Positions 1 through 64,000 of a DNA stretch of 64,000 nucleotides are shown one piece after another. Under the pieces are notes generated by a model, which saw only the letters and a list, made by a program, of their open reading frames with translations, did no database searches and was not told the origin of the DNA. Numbering within the stretch: position 1 is the first letter of the stretch; every line of letters starts with the position of its first letter. The stretch lies in the NCBI RefSeq assembly GCF_044324785.1, contig NZ_CP172127.1; one strand, given 5' to 3'. The stretch comes from Escherichia coli (GTDB lineage Bacteria > Pseudomonadota > Gammaproteobacteria > Enterobacterales > Enterobacteriaceae). Both the position numbers and the translations under genes were made by a program.

Positions 1-1230
1 TACGCCAAGACGTACCGCCTGATCAATAACAATGCGCGCAACGTCAAAGTGACGTGCACGCGGATACTGTGACAGATATTCGCGTACCACCAGACCAAGA
101 TCCAGCGGCACTTGTCTGGTTTTGTACACGGCAAGTTGTTCTTCGATGATCGCCGCCAGCTGTTCGCGGATCTCGTTAAACTCTTCGTATTCCAGATCCT
201 CAGGAAGTTCCCCAGTCACTTCTTCATCGCGCAGTGCCATCTCTTCGTCACGCATATCCAGCAGACGATCGGCATTGGCATAAGTTAGCGCCCACGGCTC
301 ATCAAAATAGGTTTGTACCGACTGACGTAACCGCTGGGCAAAGACACGGTTTTTATCCATATCGATAGCGGTACGGATAAATTTATGTACGTGGCGGTCG
401 TAGCCAATCCACAAATCGATGGATTGCTGGCCCCAGCTGATAATACGGTCAAGTTTGCTCTGCAGATCGAATACCAGACGATCGACAAAATGCAGATCGT
501 CATGGGTCATCGTCGCATCCTGAATGCGCAACAGATTAGCCTGCAACTTGTCGCCTGCCGCTTCCAGCGTATCCTGCAATTCACGCAGCGTGCCGGAAGT
601 TTCCGAAAGCAACAATTCACAGCTGGAGATCGCCGCCCGCCAGTCTTTGTTCAGCAACTGGGCGATATCGTCCTTCACCTGCTGCTGCTGTTCGTCCATC
701 AGACGTTGCGTCAGGTCGATACTGTCGAAAATTTCTGCTACCGAATATTTCAGTGGCGCATAAACATTACGGTGCCAGTGAAATTCATCACCGCCCTCTT
801 CGGCGGCATCTGCCGCGCGTTTGAGCTCACCCGCCACAATCGACAACTGCATAGAAAGGCGCAGCGTAGAAAACTCGCGCTGACGGATGTAATAGTCAGT
901 AATGCCGATGCCGAGCGGCGTCAGACGGTAAATTGCGTTCCCTTCCGCCTGCTCGCTGGTAAAGCGGTTCAGCAGACGTTGACGCACCATGTCGTTGATC
1001 GCGTTGTTGGCGCGCACGCCGATGGTTTCGCTGGTTTGCTCAAACGCATCACTCACATGGCGGAATGCATCCACCAGCTCGCCTTCACTCATCTCACCAT
1101 CCAGACGCTCGCCGTTCAGCGTGGCAACCGCCAGCAGAAAAGAGAGTCGGTCTACCGGCAGCGAGATGGAGAAGTCATTTTTTCTGGCCCAGGCAACCAG
1201 TTCGGGGACTGTCTGGGAAAATTCACTCAT
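1..1230 (-). CDS. mukF: Chromosome partition protein MukF, 5' portion (gene runs off the window start; about 410 codons present)
   Basis: Reverse complement from 1230 translates [24 protein letters not shown]...; the window edge reads ...[14 protein letters not shown] start/stop overlap with smtA at 1227-1230. Confidence 0.9.
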
Positions 1231-2012
1231 ACTTTATCCTTGCTCTGCGGTTTGCGCGCGGTGACATGAATATAACGCCCCAGGGTAATATACGGTTCCT
1301 GACGGCAATAACGCGTTTCTAATTCAAGTAATGCTTCATAGCAGTCGCGCTGCTGGTGCTTCTCGCGCAGATAATCATGAAACACGCGAACGCCTGTCTT
1401 ACCCATAATTTGCCAACCAGCTTCTTCCAGCCACAGATAAACCTGCGCCGGGTCGCGTGGATAATCTGGCGAAAGCGTCCGTTTTTTCTTTTTCGGCATT
1501 CCCGCCTGCACGTAATCAAAATTCCCGGCGACCATGTTATGCATCAACAAACCATGCGCATTGTAGAACATTAACGACAACACACCGCCTGGACGCAACA
1601 CTGACCACAGGGTCTGTAATACGCTGCGGGGATCGGCCACCCACTCGAGCACCGCATGGAACAATATCAGATCAACGGGCGTTTCCAAATGCGAAGCAAC
1701 ATCCTGAGCGGCGCAATGTATAAATTGCATGTTGTCGCTCACACCTTTTGCTTCTGCCGCCTGTTTTGCGCGGTCGATCATCTGCGCAGAAAGATCGCAT
1801 AAAATGACCTGATGCCCGCGCTCAGCCATTTTGATTGCGGTCTGCCCTTCTCCACCGCCAGCATCCAGCACACGCAGTTTTTGCGGGCCCATTTCCGCCA
1901 GCACGCGATCGAGATCCTGCCACAGAATAGCCTGTCGAAGCTGCCCTTTGGTGGTGCCGTAAATGTTACGGGAAAACTTTTCCGCAATATCATCAAAATT
2001 GCGATCCTGCAT
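1227..2012 (-). CDS. smtA: SAM-dependent methyltransferase SmtA/CmoM
   Basis: ORF 1227..2024; likely start at the internal [13 protein letters not shown]; glycine-rich [11 protein letters not shown]-binding motif. Confidence 0.85.
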
Positions 2013-2147
2013 TGCTTTCTCCACCGGTTGGCTAAGACGTTTTCTGATAAAGACGCTATTTTGTCACAGCCACGGCGAGAATGAACCCGTCTGGTGTAAT
2101 ATCGCTGGCGATCCCTTGCTATATGGTTAAAAAAGGAACCAGAAAGG

Positions 2148-2927
2148 ATGCTTTTTACACTGAAAAAAGTGATTGGCAATATGTTGCTGCCACTTCCGCT
2201 GATGTTGTTGATTATTGGCGCTGGCCTGGCGCTGCTGTGGTTTAGCCGTTTTCAAAAAACCGGGAAGATTTTTATTAGCATTGGGTGGCTGGCGCTCTTG
2301 TTATTGAGTTTGCAACCGGTAGCCGACCGCCTGCTGCGTCCCATCGAAAGCACCTATCCGACATGGAATAATTCGCAAAAAGTGGACTATATCGTGGTGC
2401 TCGGAGGTGGTTATACCTGGAACCCGCAGTGGGCACCAAGCTCGAATTTAATCAATAACAGTCTGCCCCGCCTGAATGAAGGTATTCGCTTATGGCGCGA
2501 AAATCCGGGATCAAAACTGATCTTCACGGGAGGCGTAGCAAAAACCAATACGGTGAGTACAGCGGAAGTAGGTGCCAGAGTTGCGCAATCGCTGGGCGTG
2601 CCGCGCGAGCAAATTATCACCCTGGATTTGCCAAAAGATACCGAAGAAGAAGCTGCGGCAGTGAAACAGGCGATTGGTGACGCCCCTTTCCTGCTGGTGA
2701 CCTCCGCATCACATCTGCCGCGGGCGATGATCTTTTTTCAGCAGGAAGGGCTAAATCCGCTGCCAGCCCCGGCGAATCAGTTGGCCATCGACTCGCCGCT
2801 TAATCCGTGGGAACGGGCAATCCCTTCTCCGGTTTGGTTGATGCATAGCGATCGTGTTGGCTATGAAACGCTTGGCCGCATCTGGCAGTGGCTAAAAGGT
2901 TCGTCAGGCGAGCCACGGCAAGAGTGA
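2148..2927 (+). CDS. elyC: Envelope biogenesis factor ElyC (DUF218)
   Basis: 259-aa ORF with N-terminal TM segment; conserved position between smtA and ycbJ. Confidence 0.85.
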   Translation: MLFTLKKVIGNMLLPLPLMLLIIGAGLALLWFSRFQKTGKIFISIGWLALLLLSLQPVADRLLRPIESTYPTWNNSQKVDYIVVLGGGYTWNPQWAPSSNLINNSLPRLNEGIRLWRENPGSKLIFTGGVAKTNTVSTAEVGARVAQSLGVPREQIITLDLPKDTEEEAAAVKQAIGDAPFLLVTSASHLPRAMIFFQQEGLNPLPAPANQLAIDSPLNPWERAIPSPVWLMHSDRVGYETLGRIWQWLKGSSGEPRQE

Positions 2928-3797
2928 TTTTGATGCCAGATCGAAGTTGCGCCGACTAAATCGTCCGGTATTAACCAGTTGCGCAACTTCATCCCATAAC
3001 ACATACAACCAACGCCGCCAGATGAATGACTCCGCCACTGGCGCGCGTTGCAGGTAACTCCAGAGCAAATCTTCCGCCAGAGAATTATCCATTAGTCGGA
3101 ACAGTTCGTATTCTCGCGGTGCCCAAAGCATTAGTCCCGGCCCGACCATCGCCAGTAACTGATCGCTGCGCGAATCTTTCAGCATGCTGCGTAAACAGAA
3201 GTTACCGTGAATCAGCACACAATTGTCGTTAAAGCCTTCAAATAATGCCGGGAGACATTCGCGAGTACGAAACAGGATCCGCTTATCCTGCATCGTTAGA
3301 CCGGTGTTATTGAACTGATTGAGCGTGGTCCATAGCACTTCAACATGTTGCCGGTACCATGAGGGCCAGAAATTTTCCTGAGTATTGTCGACCGCGCCGA
3401 CGCAACCGCGACTGTCCTGACGGTGCCAGGCCAGTAAGGCTTCAACGATTTGATCTTTGAGTTGTTCCCAGCGTTCTGGTGTTCGGGCTGGTGCCTCCAC
3501 CGAAACACCACGCATCCGCTCCAGTAGCAGGACATCGGGGCCGGGGTGTTCTTCATGCGTCATCACACCATAAATAGTCGGCATACGGACAGTCCCACTT
3601 CTTGCCAGCATGGTGGTTTTCCATGCCAGTTGTCGGGCTTTTCCGGGCGTACTAAAGCTTCTTGCCATTAACGGCATTGGGTTTCCCTGGCTGTCATACA
3701 AAGCCCACAACGCCGTATCCGCTTTTTCATTGACGCACTCAATACGACTGAGTTTCTCGCCCAGTAAATGGCTTAATTCGGCACGCAGCTGTTCCAT
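2904..3797 (-). CDS. ycbJ: Putative kinase/phosphotransferase YcbJ
   Basis: 297-aa ORF; convergent 24-bp overlap with elyC; synteny. Confidence 0.8.
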   Translation of the reverse strand: MEQLRAELSHLLGEKLSRIECVNEKADTALWALYDSQGNPMPLMARSFSTPGKARQLAWKTTMLARSGTVRMPTIYGVMTHEEHPGPDVLLLERMRGVSVEAPARTPERWEQLKDQIVEALLAWHRQDSRGCVGAVDNTQENFWPSWYRQHVEVLWTTLNQFNNTGLTMQDKRILFRTRECLPALFEGFNDNCVLIHGNFCLRSMLKDSRSDQLLAMVGPGLMLWAPREYELFRLMDNSLAEDLLWSYLQRAPVAESFIWRRWLYVLWDEVAQLVNTGRFSRRNFDLASKSLLPWLA

Positions 3798-3950
3798 TCA
3801 GATTACCCTCATAAAAGCTACTGCTTTCATAATGAGCGCCAATATAAAAGATGTCACCTGAATGAGATCAATTGTTGAAAAGAAAAATTGAGGAAAATCG
3901 TAACGGTACGACACTCCTCCCAAAATTGGCTGGAGTGTCGTGAAGTGAAA

Positions 3951-4876
<926 letters not shown>

Positions 4877-4927
4877 AGTTCCTCCAGATGGATCGGGTTA
4901 TGAATGCATAAATCTTATCATAATCAT

Positions 4928-6160
4928 TTATGCGACGGGGTCTATTTCCCAGCCGGTGCGGCAATCAGTAAAGAGGCCTTGCGGGCAGCGTCCTAATGTC
5001 ACCCGCGTTGCCTGCTGCCAGTTAGCGAAATCAGTAATCGCCTGACGTAACCCTTTTTGCAGCGTTGTAGTTGGTTTAATACCTTCTTGTAACCACAGAG
5101 AGATAACTTCAAGGATGCCTGTCTGGCGATGCATTTTGGCATCCATTCGCCCAACTAATTGCCCACGATGTAATAACGGCAGAACAAAATAGCCATACTG
5201 GCGTTTCGGCGCTGGGGTATAGCACTCCAGCCGGTAGCTAAAATCAAAAAGCTGCTCTGCGCGTTTGCGATCCCAGACAACAGGATCAAAAGGCGAAAGT
5301 ACCGCGCTGTGCGTTGCAGTGAGCTTTCCGGCCAGCGCACGCTCGAGTAGCGGCAGCAAATCAGCATGCAGCCAAAGATTGCCCAATTTTTCAACATGCA
5401 CAGCAATGATTTGCTGCTGTTCAGCCCTCGCTTCGCGCCAAGCCGCCAGTGCCGGACGTTTCAGCCGATAGTAATCTGCCAGCCACTGTTCGCGGAATAT
5501 TCCCAGGCTACGCGCACTGTTATCCAGCATGATGATTTCTGCTTCTGTTTGCGAAACGAGATCGCGCTCATCATCCCAGTCAGGCATGACACGGTAGGTT
5601 AAATCATAAACGCGCTGGAAGTTGCGCCGTTCAATCACCATCACTTTCCCGGCTGTAAATAAACCTTCCAGATGCCGTTTATGCGGCTTCCACTCCCACC
5701 AGCCGCTTGCACCTTTACGAGGATGCTCAAAATCGGCTGAACGTACCGGCCCCTTATCATGAATATGCTGAATTAACTGTGCAATTTCCGCCGCATGTTC
5801 CTGCATCCAGGCGTTTTTGTATTTCCAGCCCATTTTTTCAGGTGCCAGCATGCGGTGGCGAATAAGACGAAAGTCGCTACGCGGCATAAAGCAGGCTTCA
5901 TGCGCCCAGTATTCCATTAATTCACCACGCGCCAGAGACTCATCCAGCCATTGCGCAGGATAATTTCCCAGACGACTGAAAAGCACCAGATATGGGCTAC
6001 GGGCAACAATATTGATGGTATCGATTTGCAGCAAGGACATGCGGGAGATCGTTGCCGGAATATCCTCCAACGATGCTCGACGGCGGGGTTTGTTTAACAG
6101 GCCTTGCGCGGCAAGGTGAAGATTACGCGCATCAGCAAGGGAGATGTGCGGCAGCGACAT
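4928..6160 (-). CDS. ycaQ: Winged-helix DNA-binding protein YcaQ
   Basis: 410-aa ORF; synteny between lpxK and ycaR. Confidence 0.8.
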   Translation of the reverse strand: MSLPHISLADARNLHLAAQGLLNKPRRRASLEDIPATISRMSLLQIDTINIVARSPYLVLFSRLGNYPAQWLDESLARGELMEYWAHEACFMPRSDFRLIRHRMLAPEKMGWKYKNAWMQEHAAEIAQLIQHIHDKGPVRSADFEHPRKGASGWWEWKPHKRHLEGLFTAGKVMVIERRNFQRVYDLTYRVMPDWDDERDLVSQTEAEIIMLDNSARSLGIFREQWLADYYRLKRPALAAWREARAEQQQIIAVHVEKLGNLWLHADLLPLLERALAGKLTATHSAVLSPFDPVVWDRKRAEQLFDFSYRLECYTPAPKRQYGYFVLPLLHRGQLVGRMDAKMHRQTGILEVISLWLQEGIKPTTTLQKGLRQAITDFANWQQATRVTLGRCPQGLFTDCRTGWEIDPVA

Positions 6161-6196
6161 TCATGACTCCATCAATCGAACGCTGCCGCGGCGTAA

Positions 6197-7183
6197 CTAG
6201 TTGCCAGAAGCCAGCGAGGTTAGTTGCGCAAGCAGTTTCGCTGGTTCATCACCTGAAAGCTGTGCGTCTACAGGCAAATACCACCAATTTTCTTCTGCAA
6301 AGGCCCGGCATTTCACCGCATCTTTTTCAGTCATTACCAGCGTTTGCCCGGCGCTTACCAACGCGCTGACATCCGCATGGTTCAAAGACTGATGATCGGC
6401 CAGCGGTATACATTTTTCCGGTTGTACGCCGCACATCTTCAGCGTGGCAAAAAAGCGCGGCGGATGACCAATCCCTGCCATCGCCACCACATGTTCAAGC
6501 TGAGCAACGTCACAACGCGTACCGGTACGTAAATTCACCGCCTGACCCGGCAGCAGATGCATGGGGATTTCACCGCTGCGGGGGACACCACCGTTGACAA
6601 TTACCGCATCAACCGACTTTAAGCGCCCCGCTCGCTCACGCATTGGCCCCGCCGGCAACCACCAGCCATTGCCAAAGCGACGCACACCATCAACAACGAC
6701 AATTTCCACATCACGCGCCAGACGGTAATGCTGTAAACCGTCGTCGGTTACGATGATCTGCACATCAGGGTGTTGCGCCAGAATGGCTTTTACCGCATCA
6801 GAACGCACGGGAGAAACCGCAACAGGCGCATCAGTGCGTTGATAAATCAACACAGGTTCATCACCCGCCTGTGCTGTGGTGGTATCTGCCGACAATAACA
6901 GCGGATAAGATTCAGCCTTACCACCATATCCCCGCGATACGACCCCCACGCGAATACCGCGCTGTTGCAGCTGTTCCACCAGCCAGACAACGACCGGGGT
7001 TTTTCCGTTGCCGCCTGCGGTGAGATTACCAACCACGACAACCGGTACGGGGGCACGCCAGGCGCGCTTCAGTTTTAGTTTATAGCAAAGACGGATCGCG
7101 CCACTCACCAGGCCATACAACCAGGAGAGTGGCAGCAAGAGCCGCCACAAAGGGGATTCACCAGACCAGATTTTTTCGATCAT
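6197..7183 (-). CDS. lpxK: Tetraacyldisaccharide 4'-kinase
   Basis: 328 aa; P-loop [12 protein letters not shown]; 4-bp overlap with msbA stop. Confidence 0.95.
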
Positions 7184-8928
7184 TGGCCAAACTGCATTTT
7201 GTGAAGTTGCGCGTAAACGCCACGGTGCTCAAGCAAATCGTTATGCGTACCGCGTTCCACAATGACACCATCCTCGACGACCACGATTTCGTCTGCCTTT
7301 TCAATGGTAGACAAGCGGTGGGCAATCACCAGAGAGGTACGGTTTTTCTGCAACTCATCCAGTGCCGCCTGAATCGCACGTTCAGATTCGGTATCCAGCG
7401 CCGAGGTAGCTTCGTCCAGAATCAGAATCGGGCTATCACGCAACAAGGCTCGAGCGATAGCAATACGCTGACGCTGACCGCCAGAGAGCAGCACGCCGTT
7501 TTCACCAATCACTGTATCGAGACCGTTATCCATCTTATTGATGAAGTCCATGGCGTAGGCCATACGCGCCGCTTCTTCAATTTGCTCACGGCTGTACTGT
7601 TCAGTCCGTGCGTAAGCAATGTTGTTAGCAACAGTATCGTTAAACAGATGGACATTCTGCGACACCAGAGCAACCTGGTTACGTAGCGACGCCAGGGTAT
7701 ACTCGCGCAGATCGTGACCATCCATCAGGATTTCGCCTTCATCAATATCGTAAAAACGCGTGATCAGGCTGGCGATGGTTGATTTACCCGAACCAGAGCG
7801 TCCAACCAGAGCAACCGTCTTCCCTGCCGGAATTTTCAGGTTGATGTTACGCAATGCGGGTACGTCACGTCCCGGATAAGTAAAGGTGACATTGCGGAAT
7901 TCCACGTCGCCAGTCGCACGCTCGATCACGCGCTTACCTTCGTCTTTCTCCTGCTCACTGTCCAGAATGGTAAACAGCGTCTGACAAGCCGCCATACCGC
8001 GCTGGAACTGGGCGTTAACGTTGGTCAGCGATTTCAGCGGACGCATCAGTGCAATCATTGAAGAGAAAACAACGGTAATCGTACCGGCAGTCAGGCTATC
8101 CATGACACTTGGGAAGCTCGCCGCATACAGAACAAACGCCAGCGCCAAAGAGGCGATCAGCTGAATGATCGGATCAGAGATGGAAGAGGCTGAAACCATT
8201 TTCATCCCCTGAAGACGCATTCGGTTGCTGACTTTATCGAAGCGTTTCGTTTCCACTTCCTGACCACCGAATATCAATACTTCTTTGTGGCCCTTCAGCA
8301 TTTGTTCTGCGCTGGTGGTCACCTGCCCCATGGTGTTCTGCATGTTTTTACTGATGTTACGAAAACGCTTCGATACAACGCGAATCGCAATCGAAACAAT
8401 CGGTGCCAGCACAATCAAAATGATCGACAGTTGCCAACTGTAATAGAACATCATGATGAACAGGCCGATGATCGACGCACCTTCACGCACAACAGTAATC
8501 AGTGCGCCAGAAGAAGAAGAAGCAACCTGTTCGGAATCGTAGGTGATACGTGACAACAGCGTACCCGTTGACTGTTTGTCAAAAAATGAAACAGGCATTC
8601 CCATCATGTGACCAAACAGGCGGCGACGCATAGTCATTACCACCTTTCCTGATACCCAGGAGATACAGTAGCTGGAGACATAGCTGGTGATACCACGTAA
8701 AATCATCAGCCCGATCACCACCAGCGGCATCCACACCAGCACGGAGCGATCTGTTTTACCAAAGCCATCATCAAGAAGTGGCTTAAGGAGCGATAACATG
8801 AAGGTATCGCTGGCTGCGTTGAGGATTAACGCTACGCCCGCCACGATCAGACCCGCTTTAAAAGGCGCAATGGTTGGCCACAGTCGGCGGAACGTCTGCC
8901 ACGTAGAGAGATCTTTGTCGTTATGCAT
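7180..8928 (-). CDS. msbA: Lipid A export ABC transporter MsbA
   Basis: 582 aa; Walker [13 protein letters not shown] signature LSGGQRQR, Walker [10 protein letters not shown]. Confidence 0.97.
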
Positions 8929-8964
8929 TCAAAAAACCAGCATTTGTTGAAATAGCCGCATATT

Positions 8965-11229
8965 CTACCCGTTATCCACTGGCACGCCAAACCACTGATG
9001 ATACCAACGAGGTAAAATTTGCTCCCTGAGGCTGCTAATCCGCCATCCTTGCGCTGAAAAATTGACCATTATTTGCCCCTGATGAGGAGTATCAAGCCAC
9101 TTATAACCCTGTTGTTGATAGCGATGTTTAACTTTGCTTGAGGGCAGTCGCCATGCGTTATAGCGCGATGCCGATGCGAGTGCCACTTTTCCATTCACTC
9201 GCTGAATTAATGGCAACGATGATGAGGTATTACTGCCATGGTGAGGTACCTGAAGCAATGTTGCCTGCACTTGCTGCCAGTAACGGCTTAGCATCTTTTG
9301 TTCAGCGGGGGCTTCAATATCACCGGTTAGAAGAATGCTATTCGTCCCGTCATCAACCTTAACCACACAGGAATGGTTATTTCCTTTATCGTTGCTAGCT
9401 TGTAAAGGCCAGTGCACGCTGAAACGCAATCCTTGCCATCGCCACTCTTCGCCACGCACACAGGGCTGATGATGTTCCCAGTTTAACGGACTTCTGATCC
9501 ATAACATCGGCCATGTATGCAATATTGAGTCCAGTCCTCCCCGGTGATCCAGATGTTCATGACTCAGAATAACGCCTTCCGGTTCAAGATTATGCCAGTG
9601 GAGCCAGGGGATAATCAGTTGTTGCCCACTATCTCCTTCAGGCCAGGCCAGTCCCGTGTCATAGAGAATCGCTTTGCCGTTTCTGGCTATCACCATTGCC
9701 AGCCCTTGCCCGACATCAAGCATGTACACTTGCCACTCGTCAGGTCGAGGTTTTTGCCACAGCGGCCAGCACATCAGCAAGCCTCCAGCCACACACATTG
9801 CTGGCAACGTTCGCCAGGCGTTTAATCGCCATACCGCCAGTAAGAACCATGGGGAAAATGTTAGCCATTGCCAACGTTCAGCAATGTTGATCCACCCTTC
9901 CGGCAAACTCTTTAACCCCCAGAAAAGTAAAGCCAAAGACTGGTCGGCAAGAAACCATAACCCTTGTTCCAGAATAAACGGCCCGCTTAAATGCGCAACC
10001 ATCGCGGCGAGGATCAACGGAACCGTGATAAATGTCACCAAGGGAATTGCAAAAAGATTTGCAATAAACGAGGTCAGACTAATGCCATGAAATATGACGA
10101 TTTGCACGGGCATAAGCAGGAGGGTGATTCCCAGTTGCAGATGGATGAGGGAAACAACCGCACGCAATACCGGCGGCAGCTGCCACTCAGGACAGGGAAA
10201 CCACTGATACCAAAAAATCAGTGCCGCGACCGCAGCGGCAGAGAGCCATAAACTTTGCGAGAGAATGGCAACAGGATCCATCAGCAAAATTGCCGCCAGA
10301 CAACATATCCATACATCCCAGCCACTCCATTGTCGCCCACTTAACTTAAGCATTCCCCACATGGCAAGCGCCACCACGGTACGCAATGCAGGAGGTTGCA
10401 TCCCAGTCAGCCAGGCATAAAAAGCAGCACAGCAGATTCCGCCAATTAATGGCATTTGCCAGTGGATCCAGCGCCCAGGCAGAAAAACTTGCCCACCGCG
10501 AATGAGTCCGGCAGCCAGCAACGCCGCAAAAGCGATATGCAATCCCGATATCGCCATTAAATGCGCCGTTCCAGTATCGCGCATGATATTTTTGATTTCT
10601 TTGGGAACGGATAACCGTTCCCCCATACCTAAACCAAGAATAACTGCATTCCACGGATAGGGTTGCAGCGTTGTTTGTAATGACGCCAGATACTGTGCAC
10701 GCAAGCTACAATTCGGTTCAATGACACTTGCCTGCAGAAAGCGGCCGGTCAGCGGCTGATGCTGGGCAATGGCATAACGCTGGCTATCAAAGCTGCCATC
10801 ATTAAGTTGGCCATGAACTGCACGAACTTTGAGTTTCATTGACCATAGTTGTCCAGCACAAACCGCTTGCGGAAGATATTCGCCATACAGCACGAGGCCT
10901 GGCGCAGGGAATATACGTCGACCTTGTAGATGAGTGACTTGACCGTAATGAGTGGTCATGCCGTCAGTAGCAGTGATCTCAACTATTGCATCCTGCGTCG
11001 CGCCAGTTAAGGTTTCTCCTGCCCACAAAATTTGCTTTGCCGCTGATATGCCCCAAAGAAAAAACAGCAACGTCAGCGCGATATAACGGACGGCTTTAAC
11101 AGGAATAAATGCCAGTACGCAGGCGAAGACAGTCAGAAACGCAAGGGTTAATGTCCCAGGCAATTGGGGCAAAACCAGCAACGGAAAAATTCCGCAAATT
11201 ATGCATACGCCGACTGTCGTTATTTTCAT
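8965..11229 (-). CDS. ycaI: ComEC/Rec2-family inner-membrane protein YcaI
   Basis: ORF 8965..11307; probable start at the internal MKITTVGV...; polytopic N-terminus plus C-terminal metallo-beta-lactamase-like HxHxDH (SHEHLDHRGG). Confidence 0.85.
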   Translation of the reverse strand: MKITTVGVCIICGIFPLLVLPQLPGTLTLAFLTVFACVLAFIPVKAVRYIALTLLFFLWGISAAKQILWAGETLTGATQDAIVEITATDGMTTHYGQVTHLQGRRIFPAPGLVLYGEYLPQAVCAGQLWSMKLKVRAVHGQLNDGSFDSQRYAIAQHQPLTGRFLQASVIEPNCSLRAQYLASLQTTLQPYPWNAVILGLGMGERLSVPKEIKNIMRDTGTAHLMAISGLHIAFAALLAAGLIRGGQVFLPGRWIHWQMPLIGGICCAAFYAWLTGMQPPALRTVVALAMWGMLKLSGRQWSGWDVWICCLAAILLMDPVAILSQSLWLSAAAVAALIFWYQWFPCPEWQLPPVLRAVVSLIHLQLGITLLLMPVQIVIFHGISLTSFIANLFAIPLVTFITVPLILAAMVAHLSGPFILEQGLWFLADQSLALLFWGLKSLPEGWINIAERWQWLTFSPWFLLAVWRLNAWRTLPAMCVAGGLLMCWPLWQKPRPDEWQVYMLDVGQGLAMVIARNGKAILYDTGLAWPEGDSGQQLIIPWLHWHNLEPEGVILSHEHLDHRGGLDSILHTWPMLWIRSPLNWEHHQPCVRGEEWRWQGLRFSVHWPLQASNDKGNNHSCVVKVDDGTNSILLTGDIEAPAEQKMLSRYWQQVQATLLQVPHHGSNTSSSLPLIQRVNGKVALASASRYNAWRLPSSKVKHRYQQQGYKWLDTPHQGQIMVNFSAQGWRISSLREQILPRWYHQWFGVPVDNG

Positions 11230-11380
11230 GCACCCCTCCGTGTTTATGGAAAGTGTGCAACTTTGTTGAGCGGTTGTCTGGTGGGAGTTTTGCGTTCCCC
11301 GAGGCACGTTCAGAAGAATTTAACGAGAGGGTGAAAACTGTTCAAAACTCTGCGAGGCTGCTTCCAGTTCCAGATTAGAG

Positions 11381-11410
11381 AAATGAAAAAAGCACCCGAC
11401 AGGTGCTTTT
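11381..11410 (-). terminator. Rho-independent terminator downstream of ihfB
   Basis: Minus strand reads AAAAGCACCTGTCGGGTGCTTTTTTCATTT: GC hairpin followed by a T-run. Confidence 0.75.
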
Positions 11411-11435
11411 CTCGCGTTCAAGTTTGAGTAAAAAC

Positions 11436-11720
11436 TTAACCGTAAATATTGGCGCGATCGCGCAGTTCTTTACCTGGTTTAAAGTGAGGAACGTATTTTC
11501 CTTCCAGTTCTACTTTATCGCCAGTCTTCGGATTACGTCCGGTACGTGGTGCGCGGTAGTGCAAAGAGAAACTGCCGAAACCGCGGATTTCAATACGCTC
11601 GCCCTGCGCAAGAGTCGAGGCCATATGCTCCAGCATCTCTTTTACTGCATCTTCAACCGTCTTGGCGGGAATGTGCGATTGCTGGGTGGCAAGTCTTTCT
11701 ATCAATTCTGACTTGGTCAT
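11436..11720 (-). CDS. ihfB: Integration host factor beta subunit
   Basis: 94 aa, [51 protein letters not shown]... Confidence 0.98.
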
Positions 11721-11879
11721 GATTCCTCCGGTTCCTTAAAGGCAAATTTAGCGGCTGCTGTTGCTGCATTGATTAAGGGCGGCCGTAGCCGCCCTTAGTG
11801 CTTGATTACAGGACGAAACCTGCAATCTGTCAAGTAAACTCAACAAACTTCGGAATAAAAATCCCGAAGAGTCAGAGAA

Positions 11880-13553
11880 TTACTCGCCTTTAGCTGCTTT
11901 GAAAGCTTCAGCCATTGCGTTGTTGGAGAAGTTTGCATCTTCCTGTTTGTTAACAGTTGCGATTGCATCTTTCTCGTCAGCTTCGTCTTTTGCACGAACA
12001 GACAGGCTGATTGCGCGGTTTTTACGATCAACGCCGGTGAATTTAGCTTCAACTTCGTCGCCAACGCTCAGAACCAGGGTAGCGTCTTCAACGCGGTCAC
12101 GGGATGCTTCAGAAGCACGCAGGTAACCTTCAACGCCGTCAGCCAGTTCTACGGTTGCGCCTTTAGCGTCAACTGCAGTTACTTTACCGGTTACGATAGC
12201 GCCTTTCTTGTTCAGAGCAACCCAGTTGTTGAACGGATCTTCTGCGAGCTGTTTAACGCCCAGGGAGATACGTTCACGTTCTGCGTCAACCTGCAGAACA
12301 ACTGCAGCGATTTCGTCGCCTTTTTTGTATTCACGAACTGCTTCTTCGCCTGCAACGTTCCAGGAGATGTCAGACAGGTGAACCAGGCCGTCGATGCCGC
12401 CGTCAAGGCCGATGAAGATACCGAAGTCAGTGATAGACTTGATTTTACCTTCAACACGGTCACCCTTGTTGTGGGTTTCCGCGAACTGCTGCCACGGGTT
12501 AGCTTTGCACTGTTTCAGACCCAGGGAGATACGACGACGTTCTTCGTCGATATCCAGAACCATAACTTCCACTACATCGCCAACGTTAACAACTTTGGAC
12601 GGGTGGATGTTTTTGTTGGTCCAATCCATTTCGGAAACGTGTACCAGGCCTTCAACGCCTTCTTCGATTTCAACGAAGCAGCCGTAGTCGGTCAGGTTGG
12701 TCACGCGACCAGTCAGTTTGGTACCTTCCGGATAACGTTTAGCGATAGCTACCCACGGATCTTCGCCCAGCTGTTTCAGGCCCAGGGATACACGGGTACG
12801 TTCGCGGTCGAACTTCAGCACTTTAACAGTGATTTCGTCGCCCACGTTGACGATTTCGCTCGGATGCTTAACGCGTTTCCAGGCCATATCAGTGATGTGC
12901 AGCAGGCCGTCAACGCCGCCCAGATCAACGAATGCACCGTAGTCAGTGAGGTTCTTAACGATACCTTTAACTTCCATGCCTTCCTGCAGGTTTTCCAGCA
13001 GCTGATCGCGCTCTGCGCTGTTTTCGGATTCGATAACGGCACGACGAGAAACAACAACGTTGTTGCGCTTCTGATCCAGCTTGATTACTTTGAATTCAAG
13101 CTCTTTGCCTTCCAGGTGCAGAGTGTCACGCACCGGACGAACGTCTACCAGAGAACCTGGCAGGAACGCACGAATACCGTTCAGCTCAACAGTGAAGCCG
13201 CCCTTAACTTTGCCGTTGATAACACCGGTAACAGTTTCAGCATCTTCGTAAGCTTTTTCCAGCGTGATCCAGGCTTCGTGACGTTTAGCTTTCTCACGGG
13301 ACAGCAGAGTTTCACCGAAGCCGTCTTCTACTGCGTCCAGAGCAACGTCAACTTCGTCACCTACCTGGATTTCCAGCTCGCCCTGGGCATTTTTGAACTG
13401 CTCAGCCGGGATGGCGGACTCAGATTTCAGACCAGCGTCAACCAGTACTACGTCTTTGTCGATAGCAACAACAACGCCACGAACGATAGAACCCGGGCGG
13501 GTTTCGATTTCTTTTAAGGACTCTTCAAAGAGTTGAGCAAAAGATTCAGTCAT
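11880..13553 (-). CDS. rpsA: 30S ribosomal protein S1
   Basis: 557 aa, [34 protein letters not shown]...; repeated S1 domains. Confidence 0.98.
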
Positions 13554-13663
13554 GTTTAATCTTCAGGTTTATATTTAACGTCCACCTGGCTCCATGCCGG
13601 ATGGGGTTGTTTAACATACCCGCTGTCATTCCATTGCAACGGGGGTACTGCAAATTCGGTCGC

Positions 13664-14347
13664 TTATGCGAGAGCCAATTTCTGGCGCGCGTATTGTAGC
13701 GCTTTTTCAATCACTTGCTCAATGCTTAAGGTGGTGGAATCCAACACTAAAGCATCGGCTGCCGGAACCAGTGGCGCTACCGCTCGGTTACGATCGCGGT
13801 CGTCGCGTTCTTTGATCTCGGCCAAAAGGCGCTCAAAGTTAACACTAAAGCCCTTCTCCTGCAACTGTAGCATGCGGCGATGCGCACGTTCTTCCGAGGA
13901 GGCGTCAAGGAAAATTTTCACTGGCGCATCAGGGAATACCACCGTTCCCATATCGCGGCCATCGGCAATCAAGCCTGGTAATTCGCGAAACGCGCGTTGG
14001 CGACGCAATAATGCTTCACGAACGCGTGGGAATGCCGCGACTTGTGAAGCAGCATTCGCCACTTCCTGAGTACGAATTTCGCCGCTGACATCTTCCCCTT
14101 CGAGGATCACTTCCAGATTGCCATTGGTCGACACAAAACGTACATCCAGATGGGATGCCAGCGGCACGAGCGCATCTTCCGATGCAACATCAACATGGTG
14201 ATGTAATGCCGCCAGTGCCAGTACGCGATAAATTGCACCCGAGTCCAGCAGATGCCATTGCAACGCTTCCGCCATAGCCTTACACAAGGTGCCTTTCCCT
14301 GCACCGCTTGGGCCATCAATGGTAATAACCGGGGCAATTGCCGTCAT
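13664..14347 (-). CDS. cmk: Cytidylate kinase
   Basis: 227 aa; P-loop GPSGAGKGT. Confidence 0.97.
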
Positions 14348-14519
14348 CTTTATCTCCTTAAAACAGGCGTACCGTTAACATAACCGCGCGCATTATACGC
14401 GCCGACGCCACAAATCGTTAACGTTGTGTGCAAAAACCAGTTTTGTCTGTATTCAGATGGGGATTTATTGCGCAATTATAGCGGGCTGGCAGAAGACCAG
14501 CCCGAAAGATGACAATGAT

Positions 14520-15284
14520 TTACTTACCAGAGGCGATACGATCACGGATGTGTTGCGCACGCTCTGTTGATGGTGGGTGAGAGTCAAACATGGACTGGGT
14601 ACGACCGCCATCCAGGCTGGCCAATTTTTCAAAGCTGCCAACCAGCCCCTGGGTGCTGATGCCACGTTTCTTCAACAGATCAAAGGAGAAATCATCTGCT
14701 TCGGACTCTTTATCGCGGGAGTATTTAGCATTGATCGCGCCTTCTGCGATATCACCTAATTGTGAGCGAGAAAGCTGGGAAGCCACACCGCTGGTAGCGG
14801 AAATCGCATCACGTGCGGCCACGATCGCATAAGAAGCTTTCATTTCAGCCAGCGAGTGACCCAACGCGACGTGGCCCAGTTCATGACCCAGAACGCCTTC
14901 AATTTCGTTGTCGTTCATCATGTCCATCAGGCCACTGTAGACACGAACACAGCCGTTCGCCATCGCCCATGCGTTGACGTCGCTGGTCATATAAACCTTA
15001 TAGTTGACCGGCGTGCCATTAATATTGTTACCCAATGCTTTGGCGATTTTTGCCAGACGTTTACCGTACTTGCTGGATTTACTTGCGACTTGATTGCCGC
15101 TGTCCATTTCGGCACAGCCCTGATTGGCAATCGCTTTTGCATCAGCATCGCTTAACGTTGCTGCTTTATAGGCATTTAAACCTGAGCTGATAGCCATATT
15201 GGTATCAATACCGTGGGTATTTTGACACCCTGTCAGTAATGCTGCAGAGGCCGCAATCGCCAGCAGTAATTTAGTATTCTTCAT
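14520..15284 (-). CDS. ycaL: M48-family metallopeptidase lipoprotein YcaL
   Basis: ORF 14520..15308; likely start at MKNTKLLLAIAASAALLTGC (lipobox); HELGH zinc motif. Confidence 0.85.
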   Translation of the reverse strand: MKNTKLLLAIAASAALLTGCQNTHGIDTNMAISSGLNAYKAATLSDADAKAIANQGCAEMDSGNQVASKSSKYGKRLAKIAKALGNNINGTPVNYKVYMTSDVNAWAMANGCVRVYSGLMDMMNDNEIEGVLGHELGHVALGHSLAEMKASYAIVAARDAISATSGVASQLSRSQLGDIAEGAINAKYSRDKESEADDFSFDLLKKRGISTQGLVGSFEKLASLDGGRTQSMFDSHPPSTERAQHIRDRIASGK

Positions 15285-15385
15285 GTGAATCATCCGTTGA
15301 TTAATCATATATAAATATTATGTATCAATAACTTACATTGACAAACGACGCTACCATTAATCAAAATGACTCACAAGGTCCGAAA

Positions 15386-15416
15386 AAAAACGCCGGCAAT
15401 GTGCCGACGTTTTGAT
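15386..15416 (-). terminator. Putative terminator downstream of aroA
   Basis: Short GC hairpin (CGGCA-ATG-TGCCG core) flanked by an A8 run and a T-run. Confidence 0.4.
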
Positions 15417-15452
15417 AAAGAAAGATTTGGCTATTTATTGCACGTTGTTCAT

Positions 15453-16736
15453 TCAGGCTGCCTGGCTAATCCGCGCCAGCTGCTCGAAATAATCCGGAAA
15501 TGTTTTGGCCGTGCATTTGGGATCAAGAATCGTCACTGGTGTATCTGACAACGCCACCAGCGAGAAACACATCGCTATCCGGTGATCATTGTATGTCGCG
15601 ATCTCGGCAAAGTTCAGCTTTTCCGGTGGAGTGATACGAATGTAATCGTGCCCCTCTTCTACTTCCGCACCAACTTTACGCAGTTCTGTTGCCATCGCAA
15701 ACAGGCGATCGGTTTCTTTAACACGCCAGTTATAGATATTGCGCAGCGTGGTGGTGCCTTTTGCAAATAACGCCGCCGTGGCAATGGTCATCGCCGCATC
15801 GGGAATATGGTTCATATCCATATCAATAGCGTTCAGTTCACCACGCGTGCAGGAAATATAATCATCACCCCAGCAAATGGTCGCGCCCATTTTTTCCAGC
15901 ACATCAGCAAAGCGAATATCACCCTGCATACTGTTGCGTCCAATGCCGGTCACTTTTACAGTGCCACCTTTGATTGCTGCTGCTGCCAGGAAGTAAGAAG
16001 CCGAAGATGCATCGCCTTCGACCAAATAAGTACCCGGAGACTGATAAGACTGCCCGCCTTTTACGACAAATTGTTGATAGTGCTGATTTTCAATTTCAAC
16101 ACCAAACGTCTTCATCAGATTGAGTGTGATGTTGATATAAGGTTTAGAAACCAGATCGCCTTTAATACGAATCACCGTATCTTCCGGTGCAAGAGGCGCA
16201 GTCATTAACAGTGCGGTGAGGAACTGGCTGGAAACGGAGCCATCAACGTCAACGTTGCCGCCAGTAAAGCCGCCCTGTAAACGCAATGGCGGATAATTTT
16301 CTTGTTCCAGGTAAGTGATCTTCGCCCCGCCCAGGCGCAGCGCATCCACCAGATGACCAATCGGGCGCTCTTTCATACGCGGCTCACCAGTCAGCACAAT
16401 ATCATTGCTACCCAGACAAAGAGCTGCCGCCAGCGGGCGCATTGCCGTTCCGGCGTTTCCGAGGAACAACTCCAGGGCACCTTCTGCGTGTAATGGACCG
16501 CCGTTACCGATGATTTCGCAACGCGTACGATCGGCTGAAAGCGTATAGCTTACCCCTAACGCTGCTAATGCATTCAGCATATGGCGCACGTCATCGCTAT
16601 CCAGCAGATTGGTTAATACTGTTTTGCCGTGTGCTAATGCCGCCAGCAATAAAGCGCGGTTAGAAACGCTCTTGGAACCGGGCAGATTAATAGTGCCATC
16701 GACACGAGCGATGGGTTGTAACGTCAGGGATTCCAT
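15453..16736 (-). CDS. aroA: 3-phosphoshikimate 1-carboxyvinyltransferase (EPSP synthase)
   Basis: 427 aa, [35 protein letters not shown]... Confidence 0.98.
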
Positions 16737-16754
16737 GAACTCAACTCTCTACAA

Positions 16755-16790
16755 CAGAAATAAAAACCCCACAGGCTGGCTGTGGGGATT
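16755..16790 (-). terminator. Hairpin/attenuator in the serC-aroA intergenic region
   Basis: CCCCACAGCCAGCCTGTGGGG stem-loop followed by a T-run on the minus strand, between serC stop and aroA start. Confidence 0.6.
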
Positions 16791-16806
16791 AAGCAAAATT
16801 TCGGCA

Positions 16807-17895
16807 TTAACCGTGACGGCGTTCGAACTCAACCATGAAGTCTGTCAGCGCTTTAACGCCTTCCAGCGGCATGGCATTATAAATAGACGCGCGCATTCCG
16901 CCGACCACACGGTGACCTTTCAGTGCATGAAGGCCTGCAGCAAAAGACTCTTCAAGGAACAATTTGTCAAGCGCACTGTCCGCCAACTGGAACGGCACGT
17001 TCATCCGCGAACGGTTAGCTTTCGCCACGTCATTGCGGTAGAAATCGCTGTTATCAATCACCCCATACAGCAGTTCTGCTTTTTGCTGATTGATTTTATC
17101 CATTGCAGCTACACCGCCGTTCGCTTTCAGCCATTTAAAGACCAGACCAGACAGATACCAGGCAAATGTCGGCGGCGTGTTAAACATGGAGTCGTTATCG
17201 TTGAGAATGGAATAATCCAGAATCGACGGACACGCGATATTCGCTTTGCCCAGCAAATCTTCACGAACGATGACGATTGTCAGGCCAGCCGGGCCGATAT
17301 TTTTCTGCGCGCCAGCGTAAATTACACCATAACGGCTGACGTCAATCGGACGGGAAAGAATGGTTGAAGAGAAGTCGGCGGCGACCACCACATCTTTGCC
17401 GAAGTCTGGCGTTTCGTCGATAGCGATACCGTCGATGGTTTCATTCGGGCAGTAATGCATATAAGCAGCATTATCAGAGAGTTGCCATTCACGCATTGGT
17501 TTAACCGCGCGCAGACCATCAACAGTCACTTTGGCGTCAAAGACATTAGGCGTGCAGTATTTTTTCGCTTCTTTAATGGCACTTGCCGCCCAGTAACCGG
17601 CATCAACATAATCTGCAGTGGTTTTATCACCGAGAATATTCAGCGGAACAGCAGCAAACTGACCGCGACCGCCGCCATGGCAGAACAATACTTTGTAGTT
17701 GGAGGGGACATTAAGAAGATCGCGAAAATCCTTCTCGGCTTCCTCTGCAACCTGAATGAACTCTTTGCCACGGTGACTCACTTCCATCACCGACGTACCA
17801 AGACCGTTCCAGTCGCGCAGTTCCTGTTGAGCCTGTTTAAGCACCTCTGCCGGTAGCATTGCCGGACCAGAACTAAAATTGAAGATTTGAGCCAT
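16807..17895 (-). CDS. serC: Phosphoserine aminotransferase
   Basis: 362 aa, [46 protein letters not shown]... Confidence 0.98.
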
Positions 17896-18093
17896 TTCCC
17901 CTCACCACGTTGCGTTGCTATTAACCCGCGGTCAATCGATTGCGACCACAGGTAATACATTATTCCTGTGGCTATCGGTTTTATCATTCAGTGACACACA
18001 TCGCAATGAGTAAAACCGTTGAGGGCAAAAATGTGGCTTGCATCACACAAAAGAATCTCTCGGATTATTAGCAAAAAGCCGATGTTTTTACTG

Positions 18094-18786
18094 TCAGGTC
18101 ACCCGTTTTGCCCGACTTGCCTTCGTCCATTCTGGATTTGCACAGCGCGGACATAATTGTTTTTCCCCCGCGTTCATATGAATGATTTCACTGCAACGAA
18201 TGCAGGCATAGTCCGCCGACTCGGGTACCACTTTGTAACGCTGAGTACAGTCACTGGGTAAAATAAGTAAGCCCGGTTTCACCTTGTCATCTTCAAAGAA
18301 ATAGACACTGATTTGCCCGTTGGTTTCGAGAATCGCCAGACGTACCTGCCCCAACTGCTCTACACCGCGCAATCGTAGCTCCATAAAGAACTCAAATTCC
18401 GTCATGTTGGAGTTATTGAGTTTTGACCAGGCCAGCTCGCCATCTTCAATAATGACAACCGGCTTACCTTCCAGAAGATCTTCCAGTTTTTCACTGTGCG
18501 CCATCAACCACATTACCAGTCGGTATAACAACGCCAGAGTAATAAAGACGATAAGTACCGGGACCATCGGCACATCATCATAAAACGCCACATCTCCCGC
18601 CGCTGATCCCAGCGTCAGAATGATTAACACTTCAAAAAGCGACATCTGCCGCACACCGCGTCTTCCGGTCATTTTGAGGAACAAAAAAACCAGTACAAAG
18701 GTATACAGACTACGTAGTGCCACTTCGCCAAGGAAATCAAAAGGCACTTTATCAAATGCCATACGGTGGAGATCGAACGCCTTCAT
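18094..18786 (-). CDS. ycaP: DUF421 inner-membrane protein YcaP
   Basis: 230-aa ORF with TM segments; synteny. Confidence 0.8.
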   Translation of the reverse strand: MKAFDLHRMAFDKVPFDFLGEVALRSLYTFVLVFLFLKMTGRRGVRQMSLFEVLIILTLGSAAGDVAFYDDVPMVPVLIVFITLALLYRLVMWLMAHSEKLEDLLEGKPVVIIEDGELAWSKLNNSNMTEFEFFMELRLRGVEQLGQVRLAILETNGQISVYFFEDDKVKPGLLILPSDCTQRYKVVPESADYACIRCSEIIHMNAGEKQLCPRCANPEWTKASRAKRVT

Positions 18787-18915
18787 TTTTATGCTCTTAT
18801 CGTAGTTTATCCACTAAAAGCATAGTCAACAGTTCATCGGCATGGCGGCGGTGATAGCGCCTTTGAGATAAAACCCGTATTATTGCGCGCTTTCCGTACG
18901 ACTAAAGTGATTTTC

Positions 18916-20676
18916 ATGACGCAAACATTTATCCCCGGCAAAGATGCCGCTCTGGAAGATTCCATCGCTCGCTTCCAGCAAAAACTTTCAGACCTCGGTT
19001 TTCAGATTGAAGAGGCCTCCTGGCTGAATCCCGTGCCTAACGTCTGGTCTGTACATATTCGCGACAAAGAGTGCGCACTGTGTTTTACCAACGGTAAAGG
19101 CGCAACCAAGAAAGCGGCGCTGGCTTCTGCACTCGGTGAATATTTCGAGCGTCTCTCAACCAACTACTTTTTTGCTGATTTCTGGCTGGGCGAAACCATC
19201 GCCAACGGTCCATTTGTGCATTATCCCAACGAAAAATGGTTCCCACTGACCGAAAATGACGATGTGCCAGAAGGGCTGCTCGATGACCGTCTGCGCGCAT
19301 TTTACGATCCGGAGAATGAATTGACCGGCAGTATGCTGATTGACCTGCAATCTGGTAACGAAGATCGTGGTATTTGCGGCCTGCCGTTTACGCGTCAGTC
19401 CGACAATCAGATCGTTTATATTCCGATGAATATCATTGGTAACCTGTACGTTTCTAACGGTATGTCCGCTGGCAATACCCGCAACGAAGCACGCGTTCAG
19501 GGGTTGTCCGAAGTTTTCGAACGCTACGTGAAAAACCGCATTATTGCTGAAAGCATCAGCTTGCCGGAAATCCCGGCAGACGTGCTGGCGCGTTACCCAG
19601 CGGTGGTTGAAGCCATCGAAACGCTGGAAGCAGAAGGTTTCCCAATCTTTGCTTATGATGGTTCGCTTGGCGGCCAGTATCCGGTGATTTGCGTGGTACT
19701 GTTCAATCCTGCTAACGGTACCTGCTTTGCCTCTTTCGGTGCGCATCCTGATTTTGGCGTAGCACTGGAACGTACCGTGACCGAGCTGCTGCAAGGTCGT
19801 GGCCTGAAAGATTTGGATGTGTTTACTCCGCCAACCTTCGATGATGAAGAAGTTGCTGAACATACCAACCTCGAAACGCACTTTATCGATTCCAGCGGTT
19901 TAATCTCCTGGGACCTGTTCAAGCAGGATGCCGATTATCCGTTTGTGGACTGGAATTTCTCCGGCACTACGGAAGAAGAGTTTGCTACGCTGATGGCTAT
20001 CTTCAACAAAGAAGATAAAGAAGTTTATATTGCCGATTACGAGCATCTGGGCGTTTATGCTTGCCGTATTATTGTGCCTGGCATGTCCGATATTTATCCG
20101 GCTGAAGATCTGTGGCTGGCGAATAACAGTATGGGCAGCCATTTACGTGAAACGATTCTTTCGTTACCAGGCAGCGAGTGGGAAAAAGAAGATTACCTGA
20201 ACCTTATCGAGCAACTGGATGAAGAAGGTTTTGATGACTTTACTCGCGTGCGTGAGCTGTTGGGTCTGGCGACCGGGTCGGATAACGGTTGGTACACCCT
20301 GCGTATCGGAGAATTAAAAGCCATGCTGGCGCTGGCTGGTGGCGATCTGGAACAGGCTCTGGTCTGGACCGAATGGACGATGGAGTTTAACTCATCAGTA
20401 TTTAGTCCGGAACGCGCCAACTATTATCGCTGCCTGCAAACGTTGTTATTACTGGCGCAGGAAGAAGATCGCCAGCCGCTGCAATATCTGAATGCGTTTG
20501 TTCGCATGTACGGCGCAGATGCCGTGGAAGCCGCCAGTGCGGCAATGAGCGGCGAAGCGGCGTTTTATGGCTTGCAACCAGTAGATAGCGATCTGCACGC
20601 GTTTGCTGCACATCAGTCGTTGTTGAAGGCCTACGAAAAGCTGCAGCGCGCCAAAGCAGCATTCTGGGCAAAATAA
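18916..20676 (+). CDS. ycaO: YcaO-domain protein
   Basis: ORF 18883..20676; likely start at the internal MTQTFIPGKDAALEDS... Confidence 0.9.
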   Translation: MTQTFIPGKDAALEDSIARFQQKLSDLGFQIEEASWLNPVPNVWSVHIRDKECALCFTNGKGATKKAALASALGEYFERLSTNYFFADFWLGETIANGPFVHYPNEKWFPLTENDDVPEGLLDDRLRAFYDPENELTGSMLIDLQSGNEDRGICGLPFTRQSDNQIVYIPMNIIGNLYVSNGMSAGNTRNEARVQGLSEVFERYVKNRIIAESISLPEIPADVLARYPAVVEAIETLEAEGFPIFAYDGSLGGQYPVICVVLFNPANGTCFASFGAHPDFGVALERTVTELLQGRGLKDLDVFTPPTFDDEEVAEHTNLETHFIDSSGLISWDLFKQDADYPFVDWNFSGTTEEEFATLMAIFNKEDKEVYIADYEHLGVYACRIIVPGMSDIYPAEDLWLANNSMGSHLRETILSLPGSEWEKEDYLNLIEQLDEEGFDDFTRVRELLGLATGSDNGWYTLRIGELKAMLALAGGDLEQALVWTEWTMEFNSSVFSPERANYYRCLQTLLLLAQEEDRQPLQYLNAFVRMYGADAVEAASAAMSGEAAFYGLQPVDSDLHAFAAHQSLLKAYEKLQRAKAAFWAK

Positions 20677-21008
20677 AATCAAATAGCCTACGCAATGTAG
20701 GCTTAATGATTCGTCTGAGTTATATTACGGGGCGTTTTTTTAATGCCCCGCTTTACATATATTTGCATTAATAAAATAATTGTAATTATAAAGTTAAATA
20801 TCGGTAATTTGTATTTAATAAATACGATCGATATTGTTACTTTATTCGCCTGGTGCTCCCTTTTAATTAACTGTTTTAGCGGAGGATGCGGAAAAAATTC
20901 AACTCATTTGTTAATTTTTAAAATTTATTTTTATTTGGATAATCAAATATTTACTCCGTATTTGCATAAAAACCATGCGAGTTACGGGCCTATAAGCCAG
21001 GCGAGATA

Positions 21009-21036
21009 TGATCTATATCAATTTCTCATCTATAAT
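21009..21036 (+). promoter_or_regulatory. FNR-type site (TGATCTATATCAA) with a TATAAT -10 hexamer about 10 bp downstream, in the focA-pfl promoter region
   Basis: Near-consensus TTGAT-N4-ATCAA at 21009-21021; TATAAT at 21031-21036; lies in the AT-rich 20700-21080 interval upstream of focA. Confidence 0.6.
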
Positions 21037-21081
21037 GCTTTGTTAGTATCTCGTCGCCGACTTAATAAAGAGAGAGTTAGT

Positions 21082-21939
21082 GTGAAAGCTGACAACCCTT
21101 TTGATCTTTTACTTCCTGCAGCAATGGCCAAAGTGGCCGAAGAGGCAGGTGTCTATAAAGCAACGAAACATCCGCTTAAGACTTTCTATCTGGCGATTAC
21201 CGCCGGTGTTTTCATCTCAATCGCATTCGTCTTCTATATCACAGCAACCACTGGCACAGGAACAATGCCCTTCGGCATGGCAAAACTGGTTGGCGGCATT
21301 TGCTTCTCTCTGGGGCTGATTCTTTGTGTTGTCTGCGGAGCCGATCTCTTTACTTCCACAGTGTTGATTGTTGTTGCTAAGGCGAGTGGGCGCATCACCT
21401 GGGGTCAGTTGGCGAAAAACTGGCTAAATGTCTATTTTGGCAACCTGGTCGGCGCACTGCTGTTTGTACTTTTAATGTGGCTTTCCGGCGAGTATATGAC
21501 CGCGAATGGTCAATGGGGACTAAACGTTCTACAAACCGCCGACCACAAAGTGCACCATACTTTTATTGAGGCCGTCTGTCTTGGTATCCTGGCAAACCTG
21601 ATGGTATGTCTGGCAGTATGGATGAGTTATTCTGGCCGCAGCCTGATGGATAAAGCGTTCATTATGGTGCTGCCGGTCGCGATGTTTGTTGCCAGCGGTT
21701 TTGAGCACAGTATCGCAAACATGTTTATGATCCCGATGGGTATTGTAATCCGCGACTTCGCATCTCCGGAATTCTGGACCGCTGTCGGTTCTGCACCGGA
21801 AAATTTTTCTCACCTGACCGTGATGAACTTCATCACTGATAACCTGATTCCGGTTACGATCGGTAATATTATCGGCGGTGGTTTGTTGGTTGGGTTGACA
21901 TACTGGGTCATTTACCTGCGTGAAAACGATCACCATTAA
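21082..21939 (+). CDS. focA: Formate channel FocA
   Basis: Probable GTG start giving (V/M)KADNPFDLLLPAAMAK...; 285 aa. The track ORF from 20743 is an upstream over-extension. Confidence 0.9.
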   Translation: MKADNPFDLLLPAAMAKVAEEAGVYKATKHPLKTFYLAITAGVFISIAFVFYITATTGTGTMPFGMAKLVGGICFSLGLILCVVCGADLFTSTVLIVVAKASGRITWGQLAKNWLNVYFGNLVGALLFVLLMWLSGEYMTANGQWGLNVLQTADHKVHHTFIEAVCLGILANLMVCLAVWMSYSGRSLMDKAFIMVLPVAMFVASGFEHSIANMFMIPMGIVIRDFASPEFWTAVGSAPENFSHLTVMNFITDNLIPVTIGNIIGGGLLVGLTYWVIYLRENDHH

Positions 21940-21993
21940 TGGTTGTCGAAGTACGCAGTAAATAAAAAATCCACTTAAGAAGGTAGGTGTTAC

Positions 21994-24276
21994 ATGTCCG
22001 AGCTTAATGAAAAGTTAGCCACAGCCTGGGAAGGTTTTACCAAAGGTGACTGGCAGAATGAAGTAAACGTCCGTGACTTCATTCAGAAAAACTACACTCC
22101 GTACGAGGGTGACGAGTCCTTCCTGGCTGGCGCTACTGAAGCGACCACCACCCTGTGGGACAAAGTAATGGAAGGCGTTAAACTGGAAAACCGCACTCAC
22201 GCGCCAGTTGACTTTGACACCGCTGTTGCTTCCACCATCACCTCTCACGACGCTGGCTACATCAACAAAGCGTTGGAAAAAGTTGTTGGTCTGCAGACTG
22301 AAGCTCCGCTGAAACGTGCTCTTATCCCGTTCGGTGGTATCAAAATGATCGAAGGTTCCTGCAAAGCGTACAACCGCGAACTGGACCCGATGATCAAAAA
22401 AATCTTCACTGAATACCGTAAAACTCACAACCAGGGCGTGTTCGACGTTTACACTCCGGACATCCTGCGTTGCCGTAAATCCGGTGTTCTGACCGGTCTG
22501 CCAGATGCTTATGGCCGTGGTCGTATCATCGGTGACTACCGTCGCGTTGCGCTGTACGGTATCGACTACCTGATGAAAGACAAACTTGCACAGTTCACCT
22601 CTCTGCAGGCTGATCTGGAAAACGGCGTAAACCTGGAACAGACTATCCGTCTGCGCGAAGAAATCGCTGAACAGCACCGCGCTCTGGGTCAGATGAAAGA
22701 AATGGCTGCGAAATACGGCTACGACATCTCTGGTCCGGCTACCAACGCTCAGGAAGCTATCCAGTGGACTTACTTCGGCTACCTGGCTGCTGTTAAGTCT
22801 CAGAACGGTGCTGCAATGTCCTTCGGTCGTACCTCCACCTTCCTGGATGTGTACATCGAACGTGACCTGAAAGCTGGCAAGATCACCGAACAAGAAGCGC
22901 AGGAAATGGTTGACCACCTGGTCATGAAACTGCGTATGGTTCGCTTCCTGCGTACTCCGGAATACGATGAACTGTTCTCTGGCGACCCGATCTGGGCAAC
23001 CGAATCTATCGGTGGTATGGGCCTCGACGGTCGTACCCTGGTTACCAAAAACAGCTTCCGTTTCCTGAACACCCTGTACACCATGGGTCCGTCTCCGGAA
23101 CCGAACATGACCATTCTGTGGTCTGAAAAACTGCCGCTGAACTTCAAGAAATTCGCCGCTAAAGTGTCCATCGACACCTCTTCTCTGCAGTATGAGAACG
23201 ATGACCTGATGCGTCCGGACTTCAACAACGATGACTACGCTATCGCTTGCTGCGTAAGCCCGATGATCGTTGGTAAACAAATGCAGTTCTTCGGTGCGCG
23301 TGCAAACCTGGCGAAAACCATGCTGTACGCAATCAACGGTGGCGTTGACGAAAAACTGAAAATGCAGGTTGGTCCGAAGTCTGAACCGATCAAAGGCGAT
23401 CTCCTGAACTACGATGAAGTGATGGAGCGCATGGATCACTTCATGGACTGGCTGGCTAAACAGTACATCACTGCACTGAACATCATCCACTACATGCACG
23501 ACAAGTACAGCTACGAAGCCTCTCTGATGGCGCTGCACGACCGTGACGTTATCCGCACCATGGCGTGTGGTATCGCTGGTCTGTCCGTTGCTGCTGACTC
23601 CCTGTCTGCAATCAAATATGCGAAAGTTAAACCGATTCGTGACGAAGACGGTCTGGCTATCGACTTCGAAATCGAAGGCGAATACCCGCAGTTTGGTAAC
23701 AACGATCCGCGTGTAGATGACCTGGCTGTTGACCTGGTAGAACGTTTCATGAAGAAAATTCAGAAACTGCACACCTACCGTGACGCAATCCCGACTCAGT
23801 CTGTTCTGACCATCACTTCTAACGTTGTGTATGGTAAGAAAACTGGTAACACCCCAGACGGTCGTCGTGCTGGCGCGCCGTTCGGACCGGGTGCTAACCC
23901 GATGCACGGTCGTGACCAGAAAGGTGCTGTAGCGTCTCTGACTTCCGTTGCTAAACTGCCGTTTGCTTACGCTAAAGATGGTATCTCCTACACCTTCTCT
24001 ATCGTTCCGAACGCACTGGGTAAAGACGACGAAGTTCGTAAGACCAACCTGGCAGGTCTGATGGATGGTTACTTCCACCACGAAGCATCCATCGAAGGTG
24101 GTCAGCACCTGAACGTTAACGTGATGAACCGTGAAATGCTGCTCGACGCGATGGAAAACCCGGAAAAATATCCGCAGCTGACCATCCGTGTATCTGGCTA
24201 CGCAGTACGTTTCAACTCGCTGACTAAAGAACAGCAGCAGGACGTTATTACTCGTACCTTCACTCAATCTATGTAA
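21994..24276 (+). CDS. pflB: Pyruvate formate-lyase
   Basis: 760 aa, [39 protein letters not shown]...; glycyl-radical motif RVSGYAV near the C-terminus. Confidence 0.98.
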
Positions 24277-24317
24277 TTAGATTTGACTGAAATCGTACAG
24301 TAAAAAGCGTACAATAA

Positions 24318-24346
24318 AGGCTCCACGAAAGTGGGGCCTTTTTTAG
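24318..24346 (+). terminator. Rho-independent terminator downstream of pflB
   Basis: AGGCTCCACGAAAGTGGGGCCTTTTTT. Confidence 0.8.
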
Positions 24347-24467
24347 CACGAGAGCCTTTTTTGTCAGCTATCTATACTTTAATGTGACTGCCAAAACAGA
24401 CTCGACGTAGCCTTCGAGCTGCGCACCAACACGGCCTCAGATGGGCCACATCTGGAGAAACACCGCA

Positions 24468-25208
24468 ATGTCAGTTATTGGTCGCATTCACTCCTTTGAA
24501 TCCTGTGGAACCGTAGACGGCCCGGGTATTCGCTTTATCACCTTTTTCCAGGGCTGCCTGATGCGCTGCCTGTATTGTCATAACCGCGACACCTGGGATA
24601 CGCATGGCGGTAAAGAAGTTACCGTTGAAGATTTAATGAAGGAAGTGGTGACCTATCGCCACTTTATGAACGCTTCCGGCGGCGGCGTTACCGCATCCGG
24701 TGGTGAAGCAATCCTGCAAGCCGAGTTCGTTCGCGACTGGTTCCGCGCCTGCAAAAAAGAAGGCATTCATACCTGTCTGGACACTAACGGTTTTGTTCGT
24801 CGTTACGATCCAGTAATTGATGAACTTCTGGAAGTGACCGACCTGGTAATGCTCGATCTCAAACAGATGAACGACGAAATCCACCAGAATCTGGTAGGCG
24901 TTTCCAACCATCGTACACTCGAGTTTGCTAAATATCTGGCGAACAAAAATGTGAAAGTCTGGATACGTTATGTCGTAGTACCTGGCTGGTCTGACGATGA
25001 CGATTCAGCTCATCGCCTCGGTGAATTTACTCGCGATATGGGTAACGTCGAAAAAATCGAGCTCCTCCCCTACCATGAGTTAGGCAAACATAAGTGGGTG
25101 GCGATGGGCGAAGAGTACAAACTCGACGGTGTGAAACCACCGAAAAAAGAAACCATGGAGCGAGTGAAAGGGATTCTTGAGCAATATGGTCATAAAGTGA
25201 TGTTCTAA
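24468..25208 (+). CDS. pflA: Pyruvate formate-lyase activating enzyme (radical SAM)
   Basis: ORF 24441..25208; start at [20 protein letters not shown]; CxxxCxxC motif CLYCHNRD. Confidence 0.95.
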
Positions 25209-25264
25209 AACATCATGTGCAGGCTGAATTCCGACCTGCCACCCCTTCCTTTAGTAGTAAAAAG

Positions 25265-25300
25265 TAAATCAGCGTTGAGAACATGCTCGACGCTGATTTA
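25265..25300. terminator. Bidirectional hairpin between the convergent pflA and bcsC-like genes
   Basis: TAAATCAGCG-N16-CGCTGATTTA inverted repeat. Confidence 0.55.
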
Positions 25301-25342
25301 CTGGATTTAATTTCCGAGTTTTAACCTTCTGATTCTACCTCA

Positions 25343-28300
25343 TTACCAGTCGGCGTAAGGTATCAGCGGCTGCGGCGGTAAATCCATGTCGCCCTGCCAT
25401 CCGGCGGCGGAATACCGCACGTAGAGCAGGAAATGGCTTGGCGCATAATCTTTCGCCTGCTGGATATCAATCGCCGTGCCGACAAACCAGTTGGACGTGA
25501 CGCGACGCTCAAGTAACGCCCGCGCCGTGTAGCCAAAGCCCTGACTGCTGCCGCCGTCGTTGGTCTGACTGGCGGCATCCTCTTTCCAGTCCGTCGGGAT
25601 CAGGTTCATCAGCGGATAACGCGGCATGGTTTTGGTGCGCGAATGCGACCACGAGCCAGACGCACCCAGCTCCCACGACCAGTTTTCCGTCCGCTCCCGC
25701 CACATCACCGGTATGGCAAACGACAGGTATTCCTGCGGGCTGTAGTAACCGCCCTGACCAAGTGAGTAGCCACTCAGGTCTTTGTCGTAATGCCAGATCA
25801 TATTGTTAAGACCAATGGTCACACGGCGATTATTCTGGTTGATGATCTTATAGTAATAGCCCGTCATCCAGCGCACGCGCCAGTTATCTTCGACATTTTT
25901 ACCGGTTAACTGGTCACCGCTAAGCGATGCCCAGACGCCGTTTGCTTCACCTTTATCGTAGCTCAGGCTTAGCCCCACGCCGTCGGCACGCACGCCGCCC
26001 CATTTTTTCCCGGTATTGCTCGGGGAGTCTTTTTGCCCGCCAAAGGCCAGCAAAGAACTGGAGATGGGCCGACGGTGGGCGTTAACGGTGTAACCCAGCG
26101 GCCCGATATCATCGCTGTAACTGATGCCGCCGACCACATCCACCACGTTGAAGCCCATCGGCGTGGTGCCGATATCCCAGCTCCAGACGTCATTTCGCCA
26201 GCCGACCGCCACGCTGGCACCGGAATCCGACTGGCTGCGGTTGCCGCTACAGTCCTGTAATGTACAGGTGCCCCAGTTGTCATCCCATTTGCCATCGGCA
26301 TTAGTGGAGAAACTGCCGACGTTCATATTGACGAAATCACTGCGAAAGAACATCCGCCCGTCAGAGTACGGCGCATCCACCTGCAACATGGTGGTGTGCG
26401 CTTTCAGATCGGAGTAACCACCGGTGCCGCTCGAACCCCAGTAATCGTGCTCGAGGGTGACGTTAAGATCCTGCTGGCGATAGAGGTCCGCTGCATCGCT
26501 GCGCACGCCGCGTTTCAGCCAGTCATCTTTCTCGTCGTTACGGGTCAGCCGGGTAAAGGTGTCGTTATCCTGCGGACGCGTCGTGGTCACACCGGATGCG
26601 ACCATCGCGTCTTTGTAGGTTTCCAGCGCCTGCGTTGGATCGCCCGCCTGCGCTTCAAACTTCGCACCGTCGCGCAGCACCATCGCGCTTTCCATCGACG
26701 GTGGCTGAGATTTTGCCTGCGGGATCAACTTATTAAACGTCTGCTGCGCCGCTGCGGTATCGCCAAGCTGCGCCTGCGCCAGCGCCACGCGCCGCTGAGT
26801 GTTCAGAGAGGCGTTATCAGTGGCGGGCAGTTTCGCCAGCTGGCTACGTGCCGCCGCTTTGTCACCGGCAGCAATATCCACTTCCGTCAGACCAAGAATG
26901 GCATCGGCGTTAGTTGGCTCCCGCGTCAGGACATTCTGATATGCAGCGCGAGCGGCGGTGTAATCACGTCGTTGTTGCGCCCAGTCAGCCAGCGTGAGGT
27001 CAATACGCGAGGAAGGCGGTTGCTGGCGCAGCATCGCTTCCGCTTCTGCCTCTTTGCCGCTTTCTCGCAGGCGATTAGCGGTTTCCAACACCTGATCGCT
27101 TTGCAGTCGATTAACCAGCTCCTGAATATTGCTGCTCCACTGCGCGCGCGGCAGGCTGTTGATATGCGCCAGCGCCGCTCTGTCCTGGTCATGACCAGAG
27201 AGATACAGCCCGTAAGCGTAAACCTGCTCCGGGTCGTTCGGCTTCTGCTGCGCCAGATTGCGCATTAACGTATCGGCCTGGCTGCGTTGTCCGGCCTGCC
27301 AGAGATCCTGTGAAAGTCGGTAAGTAATCCATACACTGCCGGGGTCCAGCGCCAGTCGCTGGCGCTGAAGTGCTGCTGCCTGCGCCCATTTGCCCTGTTT
27401 TTCCAGCGCTTCGGCCTGCTGTGACAAACGGTCATTTTGCAGGCTGCGTTCGATATCATCAATGCTACGCCGCTGACTGGCAGAGAGCGAGGCGATAAAC
27501 GCTTCAGCCTTTTCTGGCGATTGCTGGCGGTATATATTCGCCAGCCCGCGCACGGCGTTAGTGTTGCCGCTGTCCATACGCAAGGTCTGCTGATAATAAC
27601 GTTCGGCGGCGGGATAATCTTTTCGCGCCATCGCCACATCGCCCAGCCCCAGCACTGCATAGCTGTCGGTGTTATCGACATTACGCGCCTGCTGGAACAG
27701 GCGTTCTGCCCGGTCAGGATTATTGGCTTTCAGCGCAGCATCGCCCTGCTGGATCGCCAGCCAGTAGCGGTTTACTTTCAGGAGACTGTTCCATTTGTCG
27801 TTGTTGCTGCTGTGCGGATCCAGGGCGAGGGCTTTTTCCAGATTCGCCACCGCATTGGCGCGATCGCCTTTCTGAGAATACGCCTGGCCCAGCGCTCCAA
27901 ATATGGCACCAGAGTCAGGATTATCAATATTAAGTATTTTCAACTGACGAATCGCTTCGTTGCGACGGGAGGCAATTTGCGTCATTGCCCCCCAGTATTC
28001 CAGCGCCATTTCGATATCTGGCGGTGCACCGTTAAATAGCTTGTCGTAACTGTCGATAGCCTCTTTATGTCGCCCGGAGATAGCTTGTAAGCGTGCCATT
28101 TGCAGTGCCTGACGCCCCTCAGGCGAAGAAAGTCGCATGGCCGTGCGCGATGCTTTATATATTTTTGAATCAGGAGCGAGCAGGGAAAGTCTGGCAAGTT
28201 GTTTTTGCGCGCCTTCAATATCTCCCTTACGCAGCAGATAGCGAAAACGCGCCGCAACGACATCTGGATTATCAGGTTCCGCCAATTCAAGACGATAAAG

Positions 28301-28450
28301 CGACTGTTCGACCAGATCTTCACGATGAATGTCTTCGCCTAACCGAATCTGCGCCATTAACAGCTTGTGTGCAGTTGGTGTGGCTTTCGCCATCGACATT
28401 ACCGCCAAACCAAGGGATATTGTGAGTAAATTTAGGGTGAATTTGTACAT
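25343..28450 (-). CDS. BcsC-like exopolysaccharide export protein: N-terminal TPR repeats plus C-terminal outer-membrane beta-barrel
   Basis: 1035 aa; N-terminal signal peptide; long TPR-like repeat region; C-terminus rich in alternating aromatic/glycine strands and ending in W. Visibly more GC-rich than the genes upstream of it in the cluster. Confidence 0.8.
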   Translation of the reverse strand: MYKFTLNLLTISLGLAVMSMAKATPTAHKLLMAQIRLGEDIHREDLVEQSLYRLELAEPDNPDVVAARFRYLLRKGDIEGAQKQLARLSLLAPDSKIYKASRTAMRLSSPEGRQALQMARLQAISGRHKEAIDSYDKLFNGAPPDIEMALEYWGAMTQIASRRNEAIRQLKILNIDNPDSGAIFGALGQAYSQKGDRANAVANLEKALALDPHSSNNDKWNSLLKVNRYWLAIQQGDAALKANNPDRAERLFQQARNVDNTDSYAVLGLGDVAMARKDYPAAERYYQQTLRMDSGNTNAVRGLANIYRQQSPEKAEAFIASLSASQRRSIDDIERSLQNDRLSQQAEALEKQGKWAQAAALQRQRLALDPGSVWITYRLSQDLWQAGQRSQADTLMRNLAQQKPNDPEQVYAYGLYLSGHDQDRAALAHINSLPRAQWSSNIQELVNRLQSDQVLETANRLRESGKEAEAEAMLRQQPPSSRIDLTLADWAQQRRDYTAARAAYQNVLTREPTNADAILGLTEVDIAAGDKAAARSQLAKLPATDNASLNTQRRVALAQAQLGDTAAAQQTFNKLIPQAKSQPPSMESAMVLRDGAKFEAQAGDPTQALETYKDAMVASGVTTTRPQDNDTFTRLTRNDEKDDWLKRGVRSDAADLYRQQDLNVTLEHDYWGSSGTGGYSDLKAHTTMLQVDAPYSDGRMFFRSDFVNMNVGSFSTNADGKWDDNWGTCTLQDCSGNRSQSDSGASVAVGWRNDVWSWDIGTTPMGFNVVDVVGGISYSDDIGPLGYTVNAHRRPISSSLLAFGGQKDSPSNTGKKWGGVRADGVGLSLSYDKGEANGVWASLSGDQLTGKNVEDNWRVRWMTGYYYKIINQNNRRVTIGLNNMIWHYDKDLSGYSLGQGGYYSPQEYLSFAIPVMWRERTENWSWELGASGSWSHSRTKTMPRYPLMNLIPTDWKEDAASQTNDGGSSQGFGYTARALLERRVTSNWFVGTAIDIQQAKDYAPSHFLLYVRYSAAGWQGDMDLPPQPLIPYADW

Positions 28451-28562
28451 GCCTGCCTCAATCAGGTGTTAACTCACTTTTTATTAAAAACAGAACGGGC
28501 GCAGCTCCCTGCCTGTATAAAGTCAGGACAGAATGGAGCCGCAAAATAGAAATGATGATGAA

Positions 28563-29166
28563 TTACTGTTGATGAGGGTTCAGACGACGGCGACTAATGT
28601 TACGTAACAGACTCCATACTACCCACGCCAATAGCACCACACTGAGAGTTGCCAGCACTGCCAGTAGAATGGGATGTCTGGCTAACACATATTGCACTCG
28701 TTCAATCCAGGGGAGATGCCCAACGTAATAAGTATCTCCAACTCGTAAACTATTGATGCCAGATTCACGAATAACCGCGACTGAACCAAAAATATTGCCG
28801 CGTTTTGTACTATTAATTAACGCATTGTTGAGTAGCGTATCTCCGCGTGATCCCTCGGACATTAAAGCAATTACGCTGCGTTGGGTATGATATGGAGACT
28901 GAAAACCAACTATCGCCGCCATTGGCAATGGAGAATTTATAGTTGTTTGTATTTCAGGTTTTTGATCGTCGTTATCTGTCATAATTTTGGCGTAATCAGA
29001 GTGTCGTATTGGGCTTTTTACCCAACTTGTTGTTGCCTCAATGAGCAGATTAATTTGCTGATTGTCTGCAAATTCTTGCGGAAGTCTTCCTATTAACAGG
29101 ATATCTGAATCCTTGCCCTGGACAGAACCTATATCATCAGTAATTGTCAGATTAATTGCCGGAGAT
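28563..29166 (-). pseudogene. BcsB-like subunit, 3' fragment, separated from its 5' part by IS2
   Basis: Frame is open (no stops, checked codon by codon) from the IS2 junction at 29166 down to the stop at 28563; C-terminal TM anchor HPILLAVLATLSVVLLAWVVW...RRR typical of BcsB. In frame with the 5' fragment once IS2 and one GAGAT copy are removed. Confidence 0.8.
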
Positions 29167-29177
29167 TGGATTTGCCC

Positions 29178-30083
29178 CTATATTTCCAGACACCTGTTAT
29201 CACTTAACCCATTACTGGCCTGCTGCCGCAGATATTCCCGTGGCGAGCGATAACCCAGTGCACTATGCGGATGCCATTCGTTATAATGCTCGAACGCCTC
29301 TGCAAGGTTCTTTGCTGCCGTTAACCCGTCTGGTTTAGGCATGATACTGATGTAGTCACGCTTTATCGTTTTCACGAAGCTCTCTGCTATGCCGTTACTC
29401 TCCGGACTCCGCACCGCCGTGTTCTTCGGTTCAAGCCCCAACATCCGGGCAAACTGCCGTGTTTCATTAGCCCGGTAGCATGAACCATTATCCGTCAGCC
29501 ACTCTACTGGAGACGCCGGAAGCTCGTTGCCGAAGCGGCGTTCCACCGCTCCCAGCATTACGTCCTGTACTGTTTCACTGTCGAAGCCGCCCGTAGTGAC
29601 TGCCCAGTGCAGTGCCTCACGGTCACAGCAGTCCAGCGCGAACGTGACTCGCAGTTTTTCTCCGTTATCACAGCGGAACTCGAACCCGTCAGAGCACCAT
29701 CGTTGATTGCTTTCTTTCACGGCCACTTTGCCAGTATGTGCCCGTTTCGATGGCGGTACAGCGGTTTTTCGCTCAAGCAACAGCGCATTCTGGCGCATGA
29801 TCCGGTAAACACGTTTGGCATTGATCGCAGGCATACCATCAAGTTCGGCCTGTCTGCGAAGCAGCGCCCATACCCGACGATAACCATACGTGGGCAGCTC
29901 TCCGATAACATGGTGTATACGGAGAAGCACATCCGTATCATCTGAGTGACGGCTGCGGCGACCATCTTTCCAGTCATCGGTTCGTCTGAGAATTACGTGC
30001 AACTGCGCACGCGACACCCGGAGACAACGGCTGACTAAGCTTACTCCCCATCCCCGGGCAATAAGGGCGCGTGCGCTATCCAC
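29178..30083 (-). CDS. insD: IS2 transposase OrfB (InsD; DDE integrase domain)
   Basis: 301-aa [33 protein letters not shown]...; overlaps orfA near a T6/A6G slippery run at about 30084-30090. Confidence 0.9.
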
Positions 30084-30406
30084 TTTTTTGCACGCCCGTA
30101 TTCAACGGCTTCTTTAAGGAGTTCATTTTCCATCGTTTTTTTGCCGAGCAGGCGCTGGAGTTCTTTAATCTGCTTCATGGCAGCAGCAAGTTCAGAGGCA
30201 GGAACGACCTGCTCTCCTGCGGCCACAGCAGTAAGACTTCCCTCCTGGTATTGCTTGCGCCAGAGAAATAACTGGCTGGCTGCCACACCGTGTTGCCGGG
30301 CAACAAGGGAGACCGTCATTCCCGGTTCAAAACTCTGCTGAACAATAGCGATCTTTTCCTGTGTAGTACGCCGTCTGCGTTTCTCCGGTCCTAAGACATC
30401 AATCAT
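30041..30406 (-). CDS. insC: IS2 OrfA (InsC; helix-turn-helix)
   Basis: [40 protein letters not shown]... Confidence 0.9.
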
Positions 30407-30497
30407 CTGCTCTCCAATGACTAGTCTAAAAACTAGTATTAAGACTATCACTTATTTAAGTGATATTGGTTGTCTGGAGATTCAGGGGGCCAGTCTA

Positions 30498-32199
30498 GAG
30501 ATCCAGTTTGAGCACCAATCAGTCCAAGGGTATTTAATAATGTTTCAACTTGCGTTGTGCCAGGATTTTCAGGCATAACCACAACCGTTTCTGATAGATC
30601 GGCCATGCGGCTAAATGGAAAGCCTGAGCTGGCAAAAGCGCGTAAATCTGGCATTGCGATAAAGTGATGGTACTTTGAAAAATCGATAGTGGAATCATCT
30701 GCAATAACCGCATGATTTTTTAGCGACCGGGAAATAATACAGCTATCGGCATCAGAGCGCGGCATTGTATTAACGTACTCAAAATTAAATCGCAATTGAT
30801 TAAGCGCCCCTAACGTCAGCGCAGGAATGTTAATTTCATTATTACCATCCAACAATTCTTGCAATAACGGTAAACGTAACAATAACCTATCAGTAGCAGA
30901 TTGCGGACTCAGCCGGAAAGATTCAAGGTACTGGTTATTAAGGCTGACATCCATGCGTGAACCACCTATCGTTGGCGTGGTATAACGATAGTTAATCTTC
31001 ATCTCACCCCCACGATTACGCAATAGAAAGAGATCAGGTGGCAAATTAAATGAAACATTAATTGCCGCAGACTCCAGGGCACTTGCCTGTAACTGCCCTT
31101 CATAATTTTTAAGCTCTGCGAAAGTTACAGGACGATCAGTGCGTATCCAGTTTGGCGCATCATAAGGTTTACGCGGCAGTAACGGCTTCACGTCATTTAC
31201 GACCACGCTATCGCCGCGAAATAATATATTTCCCTGTGCAAGGCCTTTTGCCGCCTGTAATAAATCTTTATCATCGCGGCCCAAAAGTACCAGCAATTTG
31301 ACAAAGGGATTTTGTGGATGACTGATCATTTTAATAACAGGCGCATTCACCAACGGATGCTCGCGCAGAAAGTCTGGGCGTCTATTGTTCGTGGCAAAGA
31401 CTACTGCATTACTTTCCGGTAACTGGTTATAGAAAACCGGAAATCGGTGACCACGCCAGCCAGATTGCGAACCAAACCACGAAGCGACAATAGCTGATAC
31501 CTGCTGCAAACCAGTCCCAGGAGTACCGGCAAAAACCATCGGCAATGTATTAGGGCGGTTATCTCGCGGATCAAAGAACGGTACAGGAAGATATGAAAGA
31601 TCATTTTTCAAATTGAGTCTCTGAACTACCAGTTCAAGTTCACTGGTACGTCCAATATCAAGCCACAAATTGCCGCTGGTCGGGTTTTCGCAGGCGCTCT
31701 GGTAGTGACTAATTAATTCTAGGCGCAAGCGATTAAAATCCGAAAAATACAATGGGTTAAGAGTTATTTCCGCCAGCGTTTTCTTCCCCAGTTGTTCTTT
31801 GGTAATCGGCAATACCTCCATCAACTCGTCATTAAGATAGACCTTAAGCTGTGACTGGACCGGGATCAGCGACGGTGATGGAGTGTATTCAAGTTTTAGT
31901 TTCGCTTCTGACACTATTTCATCGCTACGCATACCAAACTCAATTTGCCCCTGTGGGTTAACTCCATTCAGGACTATGTTTCCTGGCGCTGGTGCGATTT
32001 GTGTAAATGGGAGTTTAAAATAGCGAGATGGCTCTTTCACATAAGCAGAGATATTTTCTTTCGGGATAGCGGGTAATACTCCGACTGAGGAAGGCTTATG
32101 AATTACTGTATCTGTAGCCGATGCTGTATTTGCCTGGTAAAAACATAGTAACCCCAAGCCAATTATTGCAGCACTTAATCTCAAAAATTTTCTTTCCAT
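30498..32199 (-). pseudogene. BcsB-like periplasmic subunit, 5' fragment, truncated by the IS2 insertion
   Basis: ORF 30448..32220 reads into IS2; probable start MERKFLRLSAAIIGLGLLCFYQANTASA (signal peptide); BcsB-like blocks such as EFGMRSDE and LKVYLNDELMEVLP. Confidence 0.8.
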
Positions 32200-32258
32200 T
32201 TTAAAAAATTCAACAACCATAATAAATACAAATAATATATTTAATTAGCAATCAGAAA

Positions 32259-34379
32259 TTAGAACTGACTTTTAGAACTGCCTTTCAGTGTCCGGAGAAT
32301 ATAAAAAACCATATTGCAATAACCTTTCAGAGAGATAAAACATATTTCAATAAAACTCTTTAAAATATTGTCTCGTTTAATTTTATCATTCCACTCTTGC
32401 CATAGTGAATCACGAGAAAACGTTGCTCTGACATAATTAACATTTTGTTCATGACTCATTGGCATAATCTTCAGACCAATTTTATTATTGTAGGCATGAA
32501 CTATTTCTACCGGTATATCACACTTTCCGTTACTATCATCCAGATAAAGAGACAACCGCTGTGTTTTAACAATATTTTTTACGTCGGAGATATTATCAAG
32601 GATAACGCCTAATCCTCCTTCGGAAAAATCAAGAACAGAACAAGGATAGCTCCGTCCATCTTCCAGTTGTATAACGCCCTTGAAAGAAACATCAATACGG
32701 GGAGAAAAACGCACCTGCTTTTGTTCAATAGAAACAGCCAAAGTTGCGCCAATAATAATTGTATTATAAAACAGCCAAATCAAACAAAAAAAATTCAGGA
32801 TGGCGATATGCCCTTGCAAACTATAAACATTAACAATACCTATTATCAGTCCAATTACATTTAAAATGGCAAAAATAAGATAGGGGTAGGAAATTCGCCA
32901 GTCAACAAACTTATTTTTTATCAGCCCTCCTTTGGCCGTAACGTTGAAACGCCCTTTTGCTGGTGCAAGTAAAGCTACAAGAGTTGGTAGCGTAATATAC
33001 CAAGCCAGAACCATTTCATAAATCTCATTCCAGAATGAATGTCTGTATTTACCCTGTACTCTTGAATTAGTTAAAATAATAACAAATAAATAAGGTAAAA
33101 CATAAGACATAATATCTGCAACCGATGCTTCGATCAGGTTGACCGAAAAGAAAATAGGACATAACGGTGCGAACAAGAAAATCAGTCGTGGCACACCTGA
33201 TAAAAAATGCATCATGCTGCTGAGATAGCAAAGGCGCTGTGATAATGTCAGCCCCTTGCCCAATAATGGATTGTCAATACGCAAGATTTGAATCATGCCT
33301 CGAGCCCATCGAATCCGTTGTCCAATATGAGCAGACAATGTTTCTGTGGCTAGCCCGGCAGCCAGAGGATAGCGAAGATATGCAGAGCTATAACCTGCAC
33401 GATGCAAGCGTAACGACGTATGCGCATCTTCAGTTACTGTTTCGACTGCAATGCCTCCAACCTCATCCAGAGCAGATCTACGGATGATTGCACATGAACC
33501 ACAAAAAAATGAAGCATTCCATGTATCCGTACCATTCTGGATTAACCCATAAAAAAGGTGTCCTTCATTTGGCTTTTGCCGAAACTGCCCCAAATTTCGC
33601 TCAAAAGGATCGGGGGAAAAAAAATGATGTGGTGTTTGCAACATCGATAATTTTTTATCTGCAATAAACCAGCCCATCGTTTTCTTTAAAAAAGATACCG
33701 AGGGTATATGATCGCAATCGAAAATAGCAACAAATTCGCCATTAGCTATTTTAAGCGCATTATTTATATTTCCGGCCTTAGCATGTTCATGTGTTTCTCT
33801 TGCGACATAGTAAATTCCTGACTCGTTCGCAAATTTCCTGAACTCATCCCTGGCGCCATCATCAAGGATCCAGATATGTAATTTATCCTTTGGCCAGTCT
33901 AAAGCCAACGCACCATAAACTGTATTCTTCACGACTGTAAAAGGTTCGTTATATGTGGGTATTAATATATCTACGATGGGCCATTCTTCTTTATTCTCTG
34001 GTAAAGGTATACTTTCTCTGTTCAGCGGGAAGCAAACCTGAAAGTAACCAAGTAATAAAACAAACCAAGCATACGTTTCAGCAGTTAATAACGTGACTGA
34101 AAATAAGCAGTCTGGAAATTCATTCAGGATGACTGAAGAAGAGTACCGCCACCATAGATATCGGGATGAGATGAGTATTCCAACACCCATTAATATCAGG
34201 GTAATCATCCTTCCCTTGAACAAATTAAGGAAAATGACAGCGATGCAAATAATAATTGAAAATAATATTTGTTGATAAAATCCAAGTGGCTGCTCAACAA
34301 TTGATAAAAAGACAAAACATAGCAATATAGCAACAACCAAAAGGATTTTGTTTAATATTTCTTTATTTTTTAAGATCAT
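32259..34379 (-). CDS. BcsA-type processive family-2 glycosyltransferase (cellulose-synthase-like) with C-terminal PilZ c-di-GMP receptor domain
   Basis: 706 aa; DDG, DCD, TED and QRIRW catalytic motifs; FFCGS; gating-loop FNVTAK; PilZ RFSPR (RxxxR) and DFSEGG (DxSxxG); multiple TM helices. Very AT-rich DNA. Confidence 0.85.
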   Translation of the reverse strand: MILKNKEILNKILLVVAILLCFVFLSIVEQPLGFYQQILFSIIICIAVIFLNLFKGRMITLILMGVGILISSRYLWWRYSSSVILNEFPDCLFSVTLLTAETYAWFVLLLGYFQVCFPLNRESIPLPENKEEWPIVDILIPTYNEPFTVVKNTVYGALALDWPKDKLHIWILDDGARDEFRKFANESGIYYVARETHEHAKAGNINNALKIANGEFVAIFDCDHIPSVSFLKKTMGWFIADKKLSMLQTPHHFFSPDPFERNLGQFRQKPNEGHLFYGLIQNGTDTWNASFFCGSCAIIRRSALDEVGGIAVETVTEDAHTSLRLHRAGYSSAYLRYPLAAGLATETLSAHIGQRIRWARGMIQILRIDNPLLGKGLTLSQRLCYLSSMMHFLSGVPRLIFLFAPLCPIFFSVNLIEASVADIMSYVLPYLFVIILTNSRVQGKYRHSFWNEIYEMVLAWYITLPTLVALLAPAKGRFNVTAKGGLIKNKFVDWRISYPYLIFAILNVIGLIIGIVNVYSLQGHIAILNFFCLIWLFYNTIIIGATLAVSIEQKQVRFSPRIDVSFKGVIQLEDGRSYPCSVLDFSEGGLGVILDNISDVKNIVKTQRLSLYLDDSNGKCDIPVEIVHAYNNKIGLKIMPMSHEQNVNYVRATFSRDSLWQEWNDKIKRDNILKSFIEICFISLKGYCNMVFYILRTLKGSSKSQF

Positions 34380-34463
34380 TATACTTAGCGATTCATTAAC
34401 AATACAGCTTGAATAGTGTGATTTTTATAAACATTGATGACCAATGCCATGCAAATTTAAATA

Positions 34464-35795
34464 TCAACACCACGTTATCTGTGCTCTGCCATTTTGCTTA
34501 CTTTTGTATAACCGTTCATCTGCCAGCAATTTCAACCGTTCAATGTTATTCATGCACTCATCTGTACTGGCAACTCCTATGCTGCAACTACAATTTAACC
34601 CACCGATTGCGAAATGAACAACTCTGTGCAAAATTCTTGATAGTTTATTTTTATCTTTCTCATAATAAATAATAGCAAACTCATCACCGCCAAACCGGTA
34701 TATTTCCCCTTCACGACGGGGTAACTCATCTTTAATAAGGTTAACAAGTTTGATGAGTACTTCATCACCAAACAGATGGCCAAACTTATCATTAATGGTT
34801 TTAAATTTATCCACATCAAATAGACACAGGTAGCCAAAATTCTTGCTCAGCATCTTGATTTCCTTATCAAAACTCCGACGACCAGAAGCCCGAGTTAATG
34901 CATCACAAGTGCCAAAGTCATATATCTCTCGAATTGCATTAATCTCTTCCGTATTAAAGAATAGATTTTCTCCACATAAATCATATTGATGATTCGATAA
35001 TATAGATTCTTTTTCCAATCTACCCTTATTTATAATATTTCGTAGTAATTTAATATAATAAACATACAGTATAACTGCAGATATTGCCGATGCAAAAACG
35101 AATAGCATACATATATAGAGATATTTACTTTTTTTATAGGCAACAATAAACATCATTTCTGGAAGGTAAGAATACGACAGAGTGATAGCTGACATCTCAA
35201 ATACAGCATCATTTATCAAAAAATCATCACCTGTGATTTTCTTTTCATTATCATTAATATCATAAAATGAGATATAGATATCTTCTCGTTCCCCTGACTG
35301 ATTTCTAATCAAAGATAAATAACGTTCAGGATCTACCACTGATATCAAAATTGTTCGTTTGGCAATGGGATGAGCATAATAAACATAGTACTTATCTTTT
35401 AAACCAATAACACCTCTCTCAAATTCGTTCATTACTCGAATAGAGGAAACTATGTCGCCACAAAAATCATCCCCTTTCGTTGTAACTTTGATACATTTAC
35501 CATCGCTAATAATATAAGGACCGAGATCATACAAATATCCAGGATTTTCATAGCCAGCAAAGCTATTGCGTATTTTTTTTACCAATTCTTCTGGGGCAAT
35601 ATCTAGTTCATAAAATATATCATTAGATACTGAGCGGCGATACTCAGAAACATTAGCTATTGCAAGCCCACTATCTACAATAGATACCTTCACCGAATTA
35701 ATGCGGCCCTTAACATAAATGGTGTATAAATAACAAGTTACTACAGCGACGAACAAAAAACAGATTACTGCCGCCTTTTTCTTATATTTGAACAT
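34464..35795 (-). CDS. Membrane-bound diguanylate cyclase (two TM helices flanking a periplasmic sensor, then GGDEF)
   Basis: 443 aa; intact RFGGDEF active-site motif; no RxxD I-site five residues upstream; about 200-aa periplasmic region containing a Cys pair. Confidence 0.8.
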   Translation of the reverse strand: MFKYKKKAAVICFLFVAVVTCYLYTIYVKGRINSVKVSIVDSGLAIANVSEYRRSVSNDIFYELDIAPEELVKKIRNSFAGYENPGYLYDLGPYIISDGKCIKVTTKGDDFCGDIVSSIRVMNEFERGVIGLKDKYYVYYAHPIAKRTILISVVDPERYLSLIRNQSGEREDIYISFYDINDNEKKITGDDFLINDAVFEMSAITLSYSYLPEMMFIVAYKKSKYLYICMLFVFASAISAVILYVYYIKLLRNIINKGRLEKESILSNHQYDLCGENLFFNTEEINAIREIYDFGTCDALTRASGRRSFDKEIKMLSKNFGYLCLFDVDKFKTINDKFGHLFGDEVLIKLVNLIKDELPRREGEIYRFGGDEFAIIYYEKDKNKLSRILHRVVHFAIGGLNCSCSIGVASTDECMNNIERLKLLADERLYKSKQNGRAQITWC

Positions 35796-35799
35796 TGCT

Positions 35800-38148
35800 T
35801 TATTTTCTTTTTTTCGGTTTGCTGTCTATATGCCATTCTGAAAACGGTAGCGGTTTCTGGTATAAGTATCCCTGAACATGAGAGAATCCTAATTTTTGCA
35901 ATTCTCTGGCCTGACTTTCAGTTTCAACACCTTCAGCTATTACCGGCATATTTTCTTCACGAGCAAGGCTGGATATAAAGTACACAATTTTGTTAGTTTC
36001 GTTGAAAATACCAGAGGTAAACTCTGAATCAATTTTAATACTATCAGGTCTTACTTTATAAAGTTTTTTCAGGTCAGCTAATCCACTACCGAAATCATCA
36101 AGAGAAATCTTGATACCGTTTTCTTTTAAAATGTTTATATTATTGTAAAAGCTATCATTTATATCTTTTACTGCTGACTCGGTGATCTCCAGACAGATTT
36201 GTTCAGCATTTACATCAAATGCATTAATTAAAGTAAGAACACGAGTGTGGAAGTCAATTTCATTTAATTGCCATGGAGAAACATTGATATGCAGGAGAAA
36301 ATCGTTAGCAACCTCATATTCACGGCTAAAGGCACCAAATTCGCTAATAGCCGTTTCGAGAATAAAATCACCCAGTTCTTTAATTAATCCTATTTCTTCA
36401 GCAACAGGTACAAAAATTGATGGCGGTATTGCCCCATTTTCGACGGATAACCAGCGGCATAACGCCTCAGCACCGACAACCCTATTATTATCCATATCAA
36501 CAATCGGTTGATATACTAAATAAAGTTCACTACTCAAAATCGCTTTTTTTATATTTCCTGCCACCCAGACCTTTTGATCAAGTTCATGAACTTTGATATC
36601 ATCATAAAACATAAATTCAGATTCTTTATTTTCCCGCATAGCTGTTAATGCCAGTTTCAACTTCCCTTCATAAATCGAAACATTTTCCCCTGAAAAAGTT
36701 TCACAAATGGCAATCTTATGAATATAAATATTTCTTATGCAAAATATATGTTCAGGGAAGTTTAAAACAGATAATCTTTCGATGAACTCTTCGCAGTGCG
36801 TGTGGCACAGCAACAAGTATGTTTCAGTTGAGAATTTTACGATATCACAATATTTTGAATATTTTTGTGAAATCTTCGATTTTATATCATTAACAATTTC
36901 ATAAAATTTCTGACTTCCATATATCGCCTCAACAAACTCTAATCCATAGATGCAAAGCATACCAACTGCCAAATAGGTTTTATTATTAGTTTCAATAACA
37001 GCCTTATTAATATAGAAACAACTTCCTTGTTCATAGGACACAAGATTAAGTAAACGGTCCATACGCTCCTTGTATTTATCACTGATATTATTAATGATTT
37101 TTTTGAGTTCAACAATTTCGCTACTATCATTTTGCACAATATCAATTGTGTCATTGCGATATACTGAGTTAGCTAATTTTTTCAGATGTTCTATTAGTTT
37201 ACTGGATTCTCGTTTAATTTTTTTTGTTATATTTTCAACGATATACCATAATAAACAGAAACAAACCAAGCCACATAAAAACATCAATGTAAAATATTTA
37301 TTGATGTTTGCATCTTCTGCTTTTTGATAGTAAAAGTAATGGAATCTGACATCAGGAAGCCTGGGGAGTGAGATAATATTGTCTGTATAGTTTCCACTAT
37401 TATTACTTATGTTATAACTTCCCGATGACTCACGGACAATAAGATGTAACATTGATTTTTCATTACCTACCATTATCCTTTTATTTTGTTCCATGAATAG
37501 AATATCAGCATCACTACCTAGTTTATTTAAAAAATTACTGAAATATTTTTCATCAAGATCCAGATGCATTAACTTCAGAGCAAATGAATCTTTTTCTTCT
37601 TCGGATGGCCGTAGTGAAAACGAAAAACATTTTTTTCCGGCAATACCATAACAATTATACCATGGTGACCATTTTGAATAAGTCCCTGCCGGTAATTTAT
37701 TCCAGGGGCGTGATTCCGGGTTAAAGTAGTTATCGCTAATATTACCATCGTCCCCAATAAAAGGTTTGCCGGCTTCTGATTTCCCCAGGAATTTTACCTC
37801 ACCATCCTCAGTTCGAATAAAGCTAAGATAGTTTCCATTATTGAGCATTATCCCTACTAAATTAACAGCGTCTATTTTTTTCATGCGATGAAGGACTGCT
37901 CGCTTTATTTCACCTTCATCATTTAACAGATAAATTGCATCTTTTAATGCATCAGCCTCTTTTTCAACTTTAGAAAAAAAATTATTCAAATTGTTATTGA
38001 TGAGTATAAGGTTAATCCGTGAAGAGTTTTCTGCTATTTTTTTATGGAAGTCAATTGCGGTAATAAATGAAAAGACAATATAGACAGTAACAGCTAATAT
38101 AACCGCAGTGTTAAATCTTGAGTTTAATTTTTCGGTAATGCTATACAT
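35800..38148 (-). CDS. Membrane-bound c-di-GMP phosphodiesterase (periplasmic sensor, degenerate GGDEF-like linker, EAL)
   Basis: 782 aa; EAL-domain residues present (GAEALCRW, QICLEITES, ISLDDFGSG, IKIDSEF, AEGVETE, VQGYLYQKP); no GGDEF motif in the middle domain; two TM helices flank a roughly 250-aa periplasmic region. Confidence 0.8.
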   Translation of the reverse strand: MYSITEKLNSRFNTAVILAVTVYIVFSFITAIDFHKKIAENSSRINLILINNNLNNFFSKVEKEADALKDAIYLLNDEGEIKRAVLHRMKKIDAVNLVGIMLNNGNYLSFIRTEDGEVKFLGKSEAGKPFIGDDGNISDNYFNPESRPWNKLPAGTYSKWSPWYNCYGIAGKKCFSFSLRPSEEEKDSFALKLMHLDLDEKYFSNFLNKLGSDADILFMEQNKRIMVGNEKSMLHLIVRESSGSYNISNNSGNYTDNIISLPRLPDVRFHYFYYQKAEDANINKYFTLMFLCGLVCFCLLWYIVENITKKIKRESSKLIEHLKKLANSVYRNDTIDIVQNDSSEIVELKKIINNISDKYKERMDRLLNLVSYEQGSCFYINKAVIETNNKTYLAVGMLCIYGLEFVEAIYGSQKFYEIVNDIKSKISQKYSKYCDIVKFSTETYLLLCHTHCEEFIERLSVLNFPEHIFCIRNIYIHKIAICETFSGENVSIYEGKLKLALTAMRENKESEFMFYDDIKVHELDQKVWVAGNIKKAILSSELYLVYQPIVDMDNNRVVGAEALCRWLSVENGAIPPSIFVPVAEEIGLIKELGDFILETAISEFGAFSREYEVANDFLLHINVSPWQLNEIDFHTRVLTLINAFDVNAEQICLEITESAVKDINDSFYNNINILKENGIKISLDDFGSGLADLKKLYKVRPDSIKIDSEFTSGIFNETNKIVYFISSLAREENMPVIAEGVETESQARELQKLGFSHVQGYLYQKPLPFSEWHIDSKPKKRK

Positions 38149-39247
38149 ACTGGTGTTCTGACTAAAATGTTATCAATAGCTTTAATATAAGATCGTATAA
38201 AGTTCTGTATATTAGCCGATGTTACCCTCCTCTTTATGACTTTCTTAATTTCATTATCCCCATATAACAAATATGTCATGATGAGAAGATTAATTTTTTC
38301 TTAATTTCCACAAGTGATTATCATGCTTCTTATTTTAACCAGAACAATATTGTTATATGTAACACTCATCTTTGTATCTTTCACCCACGCTACCGCCTTT
38401 CGTTAATCATTCAACGAAATAATTTAGATATGAAAAAATTACCCTGTAACAACACAACTAGCACATCCTGCCGAGTTGTGACATCTACTCTATAATTATC
38501 CAAAAGAGGTATTAGTATCTATTGTCAGTAATCCATTCTGTTTATTTATCTTATTTAAGACATGTGTAATACGACTCTCTTAGCCCAAATATATTAATCA
38601 GTAACTTTAAAGTAAGATTTAGTCAGAAAGTGATCGTGAAAATTTCACTGCCCAGGCTGTAATTTGTCCATCAACCTAACAGATAAATATTTTCAGGAAC
38701 ACACGTTCGATAAAACAATAGATGCAACATTAGAGCACTATTTTATTTTTAAAACAAAAGACTGTGAACTACACCAGGCATGAGAAGATTCTGTCGTGAG
38801 ATGATTTTTTCCAGATTAAAACACTATAAAATATAACTTTTACAGAATATTACGCCAGTAAATCAATATGCCATCTGCATATTCAAACAATAACTGCAAT
38901 CATTCTCAGCAAATTTAACCATAATTAGCAACGTGCAAATTCATTGATGCAGATCAAAAATCCGAGTTTACATTACCAATCTTTGTTGAAAATTTAGCCG
39001 TAAAAATCATGTTATTACTATACGCAAGAGTTTACTCCAGAGCCCAAAATAATAACTTGCAAAATAACCAATAATTAAAACTATCACCATATCTAAAAAT
39101 AAAGGTCTCCGATAACTAAAATTCGTATTATCACGGTAGCGTTGATATTCTTCCATCTCTTAAGAAAAACTTAACTTTTACCCTATCAGGCCTGATCTAA
39201 TTTTAAACTATTTGATATCATAGCCCCGGCGAACCGGGGCATGATGA

Positions 39248-40678
39248 CTATTTTGTATTCGCTTTACGTGCAAGCAGCGGGAATATCAGCCCCAGTCCAA
39301 CGAGGACAAATGGCGTAGTTATGTTCAGTGCCAATTGGAATGTCCACTCTGCAGTGAAGGCTTCCATTTTAGGGAAAATTCCTGTCAGGCAGGCAAAAGC
39401 GGTAAAGGCAAAACACCAAATTCCGACGGTCATTGCCAGCGGCTTATTACGAATAAAGACATATTCCGGCTTATATTTCTGCGCCAGGCGAACAACTGCA
39501 ATAAATGCAACAAATACCCATAAATAACGCAGCGGCATCACTACCGAGTTAAGATTCAACAGCCATTTATAGAGATTGTTCATATCACCAATGCCGAGAG
39601 TCGGCAGCATTATCAGGATCGCCACCAGCACCAGGGTCAGAAAATAGCCATTAACGGGCGTACCAGAAGCGTTGGTACGACATAAACTGGCTGGAATATA
39701 TTTGCTGTCAGCATCGCCTAATAACACTTTAAGCGGCGCATCAATCGAGAATACCAGCGCAGCTACTTGTCCCAGGGTATTCGCAATGGCATAAATCACC
39801 ATTAAAGTATTACCCATGTTGTAATACTCGCCCAGCTTCTGAAAGGCGTAATACTGACCGTTAGTCATTAAGTCATCCGGGATATTACGCGAGTCAAACA
39901 TCATCCCCATCGCCAGTGAGCCCAGAATGGCACAAACCGCAACCATCACCGCCAGACATAACATCCCTTTTGGAAATTCTTTTCCTGGGTTGCGCGTTTG
40001 ATTAACGTAAGGAGAAATCTTCTCTGCTCCGCCAACCGCGAAAACCAGCATTGAAATAGTGGTAATGTAGGTAAAGTCGATATGAGGAATGAACGTTTCC
40101 CAGGTAATGTTTGTGGTCGCAATATGCACTTCAGTAATCGCAGGCGCGGTTACCGCCATCGCCACATACAGGAGCGACATAACAAACATCGCAATCCCTG
40201 CCACAGAACCGACGATTTTCAGCGATTTCATACCGCGTGAAGCAACCCACATAAAGAAGATAAACAGCACCAGCGTTAACCCCTGTAACGCTACGACTGA
40301 ATATTCTTTGATTAGCGAACCGTCGCCTTTCATCGCCCAACCGAGCGCAATCAGTATTGCCTGGGGTTTTTGTGCCAGATAGGGAATATGCACTACCCAG
40401 TAGGTCCACGCGGCGAGGTAAGCCAGTCCGGGTCCCATCGTGTGTTTAATCCAGGTACTGACCCCGCCCTTCCCATCTTTGAAGGTCGAGCCTAACTGAC
40501 CAACAATTAGCGCATAAGGTGTGAAATAGAGCGCAAAGATAAACACCCACGAAAAAACAACCACCAGCCCCTGGTTGGCGTAGTTATTAACAACGTTGCC
40601 AAAACCCCAGACAGTGATAAAAGACATCAGCGCAATGTTGTACCATCGCAGCTGTTTTTCCTGAACATTCCCAGCCAT
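39248..40678 (-). CDS. ycaM: APC-family amino-acid/polyamine transporter YcaM
   Basis: ORF 39248..40870; likely start at the internal MAGNVQEKQLRWYNIALMSF...; polytopic membrane protein. Confidence 0.85.
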   Translation of the reverse strand: MAGNVQEKQLRWYNIALMSFITVWGFGNVVNNYANQGLVVVFSWVFIFALYFTPYALIVGQLGSTFKDGKGGVSTWIKHTMGPGLAYLAAWTYWVVHIPYLAQKPQAILIALGWAMKGDGSLIKEYSVVALQGLTLVLFIFFMWVASRGMKSLKIVGSVAGIAMFVMSLLYVAMAVTAPAITEVHIATTNITWETFIPHIDFTYITTISMLVFAVGGAEKISPYVNQTRNPGKEFPKGMLCLAVMVAVCAILGSLAMGMMFDSRNIPDDLMTNGQYYAFQKLGEYYNMGNTLMVIYAIANTLGQVAALVFSIDAPLKVLLGDADSKYIPASLCRTNASGTPVNGYFLTLVLVAILIMLPTLGIGDMNNLYKWLLNLNSVVMPLRYLWVFVAFIAVVRLAQKYKPEYVFIRNKPLAMTVGIWCFAFTAFACLTGIFPKMEAFTAEWTFQLALNITTPFVLVGLGLIFPLLARKANTK

Positions 40679-40887
40679 AGACAAATCCTTCGCCAAAATT
40701 AAAGGGGCATCTGTAAAACGAGGGATTATGCGCGGCAAATAAGAAGTGCGGAAATAGCGAAATGCAAAATTATAACCTGCTGCACATTTTATTTTGAAAC
40801 GAATAAAATTTGGAAAAAAGCAAGTCAGAGAGAAGAAACAGAAAAGCAGAGTGTGAAACAGTAAGTTCACACTCTGCGTTAATTCAT

Positions 40888-42036
40888 TTACACGTGAGCA
40901 ACGGGTTTCGGCGTATGACCGGCGTTGCGAAGCAGCATCAGCAAATAGATAAACGATACGCTGGCGATCATGATAAACAATAAATTATCGGAGAAATTCT
41001 GCATTAGCATGGCAGTAAATGACGGGCCAAGCAGACTTCCCACAGTATAGCTCAACAGTAAGGCCTGGTTCATCGCCACCAGTTGATGATGTTCAACTTT
41101 CTCGCAAGCCCATGCCATCGCCACCGGATATAGCGTAAAGCCAGCGGCACCGAGGATGAATAACGCTGGGGCCATCGCCGCCTGGCTAAGCATCGCGATA
41201 CTGCCGAGAATGACGACAAAGACCTGAACACGCAACACCAGCAGTCGACCAAACTTATCCGCCAGACGTCCGATCGGCCATTGTCCGAGGATACCCGCAC
41301 TGACCAGTACCGCCATCCAGAAACCAATGCTGGCATTGCTCACCCCTTTGTGATTGAGGTACAGCGGCATCAGGCCATATAGAGATCCCAGCACGATTCC
41401 TGAGATAATGCAGCCATTCACGCCAAGCCGCGCCTGACGGAGTTTTAGCATTGACGTAATTGACGTCGAATCATGGTTTTCAGCCTGCTGATTCAGCACA
41501 CGCGTAAACAACAGCGGTAAGATCCCTGCCAACGTCAAACCTGTAACCCACGGCAATACGCTCATCAGCTCGGTTGAGACTTTGCTGACCAGTAACTGGC
41601 CTAAAAACGTTCCCACGTAATAAACCATCATGTATGCGGCAAGCAAACGCCCACGGTTACGTGACGTCCCACTGCACATCAGCGCGCTCTCAACGACTAC
41701 CCAAATCATGGCACAGCCGACGCCCGCGACAAAACGCCACGCCAACCAGCTCCAGAAACCAATCATCAGGCCAAGGCCGACACAGCCAGCGGCAAAAATG
41801 AAGGAGGCCAGATAATAGCTGCGGTTAAAGCCAATGCGCTTAATGACATACCCTGTCAGCAATGTACCGACCAGGTTGCCGGTAAAATAGGATGAGCTGA
41901 CAACGCCTACCTGCCATGTGGACATGTGTTCCTGGGCGAGCCAAAGCGGCACGAGTGTATTTAACACTGCGATCGCCAGAGTCAACAAAAGCAGGCCAGA
42001 CAGCAAAAGCATGACAGGCCGGGTATACGTGGACAT
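40888..42036 (-). CDS. ycaD: MFS transporter YcaD
   Basis: 382 aa, 12-TM-like profile; synteny. Confidence 0.85.
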
Positions 42037-42350
42037 GAATTAAAACCGTGAGGAAGTTCAAATTTCATGCGCATCATGCCACCGCCAAAAACATTGTCAA
42101 TGGGTGAAAATACGCGCATATCGCAGCGGAGGTATTATCGATTTATATTACTCATTCATAACGCTAATGCTGGAGAGACGATTAATCTCATCTGATTGTT
42201 TTTATTGATCTAACACAAATTTCATACGCTTCGTTCAGTCGAAAAATTTCATGGTCACAGCAAACTCATATTTCCCGTCTATGCTTTCAGAGCAATGCAT
42301 CGCGTCTGACCGATTTCAGACGTACCACTGACTCTCGAAAGGAGAAGAGG

Positions 42351-42977
42351 ATGACCAAACCGTATGTTCGTCTTGATAAAAATGATGCTGCCGTTTTGCT
42401 TGTTGATCACCAGGCTGGTTTACTTTCCCTTGTACGGGATATCGAACCCGATAAGTTTAAAAATAACGTGCTGGCGCTGGGTGACCTGGCTAAGTATTTC
42501 AACTTACCAACTATTCTTACCACCAGTTTTGAAACCGGTCCTAACGGCCCATTAGTTCCAGAACTGAAAGCACAATTCCCCGATGCACCTTACATTGCTC
42601 GCCCGGGCAATATTAACGCCTGGGATAACGAAGATTTTGTAAAAGCAGTCAAAGCGACAGGTAAAAAACAGTTAATTATTGCCGGTGTGGTAACCGAAGT
42701 TTGCGTGGCATTCCCGGCGCTTTCAGCCATTGAAGAAGGGTTTGACGTCTTTGTCGTGACTGACGCGTCAGGGACCTTTAATGAAATTACCCGGCATTCG
42801 GCATGGGATCGCATGTCGCAAGCTGGTGCGCAATTGATGACATGGTTCGGCGTGGCGTGCGAGCTGCATCGCGACTGGCGTAATGATATTGAAGGACTGG
42901 CGACGTTGTTCTCTAACCATATTCCTGATTATCGTAATTTGATGACCAGTTATGACACGTTAACGAAGCAGAAATAA
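42351..42977 (+). CDS. ycaC: Isochorismatase-family hydrolase YcaC
   Basis: 208 aa, MTKPYVRLDKNDAAVLLVDHQAGL...; cysteine-hydrolase fold signature. Confidence 0.9.
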   Translation: MTKPYVRLDKNDAAVLLVDHQAGLLSLVRDIEPDKFKNNVLALGDLAKYFNLPTILTTSFETGPNGPLVPELKAQFPDAPYIARPGNINAWDNEDFVKAVKATGKKQLIIAGVVTEVCVAFPALSAIEEGFDVFVVTDASGTFNEITRHSAWDRMSQAGAQLMTWFGVACELHRDWRNDIEGLATLFSNHIPDYRNLMTSYDTLTKQK

Positions 42978-42982
42978 AAGAG

Positions 42983-43004
42983 AACCGGGGCCGAAACCCC
43001 GGTT
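42983..43004. terminator. Bidirectional terminator between ycaC and dmsC
   Basis: AACCGGGGCCGAAACCCCGGTT perfect hairpin. Confidence 0.75.
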
Positions 43005-43011
43005 GTTATGA

Positions 43012-43875
43012 TTAGCTTGCGACGGCCATCCCCACGGTCATATGCAAACCATAGAATACGCCACGACCGATTAATTCCCCTGCCAGAAGCAGAATGAATG
43101 ATACGGATAGTAGCGGAACCGCAGGCTGATAACCTTTTAGCTGTGGTGCAATCCACAAACACAGGGCAACAGCCAAAAGCACGATCCGCCAGGACATCAG
43201 CGCACCATAGTCCGGCACCAGCGCTGCGGCCTGCTGCACAGAGCTATGAATAGTCGCCAGCTCTGCGCCCTGCATCACTGACACCACGCCACTCACTACC
43301 AGGGCCAGTACAGAAATGGCTGGCAGCAGACGCATCGCCCAGCCATCGACGCCAGCCAGACTCAGCAACAGGTAACCCAGTAACGGGCCGCCCATAAACA
43401 TCGTCAGGAAGAAGCCCATCGGCGTCCAGATGCTGTACCAGGTCGGAACGGTATCAATGCTGTTATACACACGCACCATCATCCAGACAAAGATGACGCC
43501 AAGAACCATCGTCACTATCAGCCACAGCGTACGCAATGCCGGTGACAGCTTTTTCAGCATTGCCAGCAACCAGCCGATGCCACCAACAGCAAAAAAGATC
43601 GAACCGCTGGCGATTTCGTTACTGAGTGCTGAAGCCCCTACCCGGTTGAGCGAGTTAAAGGCGCGCATCGGTGAACCAAGATGAAGCATAGAGGCGATAA
43701 AGCCAATGCCCATCAGCACCCATAAACCAAACATGCAGGCAATAACACGCTGCTGGGCTTCTGCTCGCAGGTCGCCTTTGAGCAGCGCCAAAGCCAGAAC
43801 GATAAAACTACCCGCTACACATTGCCCGAAGACCGTGAAGATCATCAGCGGCCATTCATGCCATCCACTTCCCAT
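43012..43875 (-). CDS. dmsC: DMSO reductase membrane anchor subunit
   Basis: ORF 43012..43938; likely start at MGSGWHEWPLMIFTVFGQ... Confidence 0.9.
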   Translation of the reverse strand: MGSGWHEWPLMIFTVFGQCVAGSFIVLALALLKGDLRAEAQQRVIACMFGLWVLMGIGFIASMLHLGSPMRAFNSLNRVGASALSNEIASGSIFFAVGGIGWLLAMLKKLSPALRTLWLIVTMVLGVIFVWMMVRVYNSIDTVPTWYSIWTPMGFFLTMFMGGPLLGYLLLSLAGVDGWAMRLLPAISVLALVVSGVVSVMQGAELATIHSSVQQAAALVPDYGALMSWRIVLLAVALCLWIAPQLKGYQPAVPLLSVSFILLLAGELIGRGVFYGLHMTVGMAVAS

Positions 43876-43876
43876 C

Positions 43877-44494
43877 TCACACCTCCTTCGGGTTTGCCAG
43901 ATAGCCAGTGGTATCCCCGGTCGGGCGGCTGTTGGCATTGGGTTTGATCACAATATTCGGTTTGGTAAAGTGAGCTCGCGGCAACGGCGCAACGGCCGCC
44001 AGATCGCCATGTTTTTTACGCAGCTCGTCGATAGGGCCGAAATCCAGCGCCCGCAGCGGGCAAGATTCAACACAGATCGGCTTTTTCCCCTCCGCAACAC
44101 GGTCATAACAACCATCGCATTTGGTCATATGGCCTTTCGTTTCGTTATATTGCGGTGCGCCATACGGGCAAGCCATATGGCAGTAGCGGCAGCCAATGCA
44201 CACATCTTCATCGACCACAACAAAACCATCTTCACGTTTATGCATCGCACCGCTCGGGCAGACTTTAGTACAAGCCGGATCTTCGCAGTGGTTACATGAA
44301 ATCGACAGATAGTAGGCAAACACGTTCTGATGCCAGACACCGTTATCTTCCTGCCAGTCACCGCCAGCATATTCATAAATGCGGCGGAAGCTGACTTCCG
44401 GCGTCAGATCTTTATAGTCTTTACAGGCCAGCTCGCAGGTTTTGCAACCGGTGCAACGGCTGGAATCAATAAAAAATCCATACTGGGTTGTCAT
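43877..44494 (-). CDS. dmsB: DMSO reductase iron-sulfur subunit
   Basis: 205 aa; multiple CxxCxxCxxxCP ferredoxin motifs. Confidence 0.95.
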   Translation of the reverse strand: MTTQYGFFIDSSRCTGCKTCELACKDYKDLTPEVSFRRIYEYAGGDWQEDNGVWHQNVFAYYLSISCNHCEDPACTKVCPSGAMHKREDGFVVVDEDVCIGCRYCHMACPYGAPQYNETKGHMTKCDGCYDRVAEGKKPICVESCPLRALDFGPIDELRKKHGDLAAVAPLPRAHFTKPNIVIKPNANSRPTGDTTGYLANPKEV

Positions 44495-44504
44495 CGGTTA
44501 CTCC

Positions 44505-46949
44505 TTACACCTTTTCAACCTGAACAAGGTTTGTATGTGACGGATTCCCCTTAGCGAGAGGAGACGGACGTTGAGTGGTCAGTACGTTGATACAACCGCC
44601 CTTATCGACACGTTTTGCATCCGGGTCATACCAGGCACCTTCACCCAGTGCGACCACACCCGGCATCATTCGTGGCGTCACTTTCGCCTCAATATGAACC
44701 TCACCACGGTCGTTAAAGATCCTGACCTTATCGCCGTTGTTGATACCGCGTTTTTGTGCATCAAGCGGGTTGATCCACATTTCCTGACGGCAAGCTGCTT
44801 TCAGCACATCAACGTTGCCGTAAGTTGAGTGAACGCGAGATTTATAGTGGAAGCCAGTAAGCTGCAGCGGATATTGTTTGTTCAGCGGATCCTGATAACT
44901 TTCAAAGCCCGGCGTGTAGATCGGCAGTGGATCGATCACGTCGCCTTCTGGCAATTCCCAGGTAGCGGCAATGTCAGCCAGCGCCTGCGAATAAATCTCA
45001 ATTTTACCCGATGGCGTGGTCAGTGGATTTGCCTGCGGATCTTCACGGAAGGCTTTATAAGCAACGTGATGCCCTTGTGGGTCGCGCTTTTTAAAGATCC
45101 CCTGCTTGCGGAACTCTTCAAACGTTGGCAGTTCAGGAATCGCTTCCCGCGACTGGGCATACAGATGCCGCATCCACTCTTCCTGGGTACGGCCTTCAGT
45201 AAACTGTTGCTCAACGCCAAGACGTTTTGCCAGTTCGCTGGTCATTTCATAGATGGTCTTACATTCAAAGCGCGGTTTAATCACCTGATCGTTGAAAATC
45301 ACGTAAGACATATTCCCGCAGGATGCATCCAGTGCAAAGTCCATCTGTTCGGAAGCGGTGCAGTCAGGTAGCAGGATGTCAGCATATTTCGCCGATGAGG
45401 TCATGTGGCAGTCGATAACCACAATCAGCTCGCACTTCTTATCATCCTGAAGGATTTCATGGGTACGGTTGATTTCAGAATGCTGGTTAATCAGGCAGTT
45501 ACCGGCATAGTTCCAGATCATTTTGATCGGCACATCCAGCTTATCTTTCCCGCGCACACCATCACGCAGCGCCGTCATTTCCGGGCCACGTTCAATGGCA
45601 TCGGTCCACATAAACATAGAAATGCTGGTCTGGATCGGGTTTTCGAGGGTCGGCATACGGACAAACGGTAAGCTGTATGAACCTTCACGCGCGCCGCTGT
45701 TCCCTCCATTAATACCAACGTTACCGGTCAGAATCGCCAGCATCGAGATAGCACGGGTTGCGATTTCACCGTTAGCGTGACGCTGCGGGCCCCATCCCTG
45801 GCTGATAAACGCCGGTTTGGTACTACCGATTTCACGAGCCAATTTGATGATTTTGTCTGCCGGAACACCGGTGATTTGCGAGGCCCATTCCGGCGTTTTA
45901 GCCACGCCATCTGGCCCTTCACCCAGAATATAAGCTTTATAGTGACCATTTTTCGGCGCACTGGCTGGCAGTGTTTTCTCGTCGTAGCCAACGCAATATT
46001 TATCGAGGAATGCCTGATCCACCAGGTTTTCGGTGATCATGACATACGCCAGACCGTTAACCAGTGCGGCATCTGTTCCCGGACGAATAGGGATCCACTC
46101 ATCTTCACGCCCGGCACCGGTGTCGGTATAGCGCGGATCGATGATGATCATGCGAGCATTAGATTTCTGGCGCGCCTGTTCAAGATAGTAAGTCACCCCA
46201 CCGCCACTCATTCGCGTTTCGCCAGGGTTATTACCAAACAGCACTACCAGCTTACTGTTTTCGATATCCGACGGGCTGTTACCATCTGCCCAGCCGCCGT
46301 AGGTATAGTTCAAACCTTCCGCAATTTGCGCGGAAGAGTAGTCACCGTAATGGTTCAGATAACCGCCGCAGCAGTTCATCAGGCGCGCGACCAGGGTATT
46401 TCCCGGCGGCCAGGAGCGGGTCATGGTACCGCCCAGCGTACCGGTGCCATAGTTCAGATAGATAGACTCGTTGCCGTACTCTTTGATAAGGCGCTGCATA
46501 TTGGTCGCGATGATGTCGTAGGCTTCTTCCCAGCTAATGCGCTCGAATTTGCCTTCACCGCGCGCCCCGACTCGTTTCATCGGATATTTCAGGCGGTCCG
46601 GATTGTAGACACGGCGACGCATGGAACGACCACGCAGACAGGCGCGCACCTGGTGCAGGCCGTCATAGTTGTCATCGCCAGTATTATCCGTTTCAACATA
46701 TTTGATTTCACCGTCCACGACGTGCATACGTAGCGGGCAGCGACTACCACAGTTAACTGTACAGGCGCTCCAGATAACCTTTTCGTCTGATTTTGTTGGA
46801 ATGGCGCTATCGACAGCGTGCGCAATCCGACTAAAAGGTAATGTTAATGCGCTGCTGGCCATTGCCAGGCCGCCGATCGCTGTCGTTTTTACCAAACCAC
46901 GGCGACTCACCTCAGCAGCCAATACCGCATCAGGGATTTTCGTTTTCAT
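44505..46949 (-). CDS. dmsA: DMSO reductase catalytic subunit (molybdopterin; Tat signal)
   Basis: 814 aa; twin-arginine leader ...SRRGLVKTTAIGGLAMA... Confidence 0.95.
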   Translation of the reverse strand: MKTKIPDAVLAAEVSRRGLVKTTAIGGLAMASSALTLPFSRIAHAVDSAIPTKSDEKVIWSACTVNCGSRCPLRMHVVDGEIKYVETDNTGDDNYDGLHQVRACLRGRSMRRRVYNPDRLKYPMKRVGARGEGKFERISWEEAYDIIATNMQRLIKEYGNESIYLNYGTGTLGGTMTRSWPPGNTLVARLMNCCGGYLNHYGDYSSAQIAEGLNYTYGGWADGNSPSDIENSKLVVLFGNNPGETRMSGGGVTYYLEQARQKSNARMIIIDPRYTDTGAGREDEWIPIRPGTDAALVNGLAYVMITENLVDQAFLDKYCVGYDEKTLPASAPKNGHYKAYILGEGPDGVAKTPEWASQITGVPADKIIKLAREIGSTKPAFISQGWGPQRHANGEIATRAISMLAILTGNVGINGGNSGAREGSYSLPFVRMPTLENPIQTSISMFMWTDAIERGPEMTALRDGVRGKDKLDVPIKMIWNYAGNCLINQHSEINRTHEILQDDKKCELIVVIDCHMTSSAKYADILLPDCTASEQMDFALDASCGNMSYVIFNDQVIKPRFECKTIYEMTSELAKRLGVEQQFTEGRTQEEWMRHLYAQSREAIPELPTFEEFRKQGIFKKRDPQGHHVAYKAFREDPQANPLTTPSGKIEIYSQALADIAATWELPEGDVIDPLPIYTPGFESYQDPLNKQYPLQLTGFHYKSRVHSTYGNVDVLKAACRQEMWINPLDAQKRGINNGDKVRIFNDRGEVHIEAKVTPRMMPGVVALGEGAWYDPDAKRVDKGGCINVLTTQRPSPLAKGNPSHTNLVQVEKV

Positions 46950-47119
46950 AATGGCTCACTCAAGCTTGCTCACGATTGATTCCAGTAACAAACCGTATTG
47001 TGTAATTATTTCTATAGCAGGTCGCTATATAGGCTTGTATACATCGAATAATTTGAAAATCAAAGAGATAGGTAGATTTTCACTCGAAAGTAGTATTACG
47101 TGTAAGTGAGGAGTAATTA

Positions 47120-47133
47120 TTGTTCGGTATCAA
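47120..47133 (-). promoter_or_regulatory. FNR site upstream of dmsA (TTGATACCGAACAA on the minus strand)
   Basis: Matches TTGAT-N4-ATCAA with one half-site variant; upstream of the anaerobically induced dms operon. Confidence 0.6.
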
Positions 47134-47140
47134 AGGGAGA

Positions 47141-47170
47141 CAAAAAAAGCGCCCGCAGGCGCTTTTTAGA
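47141..47170 (-). terminator. Rho-independent terminator downstream of serS
   Basis: AAAGCGCCTGCGGGCGCTTTTTTT on the minus strand. Confidence 0.75.
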
Positions 47171-47187
47171 TTCAGAAAAATTGGGTA

Positions 47188-48501
<1,314 letters not shown>

Positions 48502-48570
48502 TTAAATGGGAGATGTGGCCACAGCCTGCGACCACAGGGATACAGTAACAACATTACCGCAACGATAACA

Positions 48571-49914
48571 TTAACGGTAGCGTTTTATGGGGCTATTTTG
48601 ATCCTGTTCAGCCAGCCAGGCGAGCTTTTCGCCAATCTTGCCTTCAAGGCCCCTGTTTGTCGGGAAATAATAGCGTGTTTGTGCTATTTCCGGCGGGAAG
48701 TAAACCTCACCGGCAGCATAAGCGTTTGCTTCATCATGAGCGTAACGATATTCCTGCCCGTAGCCCATTTCCTTCATTAATTTCGTCGGCGCATTACGCA
48801 AATGAACCGGCACGTCATAATCCGGACGTTCGCGAGCATCCGCCAGCGCGGCTTTAAACGCAGTGTAGACAGCGTTGCTTTTTGGCGCGCAGGCCAGGTA
48901 AACAATCGCCTGAGCAATGGCGCGTTCACCTTCCGCCGGGCCCACTCGGGTAAAGCAATCCCAGGCCGCAATTGCCACCTGCATCGCTCGTGGGTCAGCA
49001 TTACCAACGTCTTCCGACGCTATCGCCAGACAGCGACGCGCAACATATAACGGATCGCCACCGGCGGTAATAATTCGCGCATACCAGTACAGCGCCGCAT
49101 CGGGTGCGCTACCACGTACCGACTTATGCAGCGCAGAGATCAGATCGTAAAAGCGATCGCCTTTGTTATCAAAGCGGGCGCTACGTTCACCAGCGATTTC
49201 GGTCAGTAATTCAGGCTTCAGGACACGCTTGCCGCAGTCATCAACTTCGGCCATATCCGCCATCATTTCCAGCGTATTCAACGCCCGGCGCGCGTCACCA
49301 TTCACCAGTTCAGCAATGGCGCGTCGCGTTTCATCTGGCAGAACTATATCCTGACCACCATAGCCACGGGTTTTGTCTTCCATCGCCTGAGTAAGCACCT
49401 GCTCAATATCCTCTGTACTCAGGGATTTCAGCAGATAGACACGGGCACGGGAAAGCAGTGCCGAGTTAAGTTCAAACGACGGGTTTTCAGTGGTTGCGCC
49501 AATAAAAGTGATGGTGCCGTCTTCAATATGTGGCAGAAATGCATCCTGCTGGCTTTTGTTGAAACGGTGAACTTCGTCAACAAAAAGAATAGTGCGGCGA
49601 CCAGCATTGCGGTTTTGCCGAGCGCGCTCGATCGCCTCGCGAATCTCTTTCACGCCAGAAGTAACGGCAGAAATACGTTCCACATCAGCGTTCGCATAGC
49701 GGGCAATCACTTCAGCGAGGGTTGTTTTGCCGGTACCCGGTGGCCCCCAGAGGATCATAGAATGCAAATGCCCGGCTTCGATAGCACGCGGCAACGGCTT
49801 CCCCGCAGCCAACAAATGTTGTTGGCCGATATACTGTGCTAAATTTTCTGGCCGCATACGCGCGGCCAGAGGTTGAAAAGTATTATCCGAAAAATCGAGC
49901 GACAGATTGCTCAC
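48571..49914 (-). CDS. rarA: Replication-associated recombination protein A (AAA+ ATPase)
   Basis: 447 aa; Walker [10 protein letters not shown]. Confidence 0.95.
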
Positions 49915-49924
49915 TCAGGTGCCT

Positions 49925-50536
49925 CTACTTACGTTGATCATCTACCGTGACGCCTTGCGGCGGGGTGAAGGTAAATTTCGCTGCATCCACAGCCCCATTT
50001 TGCTGGGATTTCAGTTGATAACTGCTGCGCTGATCGTCCTGCTCCACCGCGCTAAACTGATGGATTGTGCCATCACGTCCCACGTTAATGGTGAACTGCT
50101 TCAGATTGCCATTGCTGGCTTTCGGCGTCAGGACAAAGTCATCGCCATTCTGTTTGATATTGTACTGCTGCCAGTCGCTGGACTGGTTGCGGGCAATCAG
50201 CATAAACGGCGTATTACCGGTGGCATCTTTCAGCCAGGTTGCCGTAGCTTGCTCAACGAACGGGTTATAGAACCACAGTGTTTTACCGTCAGAAACCAGA
50301 ATGCTTTCATCAGGTTGAGTCATATGCCAGTTGAATAAGTTTGGACGTTTCACCCACAGATCGCCCTGACCTTCCTGCACCGCCGCGCCGCTACCGTCAG
50401 TCACTTTTTGTGTGAAGCTGGCGTGGAAGCTGCTGACTTTATCCAGGCGGCTTTTCAGATCGCTTGCGGCATCAGCCCAAACGCTGCTTGCTACTAAGCT
50501 TGAGAGTAATGCACAGGTGATGGCAATTTTTTTCAT
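49925..50536 (-). CDS. lolA: Outer-membrane lipoprotein carrier protein LolA
   Basis: [45 protein letters not shown]... Confidence 0.95.
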
Positions 50537-50666
50537 CATTATTCCTCAAATTACGTCACTCCCGACCGGGAGTTCCCTCTACTCTCTATTCCAGGCTAAT
50601 AATCAGCTTGAGGAAAGAAGAAAATACTGAATTTTCAGTTGATAGAGTGCCGGATGCAACGCTACC

Positions 50667-51421
<755 letters not shown>

Positions 51422-51525
51422 ATCAGCATACTTGTCCTTAGCCTTCTGCAGTGACAGCTGGTAGTACAGCGTGCTTCTGGCCAGCCCTGCAGCCTTTAAC
51501 AGGTCAGACTGGCAGTGTCCGCACC

Positions 51526-52047
51526 TCAGGCTCCGGATGACTTTCGTTTTTTCTCCAGCTCCTGGCGCTTTTTTTCCAGGAGATGCTCCTGCATGGCTTT
51601 CAGATATGCATTTTCTGCGCGAAGATAACGCAGCTCATTCTTCATCTCTTCCGGCGTCATGTTTGCCTCGTTTTCATGGGTATCATCAGAACGGGTCATG
51701 CTTTTCTCCTTCCTGCGCCTGATAAAGGCCTCATTACCAGATTTGCGGTAGCCTTTTATCCAGTTTTTAACCGTGTTGTGGCTGGGAATGTTAAACCGGG
51801 CAGCTACCCGGGGTAGAGACTCAGAATGCCCGAGAGCATAAAGAACCACGCAAAGTTTATCTTCAGGAGAATAGCTACGCTTGTGTCTGCAATCCAGTGC
51901 CCGAGGACCGTGAAGAAGAAAAAGATTAATCCAGTGTGAGAGGCTGGTGTGAGAAAGTTGAAAGAGTTTTGCCGTAGAAATGATGCCTGCATGACCAGCC
52001 AGGTAATGATTTACAGCGGCAAGTTTTACTTCAAATGAATGTTTCAT
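51526..52047 (-). CDS. insJ: IS150 OrfA (InsJ; helix-turn-helix)
   Basis: MKHSFEVKLAAVNHYLAGHAGIISTAKLFQLSHTSLSHWINLF... Confidence 0.85.
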   Translation of the reverse strand: MKHSFEVKLAAVNHYLAGHAGIISTAKLFQLSHTSLSHWINLFLLHGPRALDCRHKRSYSPEDKLCVVLYALGHSESLPRVAARFNIPSHNTVKNWIKGYRKSGNEAFIRRRKEKSMTRSDDTHENEANMTPEEMKNELRYLRAENAYLKAMQEHLLEKKRQELEKKRKSSGA

Positions 52048-52130
52048 AAACTGCACCTTCAGATGTCAGATTATGTCCAACATTTGGGGTGCAGTTCATA
52101 CCGCGCCTTATCCGGCCTACGATGCATTAA

Positions 52131-55100
52131 TTAGTCAAACGGCGGTGGGGCCAGCACTTCACGATTACCGTTGTGCCCCTGTTCGCTGACAATCCCCTGC
52201 GCTTCCATCTGTTCGATAATACGCGCTGCACGGTTATAACCAATGCGGAACTGACGCTGTACGCCAGAAATTGATGCTTTGCGTTTTTCAGTGACAAACT
52301 GCACCGCCTGATCGAACAACGGATCCAGTTCTTCAGCGCCATCGAAACCGCCCGCGCCACCTTCGCTTTCACTGTCGGAGGTGATGCCATCAACATACTG
52401 TGGGCGACCACGCGCTTTCCAGTCCTGCACCACGGCATGAACTTCCTGATCGCGAACAAAAGCACCATGAACACGTACCGGCAACGTGGAGTTCGGCCCA
52501 GAGTAAAGCATATCCCCCATACCCAGCAGTGATTCCGCGCCAGCCTGATCAAGAATGGTACGTGAGTCAATCTTACTGGATACGGTAAAGGCGATACGGG
52601 TCGGAATATTCGCTTTAATCAGACCAGTAATAACATCAACCGATGGACGCTGCGTTGCCAGTACGAGGTGGATACCCGCGGCACGGGCTTTTTGCGCCAG
52701 ACGTGCTATCAGCTCTTCCACTTTTTTACCTACCGTCATCATCAGGTCGGCAAATTCGTCCACCAACACCACAATGTACGGTTCTTTTTTCAGCACCGGA
52801 TGCTGGGCATCCATACTGTCACCCGGCTTCCAGTACGGGTCTGGAATCGGACGCATCATCCTATCGGCTTCAGCAATTTTTTCGTTATAACCCGCCAGAT
52901 TACGCACACCCAGCGCAGACATCAGTTTATAACGACGCTCCATCTCGTTAACACACCAGCGCAGCGCGTTGGCGGCATCTTTCATATCAGTAACGACTTC
53001 CGTTAACAGATGCGGGATGCCTTCATAAACCGAAAGCTCCAGCATTTTCGGGTCGATCATGATGAAACGCACATCTTCTGGCTGTGCTTTATAAAGCATG
53101 CTCAGGATCATCGCGTTCACACCGACAGACTTACCGGAACCGGTAGTCCCCGCAACCAACAAGTGCGGCATTTTCGCCAGATCGGCAACCACCGGCTCAC
53201 CGGCGATATCTTTACCCAGCACCACGGTTAATGGCGACGGATTATCGCGGAATTTGGCGTTATCCAAAACTTCGCGCAGATATACGGTTTGTCGTTTTTT
53301 ATTCGGTAACTCCAGACCTACATAGGGTTTGCCAGGAATAACTTCAACGACACGCACCGCCACCGTCGAAAGTGAACGGGCAAGGTCCCGTGACAAGTTA
53401 GAAATGCGCGCCGCTTTTACGCCCGGTGCCAGGTTCAATTCAAAGCGAGTGATAACCGGCCCCGGAGAATAATTGACGACATCGGCTTTAATACGGAAAT
53501 CAGCCAGACGCGCTTCCACCAGACGCGCCATTTGTTCAAGCGCAAAGGTATCTACCGGCTCCACTTCGCTCGGCGGAGGTGTCAGCAAATCCAGAGAAGG
53601 CAGCGGCGTCGTCGGTTTATGCAACGGACGGCTGTCGCCATTACGCATCAACAGCGGATGAAGCAGGGTATCCTGCGGCTGTGGCGCAACTGGCTGTTGT
53701 GGCTGCTGATACTGCGGCTGCGGTGCAACCGGTTGTTGTGGCTGCTGATACTGCGGCTGCGGCGCAACCGGTTGTTGTGGCTGCTGATACTGCGGCTGCG
53801 GTGCAACCGGTTGTTGCGGCTGCTGATATTGTGGCTGCGGCGCAACCTGCTGTTGTGGCTGCTGATACTGCGGCTGCGGCGCAACCGGCTGTTGCGGCTG
53901 CTGATATTGCTGCTGTGGCGCAACCGGCTGTTGTGGCTGCTGATACTGCTGCTGCGGTGCAACCGGTTGTTGCGGCTGCTGTACAGGTTCAACAATTGGC
54001 GTAAACAACGGTTCGTGTGGACCATCATCCAGCAACGCTTTCATTGGCGAAAATTCAAAATCATCCAGCGAGAACGGATTCGCCCCAGCCGGTTGTTCGC
54101 CGGAATAACGTTGTTGTTGAGTTTGCGCAAACTGACGAGCCAGTTCAGCCTCTGCCGCAGCATCTGCATCTTCTGCGTTTACGGGCACATCATGTTGATA
54201 CTGTTCGCCATAGCGTTGCTGCTGTGTCTGGGCGAACTGACGTGCCAGTTCATCCTGCTGCATCGCATCGATTTCATCATCGTTGTACTGATCGCCAGAA
54301 TCGTACTGATTGCGCTGGGCTTCACGGGCTTTTTCTTCCGCCGCACGCTGTGAGGGCAGCTTAATACCGTAAGACGCCAATTCACGACGAGTTGGCACGC
54401 GGATACGTTTCGGTCGTGGCAACTGCGGGCCAATCCCCTCTTTGACCTGCGGACGCGGTCCAGCGCTATTTGCCAGACTGAAGACTGGCGCGGCAACGGT
54501 TGCGGCAGCCCCCGTCGCCAGTGTCGCTTTTTTCACGCCAGATGCCAAAGGGGAAACAGCGGCAGCGGCTTCCACTGGAGGTACTGCTGCAACAGAAGGT
54601 GCTTTCAGCGAAGATTTGATCGGTTCTGGTTCTTTAACCGGTTCAGGAATCGGTTGATACCAGGCTGCAAGTTGTTCACGTTCACGGGCTCGCTTCTCTT
54701 CCACTTCTTCAAAGTAGTAAAGCGGCGGACGCGCGGGTTTTGTCTCTTCTACAACGGGTTCAGGCTCCACAACAGGCTGCTGTTCAACAGGTTGCGGCTG
54801 TTGGTACAACGGCTCCTGAGCGACTGGCTGCTGATAAGTTTGCTCAGTCTGGTATGTAGACTGTGGAGCAAAAGTGGATTGCTGCTCTTCGGCTTGCCAG
54901 GCGTTACCTGCCACCGATTGTTCTGGCGCAGGGGCGTAATACGGCTGTTGCGCAGACTGTTCCGCCGCAGTTGCATAATACGGCTGCTGAACAGGTTGTT
55001 CCGCCGCAGGCGCATAATACGGCTGCTGTGGCTGTACAGGTTGTTGCAGCGGCTCATTATATTGCACTGCAGGCTGCGCATATTGTGGCTGCTGTGGGTA

Positions 55101-56237
55101 ACCTTCCGGTGCAGGAGCAATCACCGGCTCTCCCGTTTGTGGCCCCGGTACAGGCTGCCAGGCTACTGTAGGTTGTGCAGGTGCAACATCAACAGAGGCA
55201 ACAGATGGCGTCTGAGTCACAGGTTCAACCGGTGCAGCCCAGCTTTGCGTCGCCGTGGTAGCAGCAGCTGCTACAGCAACAGGTTCGGTAATTGGCGCAC
55301 CGTTTAATAATGGATCGTACTCGTCATATTCTGGCTGCGTTGCACGATTGCCCGAAAAGAGGACGTCGTCAGGGTCGGCAGCCACACCGCGTGCAGTGTA
55401 GGTAATCTCTTCGTCATCATCCATCCGCTTACCGGAGAACAACGCAGCGTCTGTTTGCCGCCCCATCGGATTAATGAATTTTTCCGCCAACCGTTTACGA
55501 CGCGCTAGCGCGCCGCGAAGAATACGAGCACGGCGTGATTCATGCTGTTTGCCGTGATTTTCATCTTCATACTCTTCGTCATCTTCATACTCATCTTCAT
55601 CGACCCAGGTATCATCGCGACGGGTACGATTACTGGCGAAGGTGAGAATGTTTAAAATCCAGCCGCCGAGTTTTTCAGCAATGGTCACCCATGACCAACC
55701 GGTGAACAGCGTCAGACCCGCAGCCCAAACGCAGAGCAGCGCAATAGTTCCCCCGCTACTGTGTAGCAGTGGTTGTAGCGTAGTGCTTAGTAAGCTGCCA
55801 ATGACGCCACCGGAGGCAAAATACCAGATATCGTCAGCGTTGATTGCCGCCAGACCACAGGAGGTAAGGATGAGCGCCAAAACGCCAATGATGCGTAGCG
55901 AAACGGCAAAATAATCAATGTATTCGTCGCTGGACTGATGACGCCAGGCAAACCAACAACCGCCGACAATAATGACGGGAATGGTGTAAGCCATCACGCC
56001 AAAAATAAAGAACAGCGTATCTGCCAGCCATGCACCGGGCATCCCACCTAAATTATGGATAGGTTCATGCCAGGCCGTTTGCGACCAGCTGGGGTCCGAA
56101 GGGTTAAAGCTTAGTAAGGCAGCCATCAACCAGACGGCAAACAGGACAATAAGGATCAGCAACGCCTCCAGAAGGCGGCGGCCGCTACTTAACTTTGTCA
56201 ATGTGACTTCTTTGTCTTCAGTGTATTCCTGGCTCAA
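52131..56237 (-). CDS. ftsK: DNA translocase FtsK
   Basis: 1368 aa; N-terminal TM domain, long Pro/Gln-rich linker, C-terminal motor with Walker A GTTGSGKS. Confidence 0.97.
53680..53990 (-). repeat. In-frame 39-bp tandem repeat array (about 8 copies) encoding ([13 protein letters not shown])n in the FtsK linker
   Basis: Near-identical 39-mers such as CTGCGGCTGCGGTGCAACCGGTTGTTGTGGCTGCTGATA repeated head-to-tail. Confidence 0.9.
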
Positions 56238-56315
56238 GAAAGGCTCTCCAGGTTACAGGCTTTTCCTGCCCGATGCTAAAACGGACAACAGTACCAGGTT
56301 ACCCCAGTACTGTTG

Positions 56316-56331
56316 CTGTATGGATTAACAG
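56316..56331. promoter_or_regulatory. LexA (SOS) box CTGTATGGATTAACAG upstream of ftsK
   Basis: Exact CTGT-N8-ACAG palindrome about 80-95 bp upstream of the ftsK start codon. Confidence 0.7.
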
Positions 56332-56371
56332 GAGTGTAATCAAAATACGCCGATTTTGCACCTGTTCCGTG

Positions 56372-56866
56372 TTAGCGCGTCTTAATAACCAGACGATTAC
56401 TCTGCTTGACTTCTTCCATAACAACGTATGTCCGTGTGTCATTGACGCCAGGCAGACGCAGCAGGGTTTCCCCCAGCAACTTACGGTAAGCTGACATATC
56501 CGGCACGCGTGTTTTCAACAGGTAGTCGAAATCACCGGATACTAAATGACACTCCTGAATTTCTTCAAGTTTTTGTACAGCGGTATTGAATTGTTCAAAC
56601 ACATCCGGTGCGCCACGATTCAGAGTAATCTCAACGAATACCAGAAGTGATGCATCCAGATAATGAGGGTTCAGCAGCGCCGTATAGCCCTGAATAAACC
56701 CTTGTCTTTCCAGCCGACGCACACGCTCAAGGCACGGCGTTGGGGAAAGTCCCACACGTTTAGAAAGCTCGACGTTAGAAATACGCCCATCCTTTTGCAA
56801 CTCATTAAGAATGTTACGATCGATACGGTCGAGATCTTTGCCAGGGCGCTTCTTGCTATCTACCAT
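56372..56866 (-). CDS. lrp: Leucine-responsive regulatory protein
   Basis: MVDSKKRPGKDLDRIDRNILNELQKDGRISNVELSKRVGLSPTPCLERVRRLERQG... Confidence 0.98.
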   Translation of the reverse strand: MVDSKKRPGKDLDRIDRNILNELQKDGRISNVELSKRVGLSPTPCLERVRRLERQGFIQGYTALLNPHYLDASLLVFVEITLNRGAPDVFEQFNTAVQKLEEIQECHLVSGDFDYLLKTRVPDMSAYRKLLGETLLRLPGVNDTRTYVVMEEVKQSNRLVIKTR

Positions 56867-57293
56867 TATTATTGTCTCTCTGTATTCCTTCCCTACTCCT
56901 GTCTGACCCTGAAACATCACTGTTCAGAGTCGCTACCCGTCACGATAGACCGAAATCATGAAGATTCACGGCGCGCAATGCCTGGGTCTACGGTGAGAAG
57001 ACCGTTGCCTTGTGGCAGCTATCGACATCACGAATGGCGTCTGTCCACGCCATACGTAGATTTCACTAGCACGGTAAACATGGTATTTACATGCATGGTT
57101 ATGCGCATATAAGAATACTGTTTTTTTTCTTCCTCGAATGTTTTCGCAAAACACCAGGGGATTGTCAAAGCAAAACATCGATTTTTAGTACAACATGCCA
57201 GATATTCATTACCAGGGGCGTTTATTCATCATTTAATCGGCTTATAAAGCGGGAAATTTAAGTAGCAGAGGTGATAATGACGGGAGAATTTGA

Positions 57294-58376
<1,083 letters not shown>

Positions 58377-58403
58377 TTTTACAAATCAGTAACAAAAGTA
58401 AAG

Positions 58404-58442
58404 AAGGCGACACCATGCGACTATGGGTCGCCTTTATTTTTT
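58404..58442 (+). terminator. Rho-independent terminator downstream of trxB
   Basis: AGGCGAC...GTCGCCT hairpin followed by TTTATTTTTT. Confidence 0.65.
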
Positions 58443-58498
58443 CCTCGTTGTAACATTGCTCTGCAAATAATTCTGATAACTCACCTGCTAAGCGTGCA

Positions 58499-60265
58499 AT
58501 GAATAAATCCCGTCAAAAAGAGTTAACCCGCTGGTTAAAACAGCAAAGCGTCATCTCCCAACGTTGGCTGAATATTTCTCGTCTGCTGGGCTTTGTGAGC
58601 GGCATATTGATCATTGCCCAGGCCTGGTTCATGGCGCGAATTCTGCAACATATGATTATGGAGAATATTCCCCGTGAAGCCCTGCTGCTTCCCTTTACGT
58701 TACTGGTTCTGACCTTTGTACTGCGCGCATGGGTGGTCTGGTTACGCGAACGGGTGGGTTATCACGCCGGGCAGCATATCCGCTTTGCCATCCGCCGTCA
58801 GGTTCTCGACCGTCTGCAACAAGCAGGGCCAGCGTGGATTCAGGGTAAACCGGCGGGGAGCTGGGCGACGCTGGTACTCGAGCAAATTGACGATATGCAT
58901 GATTACTATGCACGCTACCTGCCGCAAATGGCGCTGGCAGTGTCGGTGCCGTTGCTGATTGTGGTAGCTATCTTCCCCTCTAACTGGGCTGCGGCGCTCA
59001 TTCTGCTGGGCACTGCTCCGTTAATTCCGTTGTTTATGGCGCTGGTTGGAATGGGGGCTGCCGATGCTAACCGACGTAACTTTCTCGCTCTTGCTCGCTT
59101 AAGTGGGCATTTTCTCGATCGCCTGCGCGGCATGGAAACATTGCGTATTTTTGGTCGTGGTGAAGCTGAAATTGAAAGTATTCGTTCTGCTTCGGAAGAT
59201 TTCCGCCAACGGACAATGGAAGTGCTACGGCTGGCGTTTTTATCCTCCGGCATTCTCGAATTTTTTACCTCGCTGTCAATTGCTCTGGTGGCGGTCTACT
59301 TTGGTTTTTCCTATCTCGGCGAGCTGGATTTTGGTCACTATGATACTGGCGTGACGCTGGCTGCGGGTTTTCTGGCCCTGATCCTTGCGCCGGAGTTTTT
59401 CCAGCCATTACGCGATCTCGGTACGTTTTATCATGCTAAAGCCCAGGCTGTTGGCGCAGCTGACAGTCTGAAAACGTTTATGGAAACCCCGCTCGCCCAT
59501 CCGCAACGTGGTGAGGCGGAATTAGCATCAACCGATCCGGTGACCATTGAAGCCGAGGATCTGTTTATTACATCACCAGAAGGTAAAACGCTGGCTGGAC
59601 CGCTGAACTTTACTTTGCCAGCAGGCCAACGTGCAGTGTTGGTTGGTCGCAGCGGTTCAGGTAAAAGCTCACTGCTGAACGCGCTTTCTGGTTTTCTCTC
59701 ATATCAGGGATCGCTACGAATCAACGGGATAGAATTACGCGATTTATCACCGGAATCATGGCGTAAGCATCTCTCCTGGGTTGGGCAAAACCCACAATTA
59801 CCGGCAGCAACACTACGGGATAACGTACTACTGGCACGACCTGATGCCAGCGAACACGAGTTACAAACAGCGCTGGATAACGCCTGGGTCAGTGAGTTTC
59901 TACCGCTCCTGCCACAAGGCGTTGATACGCCTGTTGGCGACCAGGCTGCCCGCCTTTCCGTGGGGCAGGCACAGCGCGTGGCGGTGGCCCGAGCATTACT
60001 AAATCCCTGTTCGCTATTACTGTTGGATGAACCCGCTGCCAGCCTTGATGCTCACAGTGAACAGCGCGTAATGGAGGCGCTTAATGCCGCCTCTCTGCGC
60101 CAGACAACGTTAATGGTCACCCACCAGTTAGAAGATCTTGCTGACTGGGATGTCATTTGGGTAATGCAGGATGGTCAGATTATTGAGCAAGGACGTTACG
60201 CGGAATTAAGCGTGGCTGGTGGTCCTTTCGCCACATTGCTGGCCCATCGTCAGGAGGAGATTTAA
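58499..60265 (+). CDS. cydD: Cysteine/glutathione ABC exporter CydD
   Basis: 588 aa; TM domain plus ABC ATPase (Walker [10 protein letters not shown]). Confidence 0.95.
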   Translation: MNKSRQKELTRWLKQQSVISQRWLNISRLLGFVSGILIIAQAWFMARILQHMIMENIPREALLLPFTLLVLTFVLRAWVVWLRERVGYHAGQHIRFAIRRQVLDRLQQAGPAWIQGKPAGSWATLVLEQIDDMHDYYARYLPQMALAVSVPLLIVVAIFPSNWAAALILLGTAPLIPLFMALVGMGAADANRRNFLALARLSGHFLDRLRGMETLRIFGRGEAEIESIRSASEDFRQRTMEVLRLAFLSSGILEFFTSLSIALVAVYFGFSYLGELDFGHYDTGVTLAAGFLALILAPEFFQPLRDLGTFYHAKAQAVGAADSLKTFMETPLAHPQRGEAELASTDPVTIEAEDLFITSPEGKTLAGPLNFTLPAGQRAVLVGRSGSGKSSLLNALSGFLSYQGSLRINGIELRDLSPESWRKHLSWVGQNPQLPAATLRDNVLLARPDASEHELQTALDNAWVSEFLPLLPQGVDTPVGDQAARLSVGQAQRVAVARALLNPCSLLLLDEPAASLDAHSEQRVMEALNAASLRQTTLMVTHQLEDLADWDVIWVMQDGQIIEQGRYAELSVAGGPFATLLAHRQEEI

Positions 60266-61987
60266 ATGCGCGCTTTGCTACCCTATCTGGCACTGTATAA
60301 ACGTCATAAATGGATGTTAAGTCTTGGTATTGTGCTAGCAATTGTCACGCTGCTCGCCAGTATCGGTCTGTTGACACTTTCCGGCTGGTTCCTCTCCGCC
60401 TCAGCGGTAGCGGGGGTTGCCGGACTGTACAGCTTCAACTATATGCTACCCGCTGCGGGCGTGCGTGGCGCAGCAATCATCCGTACTGCCGGGCGCTATT
60501 TTGAACGTCTGGTAAGTCACGACGCGACTTTCCGCGTGTTGCAGCATCTGCGCATTTACACCTTCAGCAAATTGCTGCCCCTCTCCCCTGCCGGACTGGC
60601 GCGCTATCGTCAGGGCGAATTGCTCAACCGCGTGGTGGCGGATGTTGATACGCTCGATCATCTTTACCTGCGCGTTATCTCGCCGCTGGTGGGCGCTTTT
60701 GTGGTGATTATGGTGGTGACAATCGGGTTAAGTTTCCTTGATTTCACCCTCGCCTTTACGCTGGGCGGCATTATGTTACTGACGCTTTTCCTGATGCCAC
60801 CACTGTTTTATCGTGCGGGAAAAAGCACCGGGCAAAATCTGACTCATCTTCGCGGGCAGTATCGCCAACAACTGACGGCCTGGCTGCAAGGGCAAGCTGA
60901 GCTGACCATTTTTGGTGCCAGCGATCGTTATCGCGCGCAGTTAGAGAATACCGAAATTCAGTGGCTGGAAGCGCAACGTCGTCAATCTGAACTCACCGCA
61001 TTGTCGCAAGCGATAATGCTGCTCATTGGCGCGTTAGCGGTGATCCTGATGCTGTGGATGGCGTCTGGCGGCGTTGGCGGCAATGCTCAACCCGGCGCGT
61101 TAATTGCCCTGTTTGTCTTCTGCGCGTTAGCCGCGTTTGAAGCACTGGCACCAGTAACGGGTGCATTTCAGCATCTGGGGCAAGTCATTGCCTCTGCCGT
61201 ACGGATCACTGACTTAACGGATCAAAAACCGGAGGTCACCTTCCCTGATACCCAAACTCGTGTTGTCGATCGCGTTTCGCTGACGTTACGGGATGTTCAG
61301 TTCACTTATCCGGAGCAATCCCAACAGGCACTTAAAGGGATTTCTCTTCAGGTAAACGCCGGAGAACATATAGCGATTCTCGGGCGAACCGGATGCGGCA
61401 AATCAACACTGTTACAACTGCTGACCCGCGCATGGGACCCGCAACAGGGCGAGATTTTGCTTAACGATAGCCCCATAGCCAGCCTGAATGAAGCGACTCT
61501 ACGACAGACCATCAGCGTTGTGCCACAGCGAGTGCATCTGTTTAGCGCCACGCTGCGTGATAATCTGTTACTCGCCTCGCCTGGCAGTAGTGATGAGGCT
61601 CTGGCGGAGATCTTACGTCGCGTTGGTCTGGAGAAGCTGCTCGAGGATGCAGGTCTCAACAGTTGGTTAGGTGAAGGCGGACGCCAGCTCTCCGGTGGTG
61701 AACTACGCCGTCTGGCTATCGCCCGTGCGCTGTTACATAATGCGCCGCTGGTATTGCTGGATGAACCTACAGAAGGCTTAGATGCCACAACCGAAAGTCA
61801 GATCCTTGAATTGCTTGCAGAAATGATGCATGAGAAAACGGTGTTAATGGTCACCCATCGACTTCGCGGACTCTCTCGTTTCCAACAAATAATAGTGATG
61901 GACAACGGGCAAATTATTGAGCAAGGTACTCACGCAGAACTGCTTACCAGACAGGGGCGTTATTACCAGTTTAAGCAGGGTTTGTAA
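60266..61987 (+). CDS. cydC: Cysteine/glutathione ABC exporter CydC
   Basis: 573 aa; Walker A GRTGCGKST, signature LSGGELRR; start abuts the cydD stop. Confidence 0.95.
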   Translation: MRALLPYLALYKRHKWMLSLGIVLAIVTLLASIGLLTLSGWFLSASAVAGVAGLYSFNYMLPAAGVRGAAIIRTAGRYFERLVSHDATFRVLQHLRIYTFSKLLPLSPAGLARYRQGELLNRVVADVDTLDHLYLRVISPLVGAFVVIMVVTIGLSFLDFTLAFTLGGIMLLTLFLMPPLFYRAGKSTGQNLTHLRGQYRQQLTAWLQGQAELTIFGASDRYRAQLENTEIQWLEAQRRQSELTALSQAIMLLIGALAVILMLWMASGGVGGNAQPGALIALFVFCALAAFEALAPVTGAFQHLGQVIASAVRITDLTDQKPEVTFPDTQTRVVDRVSLTLRDVQFTYPEQSQQALKGISLQVNAGEHIAILGRTGCGKSTLLQLLTRAWDPQQGEILLNDSPIASLNEATLRQTISVVPQRVHLFSATLRDNLLLASPGSSDEALAEILRRVGLEKLLEDAGLNSWLGEGGRQLSGGELRRLAIARALLHNAPLVLLDEPTEGLDATTESQILELLAEMMHEKTVLMVTHRLRGLSRFQQIIVMDNGQIIEQGTHAELLTRQGRYYQFKQGL

Positions 61988-62028
61988 GCTATTATTGAAC
62001 GATCCGACTTGCGTGGAGTTTTGCGGTC

Positions 62029-62733
62029 ATGCGCCTGGTTCAGCTTTCTCGCCATTCAATAGCCTTCCCTTCCCCGGAAGGCGCATTACGTGAGCCTAAC
62101 GGCCTGCTGGCACTTGGGGGCGATCTTAGCCCTGCGCGCCTGTTAATGGCTTACCAGCGTGGTATTTTTCCGTGGTTTTCTCCCGGCGACCCCATCCTCT
62201 GGTGGTCGCCCGATCCCCGCGCGGTGCTATGGCCAGAATCACTGCATATCAGCCGTAGTATGAAGCGATTTCATAAACGCTCGCCCTATCGAGTCACGAT
62301 GAATTACGCTTTTGGTCAGGTCATTGAAGGCTGTGCCAGCGATCGCGAAGAAGGAACCTGGATCACGCGTGGCGTGGTCGAAGCCTACCATCGCCTTCAC
62401 GAACTCGGTCATGCCCACTCCATTGAAGTCTGGCGTGAAGATGAGCTTGTCGGCGGTATGTACGGCGTGGCCCAGGGAACGCTATTTTGTGGCGAGTCCA
62501 TGTTCAGCCGGATGGAAAATGCGTCTAAAACGGCGCTTCTGGTATTCTGTGAGGAATTTCTTGGTCATGGCGGTAAACTTATCGACTGCCAGGTCCTTAA
62601 CGATCACACAGCGTCGCTTGGTGCCTGCGAAATTCCCCGCCGGGATTACCTCAATTATCTCAATCAAATGCGCCTCGGACGATTGCCGAATAATTTCTGG
62701 GTACCACGGTGCTTGTTTTCACCACAAGAATGA
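62029..62733 (+). CDS. aat: Leucyl/phenylalanyl-tRNA-protein transferase
   Basis: 234 aa, [49 protein letters not shown]... Confidence 0.95.
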
Positions 62734-63014
62734 ATGTTTTCGGCACATTTCTCCCCAGAGTGTTATAATTGCGGTCGCAGAGTTGGTTACGCTCATTACC
62801 CCGCTGCCGATAAGGAATTTTTCGCGTCAGGTAACGCCCATCGTTTATCTCACCGCTCCCTTATACGTTGCGCTTTTGGTGCGGCTTAGCCGTGTGTTTT
62901 CGGAGTAATGTGCCGAACCTGTTTGTTGCGATTTAGCGCGCAAATCTTTACTTATTTACAGAACTTCGGCATTATCTTGCCGGTTCAAATTACGGTAGTG
63001 ATACCCCAGAGGAT

Positions 63015-63236
<222 letters not shown>

Positions 63237-63276
63237 TTGTTTTACCGCCTGATGGGCGAAGAGAAAGAACGAGTAA

Positions 63277-63302
63277 AAGGTCGGTTTAACCGGCCTTTTT
63301 AT
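63277..63302 (+). terminator. Rho-independent terminator downstream of infA
   Basis: GGTCGGTTTAACCGGCC hairpin followed by TTTTTATTTT. Confidence 0.7.
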
Positions 63303-63489
63303 TTTGTGATATGTATGAAGTACTTTGGAAGTATAAATCCATAACTTGTCTCGATGTAGATATACTGCACAACTTGTTTACAGTATGAGCAAACAATAAT
63401 TATCATTAAAATTCTTCTTGACCGTTTTACTCCAACTCCCTATAGTAGCGCCCCGTTGCCACCCATGAGGTTTGGCAGCAAAACAATTT

Positions 63490-63577
63490 GGTGAGGTGTC
63501 CGAGTGGCTGAAGGAGCACGCCTGGAAAGTGTGTATACGGCAACGTATCGGGGGTTCGAATCCCCCCCTCACCGCCA
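63490..63577 (+). tRNA. serW: tRNA-Ser (anticodon GGA), 88 nt with long variable arm
   Basis: GGTGAGGTGTCCGAGTGGCTGAAGGAGCACGCCTGGAAAGTGTG...GGTTCGAATCCCCCCCTCACCGCCA; acceptor stem GGTGAGG/CCTCACC; T-loop GGTTCGAATCC. Confidence 0.95.
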
Positions 63578-63583
63578 GATTAT

Positions 63584-63620
63584 AAGCGCATGTTATTGTT
63601 TAACATGCGCTTTTTTATTT
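63584..63620 (+). terminator. Rho-independent terminator after tRNA-Ser
   Basis: AAGCGCATGTTA...TAACATGCGCTT hairpin followed by TTTTTTATTT. Confidence 0.8.
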
Positions 63621-63726
63621 ATCCTTCCGGACAGTATGCCATCGGGTATGCCATCTGAAACCGGTTTATATGCCCCGCGATCATATCTTATCGGACAATT
63701 TCCGATCTTTGAGCATACTGGCAAAG

Positions 63727-64000
63727 CTATACTGCCAGCATGTCAGGATAGTGTTTTGCGATAATATCATTCAGTCTGTCAACCAGTTCTGGTTTCCTGA
63801 ACGTGATGTGTGCGGAGCCCTTCTTAAAGTATCTGATGCTGAACATCTCATCTTCATAGTCCTCTTTACCCTGAACAGACTGGATGTGGTCATCCAGACG
63901 AAGGGTGATGTTTTCCCGGTTGTCGGGGATCGGTTTGCCGCTGAACAGGTGCAGCATTCTTTCCAGGTCGGCAAGTCGATCTACCTGGTGCCCGGTGATA
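63727..64000 (-). CDS. 3' end of an unidentified gene entering from beyond the window; not the clpA expected at this position from my recollection of K-12
   Basis: Open frame to the window edge ending ...SIRYFKKGSAHITFRKPELVDRLNDIIAKHYPDMLAV; frame and extent are uncertain because two overlapping minus-strand frames are open here. Confidence 0.35.
   Translation of the reverse strand, partial: ITGHQVDRLADLERMLHLFSGKPIPDNRENITLRLDDHIQSVQGKEDYEDEMFSIRYFKKGSAHITFRKPELVDRLNDIIAKHYPDMLAV

Follow-up and report, generated by a model that had tools for sequence, protein, structure and literature searches.

The ycaO-focA spacer of an Escherichia coli chromosome as the known focA-pflB regulatory region, with an FNR site that probably serves the extended -10 of promoter P6

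The window, by which we mean the whole 64-kb stretch of DNA that was analysed, belongs to an Escherichia coli chromosome; its segment 20600-21200, lying between ycaO and focA, recurs at 100% identity in many complete E. coli genomes, and the genes follow one another in the order ycaO-focA-pflB-pflA, as they do in K-12. The ycaO stop codon ends at 20676 and the focA GTG stands at 21082, which fixes the bounds of the spacer between them:

20677..21081, + strand: ycaO-focA intergenic region, 405 bp, 31.1% G+C, 402/405 identical to K-12 MG1655

Alignment of the spacer with that of K-12 MG1655 is gap-free and leaves three base differences (20712 C/A, 20792 A/G, 20853 G/A), and nothing suggests that these make a functional difference. 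The likeness to the K-12 focA-pflB region thus comprises the locus, the gene order and 402 of the 405 spacer bases, and it extends to the individual elements: no base differs in the FNR 14-mer, the -10 elements or the IHF core, and the ArcA site is arranged alike. That K-12 region is the pfl region with promoters P6 and P7 and with FNR, ArcA and IHF on which Sawers and co-workers have worked. An earlier reading of the sequence (hereafter the original prediction) had placed an AT-rich regulatory region of the focA-pflB operon at 20700-21081. Its assignment is borne out by the near-identity to K-12 and by the same flanking genes, and so is the base composition, with 30.9% G+C over that interval versus 48.9% for the whole window; just 2.8% of 382-bp windows are as low in G+C, and most of these come from an unrelated low-GC island at 32-39 kb. 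Of its coordinates the end stands, at the base before the focA GTG, and the start does not, the true spacer beginning at 20677, directly after the ycaO stop.

Elsewhere in the window, a low-GC accessory cluster (25343-38157, - strand) is found between pflA (24441-25208) and ycaM (39257-40687), where K-12 has ycaK and ycaN. In the best-matching genome this cluster is annotated with bcsC, bcsB and bcsA (a second cellulose-synthase-like set), a GGDEF protein and a sensor phosphodiesterase. Only 9 of 5,426 complete E. coli genomes match at least 80% of the length of segment 31000-40000, which takes in part of the cluster together with ycaM; strain N3 (NZ_CP031609.1) alone does so at 99% identity or more.

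What is contributed here are the sequence features of the spacer, their statistical support, their geometry and their conservation; FNR and ArcA occupancy, the two mapped starts and FNR activation are published K-12 data, not data from this strain, and concern an FNR 14-mer identical to the one here and an ArcA site with one base changed (20792). Published coordinates were converted as window position = 21082 - (U00096.2 coordinate - 953689). To assess conservation, we used a degenerate DNA pattern for FocA residues 14-23, which matched 110 species loci in about 45 Enterobacterales genera; the 103 loci with enough upstream sequence entered the comparison of FNR sites. An Rfam search of 20300-22300 found no RNA family.

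The left edge of the spacer belongs to its neighbour, the first ~75 nt (20677-20751) being hairpins and terminator of the ycaO 3' end and not focA control sequence:

20685..20703, + strand: hairpin 1 after the ycaO stop (AGCCTAC-gcaat-GTAGGCT); folding, with a T-rich tail on the - strand
20728..20750, + strand: hairpin 2, CGGGGCGTT-ttttt-AATGCCCCG, probable ycaO intrinsic terminator; folding and compensatory changes

Both hairpins fold well (z about -4.9), and hairpin 1 is poorly conserved between genera. Hairpin 2 is probably the intrinsic terminator of ycaO, because its stem carries compensatory substitutions in other genera and is followed there by a clean T-run. Directly 5' of this stem, outside both the hairpin and the coding sequence, the motif (G)CTATATTAC (20718-20727) is kept across genera. 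An antisense small RNA running from a - strand TATAAT (20790-20785) to the terminator-like - strand hairpin at 20703-20685 was considered and rejected, neither element being conserved between genera.

Downstream of the terminator lie an ArcA-P site and two blocks that resemble ArcA half-sites:

20769..20822, + strand: ArcA-P multi-direct-repeat site; published ChIP-seq site, matrix score, conservation
20834..20871, + strand: two conserved blocks, TTGTTACTTT and TTTAATTAAC, resembling ArcA half-sites; conservation

The larger of these corresponds to a ChIP-seq peak and four-repeat site reported at 953949-954002 (Park et al. 2013, PMC3798270). A scan for ArcA had been proposed along with the original prediction, and with a matrix built from 114 other boxes of the same study it yields, as the best 18-bp box, TTGTAATTATAAAGTTAA at 20780-20797 (16.8 bits, rank 2 in the window), a score that is reached by 1% of spacer shuffles. 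At least two TGTTA-type repeats with 11-bp spacing thus accompany a significant box score. Three repeats with this 11-bp phasing are conserved in the anchored sequences of other genera, and 81 of 93 species have their best ArcA match 215-229 nt ahead of the FNR site. Position 20792, which is A here and G in MG1655, lies within the box and leaves its score essentially unchanged (16.76 versus 16.58 bits); both bases occur at the equivalent position in other genera. The highest ArcA-box score of the window belongs to TTGTTACTGATTTGTAAA (58378-58395, - strand, 20.0 bits), which is identical to the cydD box listed by Park et al. (2013, PMC3798270) and therefore places cydDC near the right end of the window. 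A further ArcA ChIP peak, a weak one at 953546 (window ~21225, inside focA), is listed by the same authors with no predicted ArcA box.

Between the ArcA repeats and the FNR site, and partly overlapping the former, are an IHF core, candidate elements of promoter 7 and two blocks of conserved sequence:

20752..20780, + strand: distal sigma-70 promoter-like site TTTACA-17-AATAAT (10/12), candidate promoter 7; scan
20898..20934, + strand: deeply conserved element TTCAAC...TTTAAAATTTATTTTTAT; constant, gap-free spacing to the FNR site
20941..20953, + strand: IHF core consensus AATCAAATATTTA (WATCAANNNNTTR), after an A/T tract; consensus match, conservation
20986..21007, + strand: G+C-rich conserved block GGGCCTATAAGCCAGGCGAGAT, abutting the FNR site; conservation

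The IHF scan that had been proposed with the original prediction thus finds a core at 20941-20953, though at least one WATCAANNNNTTR core turns up in 5.8% of spacer shuffles, so that the match is weak by itself in such AT-rich DNA. A match to the core keeps a constant 67 nt to the FNR site in 56 of 93 species, and the evidence from sequence alone is moderate. Sirko and colleagues reportedly published an IHF footprint in 1993. Over the FNR site itself, no IHF ChIP-chip enrichment is listed (Myers et al. 2013, PMC3688515).

Where, then, might promoter 7 be located? Two sigma-70 ChIP-seq peaks flank the region, at window positions ~21076 and ~20739 (954032), and both rise ~6-7-fold without oxygen. 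The distal site at 20752-20780 is near the second of these, and its TTTACA and AATAAT hexamers are those of a 'constitutive promoter' from RpoD SELEX (Shimada et al. 2014); the hexamers are not conserved outside Escherichia. A second candidate -10 is TAAAAT (20919-20924), inside the deeply conserved element. Both remain candidates for promoter 7, conservation favouring no decision between them. Blocks 20898-20934 and 20986-21007 keep gap-free, fixed distances to the FNR site over dozens of genera and form part of a conserved, gap-free arrangement that covers ~110 bp upstream of that site. Either of them could in principle serve as operator for a regulator so far undescribed at focA-pflB, which we regard as unlikely; they may simply represent the core promoter of P7, or a site for ArcA or NarL that has already been footprinted. 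If such a regulator did exist, it might be, for example, the unidentified component of pyruvate induction. Visual inspection of ~20955-21003 for a second class II FNR promoter and for a sigma-54 promoter led to the rejection of both, as the defining bases are absent.

The proximal part of the spacer holds the FNR site and two -10 elements downstream of it:

21008..21021, strand not assigned: FNR site ATGATCTATATCAA, centre 21014.5; consensus, matrix, ChIP-seq, conservation
21031..21036, + strand: TATAAT, -10 of an overlapping promoter; start mapped at 21045 (953726)
21041..21049, + strand: extended -10 TGtTAGTAT of P6; spacing to the FNR centre, conservation

The original prediction of a near-consensus FNR site upstream of focA holds. 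The sequence TGATCTATATCAA is located at 21009-21021, within the 14-mer ATGATCTATATCAA, which agrees with TTGAT-N4-ATCAA at 9 of 10 positions (one mismatch). Could this be a functionless chance match of the kind that AT-rich sequence throws up? In favour of chance, simple counting of the consensus with at most one mismatch gives 5 matches in the 64 kb where 3.1 are expected, which is not above chance and is uninformative; therefore, a position weight matrix was built from 62 other ChIP-seq-bound sites (Table S6 of Myers et al. 2013, PMC3688515), the focA site being left out. With this matrix the 14-mer scores 16.3 bits and ranks second in the 64 kb, 0.155 matches of that score are expected per shuffled 64-kb window, and when the 405-bp spacer is shuffled with its dinucleotides preserved, just 0.2% of the shuffles do as well. 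No second FNR-like site above 3 bits was found within the spacer by the matrix scan; two motifs were counted under the focA FNR peak in K-12 (Myers et al. 2013, PMC3688515). In the published list the same 14-mer appears as its reverse complement at 953750, with a PatSer of 14.37 and an ln p of -12.86 (cut-off -10.75), and it sits under an FNR ChIP-seq peak with its summit at 953741 (window 21030), 15 bp away from the centre of the site (Myers et al. 2013, PMC3688515). Failure to score in a matrix scan had been named beforehand as what would refute the FNR claim, and the claim therefore survives, on our score as on the published one.

Conservation speaks against chance as well. The best FNR-matrix match reads RTGAT-N4-RTCAA and is centred 64-72 nt from the start codon (mode 67, as in E. 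coli) in 102 of 103 species, so that the half-sites stay invariant at a fixed distance from the start codon while the spacer between them varies. Nearly all substitutions among the 103 species fall in the central four bases and, as A/G exchanges, at half-site positions 1 and 10, the pattern that would be expected of a dyad contacted by protein. A chance origin of the 14-mer is accordingly hardly credible. The top FNR score of the window (18.75 bits) goes to a perfect consensus, TTGATGCAGATCAA, at 38944-38957, situated in a low-GC spacer of 1.1 kb that precedes the accessory cluster's phosphodiesterase gene, ~790 bp from the start of that gene. In K-12, the ChIP-bound sites at ylcI/nohB and yjiV have this sequence, and the one at nohA/ynfO has its reverse complement.

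Which of the two -10 elements serves FNR? The original prediction had the FNR site followed by TATAAT, which is indeed present, and implied that TATAAT is the -10 of the anaerobic promoter. Its appeal is plain, since it is a perfect -10 that begins 9 nt past the FNR site, is kept at +23 from that site in 84 of 103 species (with TATACT in another 11 and loss in about 6) and precedes a mapped start, at 953726 or window 21045 (Kim et al. 2012, PMC3415461). In the genome-wide start-site data examined, this was the only focA start, with none at 21055. The geometry, however, tells against such a role. A class II promoter needs ~32 bp between the centre of the site and that of the -10, whereas here the two centres are only 19 bp apart. 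Measured from 21045, the FNR centre would stand at about -30.5 and the -35 position of the TATAAT promoter (ATGATC, 21008-21013) falls inside the FNR site, an arrangement that suits repression or occlusion rather than class II activation. By comparison, 19 of 23 FNR-activated promoters with a known start have their site at -41.5 +/- 4, and focA-pflB is itself classed as directly FNR-activated, its best motif being placed at -40.5 relative to the start in the catalogue (Myers et al. 2013, PMC3688515). The K-12 entries in a supplementary expression table are focA 0.15, pflB 0.21 and pflA 0.34. Comparison with the mapped pfl starts, also proposed beforehand, gives 21045 for TATAAT and, by calculation from the FNR position of -40.5, 21055 for the FNR-dependent promoter.

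The extended -10 fits where TATAAT does not. The hexamer TAGTAT (21044-21049) is preceded by TG at 21041-21042, which makes it an extended -10 with a predicted +1 at 21056 and puts the FNR centre at -41.5; the P6 start at 21055, which was back-calculated from the -40.5 of Myers et al. (2013, PMC3688515) and not taken from primary mapping, puts it at -40.5. A near-consensus dyad with a significant matrix score hence stands near -41.5 from a start taken from the literature, with a -10 about 32 bp downstream of its centre, and the -35 position of P6 reads ATTTCT, with no recognisable -35. When the sequences are anchored on the FNR site, TG is found at +33 in all 103 species, and at +36 TAGTAT is found in 95 and TAnnAT in 102 of them. 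The most distant genera have unrelated sequence in place of TATAAT but retain the FNR site and TGnTAGTAT at fixed spacing. Activation by FNR through TATAAT is, on balance, improbable. Class II geometry (-41.5) and conservation together point to TGtTAGTAT (21041-21049), and not the adjacent TATAAT, as the -10 that the FNR-dependent promoter P6 would use; TATAAT is still a working -10, with its own mapped start at 21045. A further start at 953131 (window 21640, inside focA) was assigned to pflB (Kim et al. 2012, PMC3415461) and is consistent with internal pfl promoters or processing sites of the operon.

The remaining question concerns the beginning of focA itself, around which two further features matter:

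20743..21081, + strand: in-frame focA extension of 113 codons, not coding; ORF list, frame closed elsewhere
21070..21084, + strand: Shine-Dalgarno-like GAGAGAG, then the focA GTG (21082-21084); conservation, annotation

Were the ATG at 20743 the true start, FocA would carry a 113-residue N-terminal extension. The frame is in fact open in the window for 121 codons upstream of the GTG, and the open reading frame 20743-21939 encodes 398 aa. Its residues 114-398, however, are identical to the 285-aa FocA of PDB 3kcu, and both the solved FocA structures and the RefSeq annotation begin at the GTG, just as the original prediction had assumed in calling the frame from 20743 an artefactual upstream extension. 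A GTG start with a protein of 285 aa is also what the other loci favour: the position of the start codon is GTG in nearly all of the 110, the GAGAGAG ribosome site is conserved with it, and the upstream frame closes within 2-79 codons of the GTG in 97 of 97 other species. In addition, starts 21045 and 21055 are both downstream of 20743, and the extension would be a low-complexity peptide of AT-rich codons. A start at 20743 can therefore be all but dismissed.

Taken together, we put at roughly 0.93 the probability that the interval is the known E. coli focA-pflB (formate channel/pyruvate formate-lyase) regulatory region, activated by FNR via the extended -10 of P6. In the mechanism that we propose, [4Fe-4S]-FNR dimers would bind ATGATCTATATCAA (21008-21021) when oxygen is absent. 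Centred ~41.5 bp upstream of the P6 start (21055/21056), they would recruit RNA polymerase, by class II activation, to a promoter that has the extended -10 TGtTAGTAT and, with ATTTCT, no usable -35. At the same time, bound FNR should occlude the overlapping TATAAT promoter (start 21045) while activating P6, because the -35 position of the former falls inside the FNR site. Kaiser and Sawers are said to have spoken in 1997 of 'overlapping promoters' at P6, which agrees with such occlusion. Further upstream, the ArcA-P array and the IHF core, held at fixed distances, would account for that part of anaerobic induction which depends on ArcA and IHF, probably via a complex of bent DNA and protein, in which IHF would do the bending, and via the upstream promoter P7.

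How does this arrangement compare with related systems? With class II FNR promoters such as narG, dmsA and yfiD (site at -41.5), focA shares a dyad at -40.5/-41.5, the want of a recognisable -35 and, in K-12 data, an anaerobic rise in sigma-70 occupancy; it differs from them in having an extended -10 (TGn) with a non-canonical TAGTAT, and a second, overlapping TATAAT promoter whose -35 position is in the FNR site. With ArcA-P operators it has in common three to four TGTTA-like repeats whose centres are 11 bp apart (Park et al. 2013, PMC3798270), but whereas most of these operators repress by overlapping the promoter, ArcA at focA is reported to be an activator, by a mechanism that is unknown.

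The control region of focA-pflB is already known, well studied and oxygen-responsive, and it is a textbook case of combined control by FNR, ArcA and IHF. It sets the levels of pyruvate formate-lyase and of the formate channel when oxygen runs out. When E. coli evolves in the mouse gut, IS elements insert repeatedly in the ycaO-focA spacer; these insertions increase focA expression under anaerobic conditions and are under positive selection (PMC5094792). To this picture the present comparison adds a refinement: over about 45 genera, the FNR site goes with the extended -10 TGnTAGTAT and not with the more eye-catching TATAAT.

Follow-up and report, generated by a model that had tools for sequence, protein, structure and literature searches.

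The pflA–ycaM interval of the Escherichia coli chromosome analyzed here (contig NZ_CP172127.1) very probably carries a chromosomal type-3 accessory cellulose-synthesis cluster (pdeI-like, dgcI-like, bcsA3, bcsB3, bcsC3) that is predicted to be inactivated by an IS2 insertion and that, as a locus, is old within Escherichia and has spread by homologous recombination. The class of cluster is already known, as bcs3/BcsA3 (bioRxiv 10.1101/2025.05.09.653004). Added here are the IS2 break in bcsB, the chimeric structure of bcsC, and the occupation of the same site in four lineages with recombination-type flanks.

Location and Gene Content of the Accessory Locus

In K-12, the site between pflA and ycaM is occupied by ycaN and ycaK, as an earlier note on this DNA had stated. 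In the window (the whole 64,000-nucleotide stretch analyzed), an accessory block at 25209–39248 stands in place of ycaK–ycaN, and K-12 homology ends exactly at the pflA stop codon (25208) and restarts at the ycaM stop codon (39249). The coordinates also bear out the claim of five co-directional minus-strand genes, which encode a phosphodiesterase, a diguanylate cyclase, BcsA, BcsB, and BcsC. The features are as follows.

24441–25208, plus strand: pflA, left flanking core gene
25209–25342: spacer, 134 bp, part of the inserted block and absent from K-12
25343–27913, minus strand: core-type 3′ part of bcsC, 2.56 kb, residues ~180–1035 (TPRs and BCSC_C beta-barrel)
27914–28450, minus strand: diverged 5′ part of bcsC, 537 nt, signal peptide and first TPRs
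28563–29166, minus strand: 3′ fragment of bcsB, codons ~567–766, including the C-terminal membrane anchor
29167–30497, minus strand: IS2, 1331 bp, inside bcsB
30498–32199, minus strand: 5′ fragment of bcsB, codons 1–~566, running on into IS2
32259–34379, minus strand: bcsA (BcsA3 type), 706 aa, GT2 and C-terminal PilZ
34464–35795, minus strand: diguanylate cyclase gene, 443 aa, GAPES2 and GGDEF
35800–38148, minus strand: c-di-GMP phosphodiesterase gene, 782 aa, CHASE9 and EAL
38149–39247: AT-rich upstream region, 1.1 kb, 31.7% GC
39248–40678, minus strand: ycaM, right flanking core gene

All five proteins match the expected Pfam and NCBIfam families (EAL, GGDEF, GT2/PilZ, BcsB, and BcsC/TPR), in agreement with the earlier assignment, and bcsZ, bcsQ, bcsR, and bcsEFG are all missing from the locus. 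GC content follows a gradient from 31.7% in the upstream spacer through 33.0% (pde), 33.9% (dgc), 37.5% (bcsA), and ~43% (bcsB) to 48.2 and 58.5% in the 5′ and 3′ parts of bcsC, respectively. A hairpin with a 17-bp stem in the spacer (25263–25302) looks like a terminator common to the convergent pflA and bcsC genes. At the other end, ORFs in the 1.1-kb upstream region do not exceed 51 aa, and Rfam gives no match there; alleles agree less in this region than anywhere else in the locus (67–77%). It is presumed to be the promoter/regulatory region. Its best promoter-like site is located at 38768–38740 on the minus strand, and such sites are not more frequent than expected by chance.

The BcsA3 Synthase and Its Product

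BcsA of the accessory locus has GT2, Cellulose_synt, and PilZ domains (Pfam) and scores above two cut-offs for cellulose synthases (1014 versus the equivalog cut-off of 992 for NCBIfam NF008558; 843 versus 699 for TIGR03030). The LDDG, FDCDH, TED, QRIRW, FFCGS, and FNVTAK motifs, together with RFSPR and DFSEGG, are readable, and the catalytic and c-di-GMP-binding motifs quoted in the earlier note are visible in the translations and alignments. Every motif aligned with core BcsA is retained, whereas the 706-aa BcsA3 lacks the ~150 aa that extend core BcsA at its N terminus. Its identity is 53% with core BcsA, 72% with plasmid BcsA2, and 90% with the Escherichia marmotae cluster.

A preprint warns that a number of enzymes annotated as cellulose synthases may in fact make mixed-linkage glucan (bioRxiv 10.1101/2025.05.09.653004), and 53% identity to a characterized cellulose synthase leaves room for such a product, or for a modified glucan. 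This is nevertheless unlikely, given the two scores, the complete set of conserved motifs, and the presence of BcsB and BcsC, partners that are specific to cellulose systems. For cellulose as the product, the absence of bcsEFG means that the polymer would probably be unmodified beta-1,4-glucan when the locus is intact.

Disruption of bcsB by IS2

In E. coli N3, bcsB contains no IS2 and its intact 766-aa product is 65% identical to core BcsB; with this copy as the query, the BcsB family match has E = 7e-210 (PF03170). The NCBIfam equivalog cut-off for BcsB is likewise passed (1168 versus 922). In the window, IS2 (1331 bp) cuts the gene after codon ~566 of 766 and is flanked by a 5-bp target duplication, GAGAT, at 29162–29166 and 30498–30502. 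The ORFs of the element are the repressor TnpA, listed at 30041–30451, and the transposase TnpB (29178–30083). The cause of the break had been left unnamed in the earlier note. The insertion is recent.

The C-terminal membrane anchor of BcsB is reportedly needed for BcsA activity. Because IS2 truncates BcsB and removes this anchor, the synthase is predicted, from the known role of BcsB, to be inactive in this strain, and bcsC expression is probably lowered by the insertion as well. The locus had been described as a signal-in, polymer-out module; in this strain the module is predicted not to work. The cyclase and phosphodiesterase ORFs stay open despite the bcsB break.

A Chimeric bcsC Gene

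BcsC matches BCSC_C and TPR families, with a score of 1900 against an NCBIfam equivalog cut-off of 858. The gene is a chimera of a diverged 5′ part and a core-type 3′ four-fifths. The 3′ 2.56 kb shows 96.8% DNA identity to N3's own core bcsC and 95–97% identity to the core bcsC of almost every E. coli genome, and residues 165–1035 of the protein are 97% identical to residues 287–1157 of K-12 BcsC. By contrast, the 5′ 537 nt has only 69–70% DNA identity to core bcsC. The two parts are joined across a deletion of 366 nt (122 aa) relative to core bcsC, with an identical junction in all the alleles examined.

The near-identity of the 3′ part to core bcsC, along with the NCBIfam labels BcsA, BcsB, and BcsC, might suggest a core bcs operon of the usual kind that has been relocated or mis-recognized in this strain. 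That reading is vanishingly improbable and is rejected: identity to the core proteins is only 53% (BcsA) and 65% (BcsB), six components of the core system (bcsQ, bcsR, bcsZ, and bcsEFG) are missing, and N3 has both this locus and, 2.8 Mb away at the usual dctA–hmsP/yhjV site, a complete core bcsRQABZC/bcsEFG operon. The earlier view that this is not the ordinary bcs operon is therefore upheld.

The Linked Cyclase and Phosphodiesterase

The diguanylate cyclase, which combines a GAPES2 periplasmic sensor with a GGDEF domain whose RFGGDEF motif is intact, is 42% identical to DgcI/YliF and a paralogue of it over the full length. In this strain alone, 9 nt are deleted in frame, which removes residues FLY from the first membrane helix. 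K-12 DgcI is only a putative cyclase. The phosphodiesterase, equal in length to PdeI/YliE and 39% identical to it, is likewise a full-length paralogue; its EAL and DDFGSG motifs are readable, and its stop codon lies 4 nt ahead of the cyclase start. The copies share with the K-12 pdeI–dgcI (yliE–yliF) pair the domain architecture, gene order, tight spacing, and lengths (782/782 and 443/442 aa), but are highly diverged over their full length, have 33–34% GC rather than 42–44%, and are linked to a synthase operon instead of gsi/rimO.

In the proposed mechanism of the intact form, as in N3, the GAPES2 membrane cyclase would make c-di-GMP and the CHASE9 phosphodiesterase would remove it; c-di-GMP bound by the PilZ domain of BcsA3 would release auto-inhibition; and BcsA3 with BcsB3 would polymerize UDP-glucose to beta-1,4-glucan, which would exit through BcsC. 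There is some chance, although a distinctly minor one, that the two enzymes instead serve the general c-di-GMP pool as an extra PdeI and DgcI and are the sole functional remainder here, as they are paralogues of genes that are adjacent in K-12 with their order kept, and both remain open beside the broken bcsB. Against this, pde–dgc–bcsA–bcsB are linked in both type-3 and type-2 clusters, including that on the Escherichia fergusonii chromosome, the genes are tightly packed on one strand, and all are under similar purifying selection; these features favor a functional unit, in which the two enzymes may act locally on BcsA3. The earlier description of the locus as self-contained goes too far: bcsC is mostly core-type, and bcsZ, bcsQ, and bcsEFG are lacking.

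Comparison with Known Clusters

Chromosomal BcsA3/bcs3 clusters with YliE/YliF (PdeI/DgcI) homologues have been described in a preprint whose experiments covered the type-4 plasmid cluster only (Hosseinpourlamardi, … Romling, May 2025; bioRxiv 10.1101/2025.05.09.653004). The type-3 assignment is by match to the class description given there, for which HDP8224287.1 is the representative BcsA3. Shared with the class as described there are a short BcsA (~705 aa) that lacks the N-terminal ~150 aa and has all GT2 and PilZ motifs, a chromosomal bcsABC set with adjacent GAPES2-GGDEF (YliF-like) and CHASE9-EAL (YliE-like) genes, and restriction to Escherichia, E. marmotae included. The accessible preprint text makes no mention of the pflA–ycaM site or of ycaK–ycaN replacement, and has BcsC clustering concordantly with BcsA, whereas BcsC here is chimeric and core-like over most of its length; the copy here also differs by the IS2 in bcsB.

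The core type II system of E. coli and Salmonella (bcsRQABZC and bcsEFG) likewise has a c-di-GMP-gated BcsA–BcsB pair and a TPR/beta-barrel exporter, BcsC. The accessory locus differs in lacking phosphoethanolamine modification, endoglucanase, and polar-localization/assembly factors, in its BcsC being 122 aa of TPRs shorter, and in its separate chromosomal site and own c-di-GMP enzymes. Type-2 (BcsA2) clusters, found in E. coli on plasmids of the p0111/IncF type and in E. fergusonii on the chromosome, have the same pde–dgc–bcsA–bcsB order, proteins 60–74% identical to those of type 3, and a similarly low GC gradient. They form another sequence class (BcsA 72–74% identical to type 3), and are plasmid-borne or, in E. 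fergusonii, located at another chromosomal site beside yedE/yedF. The type-2 plasmid S56 pA, which carries the BcsA2 representative, has a full-length core-type bcsC and a bcsZ remnant (97.3% identical to K-12), whereas bcsC is absent altogether from the E. fergusonii cluster.

Distribution and Route of Spread

The pangenome comparison proposed earlier places the locus in 9 of 5,426 complete E. coli genomes. E. coli N3, the closest relative, has the same locus, intact and annotated, at 99.9% identity, and site and architecture are shared by N3, 06-00048, MS 21-1, and E69, in all of which the ORFs are intact. E. marmotae contigs have the same ycaD-side context and stop within bcsC, and Escherichia ruysiae proteins group in the same BcsA cluster at the protein level. 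Across four lineages with one site, the alleles have diverged like separate species (dS 0.55–0.86), and dN/dS is 0.05–0.25 for all five genes, indicating purifying selection. In the flanking ycaD gene, dS is 0.05–0.06 within E. coli; E. coli and E. marmotae differ there by a dS of ~0.7. The alleles of 06-00048 and of E69, a divergent lineage, share 99–100% identity.

Both flanks are more divergent near the junctions: identity to K-12 is 88–89% in the last ~400 nt of pflA versus 97–100% farther upstream, and 85.5% in the 200 nt of ycaM adjoining the junction versus 95–100% beyond. No integrase, tRNA, or border repeat is present at the locus, and the IS2 in bcsB is its sole mobile element. Because divergence rises near both junctions without such elements, homologous recombination within Escherichia fits, and the locus appears to move by recombination of its flanks rather than as a mobile island.

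The earlier reading of AT-richness as a sign of horizontal acquisition holds only in part. The AT-richness is real, with 33–37% GC across pde–dgc–bcsA; this, the rarity of the locus in E. coli, and the occurrence of related type-2 clusters on plasmids would suit a genomic island brought as a self-contained unit by a mobile element from an AT-rich donor outside Escherichia. Such an origin has little probability. A search of 5.8 billion proteins turned up no donor outside Escherichia; the close relatives found all belong to the genus, and the next-best BcsA matches are core Enterobacterales BcsA proteins (51–56%). The five genes are diverged copies of enterobacterial core genes, and bcsC is mostly core Escherichia sequence. 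The site shared with E69, the context shared with E. marmotae, the species-level divergence of alleles, and the recombination-type flanks also argue against an island and for an old locus of the genus.

In SCU-172, bcsB is broken separately by IS1, as it apparently also is in two others among the nine locus-bearing complete genomes; in E. marmotae, the phosphodiesterase gene is called shorter or split. Together with the IS2 insertion, these breaks might portray a decaying relic that is functionless in every host, which is very improbable in view of the purifying selection on all five genes at the dS between alleles and of the four strains with intact ORFs. We infer that an old Escherichia-genus cluster would enter E. 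coli occasionally via homologous recombination in pflA and ycaM, and, because bcsB has been independently broken in several genomes, it may often be inactive across E. coli.

Gene Content and Chromosomal Site

An accessory cellulose cluster occupies the interval between pflA and ycaM, the position at which K-12 carries ycaN and ycaK. The earlier note, made from the sequence alone, had read five co-directional minus-strand genes here, and gene calls and family matches bear out this reading.

Genes of the accessory locus and its flanks (domains from Pfam)
24441-25208, plus strand: pflA, flanking gene
25343-28450, minus strand: BcsC, 1035 aa, TPRs and BCSC_C barrel
29167-30497: IS2, lying between the two pieces of bcsB (minus strand)
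32259-34379, minus strand: BcsA, 706 aa, GT2, cellulose-synthase and PilZ domains
34464-35795, minus strand: diguanylate cyclase (DGC), 443 aa, GAPES2 sensor and GGDEF
35800-38148, minus strand: phosphodiesterase (PDE), 782 aa, CHASE9 periplasmic sensor and EAL
39248-40678, minus strand: ycaM, flanking gene

The proposed replacement of ycaN-ycaK relative to K-12 is upheld by alignment, which places the breakpoints at 25208 and 39249: collinearity with K-12 (98%) stops exactly at the pflA stop and restarts at the ycaM stop, and no remnants of ycaN or ycaK are detected by BLASTN. GC content climbs along the operon from 33% to 58.5%. Identity to the core homologue is 39% for the PDE, 42% for the DGC, 53% for BcsA, 65% for BcsB, ~70% for the N-terminal ~180 aa of BcsC and 97% for its other ~855 aa.

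The possibility that this is the ordinary bcs operon of the strain is ruled out by the identities of BcsA and BcsB to the core proteins, and by strain N3, which carries both this locus and a separate, complete core bcsRQABZC/bcsEFG locus elsewhere on the chromosome, where its bcsQ/R/Z and bcsE/F/G are found; the distinction drawn in the earlier note therefore stands. In the type II (E. coli-like) bcs arrangement, bcsEFG and bcsQRZ occur alongside bcsABC (Romling and Galperin, 2015); in the pflA-ycaM interval bcsQ, bcsR, bcsZ, bcsE, bcsF and bcsG are all lacking.

Two further differences from K-12 lie elsewhere in the window. A 1.43-kb insertion between lolA and ftsK (50667-52098) contains two ORFs of 176 and 240 aa, overlapping and on the minus strand, that resemble IS3-family orfA and orfB, and is the second IS in the window. 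In ftsK (53673-53946), overlapping self-similar BLAST matches reflect the tandem repeats, rich in proline and glutamine, of the FtsK linker, where the alignment is unlike K-12.

Conserved Domains and Motifs

All of the families anticipated for the five proteins (EAL, GGDEF, GT2/PilZ, BcsB and BcsC/TPR) are matched, and the catalytic and c-di-GMP-binding motifs quoted from the translations are present and align with characterized E. coli proteins. The earlier observation and its interpretation are essentially right.

BcsA matches the Pfam GT2 and Cellulose_synt families, and its LDDG, FDCDH, VTEDAHT, QRIRW and FFCGSCA motifs line up with those of core BcsA. The PilZ domain (PF07238) spans residues 555-651 (E = 6e-11), and its RxxxR and DxSxxG motifs, RFSPR and DFSEGG, correspond to RRSHR and DFSDGG in core BcsA. 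The protein scores 1014 bits against NF008558 (curated equivalog cut-off, 992) and 843 against TIGR03030 (cut-off, 699). The intact BcsB of N3 matches PF03170 over its full length (E = 7e-210) and scores 1168 against NF008325 (cut-off, 922); a full-length, intact frame is found in the N3 allele and not in the window, where IS2 splits the gene. BcsC contains BCSC_C at residues 680-1014 (E = 1e-119) and several TPR matches, scores 1900 against NF008520 (cut-off, 858), and falls 122 aa short of core BcsC in length.

In K-12, dgcI and pdeI lie next to each other; the cyclase and phosphodiesterase are paralogous to them over the full length (42 and 39% identity, respectively), and the gene order is kept. 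The GGDEF domain of the DGC (PF00990, E = 2e-24) retains RFGGDEF, as do all alleles and DgcI, and inspection of its sequence finds no RxxD inhibitory site; the protein is a predicted diguanylate cyclase with an intact active site. In the EAL domain of the PDE (PF00563, E = 2e-64), GAEALCRW, HINVS, EITE, DDFGSG, KID, EGVE and QGY line up with PdeI. The PDE thus carries the signature of EAL c-di-GMP phosphodiesterases and is a predicted enzyme.

Match to a Published Accessory Class

The locus is of a known kind: it is annotated in RefSeq, and its class was reported in 2025. A preprint from the Romling laboratory defines BcsA2, BcsA3 and BcsA4 accessory clusters in E. coli (10.1101/2025.05.09.653004). 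In BcsA2 and BcsA3 the ~150-aa N-terminus is absent and every catalytic and PilZ motif is retained; both are encoded in bcsABC clusters (chromosomal for BcsA3), which are flanked by YliF-like GAPES2-GGDEF and YliE-like CHASE9-EAL genes and are confined to Escherichia, E. marmotae included (10.1101/2025.05.09.653004). BcsA3 has ~41% global identity to BcsA1, the core protein, is distinct from BcsA2, and is restricted to E. coli and E. marmotae (10.1101/2025.05.09.653004).

In the present locus, too, bcsABC is chromosomal and has YliF-like GGDEF and YliE-like EAL genes next to it. Its BcsA shares 365 identical residues of 872 with BcsA1 (42% over the whole of BcsA1), and is 72% identical to a BcsA2 representative (plasmid S56 pA) and 90% to the cluster of E. 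marmotae. Clustering at 90% identity groups it with further sequences from E. coli and E. ruysiae, and the exact protein occurs on 214 contigs in public data. As judged from these comparisons, it fits the BcsA3 class (representative, HDP8224287.1). The locus departs from the published description in its bcsC: BcsC was reported to be concordant with the clustering of BcsA (10.1101/2025.05.09.653004), whereas this concordance fails here. Experimental evidence of cellulose production pertains to the type-4 plasmid cluster only (10.1101/2025.05.09.653004), and no product data for type-3 clusters were found in the literature.

Disruption of bcsB and a Deletion in the Cyclase Gene

The locus in N3 is 99.9% identical to that in the window and has an intact bcsB of 766 aa. 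Comparison of the two defines an IS2 of 1331 bp (29167-30497) with a 5-bp duplication, GAGAT, on both sides, which interrupts BcsB after codon ~566 of 766. The part of BcsB that is lost includes the membrane anchor. In work on BcsA-BcsB by Omadjela et al. in 2013, the C-terminal anchor of BcsB was reportedly needed for BcsA activity, so the window strain is predicted to have an inactive synthase.

The cyclase and phosphodiesterase ORFs remain open in the window despite the break in bcsB. At cyclase codons 13-15 (~35750-35765), where TTTTTTGT forms a short direct repeat, 9 nt are deleted in frame, which takes FLY out of the first membrane helix. Of the alleles compared, only that of the window has this deletion; N3, 06-00048, MS 21-1, E. 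marmotae and E. fergusonii lack it.

Loss of bcsB is recurrent. In SCU-172 (L018, 5620-6317), IS1 has independently split the bcsB of an MS 21-1-type allele at a position different from that of the IS2 in the window, and in the complete genomes of OZ547117 and MSB1_4I the bcsB match is likewise in two pieces, with IS1 annotated. These cases are anecdotal (n=9 complete genomes) and hint that an active second synthase is possibly costly in E. coli.

Distribution and Probable Movement Within Escherichia

The locus is present in 9 of 5,426 complete E. coli genomes. In all four E. coli whose context was examined (N3, 06-00048, MS 21-1 and SCU-172) it lies at the pflA-ycaM site, as it does in the divergent lineage E69. 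The E. marmotae contigs have the same context on the ycaD side, end inside bcsC, and have ycaM largely deleted; in one of them (L010, 4883-6441), most of ycaM (corresponding to window 39214-40596) is gone beside the accessory locus. The E. marmotae PDE is called shorter, at 709 or 694 aa, or is split into 462 + 231 aa (L013), which suggests decay in some strains.

At least four allele lineages can be distinguished, and dN/dS of 0.05-0.25 on all five genes indicates purifying selection.

Synonymous divergence (dS) of the locus and of the flanking gene ycaD
Locus, N3/window versus 06-00048/E69: 0.11-0.20
Locus, pairwise among N3/window, MS 21-1 and E. marmotae: 0.55-0.86
ycaD, within E. coli: 0.05-0.06
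ycaD, E. coli versus E. marmotae: ~0.7

The dS of the locus matches the species-level dS of ycaD, so that alleles within E. coli are as distant from one another as different Escherichia species. Next to the junctions, over the final 200-400 nt of pflA and 200 nt of ycaM, divergence from K-12 reaches 11-15%; farther off it is 0-3%. E69 (L009, CP089930.1), which represents its species in GTDB, has mosaic flanks, with 97-99% identity to the window on the pflA side and 86-93% on the ycaM/ycaD/dmsC side. On the latter side dS is at species level, 0.6 for ycaD and 0.8 for dmsC. This mosaic places a recombination boundary through or beside the locus. Between 06-00048 and E69 the allele is 99-100% identical, E69 being a lineage at species-level distance in its ycaD flank.

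The earlier note had taken the strongly AT-rich upstream part as consistent with horizontal acquisition. The AT-richness itself holds (GC from 33%), but the results do not fit arrival on a mobile island whose donor was foreign and AT-rich. The hallmarks of a classical genomic island or integrative element (integrase, tRNA/att, direct repeats) are lacking: at the locus, a tRNA scan finds no tRNA, a repeat search finds no border repeats and there is no integrase ORF, the sole transposase genes being those of the IS2 inside bcsB. BcsA and the PDE, searched against 5.8 billion proteins, show close relatives only in Escherichia and no donor outside the genus, and a scan of 100,044 species-representative genomes yields a single locus, that of "E. 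coli" E69. Taken together, the species-level alleles, the divergence at the junctions, the lack of mobility genes and the restriction of relatives to Escherichia fit an old genus-level locus that has occasionally entered E. coli via homologous recombination in the flanking core genes.

A Chimeric bcsC

The first 537 nt of bcsC are related to the core gene at 69-70% identity. Next comes a gap of 366 nt (122 aa) relative to core bcsC, after which the remaining 2.56 kb are of the core type. The junction nucleotide is the same in every allele, which indicates that the chimera arose once. Recent copying of the 3' part from the resident core gene would give >99% identity in the N3/window lineage; this part and the core bcsC of N3 itself are 96.8% identical, and two E. 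coli core alleles are 97.0% identical to each other, so that a very recent copy is rejected. The 3' part of 06-00048 is a mosaic with 89-100% identity, that of E69 matches the window at 93.5% (5' part, 99.6%), and that of MS 21-1 has 88% identity to all others. The 3' and 5' parts of bcsC thus differ in history. All four of the E. marmotae contigs examined stop ~200 nt beyond the bcsC junction, for which a repeat shared with the genome's own core bcsC would be the simplest explanation.

Type-2 clusters vary in their bcsC, which lends support to the view of bcsC as an exchangeable component. On plasmid S56 pA, the cluster includes a full-length bcsC and a bcsZ stump (126 nt), together 97.3% identical to the K-12 core, and the E. 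fergusonii chromosome has a type-2 pde-dgc-bcsA-bcsB cluster without any bcsC. Both weaken the proposal that accessory BcsB requires the diverged BcsC N-terminus as an adaptor, since the plasmid bcsC is wholly core-type and the E. fergusonii cluster has none.

On the plasmid (L008, 1-8522), genes for a group II intron reverse transcriptase and an IS200/IS605 transposase lie between bcsB and bcsC, and the GGDEF and EAL genes linked to the cluster are in fragments. The E. fergusonii cluster (GCA_020168615.1; L017, 10001-18080) lies between a TetR-family gene and yedF/yedE and is 93-95% identical to the plasmid BcsA2/BcsB2; its PDE cluster has 380 member sequences. This chromosomal cluster may be the source of the plasmid-borne type-2 clusters.

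A possible, still doubtful reading is that the ancestral unit was a four-gene pde-dgc-bcsA-bcsB module that depended on, and repeatedly captured, the core bcsC of its host. It is drawn from the E. fergusonii cluster with no bcsC, the plasmid with its core-derived bcsC and bcsZ stump, and the core-type 3' four-fifths of bcsC in type 3, which the host's core copy appears to have overwritten anew in different host lineages. If true, the outer-membrane exporter would be an interchangeable part common to two synthases, and the independent IS2 and IS1 knock-outs of bcsB would reflect a cost, in E. coli, of two synthases with one exporter type.

Leader Region and Proposed Mode of Action

The 1.1-kb AT-rich leader (38149-39247) would carry the promoter and may be silenced. 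A small-ORF scan finds no ORF >51 aa in it. Against Rfam, with a permissive threshold, 25000-39600 gives two sub-threshold chance matches only, and no riboswitch or known sRNA in the leader. Promoter-like and terminator-like matches are not enriched over shuffled sequence (38 versus 34 and 15 versus 12.5, respectively), and the sole noteworthy result of that scan is a hairpin between pflA and bcsC.

The locus very probably constitutes a type-3 accessory cellulose synthase system with a PilZ c-di-GMP gate and a linked sensor cyclase and phosphodiesterase, inactivated here by IS2. Its product would be unmodified beta-1,4-glucan, the linked cyclase and phosphodiesterase would act locally on BcsA3, and the truncation of BcsB would be expected to abolish activity.

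Significance

Because the class had already been reported in 2025, the present contribution is incremental. It comprises the exact chromosomal site and breakpoints; evidence for an old Escherichia polymorphism that passes between species-level lineages by homologous recombination, with no mobile element; a core-type chimeric bcsC, which contradicts simple co-inheritance of bcsA, bcsB and bcsC; and the recurrence of bcsB inactivation by IS elements. A few E. coli lineages thus hold a second cellulose synthase, potentially independently regulated, with its own signal-sensing c-di-GMP enzymes, and this second synthase bears on variation of the biofilm matrix between strains.

Follow-up and report, generated by a model that had tools for sequence, protein, structure and literature searches.

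Within a 64,000-nucleotide stretch of Escherichia coli DNA (contig NZ_CP172127.1; the window) lies a cellulose-synthesis locus whose base composition changes sharply inside one apparent operon, from strongly AT-rich signalling and synthase genes to a GC-rich bcsC-like gene. The question it raises is whether this break records recombination with a resident bcsC homologue or stepwise amelioration, the two origins offered by the first-pass annotation.

An accessory cellulose-synthesis island

Bounded by the stop codons of pflA and ycaM is an island that takes the place of ycaN–ycaK of K-12; in a BLAST comparison with the K-12 pflB–ycaD region, homology stops at 25208 and restarts at 39249. The island is carried by 9 of 5426 complete E. 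coli genomes, and corresponds to the accessory ‘BcsA3-type’ bcsABC island described in the preprint by Hosseinpourlamardi et al. (bioRxiv 10.1101/2025.05.09.653004). Its features are as follows.

25209..39248, no strand: accessory cellulose-synthesis island, BcsA3-type bcsABC with PdeI/DgcI-like genes
25343..27898, minus strand: GC-rich 3′ block of bcsC3 (gene nucleotides 553–3108), attributed to core Escherichia bcsC
27899..27926, minus strand: zone of the putative recombination junction; TPR linker motif here (NIDNPDSGAIFG/ALGQ)
27899..28450, minus strand: native 5′ part of bcsC3, signal peptide and first TPRs
28563..29166, minus strand: 3′ fragment of bcsB3, downstream of IS2, collinear with the intact 766-aa bcsB of strain N3
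29167..30497, minus strand: IS2 insertion disrupting bcsB3, 1331 bp long, target duplication of 5 bp (GAGAT)
30498..32199, minus strand: 5′ fragment of bcsB3 (GC 0.436, GC3 0.393), 66% amino-acid identity to K-12 BcsB
32259..34379, minus strand: bcsA3, cellulose synthase catalytic subunit of 706 aa, without the ~150-aa N-terminal extension of core BcsA
34464..35795, minus strand: GGDEF diguanylate cyclase gene, DgcI/YliF-like (TIGR00254 GGDEF domain)
35800..38148, minus strand: EAL phosphodiesterase gene, PdeI/YliE-like, 782 aa, with NCBIfam EAL-family matches
38149..39247, no strand: AT-rich non-coding leader 5′ of the operon, GC ~0.31

The bcsA3 product matches NCBIfam NF008558 over profile positions 148–836 (1014 bits, cut-off 992) and has 53% amino-acid identity to K-12 BcsA; its relatives at 73% identity or above are confined to Escherichia. 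The GGDEF protein is 42% identical to K-12 DgcI over its full length, with a GAPES2+GGDEF orthologue in E. marmotae, and the EAL protein is 40% identical to K-12 PdeI over 775 aligned residues, both proteins being 782 aa long. Upstream of a junction at ~27900, every island gene shares ~70% nucleotide identity with its core paralogue, and the island proteins share 40–66% amino-acid identity with theirs. Found in Escherichia alone, the island is an old, AT-rich accessory module for cellulose synthesis. Its leader, which contains no ORF of at least 100 aa, is the part most divergent among haplotypes (68–73% against the MS 21-1 type) and presumably holds the promoter and regulatory region.

The limits of IS2 were called from the empty site of N3, whose BcsB protein scores 1168 bits against the NCBIfam BcsB equivalog NF008325; the two IS2 reading frames (GC 0.51 and 0.55) match NCBIfam IS2 TnpA (276 bits) and IS2 TnpB (706 bits). 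The start of bcsB3 follows the N3 annotation, with an in-frame ATG further upstream at 32220. Owing to the splitting of bcsB3 by IS2, the cellulose module is probably inactive in this strain.

The compositional break

In sliding 1-kb windows, GC is 0.30–0.36 at 33.5–39 kb, 0.39–0.46 at 30.5–33 kb and 0.57–0.60 at 25.5–28 kb, compared with a mean of 0.508 (s.d. 0.028, maximum 0.577) beyond the island. The same order is seen gene by gene, with GC3 z-scores referred to the window's 34 core ORFs (mean GC3 of the core genes in the window, 0.54).

EAL gene: GC 0.330, GC3 0.282, GC3 z −6.7
GGDEF gene: GC 0.339, GC3 0.284, GC3 z −6.6
bcsA: GC 0.375, GC3 0.332, GC3 z −5.4
bcsB fragments: GC 0.43–0.44, GC3 0.34–0.39
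bcsC nucleotides 1–549: GC 0.485, GC3 0.448
bcsC nucleotides 550–3108 (2559 nt): GC 0.585, GC3 0.676, GC3 z +3.6

A CAI-like codon index trained on the window's own core genes (core mean 0.721) is 0.59–0.63 for all the AT-rich parts and 0.749 for the 3′ block of bcsC, and the two parts of bcsC differ in GC3 (chi-square 33, p = 9e-9). The break noticed by eye in the first-pass annotation is thus real, as is the lower GC of the 5′ end of bcsC (GC3 0.448, against 0.676 for the remainder), and the boundary placed at roughly 27900 needs almost no correction: the homology block described below ends at window position 27898. The GC-rich part had been called core-genome-like; it exceeds the local core average and resembles instead the core bcsC gene itself, whose GC in K-12 is 0.571. 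The intermediate GC ascribed to the bcsB-like gene holds for its fragments, but part of the signal at 29–30.5 kb is due to the IS2 element within bcsB.

A milder gradient also runs through the other genes, in the order EAL < GGDEF < bcsA < bcsB < bcsC 5′ end; every chromosomal haplotype keeps it, as does the bcs2 cluster carried on a plasmid. Comparison of the island with the core bcs loci revealed no segments of elevated identity in these genes; given this and the conservation of the gradient, neither mosaicism nor amelioration accounts for it. The paralogues in K-12 show part of the same trend (GC of pdeI 0.416 and dgcI 0.435, versus 0.55 for bcsA and bcsB). This gradient is ancestral and explained in part only, and gene conversion in bcsC, discussed below, leaves it unexplained.

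A probably chimeric bcsC

The sole segment of the island that is at least 80% identical to any core bcs locus is a block of 2556–2557 nt in bcsC, present in every haplotype. In the window, its identity to K-12 bcsC is 96.0% over 2556 nt (dS 0.168), and the best match among core alleles of 5426 genomes reaches 97.4%, whereas the 5′ part is 69–70% identical to core bcsC in nucleotides and 66.5% in amino acids, with dS to K-12 saturated at 1.29 or more. In the nucleotide alignment, identity switches from ~70% to 100% within ~25 nt (gene nucleotides 525–552). At this junction the chimera is without 122 aa (366 nt) relative to core BcsC, residues 178–1035 aligning to positions 300–1157 of the NCBIfam BcsC profile. 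The junction and the deletion are common to all five haplotypes. Of the accessory BcsC, 83% comes from the core gene.

In the genome to which the window belongs, core bcsC lies outside the window; that of strain N3, which is 99.7–99.9% identical to the window over a 17.7-kb region and differs at 1 nt of 3108 in the accessory bcsC, served as proxy. Embedded in the block are runs of 319, 321, 272 and 240 nt, each 100% identical to N3 core bcsC and covering 41–75 panel-polymorphic sites (permutation p = 0.0002; null mean longest run, 26 sites), although overall identity to N3 core bcsC is only 96.8–96.9%. The GC break is very likely a recombination junction at ~27900, and bcsC3 a chimeric gene whose tail has been repeatedly converted by core bcsC. 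The mosaic origin proposed earlier, through recombination with a resident bcsC homologue, is upheld for the main break by the N3-identical tracts and by the 2556-nt block itself (96–97.4% identity, against ~70% elsewhere).

Tract patterns among haplotypes

The island haplotypes share the same junction and carry different tracts. Those of the window, E69 and 06-00048 are 98.9–99.6% identical in the 5′ part of bcsC, and just 93.5–95.6% in the 3′ block. The accessory bcsC of 06-00048 is nearest to its own core copy (0.964, versus 0.950 for other panel core alleles; p = 0.0006). In E. marmotae, 222 nt beyond the junction are 99.5% identical to E. marmotae core bcsC and only 90% to that of E. coli, and the 5′ part matches each of the two at 70%; three draft assemblies in this comparison end 28–220 nt past the junction, as expected if the block acts as a repeat.

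In the MS 21-1 haplotype, the block is 88% identical in nucleotides to Escherichia core bcsC and 93–94% in amino acids to core BcsC (80–84% to Citrobacter and Salmonella BcsC), and its dS to K-12 (0.61) about equals that between haplotypes (0.55); by this divergence, the block is an old layer. The same chimeric structure is found in haplotypes differing by dS of 0.5–0.7. A 324-nt tract of the MS 21-1-type accessory bcsC recurs at 100% identity in core bcsC of 84 island-free genomes and is 13% divergent from other core alleles. From this tract, shared with ST648-type core genes, we infer that exchange has probably also run from accessory to core bcsC; an unsampled third donor is possible.

Alternative explanations

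The longest runs shared with the core bcsC of NRZ14408 (385 and 432 nt) exceed those shared with N3 (319 and 321 nt), overall identity is likewise higher (97.4% versus 96.8%), and divergence linked to the island reaches the 3′ end of pflA and ycaM, which shows that the locus itself is mobile by homologous recombination. Such observations would suit core bcsC fragments that arrived from other strains by transduction or conjugation and recombined ectopically into bcsC3, or an exchange of whole bcsC3 alleles between strains. We regard this as improbable, as in 06-00048 the nearest relative of the accessory copy is the core copy of that strain, E. marmotae likewise shows a match to its conspecific core bcsC, and the collapse of draft assemblies at the block is a within-genome pattern; incoming DNA would also be expected to recombine much more easily with the fully homologous core locus than with the accessory copy. 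Less probable still is a single founding fusion, in which one joining event linked the AT-rich module to a duplicate of core bcsC and only ordinary divergence followed. The junction and 366-nt deletion common to all haplotypes speak for it, as does the roughly uniform ~12% distance of the MS 21-1 haplotype from core alleles. As a complete explanation it is contradicted by the tract mosaic (100% runs of 240–432 nt beside patches of 85–92%, incompatible with uniform divergence), by a 3′ block 4–6% divergent where the adjacent 5′ part is only 0.4–1.1% divergent, and by the 99.5% match of E. marmotae to its conspecific core gene, for which it gives no account.

Stepwise amelioration or codon-usage selection, by which an imported operon would have drifted towards host composition faster at its bcsC end than elsewhere, would fit the monotonic climb of GC along the operon and the host-like codon index of the 3′ block. 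It is rejected for the main break, and we consider it close to inconceivable: the change is abrupt, within ~25 nt; GC3, at 0.68, goes past the core mean (0.54); the 96–100% identity to the paralogue includes synonymous sites (dS 0.17, against at least 1.3 in the adjacent 5′ part); and the switch is shared across haplotypes separated by dS of 0.5–0.7. Misjoining of the two bcsC copies in the window's genome is just as hard to credit. A near-repeat of 2.56 kb does disrupt short-read assemblies, but the same structure, with continuous flanks on both sides, is present in the independent complete genomes of N3, 06-00048, seven MS 21-1-type strains and E69. Moreover, the block is identical to no core allele (best 97.4%), and its last 225 nt are accessory-specific: N3 and 06-00048, both carriers, are alone in matching them at 100%, with at most 97% elsewhere.

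A model for recurrent conversion

Under the favoured reading, a chimera that core bcsC has repeatedly converted, core Escherichia bcsC would have taken the place of the terminal 2.56 kb of bcsC3 in an ancestor of all known island haplotypes, with a crossover at the TPR linker motif leaving the product 122 aa shorter than core BcsC. We infer rather than observe this replacement, no unconverted, fully native bcsC3 having been found. Tract patterns indicate that the block was afterwards overwritten patchwise by gene conversion, ectopic and non-crossover, with core bcsC as donor, independently in separate lineages and species. No other part of the island has the similarity to the core locus that homologous recombination needs, and the 70%-identical 5′ end together with the indel may form a fixed barrier that keeps the junction in place. 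In the window/N3 lineage, the block now holds that lineage's own core bcsC variants, and hence resembles core bcsC in GC (0.58) and codon usage. The donor could be an ancestral resident allele or incoming DNA, as the N3 core gene is only 96.8–96.9% identical overall and the NRZ14408 core allele is slightly closer.

Relation to known systems

Dispersed bacterial paralogues undergo concerted evolution by RecA-dependent gene conversion, examples being tufA/tufB of Salmonella and E. coli and the rRNA operons. The pattern in bcsC would be analogous in its non-reciprocal transfer of tracts, each some hundreds of nucleotides long, from one distant chromosomal copy to another, its mosaic identity and its species-specific homogenization. 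It is unlike them in pairing a core gene with the gene of a rare accessory island, and in that the gene is only partly exchangeable, a fixed junction beside 70%-identical DNA bounding the exchange. In-frame loss of ~120–130 aa between similar TPR motifs is also seen in a 1027-aa form of core BcsC (P0172); there, core residues ~551–680 are deleted from an otherwise core gene, whereas the accessory chimera is without core residues ~178–299, at the boundary of native and core-derived sequence.

By its sequence, a plasmid-borne cluster is a parallel case of a core-derived bcsC. This BcsA2-type cluster (bcs2), placed by the same preprint on plasmid pA of E. coli S56 and on p0111-type phage-plasmids (bioRxiv 10.1101/2025.05.09.653004), has the same order of AT-rich EAL (a fragment), GGDEF, bcsA and bcsB genes with rising GC (0.30, 0.33, 0.40 and 0.48; bcsB 0.476) and ends in a GC-rich, core-type bcsC (GC 0.57). 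There, the whole of bcsC and 121 nt of the 3′ end of bcsZ form a 3585-nt copy of the chromosomal locus, 97% identical to K-12, parted from bcsB by a group II intron and an IS200; the bcsC of the window has kept its native 5′ end, core-derived sequence making up its 3′ 2556 nt only. The two clusters share 72% (BcsA) and 63% (BcsB) amino-acid identity.

The BcsA3-type cluster of the preprint agrees with the window in its short BcsA without the ~150-aa N terminus, accompanied by BcsB and BcsC, in having no bcsZ, Q, E, F or G, in its restriction to Escherichia, in its chromosomal location away from the core bcs locus, and in adjoining YliE/YliF-like EAL and GGDEF genes. The text of the preprint reports that BcsB and BcsC cluster concordantly with BcsA, an observation that for BcsC counts against a chimera; GC content, recombination and chimeras go unmentioned in it. 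The cluster is known already; its chimerism appears to be unreported so far. What the window adds to that description is a copy interrupted by IS2 and an accessory BcsC that very probably evolves in concert with the core gene.

Composition of the accessory bcs locus

The compositional break that the first-pass annotation had read by eye across the accessory bcs cluster is real and strong. The features concerned are:

35800–38148, minus strand: EAL protein gene, 782 aa, 40% amino acid identity to K-12 PdeI/YliE over its full length
34464–35795, minus strand: GGDEF protein gene, 443 aa, 42% amino acid identity to K-12 DgcI/YliF over its full length
32259–34379, minus strand: bcsA, 706 aa, short form
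30498–32199 and 28563–29166, minus strand: bcsB, interrupted by IS2
29167–30497: IS2 (IS3 family) inside bcsB3, 1331 bp, 5-bp target duplication GAGAT
25343–28450, minus strand: bcsC, 1035 aa

GC3 is 0.282 in the EAL gene, 0.284 in the GGDEF gene, 0.332 in bcsA and 0.34–0.39 in the bcsB fragments, and within bcsC it differs between nt 1–549 (0.448) and nt 550–3108 (0.676; p = 9e-9). A codon index trained on core genes of the window gives 0.59–0.63 in every AT-rich part and 0.749 in the 3′ part of bcsC, with a core mean of 0.721. The description of this 3′ part as core-genome-like in GC needs correcting: its GC exceeds the local core average (GC3 0.538 ± 0.038 over the window's 34 core ORFs) and matches that of core bcsC itself, the GC of the K-12 gene being 0.571. 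The intermediate GC attributed to bcsB also needs qualifying, as IS2 accounts for part of the sliding-window GC of about 0.52 found over 29–30.5 kb.

A block of core bcsC in the accessory gene

Making up the 3′ part of the accessory bcsC is a 2556-nt block (window 25343–27898) that is 96.0% identical to K-12 bcsC by BLAST and ends exactly at the stop codon. Comparison of the block with core bcsC across 5426 genomes gives identities of 95–99%, and 97.4% for the best match, which identifies the block, on sequence grounds, as an E. coli bcsC allele. The alignable parts of bcsA and bcsB and the first ~550 nt of bcsC are about 70% identical to the K-12 bcs locus (BLAST). The switch from about 70% to 100% identity lies inside nt 525–552 of the gene, at a TPR linker motif, and coincides with the switch in GC3 from 0.45 to 0.68, a coincidence taken here as the mark of conversion. 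Alignment to core bcsC thus yields the segment of raised identity expected of a mosaic origin by recombination with a bcsC homologue, and the abruptness of the switch bears that suggestion out. Its proposed alternative, stepwise amelioration of horizontally acquired DNA, does not fit a sharp boundary, GC3 that overshoots the core mean and a specific donor paralogue at 96–100% identity; the origin of the GC break is recombination, not amelioration.

Missing at the junction relative to core bcsC are 366 nt (122 aa). The island BcsC belongs to the NCBIfam BcsC equivalog family NF008520 (1899.7 bits, cut-off 858), which it matches in two stretches, residues 178–1035 corresponding to profile positions 300–1157 with ~122 profile positions missing. 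At an identity of at least 80%, the block has the same boundaries in all five haplotypes, so the junction is ancestral. An unequal TPR–TPR crossover is a plausible origin for it, given similar-sized in-frame losses between TPR motifs in core BcsC itself. Retained in the chimeric BcsC are ~180 native N-terminal residues; we speculate that they are kept to match BcsB3 and BcsA3.

A widespread 1027-aa core BcsC (P0172, at least 1000 contigs) has a ~130-aa in-frame deletion that falls between two similar TPR motifs (RAALA and RVALA), which shows the TPR region of bcsC to be prone to unequal recombination. These 1027-aa proteins were considered as another chimera and rejected, since they are core BcsC from which TPR sequence has been lost in frame.

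Recurrent conversion from core bcsC

The islands of the window and of strain N3 are 99.9% identical apart from IS2, and their accessory bcsC genes differ at 1 nt. The core bcsC of N3 (L005:3611–7084) serves here as proxy for the resident core copy of the window strain. To this gene the window block is 100% identical over runs of 319, 321, 272 and 240 nt, inside which N3 core bcsC differs from K-12, and patches of 8–15% divergence are clustered between the runs. In a GENECONV-style permutation over 476 polymorphic sites, identical tracts are longer than expected between the window accessory and N3 core copies (p = 0.0002) and between the 06-00048 accessory copy and its own core (p = 0.0006), against p = 0.11 for a control pairing of K-12 core with N3 core. 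Among themselves, the window, E69 and 06-00048 copies are 98.9–99.6% identical in the native 5′ part but just 93.5–95.6% identical in the 3′ block, a contrast that reads as the signature of independent patches.

The block also tracks the paralogue of its own genome or species. In 06-00048 its identity to the strain's own core is 0.964, higher than the 0.950 seen with the panel's other core alleles. E. marmotae carries the island as well, and the 222 nt past its junction are 99.5% identical to its own core bcsC and 90% to that of E. coli, whereas the 5′ part of its accessory bcsC is 70% identical to the core bcsC of E. marmotae and E. coli alike. In the window lineage the tracking is partial, the NRZ14408 core allele being slightly closer than that of N3.

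Three draft E. marmotae assemblies (L013:14601–15372, L014:14601–15244 and L015:14601–15180) have the island in the corresponding position, and each of them ends 28–220 nt past the bcsC junction; these breaks are consistent with a ~2.5-kb repeat in common with core bcsC. Within the N3 core bcsC is a ~265-nt patch (alignment columns 1194–1458) that is roughly 9% divergent from K-12, across which the window accessory copy is K-12-like; the patch matched none of the accessory haplotypes examined.

An older layer in the MS 21-1-type haplotype

Along the island, the MS 21-1-type haplotype is about 15% different from that of the window (dS 0.52–0.74), and a dN/dS of 0.06–0.14 points to purifying selection on all island genes. 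Its 3′ block is about 88% (nucleotide) and 93–94% (amino acid) identical to Escherichia core BcsC and 80–84% (amino acid) identical to Citrobacter and Salmonella BcsC, and its dS to K-12 core bcsC, 0.61, is near the between-haplotype dS of 0.55. These identities and dS values would place the founding chimera inside the Escherichia lineage, around the time of the haplotype split, and the block of the MS 21-1 lineage appears not to have been refreshed since. E. marmotae was rejected as donor of this block, which is 88% identical to the E. coli and E. marmotae core genes alike; the best database protein match to it is 94%. No native bcsC3 was found: a BcsA3 scan of genome contigs gave one further Escherichia locus, E69, and a BcsA3 protein search gave relatives at 73% or more in Escherichia only, followed by ordinary enterobacterial BcsA at 51–56%.

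In the accessory bcsC of the window, identity to core is still 85–92% over the final 225 nt and over other patches. Conversion tracts would need homology on both sides, so the block edges would be refreshed least often.

Probable exchange with core alleles and plasmids

Over a 324-nt tract with sharp edges, the MS 21-1-type accessory bcsC (L003:4042–4365) and the core bcsC of strain LR-28 (L011, alignment columns 1711–2034) are 100% identical. From other core alleles the tract diverges by 13%. It occurs in 91 records at an identity of at least 99%, of which 7 are island carriers; the 84 complete genomes without the island, among them strains that bear the names ST648, IMT16316 and MS6198, carry it in core bcsC, and all remaining genomes reach at most about 88% over it. 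Divergence of the MS 21-1-type gene from core is uniform along its length. An unsampled third donor would be the less simple account; the tract is probably the product of accessory-to-core gene conversion. The window-type terminal 225 nt was sought as a second such transfer and is absent from core genes: the carriers N3 and 06-00048 alone match it at 99% or more, and one core allele reaches 96.9%.

Like the window island, the plasmid bcs2 cluster of strain S56 (plasmid A, L007:10130–21052) progresses from AT-rich to GC-rich, with a GC of 0.30 in the EAL gene, 0.33 in the GGDEF gene, 0.40 in bcsA and 0.476 in bcsB, and has a 3585-nt block (bcsZ 3′ end and bcsC) 97% identical to K-12. This block reads as a whole-gene capture of core bcsC. 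On the plasmid, a group II intron and IS200 separate the AT-rich bcsA and bcsB from a full core-type bcsC, to which 121 nt left over from bcsZ are fused. Core-type bcsC was found in 127 plasmid records, and many of these copies have IS1, elements of the IS3 family and a truncated tdh as neighbours.

Mechanism and the residual gradient

In N3, core bcsC (1.20 Mb) is on the plus strand and accessory bcsC (3.99 Mb) on the minus strand, so that a crossover would invert a large chromosomal segment. The island flanks are collinear with K-12, without rearrangement, which argues for a non-reciprocal process; we infer that the two bcsC copies, which lie about 2.7 Mb apart, undergo homologous recombination of the RecA type without crossover. 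Exchange would be limited on the 5′ side by the 366-nt indel together with DNA just 70% identical, and on the 3′ side at the stop codon, where homology ends.

Among the non-converted genes, GC climbs from 0.33 to 0.485 and amino acid identity to the core paralogues climbs in parallel (40, 42, 53, 66 and 66.5%). Part of this residual gradient is gene-intrinsic, since GC also differs from one K-12 paralogue to another (pdeI 0.416, dgcI 0.435, bcsA 0.554, bcsB 0.549). Older conversion does not explain it, as no segment of bcsA3 or bcsB3 is at least 80% identical to core bcsA or bcsB in the five haplotypes. The gradient is common to all haplotypes and the plasmid cluster, and is an ancestral property of the cluster family, not amelioration in this genome.

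Organization and distribution of the island

By comparison with K-12, the island is a 14.0-kb insert between the stop codons of pflA (25208) and ycaM (39249), standing where K-12 has ycaN–ycaK, with pflB–pflA and ycaM–ycaD as its surroundings. It is carried by 9 of 5426 complete E. coli genomes, and public databases contain several hundred members of the BcsA3 type. The island BcsA (706 aa, against 872 aa for core) lacks the N-terminal ~150-aa extension and the C-terminal tail and matches the NCBIfam BcsA profile at positions 148–836 of 872 (1014 bits, cut-off 992); in precomputed annotation, its close homologues carry PilZ and GT2 Pfam domains, as expected of a short BcsA3-type BcsA retaining both. 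With the order EAL, GGDEF, bcsA, bcsB, bcsC, in a chromosomal ycaM-to-pflA interval distant from the core bcs locus, the island fits the BcsA3 type (bcsABC only, YliE/YliF-like EAL and GGDEF neighbours). The island corresponds to the chromosomal BcsA3-type accessory cluster of a 2025 preprint, an assignment made by exclusion rather than against the representative HDP8224287.1: BcsA2 is encoded on the S56 plasmid and shares 72% identity with the window BcsA, and the preprint text available gives BcsA4 as Klebsiella-like and describes the related BcsA2-type plasmid cluster of S56 (bioRxiv 10.1101/2025.05.09.653004).

The element in bcsB3 has the features by which IS2 is recognized: a length of 1331 bp, two overlapping reading frames, imperfect terminal inverted repeats (TGGATTTGCCCC and TAGACTGGCCCC) and a 5-bp target duplication, with the NCBIfam IS2 TnpA and TnpB profiles both above their cut-offs. 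Because bcsB3 is split by this insertion, which is absent in the N3 island, the accessory operon is probably inactive in the window strain; the insertion is likely to be polar on bcsC3. Besides IS2, the sole indel between the window and N3 islands is a 9-nt in-frame one in the GGDEF gene (window 34464–35795, 443 aa; N3 island L001:10420–11760, 446 aa).

Upstream of the EAL gene is a 1.1-kb AT-rich, non-coding stretch (38149–39247, GC about 0.31), the most divergent between haplotypes (68–73% against MS 21-1). The promoter and regulatory region presumably lie in this stretch, which may be an H-NS target. Haplotype divergence reaches the 3′ end of pflA (window 24800–25208; 88% against MS 21-1) and the island-proximal 3′ part of ycaM (39249–39900; 92–97%), and farther flanks are at least 99% identical; island alleles have evidently been exchanged through homologous recombination in the flanks.

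Discussion

Gene conversion between paralogues is a well-known, classical process, so the advance here is an instructive fresh case and not a new principle. The cluster itself is already known from the 2025 preprint, in whose available text BcsC is said to cluster concordantly with BcsA, and composition, recombination and chimeras go unmentioned (bioRxiv 10.1101/2025.05.09.653004). A literature search for bcsC gene conversion, or for ycaM with cellulose synthase, found nothing relevant. Given both, neither the chimerism, nor the reverse tract in core genes, nor the way in which the accessory gene evolves in concert with core bcsC in E. coli and E. marmotae appears to have been reported.

The operon, which the 2025 preprint presents as a coherent unit of horizontal transfer, carries an export gene that is mostly core-derived, its accessory bcsC being continually homogenised with the host copy. 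This affects bcsC phylogeny and typing, in which the accessory copy will group with its host and a core allele with an accessory-type tract is present in about 1.5% of complete genomes. It also explains the breaks of short-read assemblies at this locus, and points to a part of BcsC that cellulose secretion systems may be able to interchange.

We tentatively offer a broader reading, which we consider possible though rather unlikely as a whole: that bcsC exchange runs both ways, that the junction is a functional module boundary and that accessory modules habitually parasitise the host export channel gene. Under it, the first ~180 residues (the N-terminal TPRs) would have to stay cluster-specific, for example in docking the BcsB3/BcsA3 synthase, and everything from core residue ~300 onward (the other TPRs and the β-barrel) would be generic and freely shared. 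If true, a rare island (0.2% of genomes) would be placing divergent tracts in a core gene for biofilm formation in successful lineages, of which the 84 ST648-type genomes would be an instance, and chromosomal bcs3 and plasmid bcs2 would both use the host's channel gene rather than carry their own.

Follow-up and report, generated by a model that had tools for sequence, protein, structure and literature searches.

A recent IS2 insertion interrupts the bcsB gene of an accessory cellulose synthase island in Escherichia coli

Introduction

Does an IS2 element that lies inside a bcsB-like gene record one recent transposition into an otherwise intact gene, or does the split have another origin? The question is raised by the window, by which we mean the whole stretch of 64,000 nt of Escherichia coli DNA analysed here, in which the element separates two minus-strand open reading frames (ORFs) of 590 and 139 codons. 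We find it highly probable that the locus arose when an intact IS2 (IS3 family) transposed once, and recently, into codon 575 of an accessory bcsB gene. The insertion is real, recent, and routine, and most likely inactivates the gene.

The interrupted gene and its reconstruction

The bcsB gene is placed directly downstream of bcsA (38 bp, same strand), with bcsC in turn downstream of bcsB, and it is present in two pieces:

30503 to 32220, minus strand: bcsB 5' fragment, which together with the GAGAT copy at 30498-30502 encodes native residues 1-574
28563 to 29161, minus strand: bcsB 3' fragment, from the rest of codon 575 to residue 773 and the stop codon, holding the C-terminal membrane anchor

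The upstream 590-codon ORF (30448-32220) reads into IS2 for 16 foreign codons up to a stop at 30448, while the 139-codon ORF (28563-28982) is the in-frame tail of the 3' fragment. As the original prediction had claimed, excision of 29167-30502 (1336 bp) rejoins the two ORFs into a single open frame without any frameshift, and the intervening stretch 28983-29166 is free of stop codons in this frame. The reconstructed protein is of the BcsB type as foreseen, but at 773 aa, or 766 aa when counted from the start annotated in relatives, it is somewhat shorter than the roughly 780 aa that had been proposed.

Both fragments indeed belong to one BcsB homologue. Residues 70-674 of the repaired protein match the Pfam BcsB family PF03170 over model positions 6-606 of 606 (E=1.1e-208), its identity to K-12 BcsB (b3532) is 64% over the full length, and residues 43-771 align from end to end with the BcsB chains of solved E. 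coli structures (e.g., 6YG8, 7LBY, and 9FMT). Kyte-Doolittle windows above 1.6 are confined to residues 12-30 and 732-763, revealing both the hydrophobic N-terminal leader and the C-terminal transmembrane segment (at about residues 738-761, with RNISRRR after the anchor) that had been expected. The layout of leader, periplasmic domains, and C-terminal transmembrane anchor is shared with core E. coli BcsB (b3532; 6YG8, 7LBY, 7L2Z, 9FMT), from which the accessory bcsB differs by its locus and by being interrupted. An intact product of this gene would be predicted to support BcsA catalysis and cellulose production.

The IS2 element and its target-site duplication

The inserted element and its flanks comprise the following features:

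29167 to 30497, minus strand: IS2, 1331 bp, gapless 95.7% identity over 1331/1331 bp to annotated K-12 IS2A
30041 to 30406, minus strand: IS2 orfA (InsC), 121 aa, intact, 121/121 residues as in K-12 InsC1
29178 to 30083, minus strand: IS2 orfB (InsD), 301 codons, intact, 290/301 residues (96%) as in K-12 InsD1
29162 to 29166: target-site duplication GAGAT, IRR-side copy, read from the sequence
30498 to 30502: target-site duplication GAGAT, IRL-side copy, read from the sequence

Borders and repeats are those that had been proposed: a full-length IS2 sits between the two GAGAT copies, its transposase genes running the same way as bcsB. The terminal sequences are TGGATTTGCCCC... at one end and ...GGGGGCCAGTCTA at the other, and the imperfect terminal inverted repeats (TAGACTGGCCCCC...CCAGACA and TGGATTTGCCCC...CCAGACA) match the ends of K-12 IS2A in the gapless full-length alignment, though an ungapped comparison of the two repeats with each other needs a 1-nt offset. 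The sole IS2 end in the 64,000-nt window belongs to this element, with 0 matches expected by chance. An A6G frameshift motif, GCAAAAAAGTGG (AAAAAAG), lies within the overlap of orfA and orfB, the latter being in the -1 frame. All hallmarks of IS2 are hence present—a length of about 1331 bp, identity of at least 90-95%, two overlapping ORFs, the slippery motif, a 5-bp target duplication, and terminal repeats. The copy is separated from K-12 IS2A by 57 substitutions and shows 100% identity to a further copy in E. coli; together with the intact ORFs, this identity to another genomic copy suggests that the element is transposition-competent.

A close parallel is the yaiX::IS2A pseudogene of K-12 MG1655, in which the same element (1331 bp, 95.7% nucleotide identity, orfA/orfB, and A6G site) likewise divides a coding gene, whose two parts come back into one frame upon removal of the element and one repeat copy. 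The target duplications are 5 bp each, ATTAC at yaiX and GAGAT at bcsB. The two cases differ in the target gene and in the age of the bcsB insertion, which is very young, with 0 flanking SNPs compared to an empty-site relative.

The uninterrupted allele and independent support for the junction

An uninterrupted allele had been anticipated in related isolates and is widespread: residue for residue, the repaired protein equals P0001, annotated as BcsB of Escherichia coli and found on 189 public contigs. At the nucleotide level, the repaired 22,322 bp show 0 mismatches to strain L007 (GCA_958304815.1), which carries the empty site, with a 9-bp gap as the only other difference, and 1 mismatch to L009. 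Six related strains (N3 and L007-L011) have a single GAGAT at the uninterrupted site, so that the GAGAT pair of the window arose by duplication of the target site and does not match by chance. With this 5-bp duplication, an intact IS2, an empty site in relatives, and the exact common allele on excision, the proposal of a single recent transposition is well borne out. Two non-synonymous differences, V241A and L313F, distinguish the repaired bcsB from that of strain N3; we considered them as possible post-insertion decay and rejected this, as the version in the window is the common allele.

The IRR junction is also present in Logan contig SRR31073010_440 (L005), which comes from an independent short-read assembly and is seen in 2 samples; positions 27866-29194 of the window, 28 nt of IS2 included, are 100% identical to it. 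These independent data cover the IRR-side junction only. The 139-aa tail was retrieved from a protein collection by exact look-up, again on contig L005. No exact match to the truncated 590-aa and 583-aa ORFs was found in this collection, as would be expected if the gene is annotated as a pseudogene or if contigs break at IS2. Megablast of the whole interrupted locus did not find the interrupted arrangement in 5,426 complete E. coli genomes, and the exact 40-nt bcsB/IS2 junction had no match in the GTDB species-representative genomes, among which E. coli is represented by one genome only, leaving the latter scan uninformative. The intact allele stands on 189 contigs and the IS2 allele on 1 contig (2 samples).

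An accessory bcs island between pflA and ycaM

The interrupted gene is part of an island with the following features:

25209 to 39248: accessory bcs island (bcsC-bcsB::IS2-bcsA-GGDEF-EAL and a 1.1-kb AT-rich spacer), standing in place of K-12 ycaN-ycaK between pflA and ycaM
25343 to 28450, minus strand: island bcsC, 1035 aa, intact but chimeric by comparison to K-12 BcsC and by GC content
32259 to 34379, minus strand: accessory bcsA, 706 aa, intact, 0 differences from L007
34464 to 35795, minus strand: GAPES2-GGDEF (YliF-like) gene, 443 aa, Pfam domains as recorded for the L007 homologue
35800 to 38148, minus strand: CHASE9-EAL (YliE-like) gene, 782 aa, intact, Pfam domains CHASE9 and EAL

Homology to K-12 extends precisely up to the pflA stop (25208), then restarts at the ycaM stop (39249). 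The island is present in 9 of the 5,426 complete E. coli genomes, its gene order is alike in N3, 06-00048, E7-1N7, and L007-L011, and no bcsZ, bcsQ, bcsR, or bcsEFG is found nearby. An assignment of these bcs genes to the core operon was rejected based on their pflA/ycaM location and on identities of only 53-64% to core BcsA and BcsB. Judging from sequence and location, the bcsB gene studied here belongs to an accessory, horizontally acquired second bcs cluster and not to the core cellulose operon, which has a different genomic location and about which the window carries no information.

Accessory BcsA keeps the QRIRW motif and the PilZ motifs RFSPR and DFSEGG but lacks the N-terminal extension of about 150 aa found in core BcsA; its residues 14-700 align to K-12 BcsA 150-836 with 52.9% identity, and the core C-terminal tail (about 30 aa) is missing. 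These features closely resemble the accessory Escherichia chromosomal bcs2/bcs3 bcsABC clusters, a class described by Hosseinpourlamardi, Romling et al. (bioRxiv 10.1101/2025.05.09.653004, 2025 preprint). According to the available text of this preprint, those clusters are rare and Escherichia-restricted, carry bcsA-bcsB-bcsC at a non-core chromosomal site with adjoining YliF-like GAPES2-GGDEF and YliE-like CHASE9-EAL genes, and encode a BcsA without the N-terminus (about 150 aa) and C-terminus (about 30 aa) of BcsA1 but with catalytic and PilZ motifs kept. The same portions of the preprint present the function of type 2/3 clusters as predicted without demonstration and make no mention of the pflA/ycaM site, of IS2 disruption, or of a chimeric BcsC. 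Given the chromosomal location of our island and an identity of only 74.6% (nucleotides) between its bcsA and a plasmid bcsA, we would guess that it falls into class 3 of that scheme.

The original prediction had seen no secondary decay at the locus, which holds true for bcsB, bcsA, bcsC, and the EAL gene but not for the GGDEF gene, where a deletion of 9 bp between 35752 and 35753, private to the window and in frame, has removed YFL from the first transmembrane helix. The chimeric nature of bcsC is apparent from residues 165-1035, which are 96.9% identical to K-12 BcsC 287-1157, compared to only 36.5% identity in the N-terminal part (blastp, residues 1-477 vs 1-487), and from a GC content of 55-61% in the bcsC region vs 30-46% in the rest of the island. 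The 3' 2.5 kb of this gene, encoding the 871-residue C-terminal part, are core-derived. A separate IS1 insertion is found in the bcsB of another island lineage: in an approximately 85% island variant (E. coli SCU-172, MSB1_4I, and OZ547117), the same accessory gene of the same chromosomal island is IS-inactivated, yet by IS1, with a 9-bp duplication, and around codon 220 instead of 575.

Alternative explanations

An assembly artefact, in which a repeat-resolution error had put IS2 into a bcsB gene that is intact in the real genome, would fit with the frequent misassembly of repeats and with the presence of several IS2 copies in E. coli (at a median of 4 places per genome having any). It would also fit with the lack of the junction in the complete RefSeq E. 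coli genomes and in the GTDB species-representative genomes. However, the perfect 5-bp target-site duplication is a signature of real transposition and an independent Logan contig is 100% identical over the bcsB/IRR junction, and we regard such an artefact as very improbable. The V241A and L313F differences from strain N3 could also be taken to mean that bcsB was a decaying pseudogene before IS2 arrived, the insertion being old or secondary, but the residues in the window are those of the most widespread allele (P0001), 0 nucleotide differences separate it from L007 over 22.3 kb, and the IS2 is intact between two identical GAGAT copies. The identity to P0001 and to L007 effectively refutes prior decay, to which we assign almost no probability.

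Beyond a simple insertion, the event could be one of several selected ones by which a second, costly or interfering cellulose synthase is shut down, or IS2 could rewire expression of the downstream chimeric bcsC; we consider this unlikely. Selected silencing would fit with the two private lesions relative to the 0-SNP relative, both of which fall inside the island (the IS2 copy that splits bcsB and the loss of 9 bp from the GGDEF gene), with the independent IS1 insertion (9-bp duplication, around codon 220) that the 85% variant carries in its bcsB and that is seen in 3 of the 9 complete genomes with the island, with the split EAL gene of L010, and with the argument of the preprint (10.1101/2025.05.09.653004) that a second bcs operon is disfavoured at the population level. 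Yet these counts are tiny, the three IS1 genomes share one site and probably reflect one event, the loss of 9 bp keeps the GGDEF gene in frame and may do no harm, and intact alleles on 189 contigs face an IS2 allele on 1 contig (2 samples). Regarding bcsC rewiring, a promoter scan for a hybrid, outward-facing promoter at the IRR junction, from which the 3' bcsB fragment and bcsC might be read, gave no minus-strand match, and the 3 promoter-like matches of the region are all on the plus strand, compared to 3.0 expected from shuffled sequence. In a more elaborate version, accessory bcs clusters would, once acquired, disturb the core cellulose machinery and be silenced time and again for this reason, the interference arising from recombination with the core (as in the core-derived 871-residue part of BcsC) and IS2 being a selected relief of cross-talk between two synthase complexes. 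Examples of such repeated silencing would be IS2 here, IS1 in another lineage, the split EAL gene, and the in-frame cyclase deletion; this scenario strikes us as quite unlikely. The single, recent, and routine IS2 insertion remains our preferred explanation.

Predicted consequences of the insertion

Following from this insertion, the truncated product would consist of 574 native and 16 IS-encoded residues and lack the C-terminal 199 residues. The missing part includes the membrane anchor by which BcsB contacts BcsA and without which the synthase is not active. Omadjela and colleagues are said to have treated the role of the BcsB C-terminal helix in 2013 (PNAS). The preprint likewise states a role for this helix (10.1101/2025.05.09.653004). 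In addition, the 1.3-kb insertion probably lowers transcription of downstream bcsC. Given the loss of the C-terminal 199 residues and the probable effect on bcsC, the accessory synthase of the window strain is most likely non-functional, and this second cellulose synthase is better scored as such. An internal ATG at 28982 might conceivably allow a C-terminal BcsB fragment to be made, but no Shine-Dalgarno-like sequence was seen before it and the promoter scan gave nothing on the minus strand.

The insertion is a clean and datable case of an accessory biofilm gene being lost to an IS element, and it carries little weight in itself. Together, the window strain and GCA_958304815.1 form a natural knockout/wild-type pair with 0 SNPs over 22 kb that could be used for testing polymer production by accessory bcs clusters.

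An IS2 insertion splits an accessory bcsB gene

The plus strand across the insertion reads GCCG GAGAT / TGGATTTGCCCCTATATTTCCAGACA ... CTGGAGATTCAGGGGGCCAGTCTA / GAGAT CCAGTTT, and the element end sequence occurs only once in the window, with a chance expectation of 0.

Features at the insertion site (reading frames from the ORF table)
29162-29166 and 30498-30502: target-site repeat GAGAT, on both flanks of the element
29167-30497: IS2 element between the GAGAT copies, 1331 bp
30448-32220, minus strand: bcsB 5' ORF of 590 codons, reaching 16 codons into the element
28563-28982, minus strand: 139-codon ORF
30041-30451 and 29178-30083: IS reading frames

When 29167-30502 (IS2 plus one GAGAT) is deleted in silico and translation is started from 32220, a single open frame of 773 codons results that shares its stop codon with the 139-codon ORF. 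The original prediction was correct in all coordinates and frames, namely IS2 at 29167-30497, GAGAT on both sides, and excision rejoining both ORFs without any stop in between; the single protein that it had put at roughly 780 aa is 773 aa long (766 aa with the start used in the RefSeq annotation of relatives). The truncated and repaired products have 574 residues in common before the former continues with 16 IS-derived residues and a stop, which places the insertion within codon 575.

As proposed, the rejoined fragments form one BcsB: the repaired protein covers the entire Pfam BcsB model (PF03170, E=1.1e-208), has 64% full-length identity to K-12 BcsB, and aligns via residues 43-771 with 6YG8, 7LBY, 7L2Z, and 9FMT, which are solved BcsB chains of E. 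coli. Its hydropathy profile has two strongly hydrophobic segments only: MERKFLRLSAAIIGLGLLCFYQANTASA as N-terminal leader, and an anchor near the C-terminus (around residues 738-761) that is followed by RNISRRR, in agreement with the expected signal peptide and membrane anchor.

The element aligns without gaps over 1331 bp to the MG1655 feature "insertion sequence:IS2A" (95.7% identity), and its transposase genes are co-directional with bcsB. Compared with the K-12 proteins, InsC matches at 121/121 residues and InsD at 290/301; neither frame is interrupted, and the frameshift motif AAAAAAG has been retained. The element has at least one 100% identical counterpart elsewhere in E. coli, and 1,240 records carry an IS2 copy at least 99% identical. 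It is an intact, presumably active IS2 variant. Like it, K-12 IS2A splits a gene (yaiX) and has a 5-bp flanking repeat (ATTAC there); gene inactivation by IS2 with a 5-bp duplication is textbook knowledge.

The insertion is recent and apparently rare

The repaired protein is identical (exact identity re-checked) to a public protein named "BcsB [Escherichia coli]" that is found on 189 contigs, and all relatives compared have a single GAGAT at the site, confirming that uninterrupted alleles exist. Over 22,322 bp from ycaP to ycaD, the repaired window shows 0 mismatches to L007 (a contig of GCA_958304815.1) and 1 mismatch each to the empty-site relatives L009 and L010 (GCA_053151395.1). The bcsB of strain N3 differs from that of the window at 2 non-synonymous positions, at both of which the window has the common allele. 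Because the repaired gene equals the common allele and shows no mismatch to L007, bcsB was intact when it was hit and has not changed since. The E. coli substitution rate is around 1-2e-7 per site per year, and at this assumed rate the absence of differences over 22 kb would roughly cap the separation of the window and L007 at a few hundred years, though it could be far less, in line with the recent insertion that had been suggested.

A misassembly is argued against by the independent short-read Logan contig SRR31073010_440 (in 2 samples), which is 100% identical to window positions 27866-29194 and thereby crosses the junction into the IS2 right end by 28 nt. The allele bcsB::IS2 at codon 575 appears to be undescribed, and also rare: this one contig compares with 189 that encode the intact protein identical to the repaired one.

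The earlier view that the locus shows no secondary decay holds for bcsB itself as well as for bcsA, bcsC, and the EAL gene, these last three being full length, but not for the GGDEF gene. There, 9 bp are missing between 35752 and 35753, the sole remaining difference between L007 and the repaired window; this deletion is private to the window (absent from 6/6 relatives compared) and represents the loss of one unit from an imperfect tandem of 9 bp, TGTTTTTTG TATTTTTTG. It keeps the reading frame and takes YFL out of the first transmembrane helix in the GGDEF protein.

Proposed consequence of the insertion

The split gene would encode a secreted BcsB that lacks the last 199 residues and hence its membrane anchor. 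According to a recent preprint, the C-terminal transmembrane helix of BcsB touches BcsA, and BcsB is essential for catalytic activity (bioRxiv 10.1101/2025.05.09.653004). The insertion would also be expected to be polar on bcsC. Omadjela et al. reportedly held the same view of the role of BcsB for BcsA in 2013. Re-expression of the C-terminal BcsB fragment or of bcsC is not supported, because we saw nothing resembling a Shine-Dalgarno sequence ahead of the internal ATG at 28982, and a promoter scan gave no minus-strand hit at the bcsB/IS2 junction.

Setting and content of the accessory island

The interrupted gene is not the core bcsB, since it sits between pflA and ycaM-ycaD-ycaC-dmsCBA. Homology to K-12 breaks precisely at two stop codons, that of pflA (25208) and that of ycaM (39249), and the island in between (25209-39248; 14.0 kb, or 12.7 kb without IS2) replaces K-12 ycaN-ycaK (positions 4661-6340 of the K-12 locus L013).

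Genes of the island
bcsC: 25343-28450, 1035 aa
bcsB: split by IS2, 773 aa when repaired
bcsA: 706 aa, with QRIRW and the PilZ motifs RFSPR and DFSEGG
GAPES2-GGDEF protein gene: 34464-35795, minus strand
CHASE9-EAL protein gene

Such accessory bcs clusters were recently reported as a class in Escherichia, and the island matches the architecture of the chromosomal bcsABC types 2/3 with adjoining YliF-like and YliE-like genes (bioRxiv 10.1101/2025.05.09.653004). It is rare, being present in 9 of the 5,426 complete genomes of E. coli, with 1 at 99.9%, 1 at 95%, and 7 at around 85% identity. We noticed neither flanking repeats nor an integrase or tRNA, which suggests that the island entered by homologous recombination of its flanks rather than by site-specific integration. 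Between the EAL gene and ycaM lies a 1.1-kb stretch of around 31% GC (38149-39247) without any ORF of at least 150 aa; it is part of the island, conserved in relatives, and may serve the operon as a promoter or regulatory region.

In the island, bcsC has a chimeric structure. Exactly from the stop codon, the 3' 2,556 nt have 96.0% identity to K-12 core bcsC (96.9% at the protein level, residues 165-1035 against K-12 BcsC 287-1157), and the 5' ~0.5 kb has only ~71%. The GC content jumps in parallel, to 55-61% as against 30-46% elsewhere in the island. All 3 island lineages have this breakpoint in common, with 96%, 95%, and 88% identity to K-12 in their core-like parts. In E. coli S56, plasmid A joins bcsAB of a related foreign type to a full-length core-type bcsC and a bcsZ remnant (97.3% identity to K-12). 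No mention of this is made in the preprint text (bioRxiv 10.1101/2025.05.09.653004).

Other lesions and IS elements

In the same pflA-ycaM island, a bcsB variant of ~85% identity carries IS1 with a 9-bp duplication at around codon 220 in 3 complete genomes of this lineage (SCU-172, L004 9256-12354; MSB1_4I; OZ547117), an insertion independent of the IS2 event in the window; ycaM is annotated as frameshifted in SCU-172. The CHASE9-EAL gene of L010 is called in two pieces of 91 and 682 aa (4065-6412), and the BcsB of this relative is identical to the repaired one. These scattered lesions may point to repeated decay of the accessory cluster, but are too few to show selection. Outside the island, the intergenic region between lolA (49925-50539) and ftsK (52131-56237) holds an IS1397 of the IS3 family at ~50640-52070, which has two reading frames, and E. 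coli IAI39 has the same lolA-IS1397-ftsK arrangement at 99.2% identity.

Follow-up and report, generated by a model that had tools for sequence, protein, structure and literature searches.

The gene at positions 32259-34379 (minus strand) of the window, by which we mean the whole 64-kb stretch of Escherichia coli DNA analyzed here, most probably (we put this at about 85%) encodes the catalytic subunit of a BcsA3-type operon, an accessory cellulose-synthase operon restricted to Escherichia, which lies in an AT-rich island and whose bcsB gene is broken by IS2 in this strain.

The product of 706 amino acids starts with ATG and comprises four transmembrane segments, a GT2 domain, four further transmembrane segments, and a PilZ domain. 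Pfam detects GT2 domains and PilZ (5.7e-11), and the protein scores above the curated cut-offs of two NCBIfam equivalogs, NF008558 (1014.1 vs 992) and TIGR03030 (843.3 vs 699.1). It aligns to residues 154-836 of the solved E. coli BcsA (7LBY) and is 52.9% identical to residues 150-836 of K-12 BcsA; given the 53% identity to 7LBY, the architecture was taken as settled. The motifs of processive GT2 enzymes, ILDDG171, DCDH221, VTED315, and QRIRW354, are identical in the 7LBY alignment, and we also found FFCGS291, the gating loop FNVTAK478, and the PilZ motifs RFSPR557 and DFSEGG584. The earlier note had described a synthase short at the N-terminus that keeps the full catalytic and gating signature along with PilZ. 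Both statements hold, as ∼150 N-terminal residues (and ∼35 C-terminal ones) of E. coli BcsA are absent while all motifs are present. Still, "short" applies only relative to the enterobacterial form. The alignment with Rhodobacter BcsA (5EJ1) starts at Rhodobacter residue 7, and TIGR03030 is a model of 714 positions, so that 706 amino acids is the normal BcsA architecture; the enterobacterial BcsA of ∼870 amino acids is the form with an extra BcsG-recruiting domain (PMC11379886).

The window BcsA is identical to RefSeq WP_052432435.1, a protein of E. coli N3, the gene is also 100% identical to N3 bcsA, and exactly this protein is present on 214 public contigs. Nevertheless, the cluster is rare, being found in 10 of 5426 complete E. 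coli genomes: nine carriers are chromosomal, all with a second bcsC place, and a hit on a plasmid of strain S56 has 74.6% nucleotide identity. Nearer homologues of BcsA occur only in Escherichia, with 90% (E. marmotae, P0002) and 73% identity, and the next relatives are canonical enterobacterial BcsA proteins of 867-874 amino acids with 52-56% identity. Accessory clusters of the types BcsA2, BcsA3, and BcsA4 have been described in a preprint (Hosseinpourlamardi et al., bioRxiv 10.1101/2025.05.09.653004), in which BcsA3 is characterized by a protein shortened at both ends, a cluster consisting of bcsABC only, and YliE/YliF neighbors; BcsA3 of E. marmotae is given there as well, and the wet-lab work covers one BcsA4 strain only. 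The window has the same features, that is, a short BcsA, a chromosomal bcsABC set, adjacent YliE/YliF-like genes, and homologues restricted to Escherichia, and its BcsA has a global identity to BcsA1 of 41.9% (365/872 identical), compared with ∼41% for BcsA3. As neither the accessions of the window BcsA nor the carrier strains were found in the supplements of the preprint, the assignment is by description and not by sequence match, and the same applies to the class references HDP8224287.1 and WP_000576412.1, beside which the window BcsA was set by description only. A short BcsA without accessory genes is thus already known, since RefSeq annotates the gene and the 2025 preprint covers the class; by itself it is ordinary and adds little.

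The island occupies positions 25209-39248 (14,040 bp including IS2), from the pflA stop to the ycaM stop, and replaces the K-12 segment ycaN-ycaK between these genes. When the K-12 pfl-dms region is aligned to the window, the match breaks off exactly at 25208 and 39249, and the boundaries are identical in three E. coli island lineages. The GC content is 33-38% over the phosphodiesterase, cyclase, and bcsA genes, compared with about 50% in the flanks. The operon, all of it on the minus strand, has the order pdeI-like EAL gene, dgcI-like GGDEF gene, bcsA, bcsB, bcsC. It is preceded by an AT-rich non-coding leader with 33% GC (38149-39248, minus strand), presumably the operon promoter region; this 1.1-kb spacer holds only ORFs of at most 51 amino acids, and no unassigned coding space was found in the island. 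An Rfam scan of positions 24000-41000 (E ≤ 0.1) yielded no riboswitch and one chance match, to an archaeal snoRNA model. Scanned for promoters and terminators, the island gave counts equal to the shuffled expectation, the sole standout of the terminator scan being a hairpin with a 17-bp stem (25263-25302) between the convergent pflA and bcsC, which is likely a bidirectional terminator.

Two genes of c-di-GMP metabolism head the operon. The first (35800-38148, minus strand) encodes a PdeI (YliE)-like phosphodiesterase of 782 amino acids with a CHASE9 periplasmic sensor domain (6e-39), a transmembrane segment, a degenerate middle part, and an EAL domain (2e-64), in which the motifs EAL, NVS, EITE, DDFG, KID, EGVE, and QG were all found. 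The second (34464-35795, minus strand) encodes a DgcI (YliF)-like diguanylate cyclase of 443 amino acids with a GAPES2 domain (2e-39) between two transmembrane segments and a GGDEF domain (2e-24) carrying RFGGDEF at residue 369; compared with strain N3, a 9-nt in-frame deletion in the first transmembrane segment has removed YFL. The pair resembles pdeI-dgcI (yliE-yliF) of K-12 in gene order, in the domain combinations CHASE9-EAL and GAPES2-GGDEF, and in the lengths of 782 and 442-443 amino acids. However, the identity to K-12 is just 39% for PdeI (over the full length, K-12 PdeI also having 782 amino acids) and 42% for DgcI, and the K-12 pair stands alone, whereas the window pair is joined to a bcs operon.

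The locus was proposed earlier to be a minimal BcsABC-type system without bcsZ, bcsQ/R, and bcsE/F/G. The absence of these genes is confirmed, as tblastn searches of the whole 64-kb window with K-12 BcsZ, Q, R, E, F, and G gave a best E value of 0.56. However, the closest genome, N3, carries an intact core bcsRQABZC-bcsEFG operon at a separate locus, a point that the earlier note had overlooked. The core operon was directly seen in N3 only, and it is implied for the other eight chromosomal carriers. Of the features of a type II pEtN-cellulose system, bcsE, bcsF, bcsG, bcsR, and bcsQ are absent from the locus, as are the N-terminal domain and the extended C-terminus of BcsA. Nor does "minimal BcsABC" describe the operon well: it contains more than bcsABC, given the dedicated phosphodiesterase and cyclase, and in this strain bcsABC is most likely not a working set, as IS2 sits in codon 567 of the 766 codons of bcsB.

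The 5′ fragment of bcsB (30498-32199, minus strand; codons 1-567) reads through into IS2 for 16 codons up to a stop. It is followed by a full-length IS2 (29167-30497, minus strand, in the orientation of the operon) and by the 3′ fragment (28563-29166, minus strand; codons 568-766), which encodes the C-terminal amphipathic helix and transmembrane anchor. The element is identified as IS2 (IS3 family) by its length of 1331 bp, two overlapping transposase ORFs (136 and 301 amino acids), and a 5-bp target duplication, GAGAT, at 29162-29166 and 30498-30502; it aligns end to end with K-12 IS2A at 95.7%. It is an insertion relative to N3, and bcsB is uninterrupted in N3, 06-00048, and MS 21-1. When IS2 and one copy of the duplication are removed in silico, an ORF of 766 amino acids is restored that differs from N3 BcsB by 2 residues. 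The IS2::bcsB junction was found in none of 5426 complete E. coli genomes. We take the insertion to be recent. It had gone unnoticed in the first reading of the sequence.

The 5′ fragment covers positions 1-566 of the 766-position NCBIfam BcsB profile NF008325 and is 65% identical to residues 1-579 of K-12 BcsB; the 3′ fragment covers profile positions 629-765. The latter is cut off from the signal peptide and start codon, and no BcsB encoded in the window combines signal peptide and tail in one polypeptide. An ORF of 139 amino acids (28563-28982) does contain the tail and might be expressed from IS2, with no obvious ribosome-binding site. As IS2 splits bcsB, this strain is unable to produce full-length BcsB from the island, and its accessory system is most likely non-functional, although the core BcsB, 65% identical, might complement the broken gene.

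The last gene of the operon has a composite structure, also overlooked earlier. The 552-nt 5′ part of bcsC (27899-28450, minus strand), encoding the first 176 residues with approximately TPR#1-4, is of the island type, with 71% nucleotide and 66% protein identity to K-12. The 2556-nt 3′ part (25343-27898, minus strand), encoding the remaining TPRs and the beta-barrel porin, is of the core type: over its whole length it is 96.1% identical to nucleotides 919-3474 of K-12 core bcsC, it matches 5422 of 5426 E. coli genomes, and it is 96.9% identical to N3's own core bcsC, the mismatches being clustered. The fusion is in-frame, and 122 codons, corresponding to K-12 BcsC residues 177-298, are lost at the junction. 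That the island bcsC is a chimera of an island-type 5′ part and a core-type 3′ part is essentially certain. TPR#1-4 (BcsC residues 21-179) are reported to form the BcsB-docking end (PMC11379886), and interface residues are changed on both partners, namely Q30L and I57A in BcsC and F163Y, I164F, and V209L in BcsB. Three island lineages share this junction, the identity of their core-type tracts to K-12 being 96%, 95%, and 88%, and draft assemblies break off 27-220 nt past the junction. When the first 185 amino acids were used to look for a complete island-type BcsC that is not chimeric, the only matches were fragments of core BcsC and pieces of 200-300 amino acids at contig ends, and hence no ancestral island-type BcsC was found.

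There is about an even chance that the accessory bcs clusters of Escherichia have no independent outer-membrane exporter and that their core-type bcsC tract is being repeatedly homogenized with the core copy by gene conversion; for the MS 21-1 and E. marmotae lineages, we infer homogenization from assembly breaks only. This reading draws support from the shared junction, the clustered mismatches to N3's core copy, the breaks in draft assemblies, the core bcsC captured by the plasmid BcsA2 cluster, and the changed interface residues. In the preprint, BcsC clusters concordantly with BcsA (bioRxiv 10.1101/2025.05.09.653004). A bcsC that is three quarters core-type contradicts this concordance. 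If this reading is true, the chimera would be a natural domain swap marking the part of BcsC that sets partner specificity. The chimeric bcsC, a modest extra over the known finding, lets one ask in a natural setting which portion of BcsC has to fit its BcsB.

In an intact copy of the operon, the GAPES2-GGDEF cyclase and CHASE9-EAL phosphodiesterase encoded just upstream would set the local level of c-di-GMP, whose binding to the PilZ domain of BcsA would release the gating loop. The GT2 domain would then convert UDP-glucose to beta-1,4-glucan and thread the chain via BcsA's own membrane channel, a step expected to require the membrane tail at the C-terminus of BcsB. The glucan would leave via BcsC, passing four island-type TPRs followed by core-derived TPRs and porin, and periplasmic BcsZ could come in trans from the core operon. 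In E. coli BcsA, the N-terminal domain (∼140-150 amino acids) and the extended C-terminus recruit three copies of BcsG (PMC11379886). As BcsA3 has no termini recruiting this pEtN transferase, an intact copy should, despite the BcsG of the host, produce cellulose without modification; the prediction of cellulose free of pEtN is made from the sequence. The product had been left as unmodified cellulose or some other beta-glucan, and only the former is a reasonable prediction, the latter being judged unlikely.

Could the cluster of this strain still make and export glucan as a functional minimal system without accessory proteins? Besides BcsA and BcsC, both c-di-GMP enzymes are intact, and apart from the cyclase, with its 3-aa deletion, these proteins are identical in sequence to those of N3; the core BcsB could conceivably substitute; and only the C-terminal tail of BcsB, still encoded at 28563-29166, is indispensable for polymerization in vitro, according to PMC8892547, which cites Omadjela 2013. 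However, IS2 has parted the tail from the signal peptide and domains D1-D3. The ORF encoding the tail lacks a recognizable Shine-Dalgarno sequence as well as a signal peptide that would bring its N-terminal part of ∼110 residues into the periplasm, and IS2 may in addition have a polar effect on bcsC. We therefore regard a functional system as improbable in this strain. Even less credible is that the gene is a 5′-truncated pseudogene copy of core bcsA, as might be suggested by the absent first ∼150 core residues and by canonical enterobacterial BcsA being the closest relatives outside Escherichia: the identity to the core protein is a mere 53%, the ORF starts directly before the first transmembrane segment and aligns almost from the beginning of Rhodobacter BcsA, and a length of 701-706 amino acids is kept over lineages diverged by 10-27% (E. 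coli, E. marmotae, and E. ruysiae). With a full-length ORF conserved in such diverged lineages, the pseudogene reading is effectively refuted.

That the enzyme makes another beta-glucan (mixed-linkage, beta-1,3, or cyclic) is very unlikely, even though linkage cannot be read from sequence, the cut-off of the strict enterobacterial equivalog NF008558 is only narrowly exceeded, and there are BcsA-like "orphan" proteins for which other glucan products have been proposed (PMC10237404). The near gap-free identity of 53% over the whole catalytic and channel region is to a structurally characterized cellulose synthase, all signature blocks of cellulose synthases are present, including HHFFSPDPFERN, FFCGS, and QRIRW, and the co-encoded BcsB and BcsC are 65% and 66-97% identical, respectively, to proteins of cellulose systems. 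To our knowledge, non-cellulose BcsA-like glucan synthases of the BgsA or CrdS type have neither PilZ nor BcsB/BcsC partners; since PilZ, BcsB, and BcsC were all found here, the window protein was not assigned to that type.

The cellulose synthase of the BcsA3 type lacks exactly those termini whose recruitment of BcsG was shown in 2024, and where the host makes pEtN-cellulose too, it provides a natural test of whether a single cell can produce cellulose both with and without the modification. Along with genes that are truncated or split in other carriers, the IS2 break agrees with the view of the preprint that E. coli does not stably favor a second bcs operon.

Compared with known systems, the window shares with the BcsA3 cluster of the preprint a chromosomal bcsABC-only set, a BcsA without ∼150 N-terminal and ∼30 C-terminal residues that keeps the motifs and PilZ, and directly adjacent YliE- and YliF-like EAL and GGDEF genes, the class being restricted to Escherichia. 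It differs in that bcsB is split by IS2, and the pflA-ycaM site is unnamed in the text of the preprint. The BcsA2 cluster on plasmid A of E. coli S56 (NZ_CP010243.1; WP_074014783.1), the BcsA2 reference of the preprint (bioRxiv 10.1101/2025.05.09.653004), likewise has a short BcsA (701 amino acids) followed by bcsB, remnants of GGDEF and EAL genes nearby, and a core-derived bcsC, with 3585 nt 97% identical to a K-12 bcsZ stub plus bcsC; a BcsA2-related cluster (P0003) has 73% protein identity to the window BcsA. By contrast, the S56 cluster is plasmid-borne, has a group II intron and IS200 between bcsB and bcsC, and carries a full-length core-type bcsC (1157 amino acids) with a 3′ stub of bcsZ, whereas the window bcsC is an in-frame chimera. 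The plasmid BcsA2 cluster captured its core bcsC independently.

The core BcsA1 of E. coli (PDB 7LBY, 9B8V, 9FMV; type II pEtN-cellulose) is 53% identical to the window BcsA from the first transmembrane segment to PilZ, with the same motifs for catalysis, gating, and c-di-GMP binding and with BcsB and BcsC partners. Unlike the window BcsA, it has the N-terminal domain of ∼140-150 residues and the extended C-terminus, and its system includes bcsRQ, bcsZ, and bcsEFG, which the window operon lacks. BcsA-BcsB of Rhodobacter (Cereibacter) sphaeroides (4HG6, 4P00, 5EJ1) has the same architecture and length class, and a tail-anchored co-polymerase in BcsB. However, Rhodobacter BcsA is much less similar (E = 1e-108 vs 1e-260 for E. 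coli BcsA), and the window BcsA is phylogenetically of the enterobacterial type.

The BcsA gene belongs to a 14,040-bp island (25209-39248) in an E. coli chromosome whose flanks are 97.7-97.8% identical to K-12. The match to K-12 breaks off exactly at the stop codons of pflA (25208) and ycaM (39249), and the island stands in place of K-12 ycaN and ycaK. Its content is fully assigned to five genes, one insertion sequence and a 1.1-kb leader, where all ORFs are at most 51 aa long. The genes form one operon on the minus strand, comprised of a CHASE9-EAL phosphodiesterase (782 aa, 39% identity and equal length to K-12 PdeI/YliE, all EAL catalytic motifs), a GAPES2-GGDEF cyclase (34464-35795, 443 aa, 42% identity to DgcI/YliF, RFGGDEF motif), bcsA, bcsB, and bcsC. 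The GC content is ∼50% in the flanks, 33% in the phosphodiesterase gene, 34% in the cyclase gene, 37.5% in bcsA, 44% in bcsB, and 57% in bcsC. As the reference we used E. coli N3 (NZ_CP031609.1), the closest complete genome, whose bcsA is 100% identical. Relative to N3, the cyclase gene has a 9-nt in-frame deletion (at 35757-35762) that removes YFL from the first transmembrane helix, leaving 443 aa instead of 446; it sits at a short direct repeat (TTTTTTGT).

The leader ahead of the phosphodiesterase gene (38149-39248, 1.1 kb, ∼30% GC) has neither a credible ORF nor a convincing match to an RNA family or promoter. Between N3 and MS 21-1, a strain of another island lineage, it aligns within a full-length island match of 84%, and it is a candidate H-NS-silenced regulatory region. 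At the other end, a hairpin with a perfect-looking 17-bp stem (25263-25302) lies between the convergent bcsC and pflA, and is probably a bidirectional terminator on the island side of the pflA boundary.

The bcsA gene (32259-34379, minus strand) encodes a 706-aa protein with an ATG start. It scores above the curated thresholds of the two NCBIfam models for the UDP-forming cellulose synthase catalytic subunit (NF008558, 1014.1 against 992; TIGR03030, 843.3 against 699.1), and Pfam assigns residues 136-408 to GT2 domains and 555-651 to PilZ. Among solved structures, the top match is E. coli BcsA (7LBY, 9B8V, 9FMV; E = 3e-260), with window residues 15-700 aligned nearly without gaps to residues 154-836; Rhodobacter BcsA comes second (E = 1e-108), the 5EJ1 alignment starting from Rhodobacter residue 7. 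The identity to K-12 BcsA is 52.9% by BLASTP (14-700 versus 150-836) and 41.9% globally (365/872). The motifs ILDDG171, DCDH221, HHFFSPDPFERN251, FFCGS291, VTED315, and QRIRW354 are followed by the gating loop FNVTAK478 and the PilZ motifs RFSPR557 and DFSEGG584. By hydropathy, the four hydrophobic segments ahead of the GT domain start at residue 12, and the same four segments start at residue 150 in K-12. The protein is a BcsA of standard architecture, minus the N-terminal extension of the enterobacterial form and ∼35 residues at the C-terminal end, and the short N-terminus with full motifs and PilZ described in the earlier note is confirmed.

The same note had reported no bcsZ, bcsQ, bcsR, bcsE, bcsF, or bcsG at the locus. 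This is borne out, as tblastn of the K-12 proteins against the whole 64 kb gave nothing better than E = 0.56 for these six, while BcsA, BcsB, and BcsC matched at E = 0. The core cluster of N3 (bcsG, F, E / bcsR, Q, A, B, Z, C; 1,192,892-1,207,084) is complete and unflagged, and two bcsC places are seen in each of the nine genomes that carry the island on the chromosome. The core operon may lend BcsZ to the accessory system. In E. coli, BcsA is reported to recruit three copies of BcsG through its N-terminal domain of ∼140 residues and its C-terminus (Verma et al., 2024, PMC11379886). The window BcsA, unlike the core protein, lacks exactly these parts; its short N-terminus is ordinary BcsA architecture, explained by the lack of the BcsG-recruiting domain. 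Therefore, unmodified cellulose is predicted even in a BcsG-positive cell, and there are good grounds to expect cellulose without pEtN as the product. The earlier interpretation, a minimal BcsABC system making perhaps unmodified cellulose or another beta-glucan, is supported in part.

The operon itself is already known: bcsA is annotated in RefSeq, and the class was published in a 2025 preprint. That work (Römling laboratory, May 2025; bioRxiv 10.1101/2025.05.09.653004) described BcsA2, BcsA3, and BcsA4 in E. coli, with BcsA2 and BcsA3 confined to Escherichia, lacking ∼150 N-terminal and ∼30 C-terminal residues and retaining all motifs. Their clusters consist of bcsABC only, with YliE- and YliF-like genes adjoining; BcsA3 is chromosomal, BcsA2 is mostly found on p0111 plasmids, and the predicted product is unmodified cellulose without BcsG (same preprint). 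The preprint's BcsA2 reference, E. coli S56 plasmid A, is among the matches obtained, at 74.6% nucleotide identity, and a homologue from E. marmotae, for which the preprint lists BcsA3, is 90% identical to the window BcsA. The window operon is of the BcsA3 type, a class assigned by description rather than by a match to a reference accession. The gene is present in 10 of 5426 complete E. coli genomes, and the exact 706-aa protein on 214 public contigs; the 90%-identity cluster has 414 members, E. ruysiae among them. The nearest relatives outside Escherichia are canonical enterobacterial BcsA of 867-874 aa (52-56% identity). A truncated form of 392 aa occurs on 119 contigs (E. coli KTE69, KTE37, and others), which suggests that the accessory synthase has decayed independently in other strains.

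In the window strain, the accessory operon has very probably been inactivated by a recent IS2 insertion in bcsB. A full-length IS2 of 1331 bp (29167-30497), absent from N3, lies in the orientation of the operon between the copies of a 5-bp duplication (GAGAT) and aligns end-to-end and gapless with K-12 IS2A (95.7%). It splits bcsB after codon 567 of 766, and the upstream fragment reads 16 codons into IS2 before a stop. Taking out IS2 and one GAGAT copy in silico gives back an ORF of 766 aa that differs from N3 BcsB at two residues; the phosphodiesterase, BcsA, and BcsC are identical to the N3 proteins. None of 5426 complete E. coli genomes carries the junction, and the insertion is therefore strain-specific and recent. 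BcsB has its C-terminal amphipathic helix and transmembrane anchor, reported as essential to polymerisation (review PMC8892547, citing Omadjela et al., 2013), severed from the signal peptide. The only downstream ORF with this tail (28563-28982) has no obvious ribosome-binding site, and the system is likely inactive in this strain.

The sole element beyond the literature consulted is bcsC, which is chimeric and apparently maintained by conversion; the preprint reports concordant clustering of BcsC and BcsA, with no mention of recombination (bioRxiv 10.1101/2025.05.09.653004). The gene (25343-28450) joins in frame, near 27898, an island-type 5' part of 552 nt and a core-type 3' part of 2556 nt. 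Nucleotides 1-552 are 71% identical to K-12 bcsC (66% in protein), while nucleotides 553-3108 match K-12 919-3474 at 96.1%, the similarity stopping exactly at the stop codon. In the global protein alignment, island residues 1-176 correspond to K-12 1-176 and 177-1035 to 299-1157, so that K-12 residues 177-298 are absent and the protein has 1035 aa versus 1157 aa in the core. The core-type tract finds matches at 95-99% in 5422 of 5426 E. coli genomes. The junction is common to three island lineages that are mutually only 84-95% identical overall and that show 96%, 95%, and 88% identity to K-12 in the core-type tract.

Compared with the core bcsC of N3 itself, the N3 island tract has 79 differing sites that are strongly clustered, with exact runs of up to 338 nt; from the start of the tract, successive stretches of 250, 390, 1280, and 636 nt hold 1, 28, 13, and 37 of these sites. 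In the 1280-nt central stretch, the island copy has alleles in common with the N3 core (13 differences from N3 core, 33 from K-12). The clustering and the shared alleles form the pattern of patchy gene conversion, as read from these comparisons. In four E. marmotae-type draft assemblies, the island contig stops 27-220 nt past the junction, and public "partial" island-type BcsC proteins are contig-end fragments of 201-300 aa; both match the effect that a near-identical repeat has on short-read assemblies. The island-type part that the gene has kept covers TPR#1-4 (residues 21-179), the reported BcsB-docking end, TPR#1 docking onto a BcsB groove (Verma et al., 2024, PMC11379886). Among published contact residues, BcsC Q30L and I57A and BcsB F163Y, I164F, and V209L are changed in the island pair and the remaining ones are conserved. 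We hypothesize that island BcsC has retained its cognate docking module, while the rest of the exporter is borrowed.

The E. marmotae-type contigs (L008-L011) carry the island at the same site with ycaM largely missing, and each ends just inside bcsC; gene calling gives them a shorter EAL gene (709 or 694 aa) or, in L011, one in two pieces (462 + 231 aa). On S56 plasmid A, EAL and GGDEF genes lie nearby but are fragmented, and an IS2 copy adjoining bcsC is 99.8% identical to the window IS2. In the BcsA2 cluster of this plasmid (L007, 2769-13691), bcsB2 is separated from a 126-nt bcsZ stub by a group II intron reverse transcriptase and an IS200 transposase. Unlike the chimera of the window, its bcsC is full-length; with the 3' stub of bcsZ it matches K-12 at 97% over 3585 nt and is a core-genome copy, captured independently.
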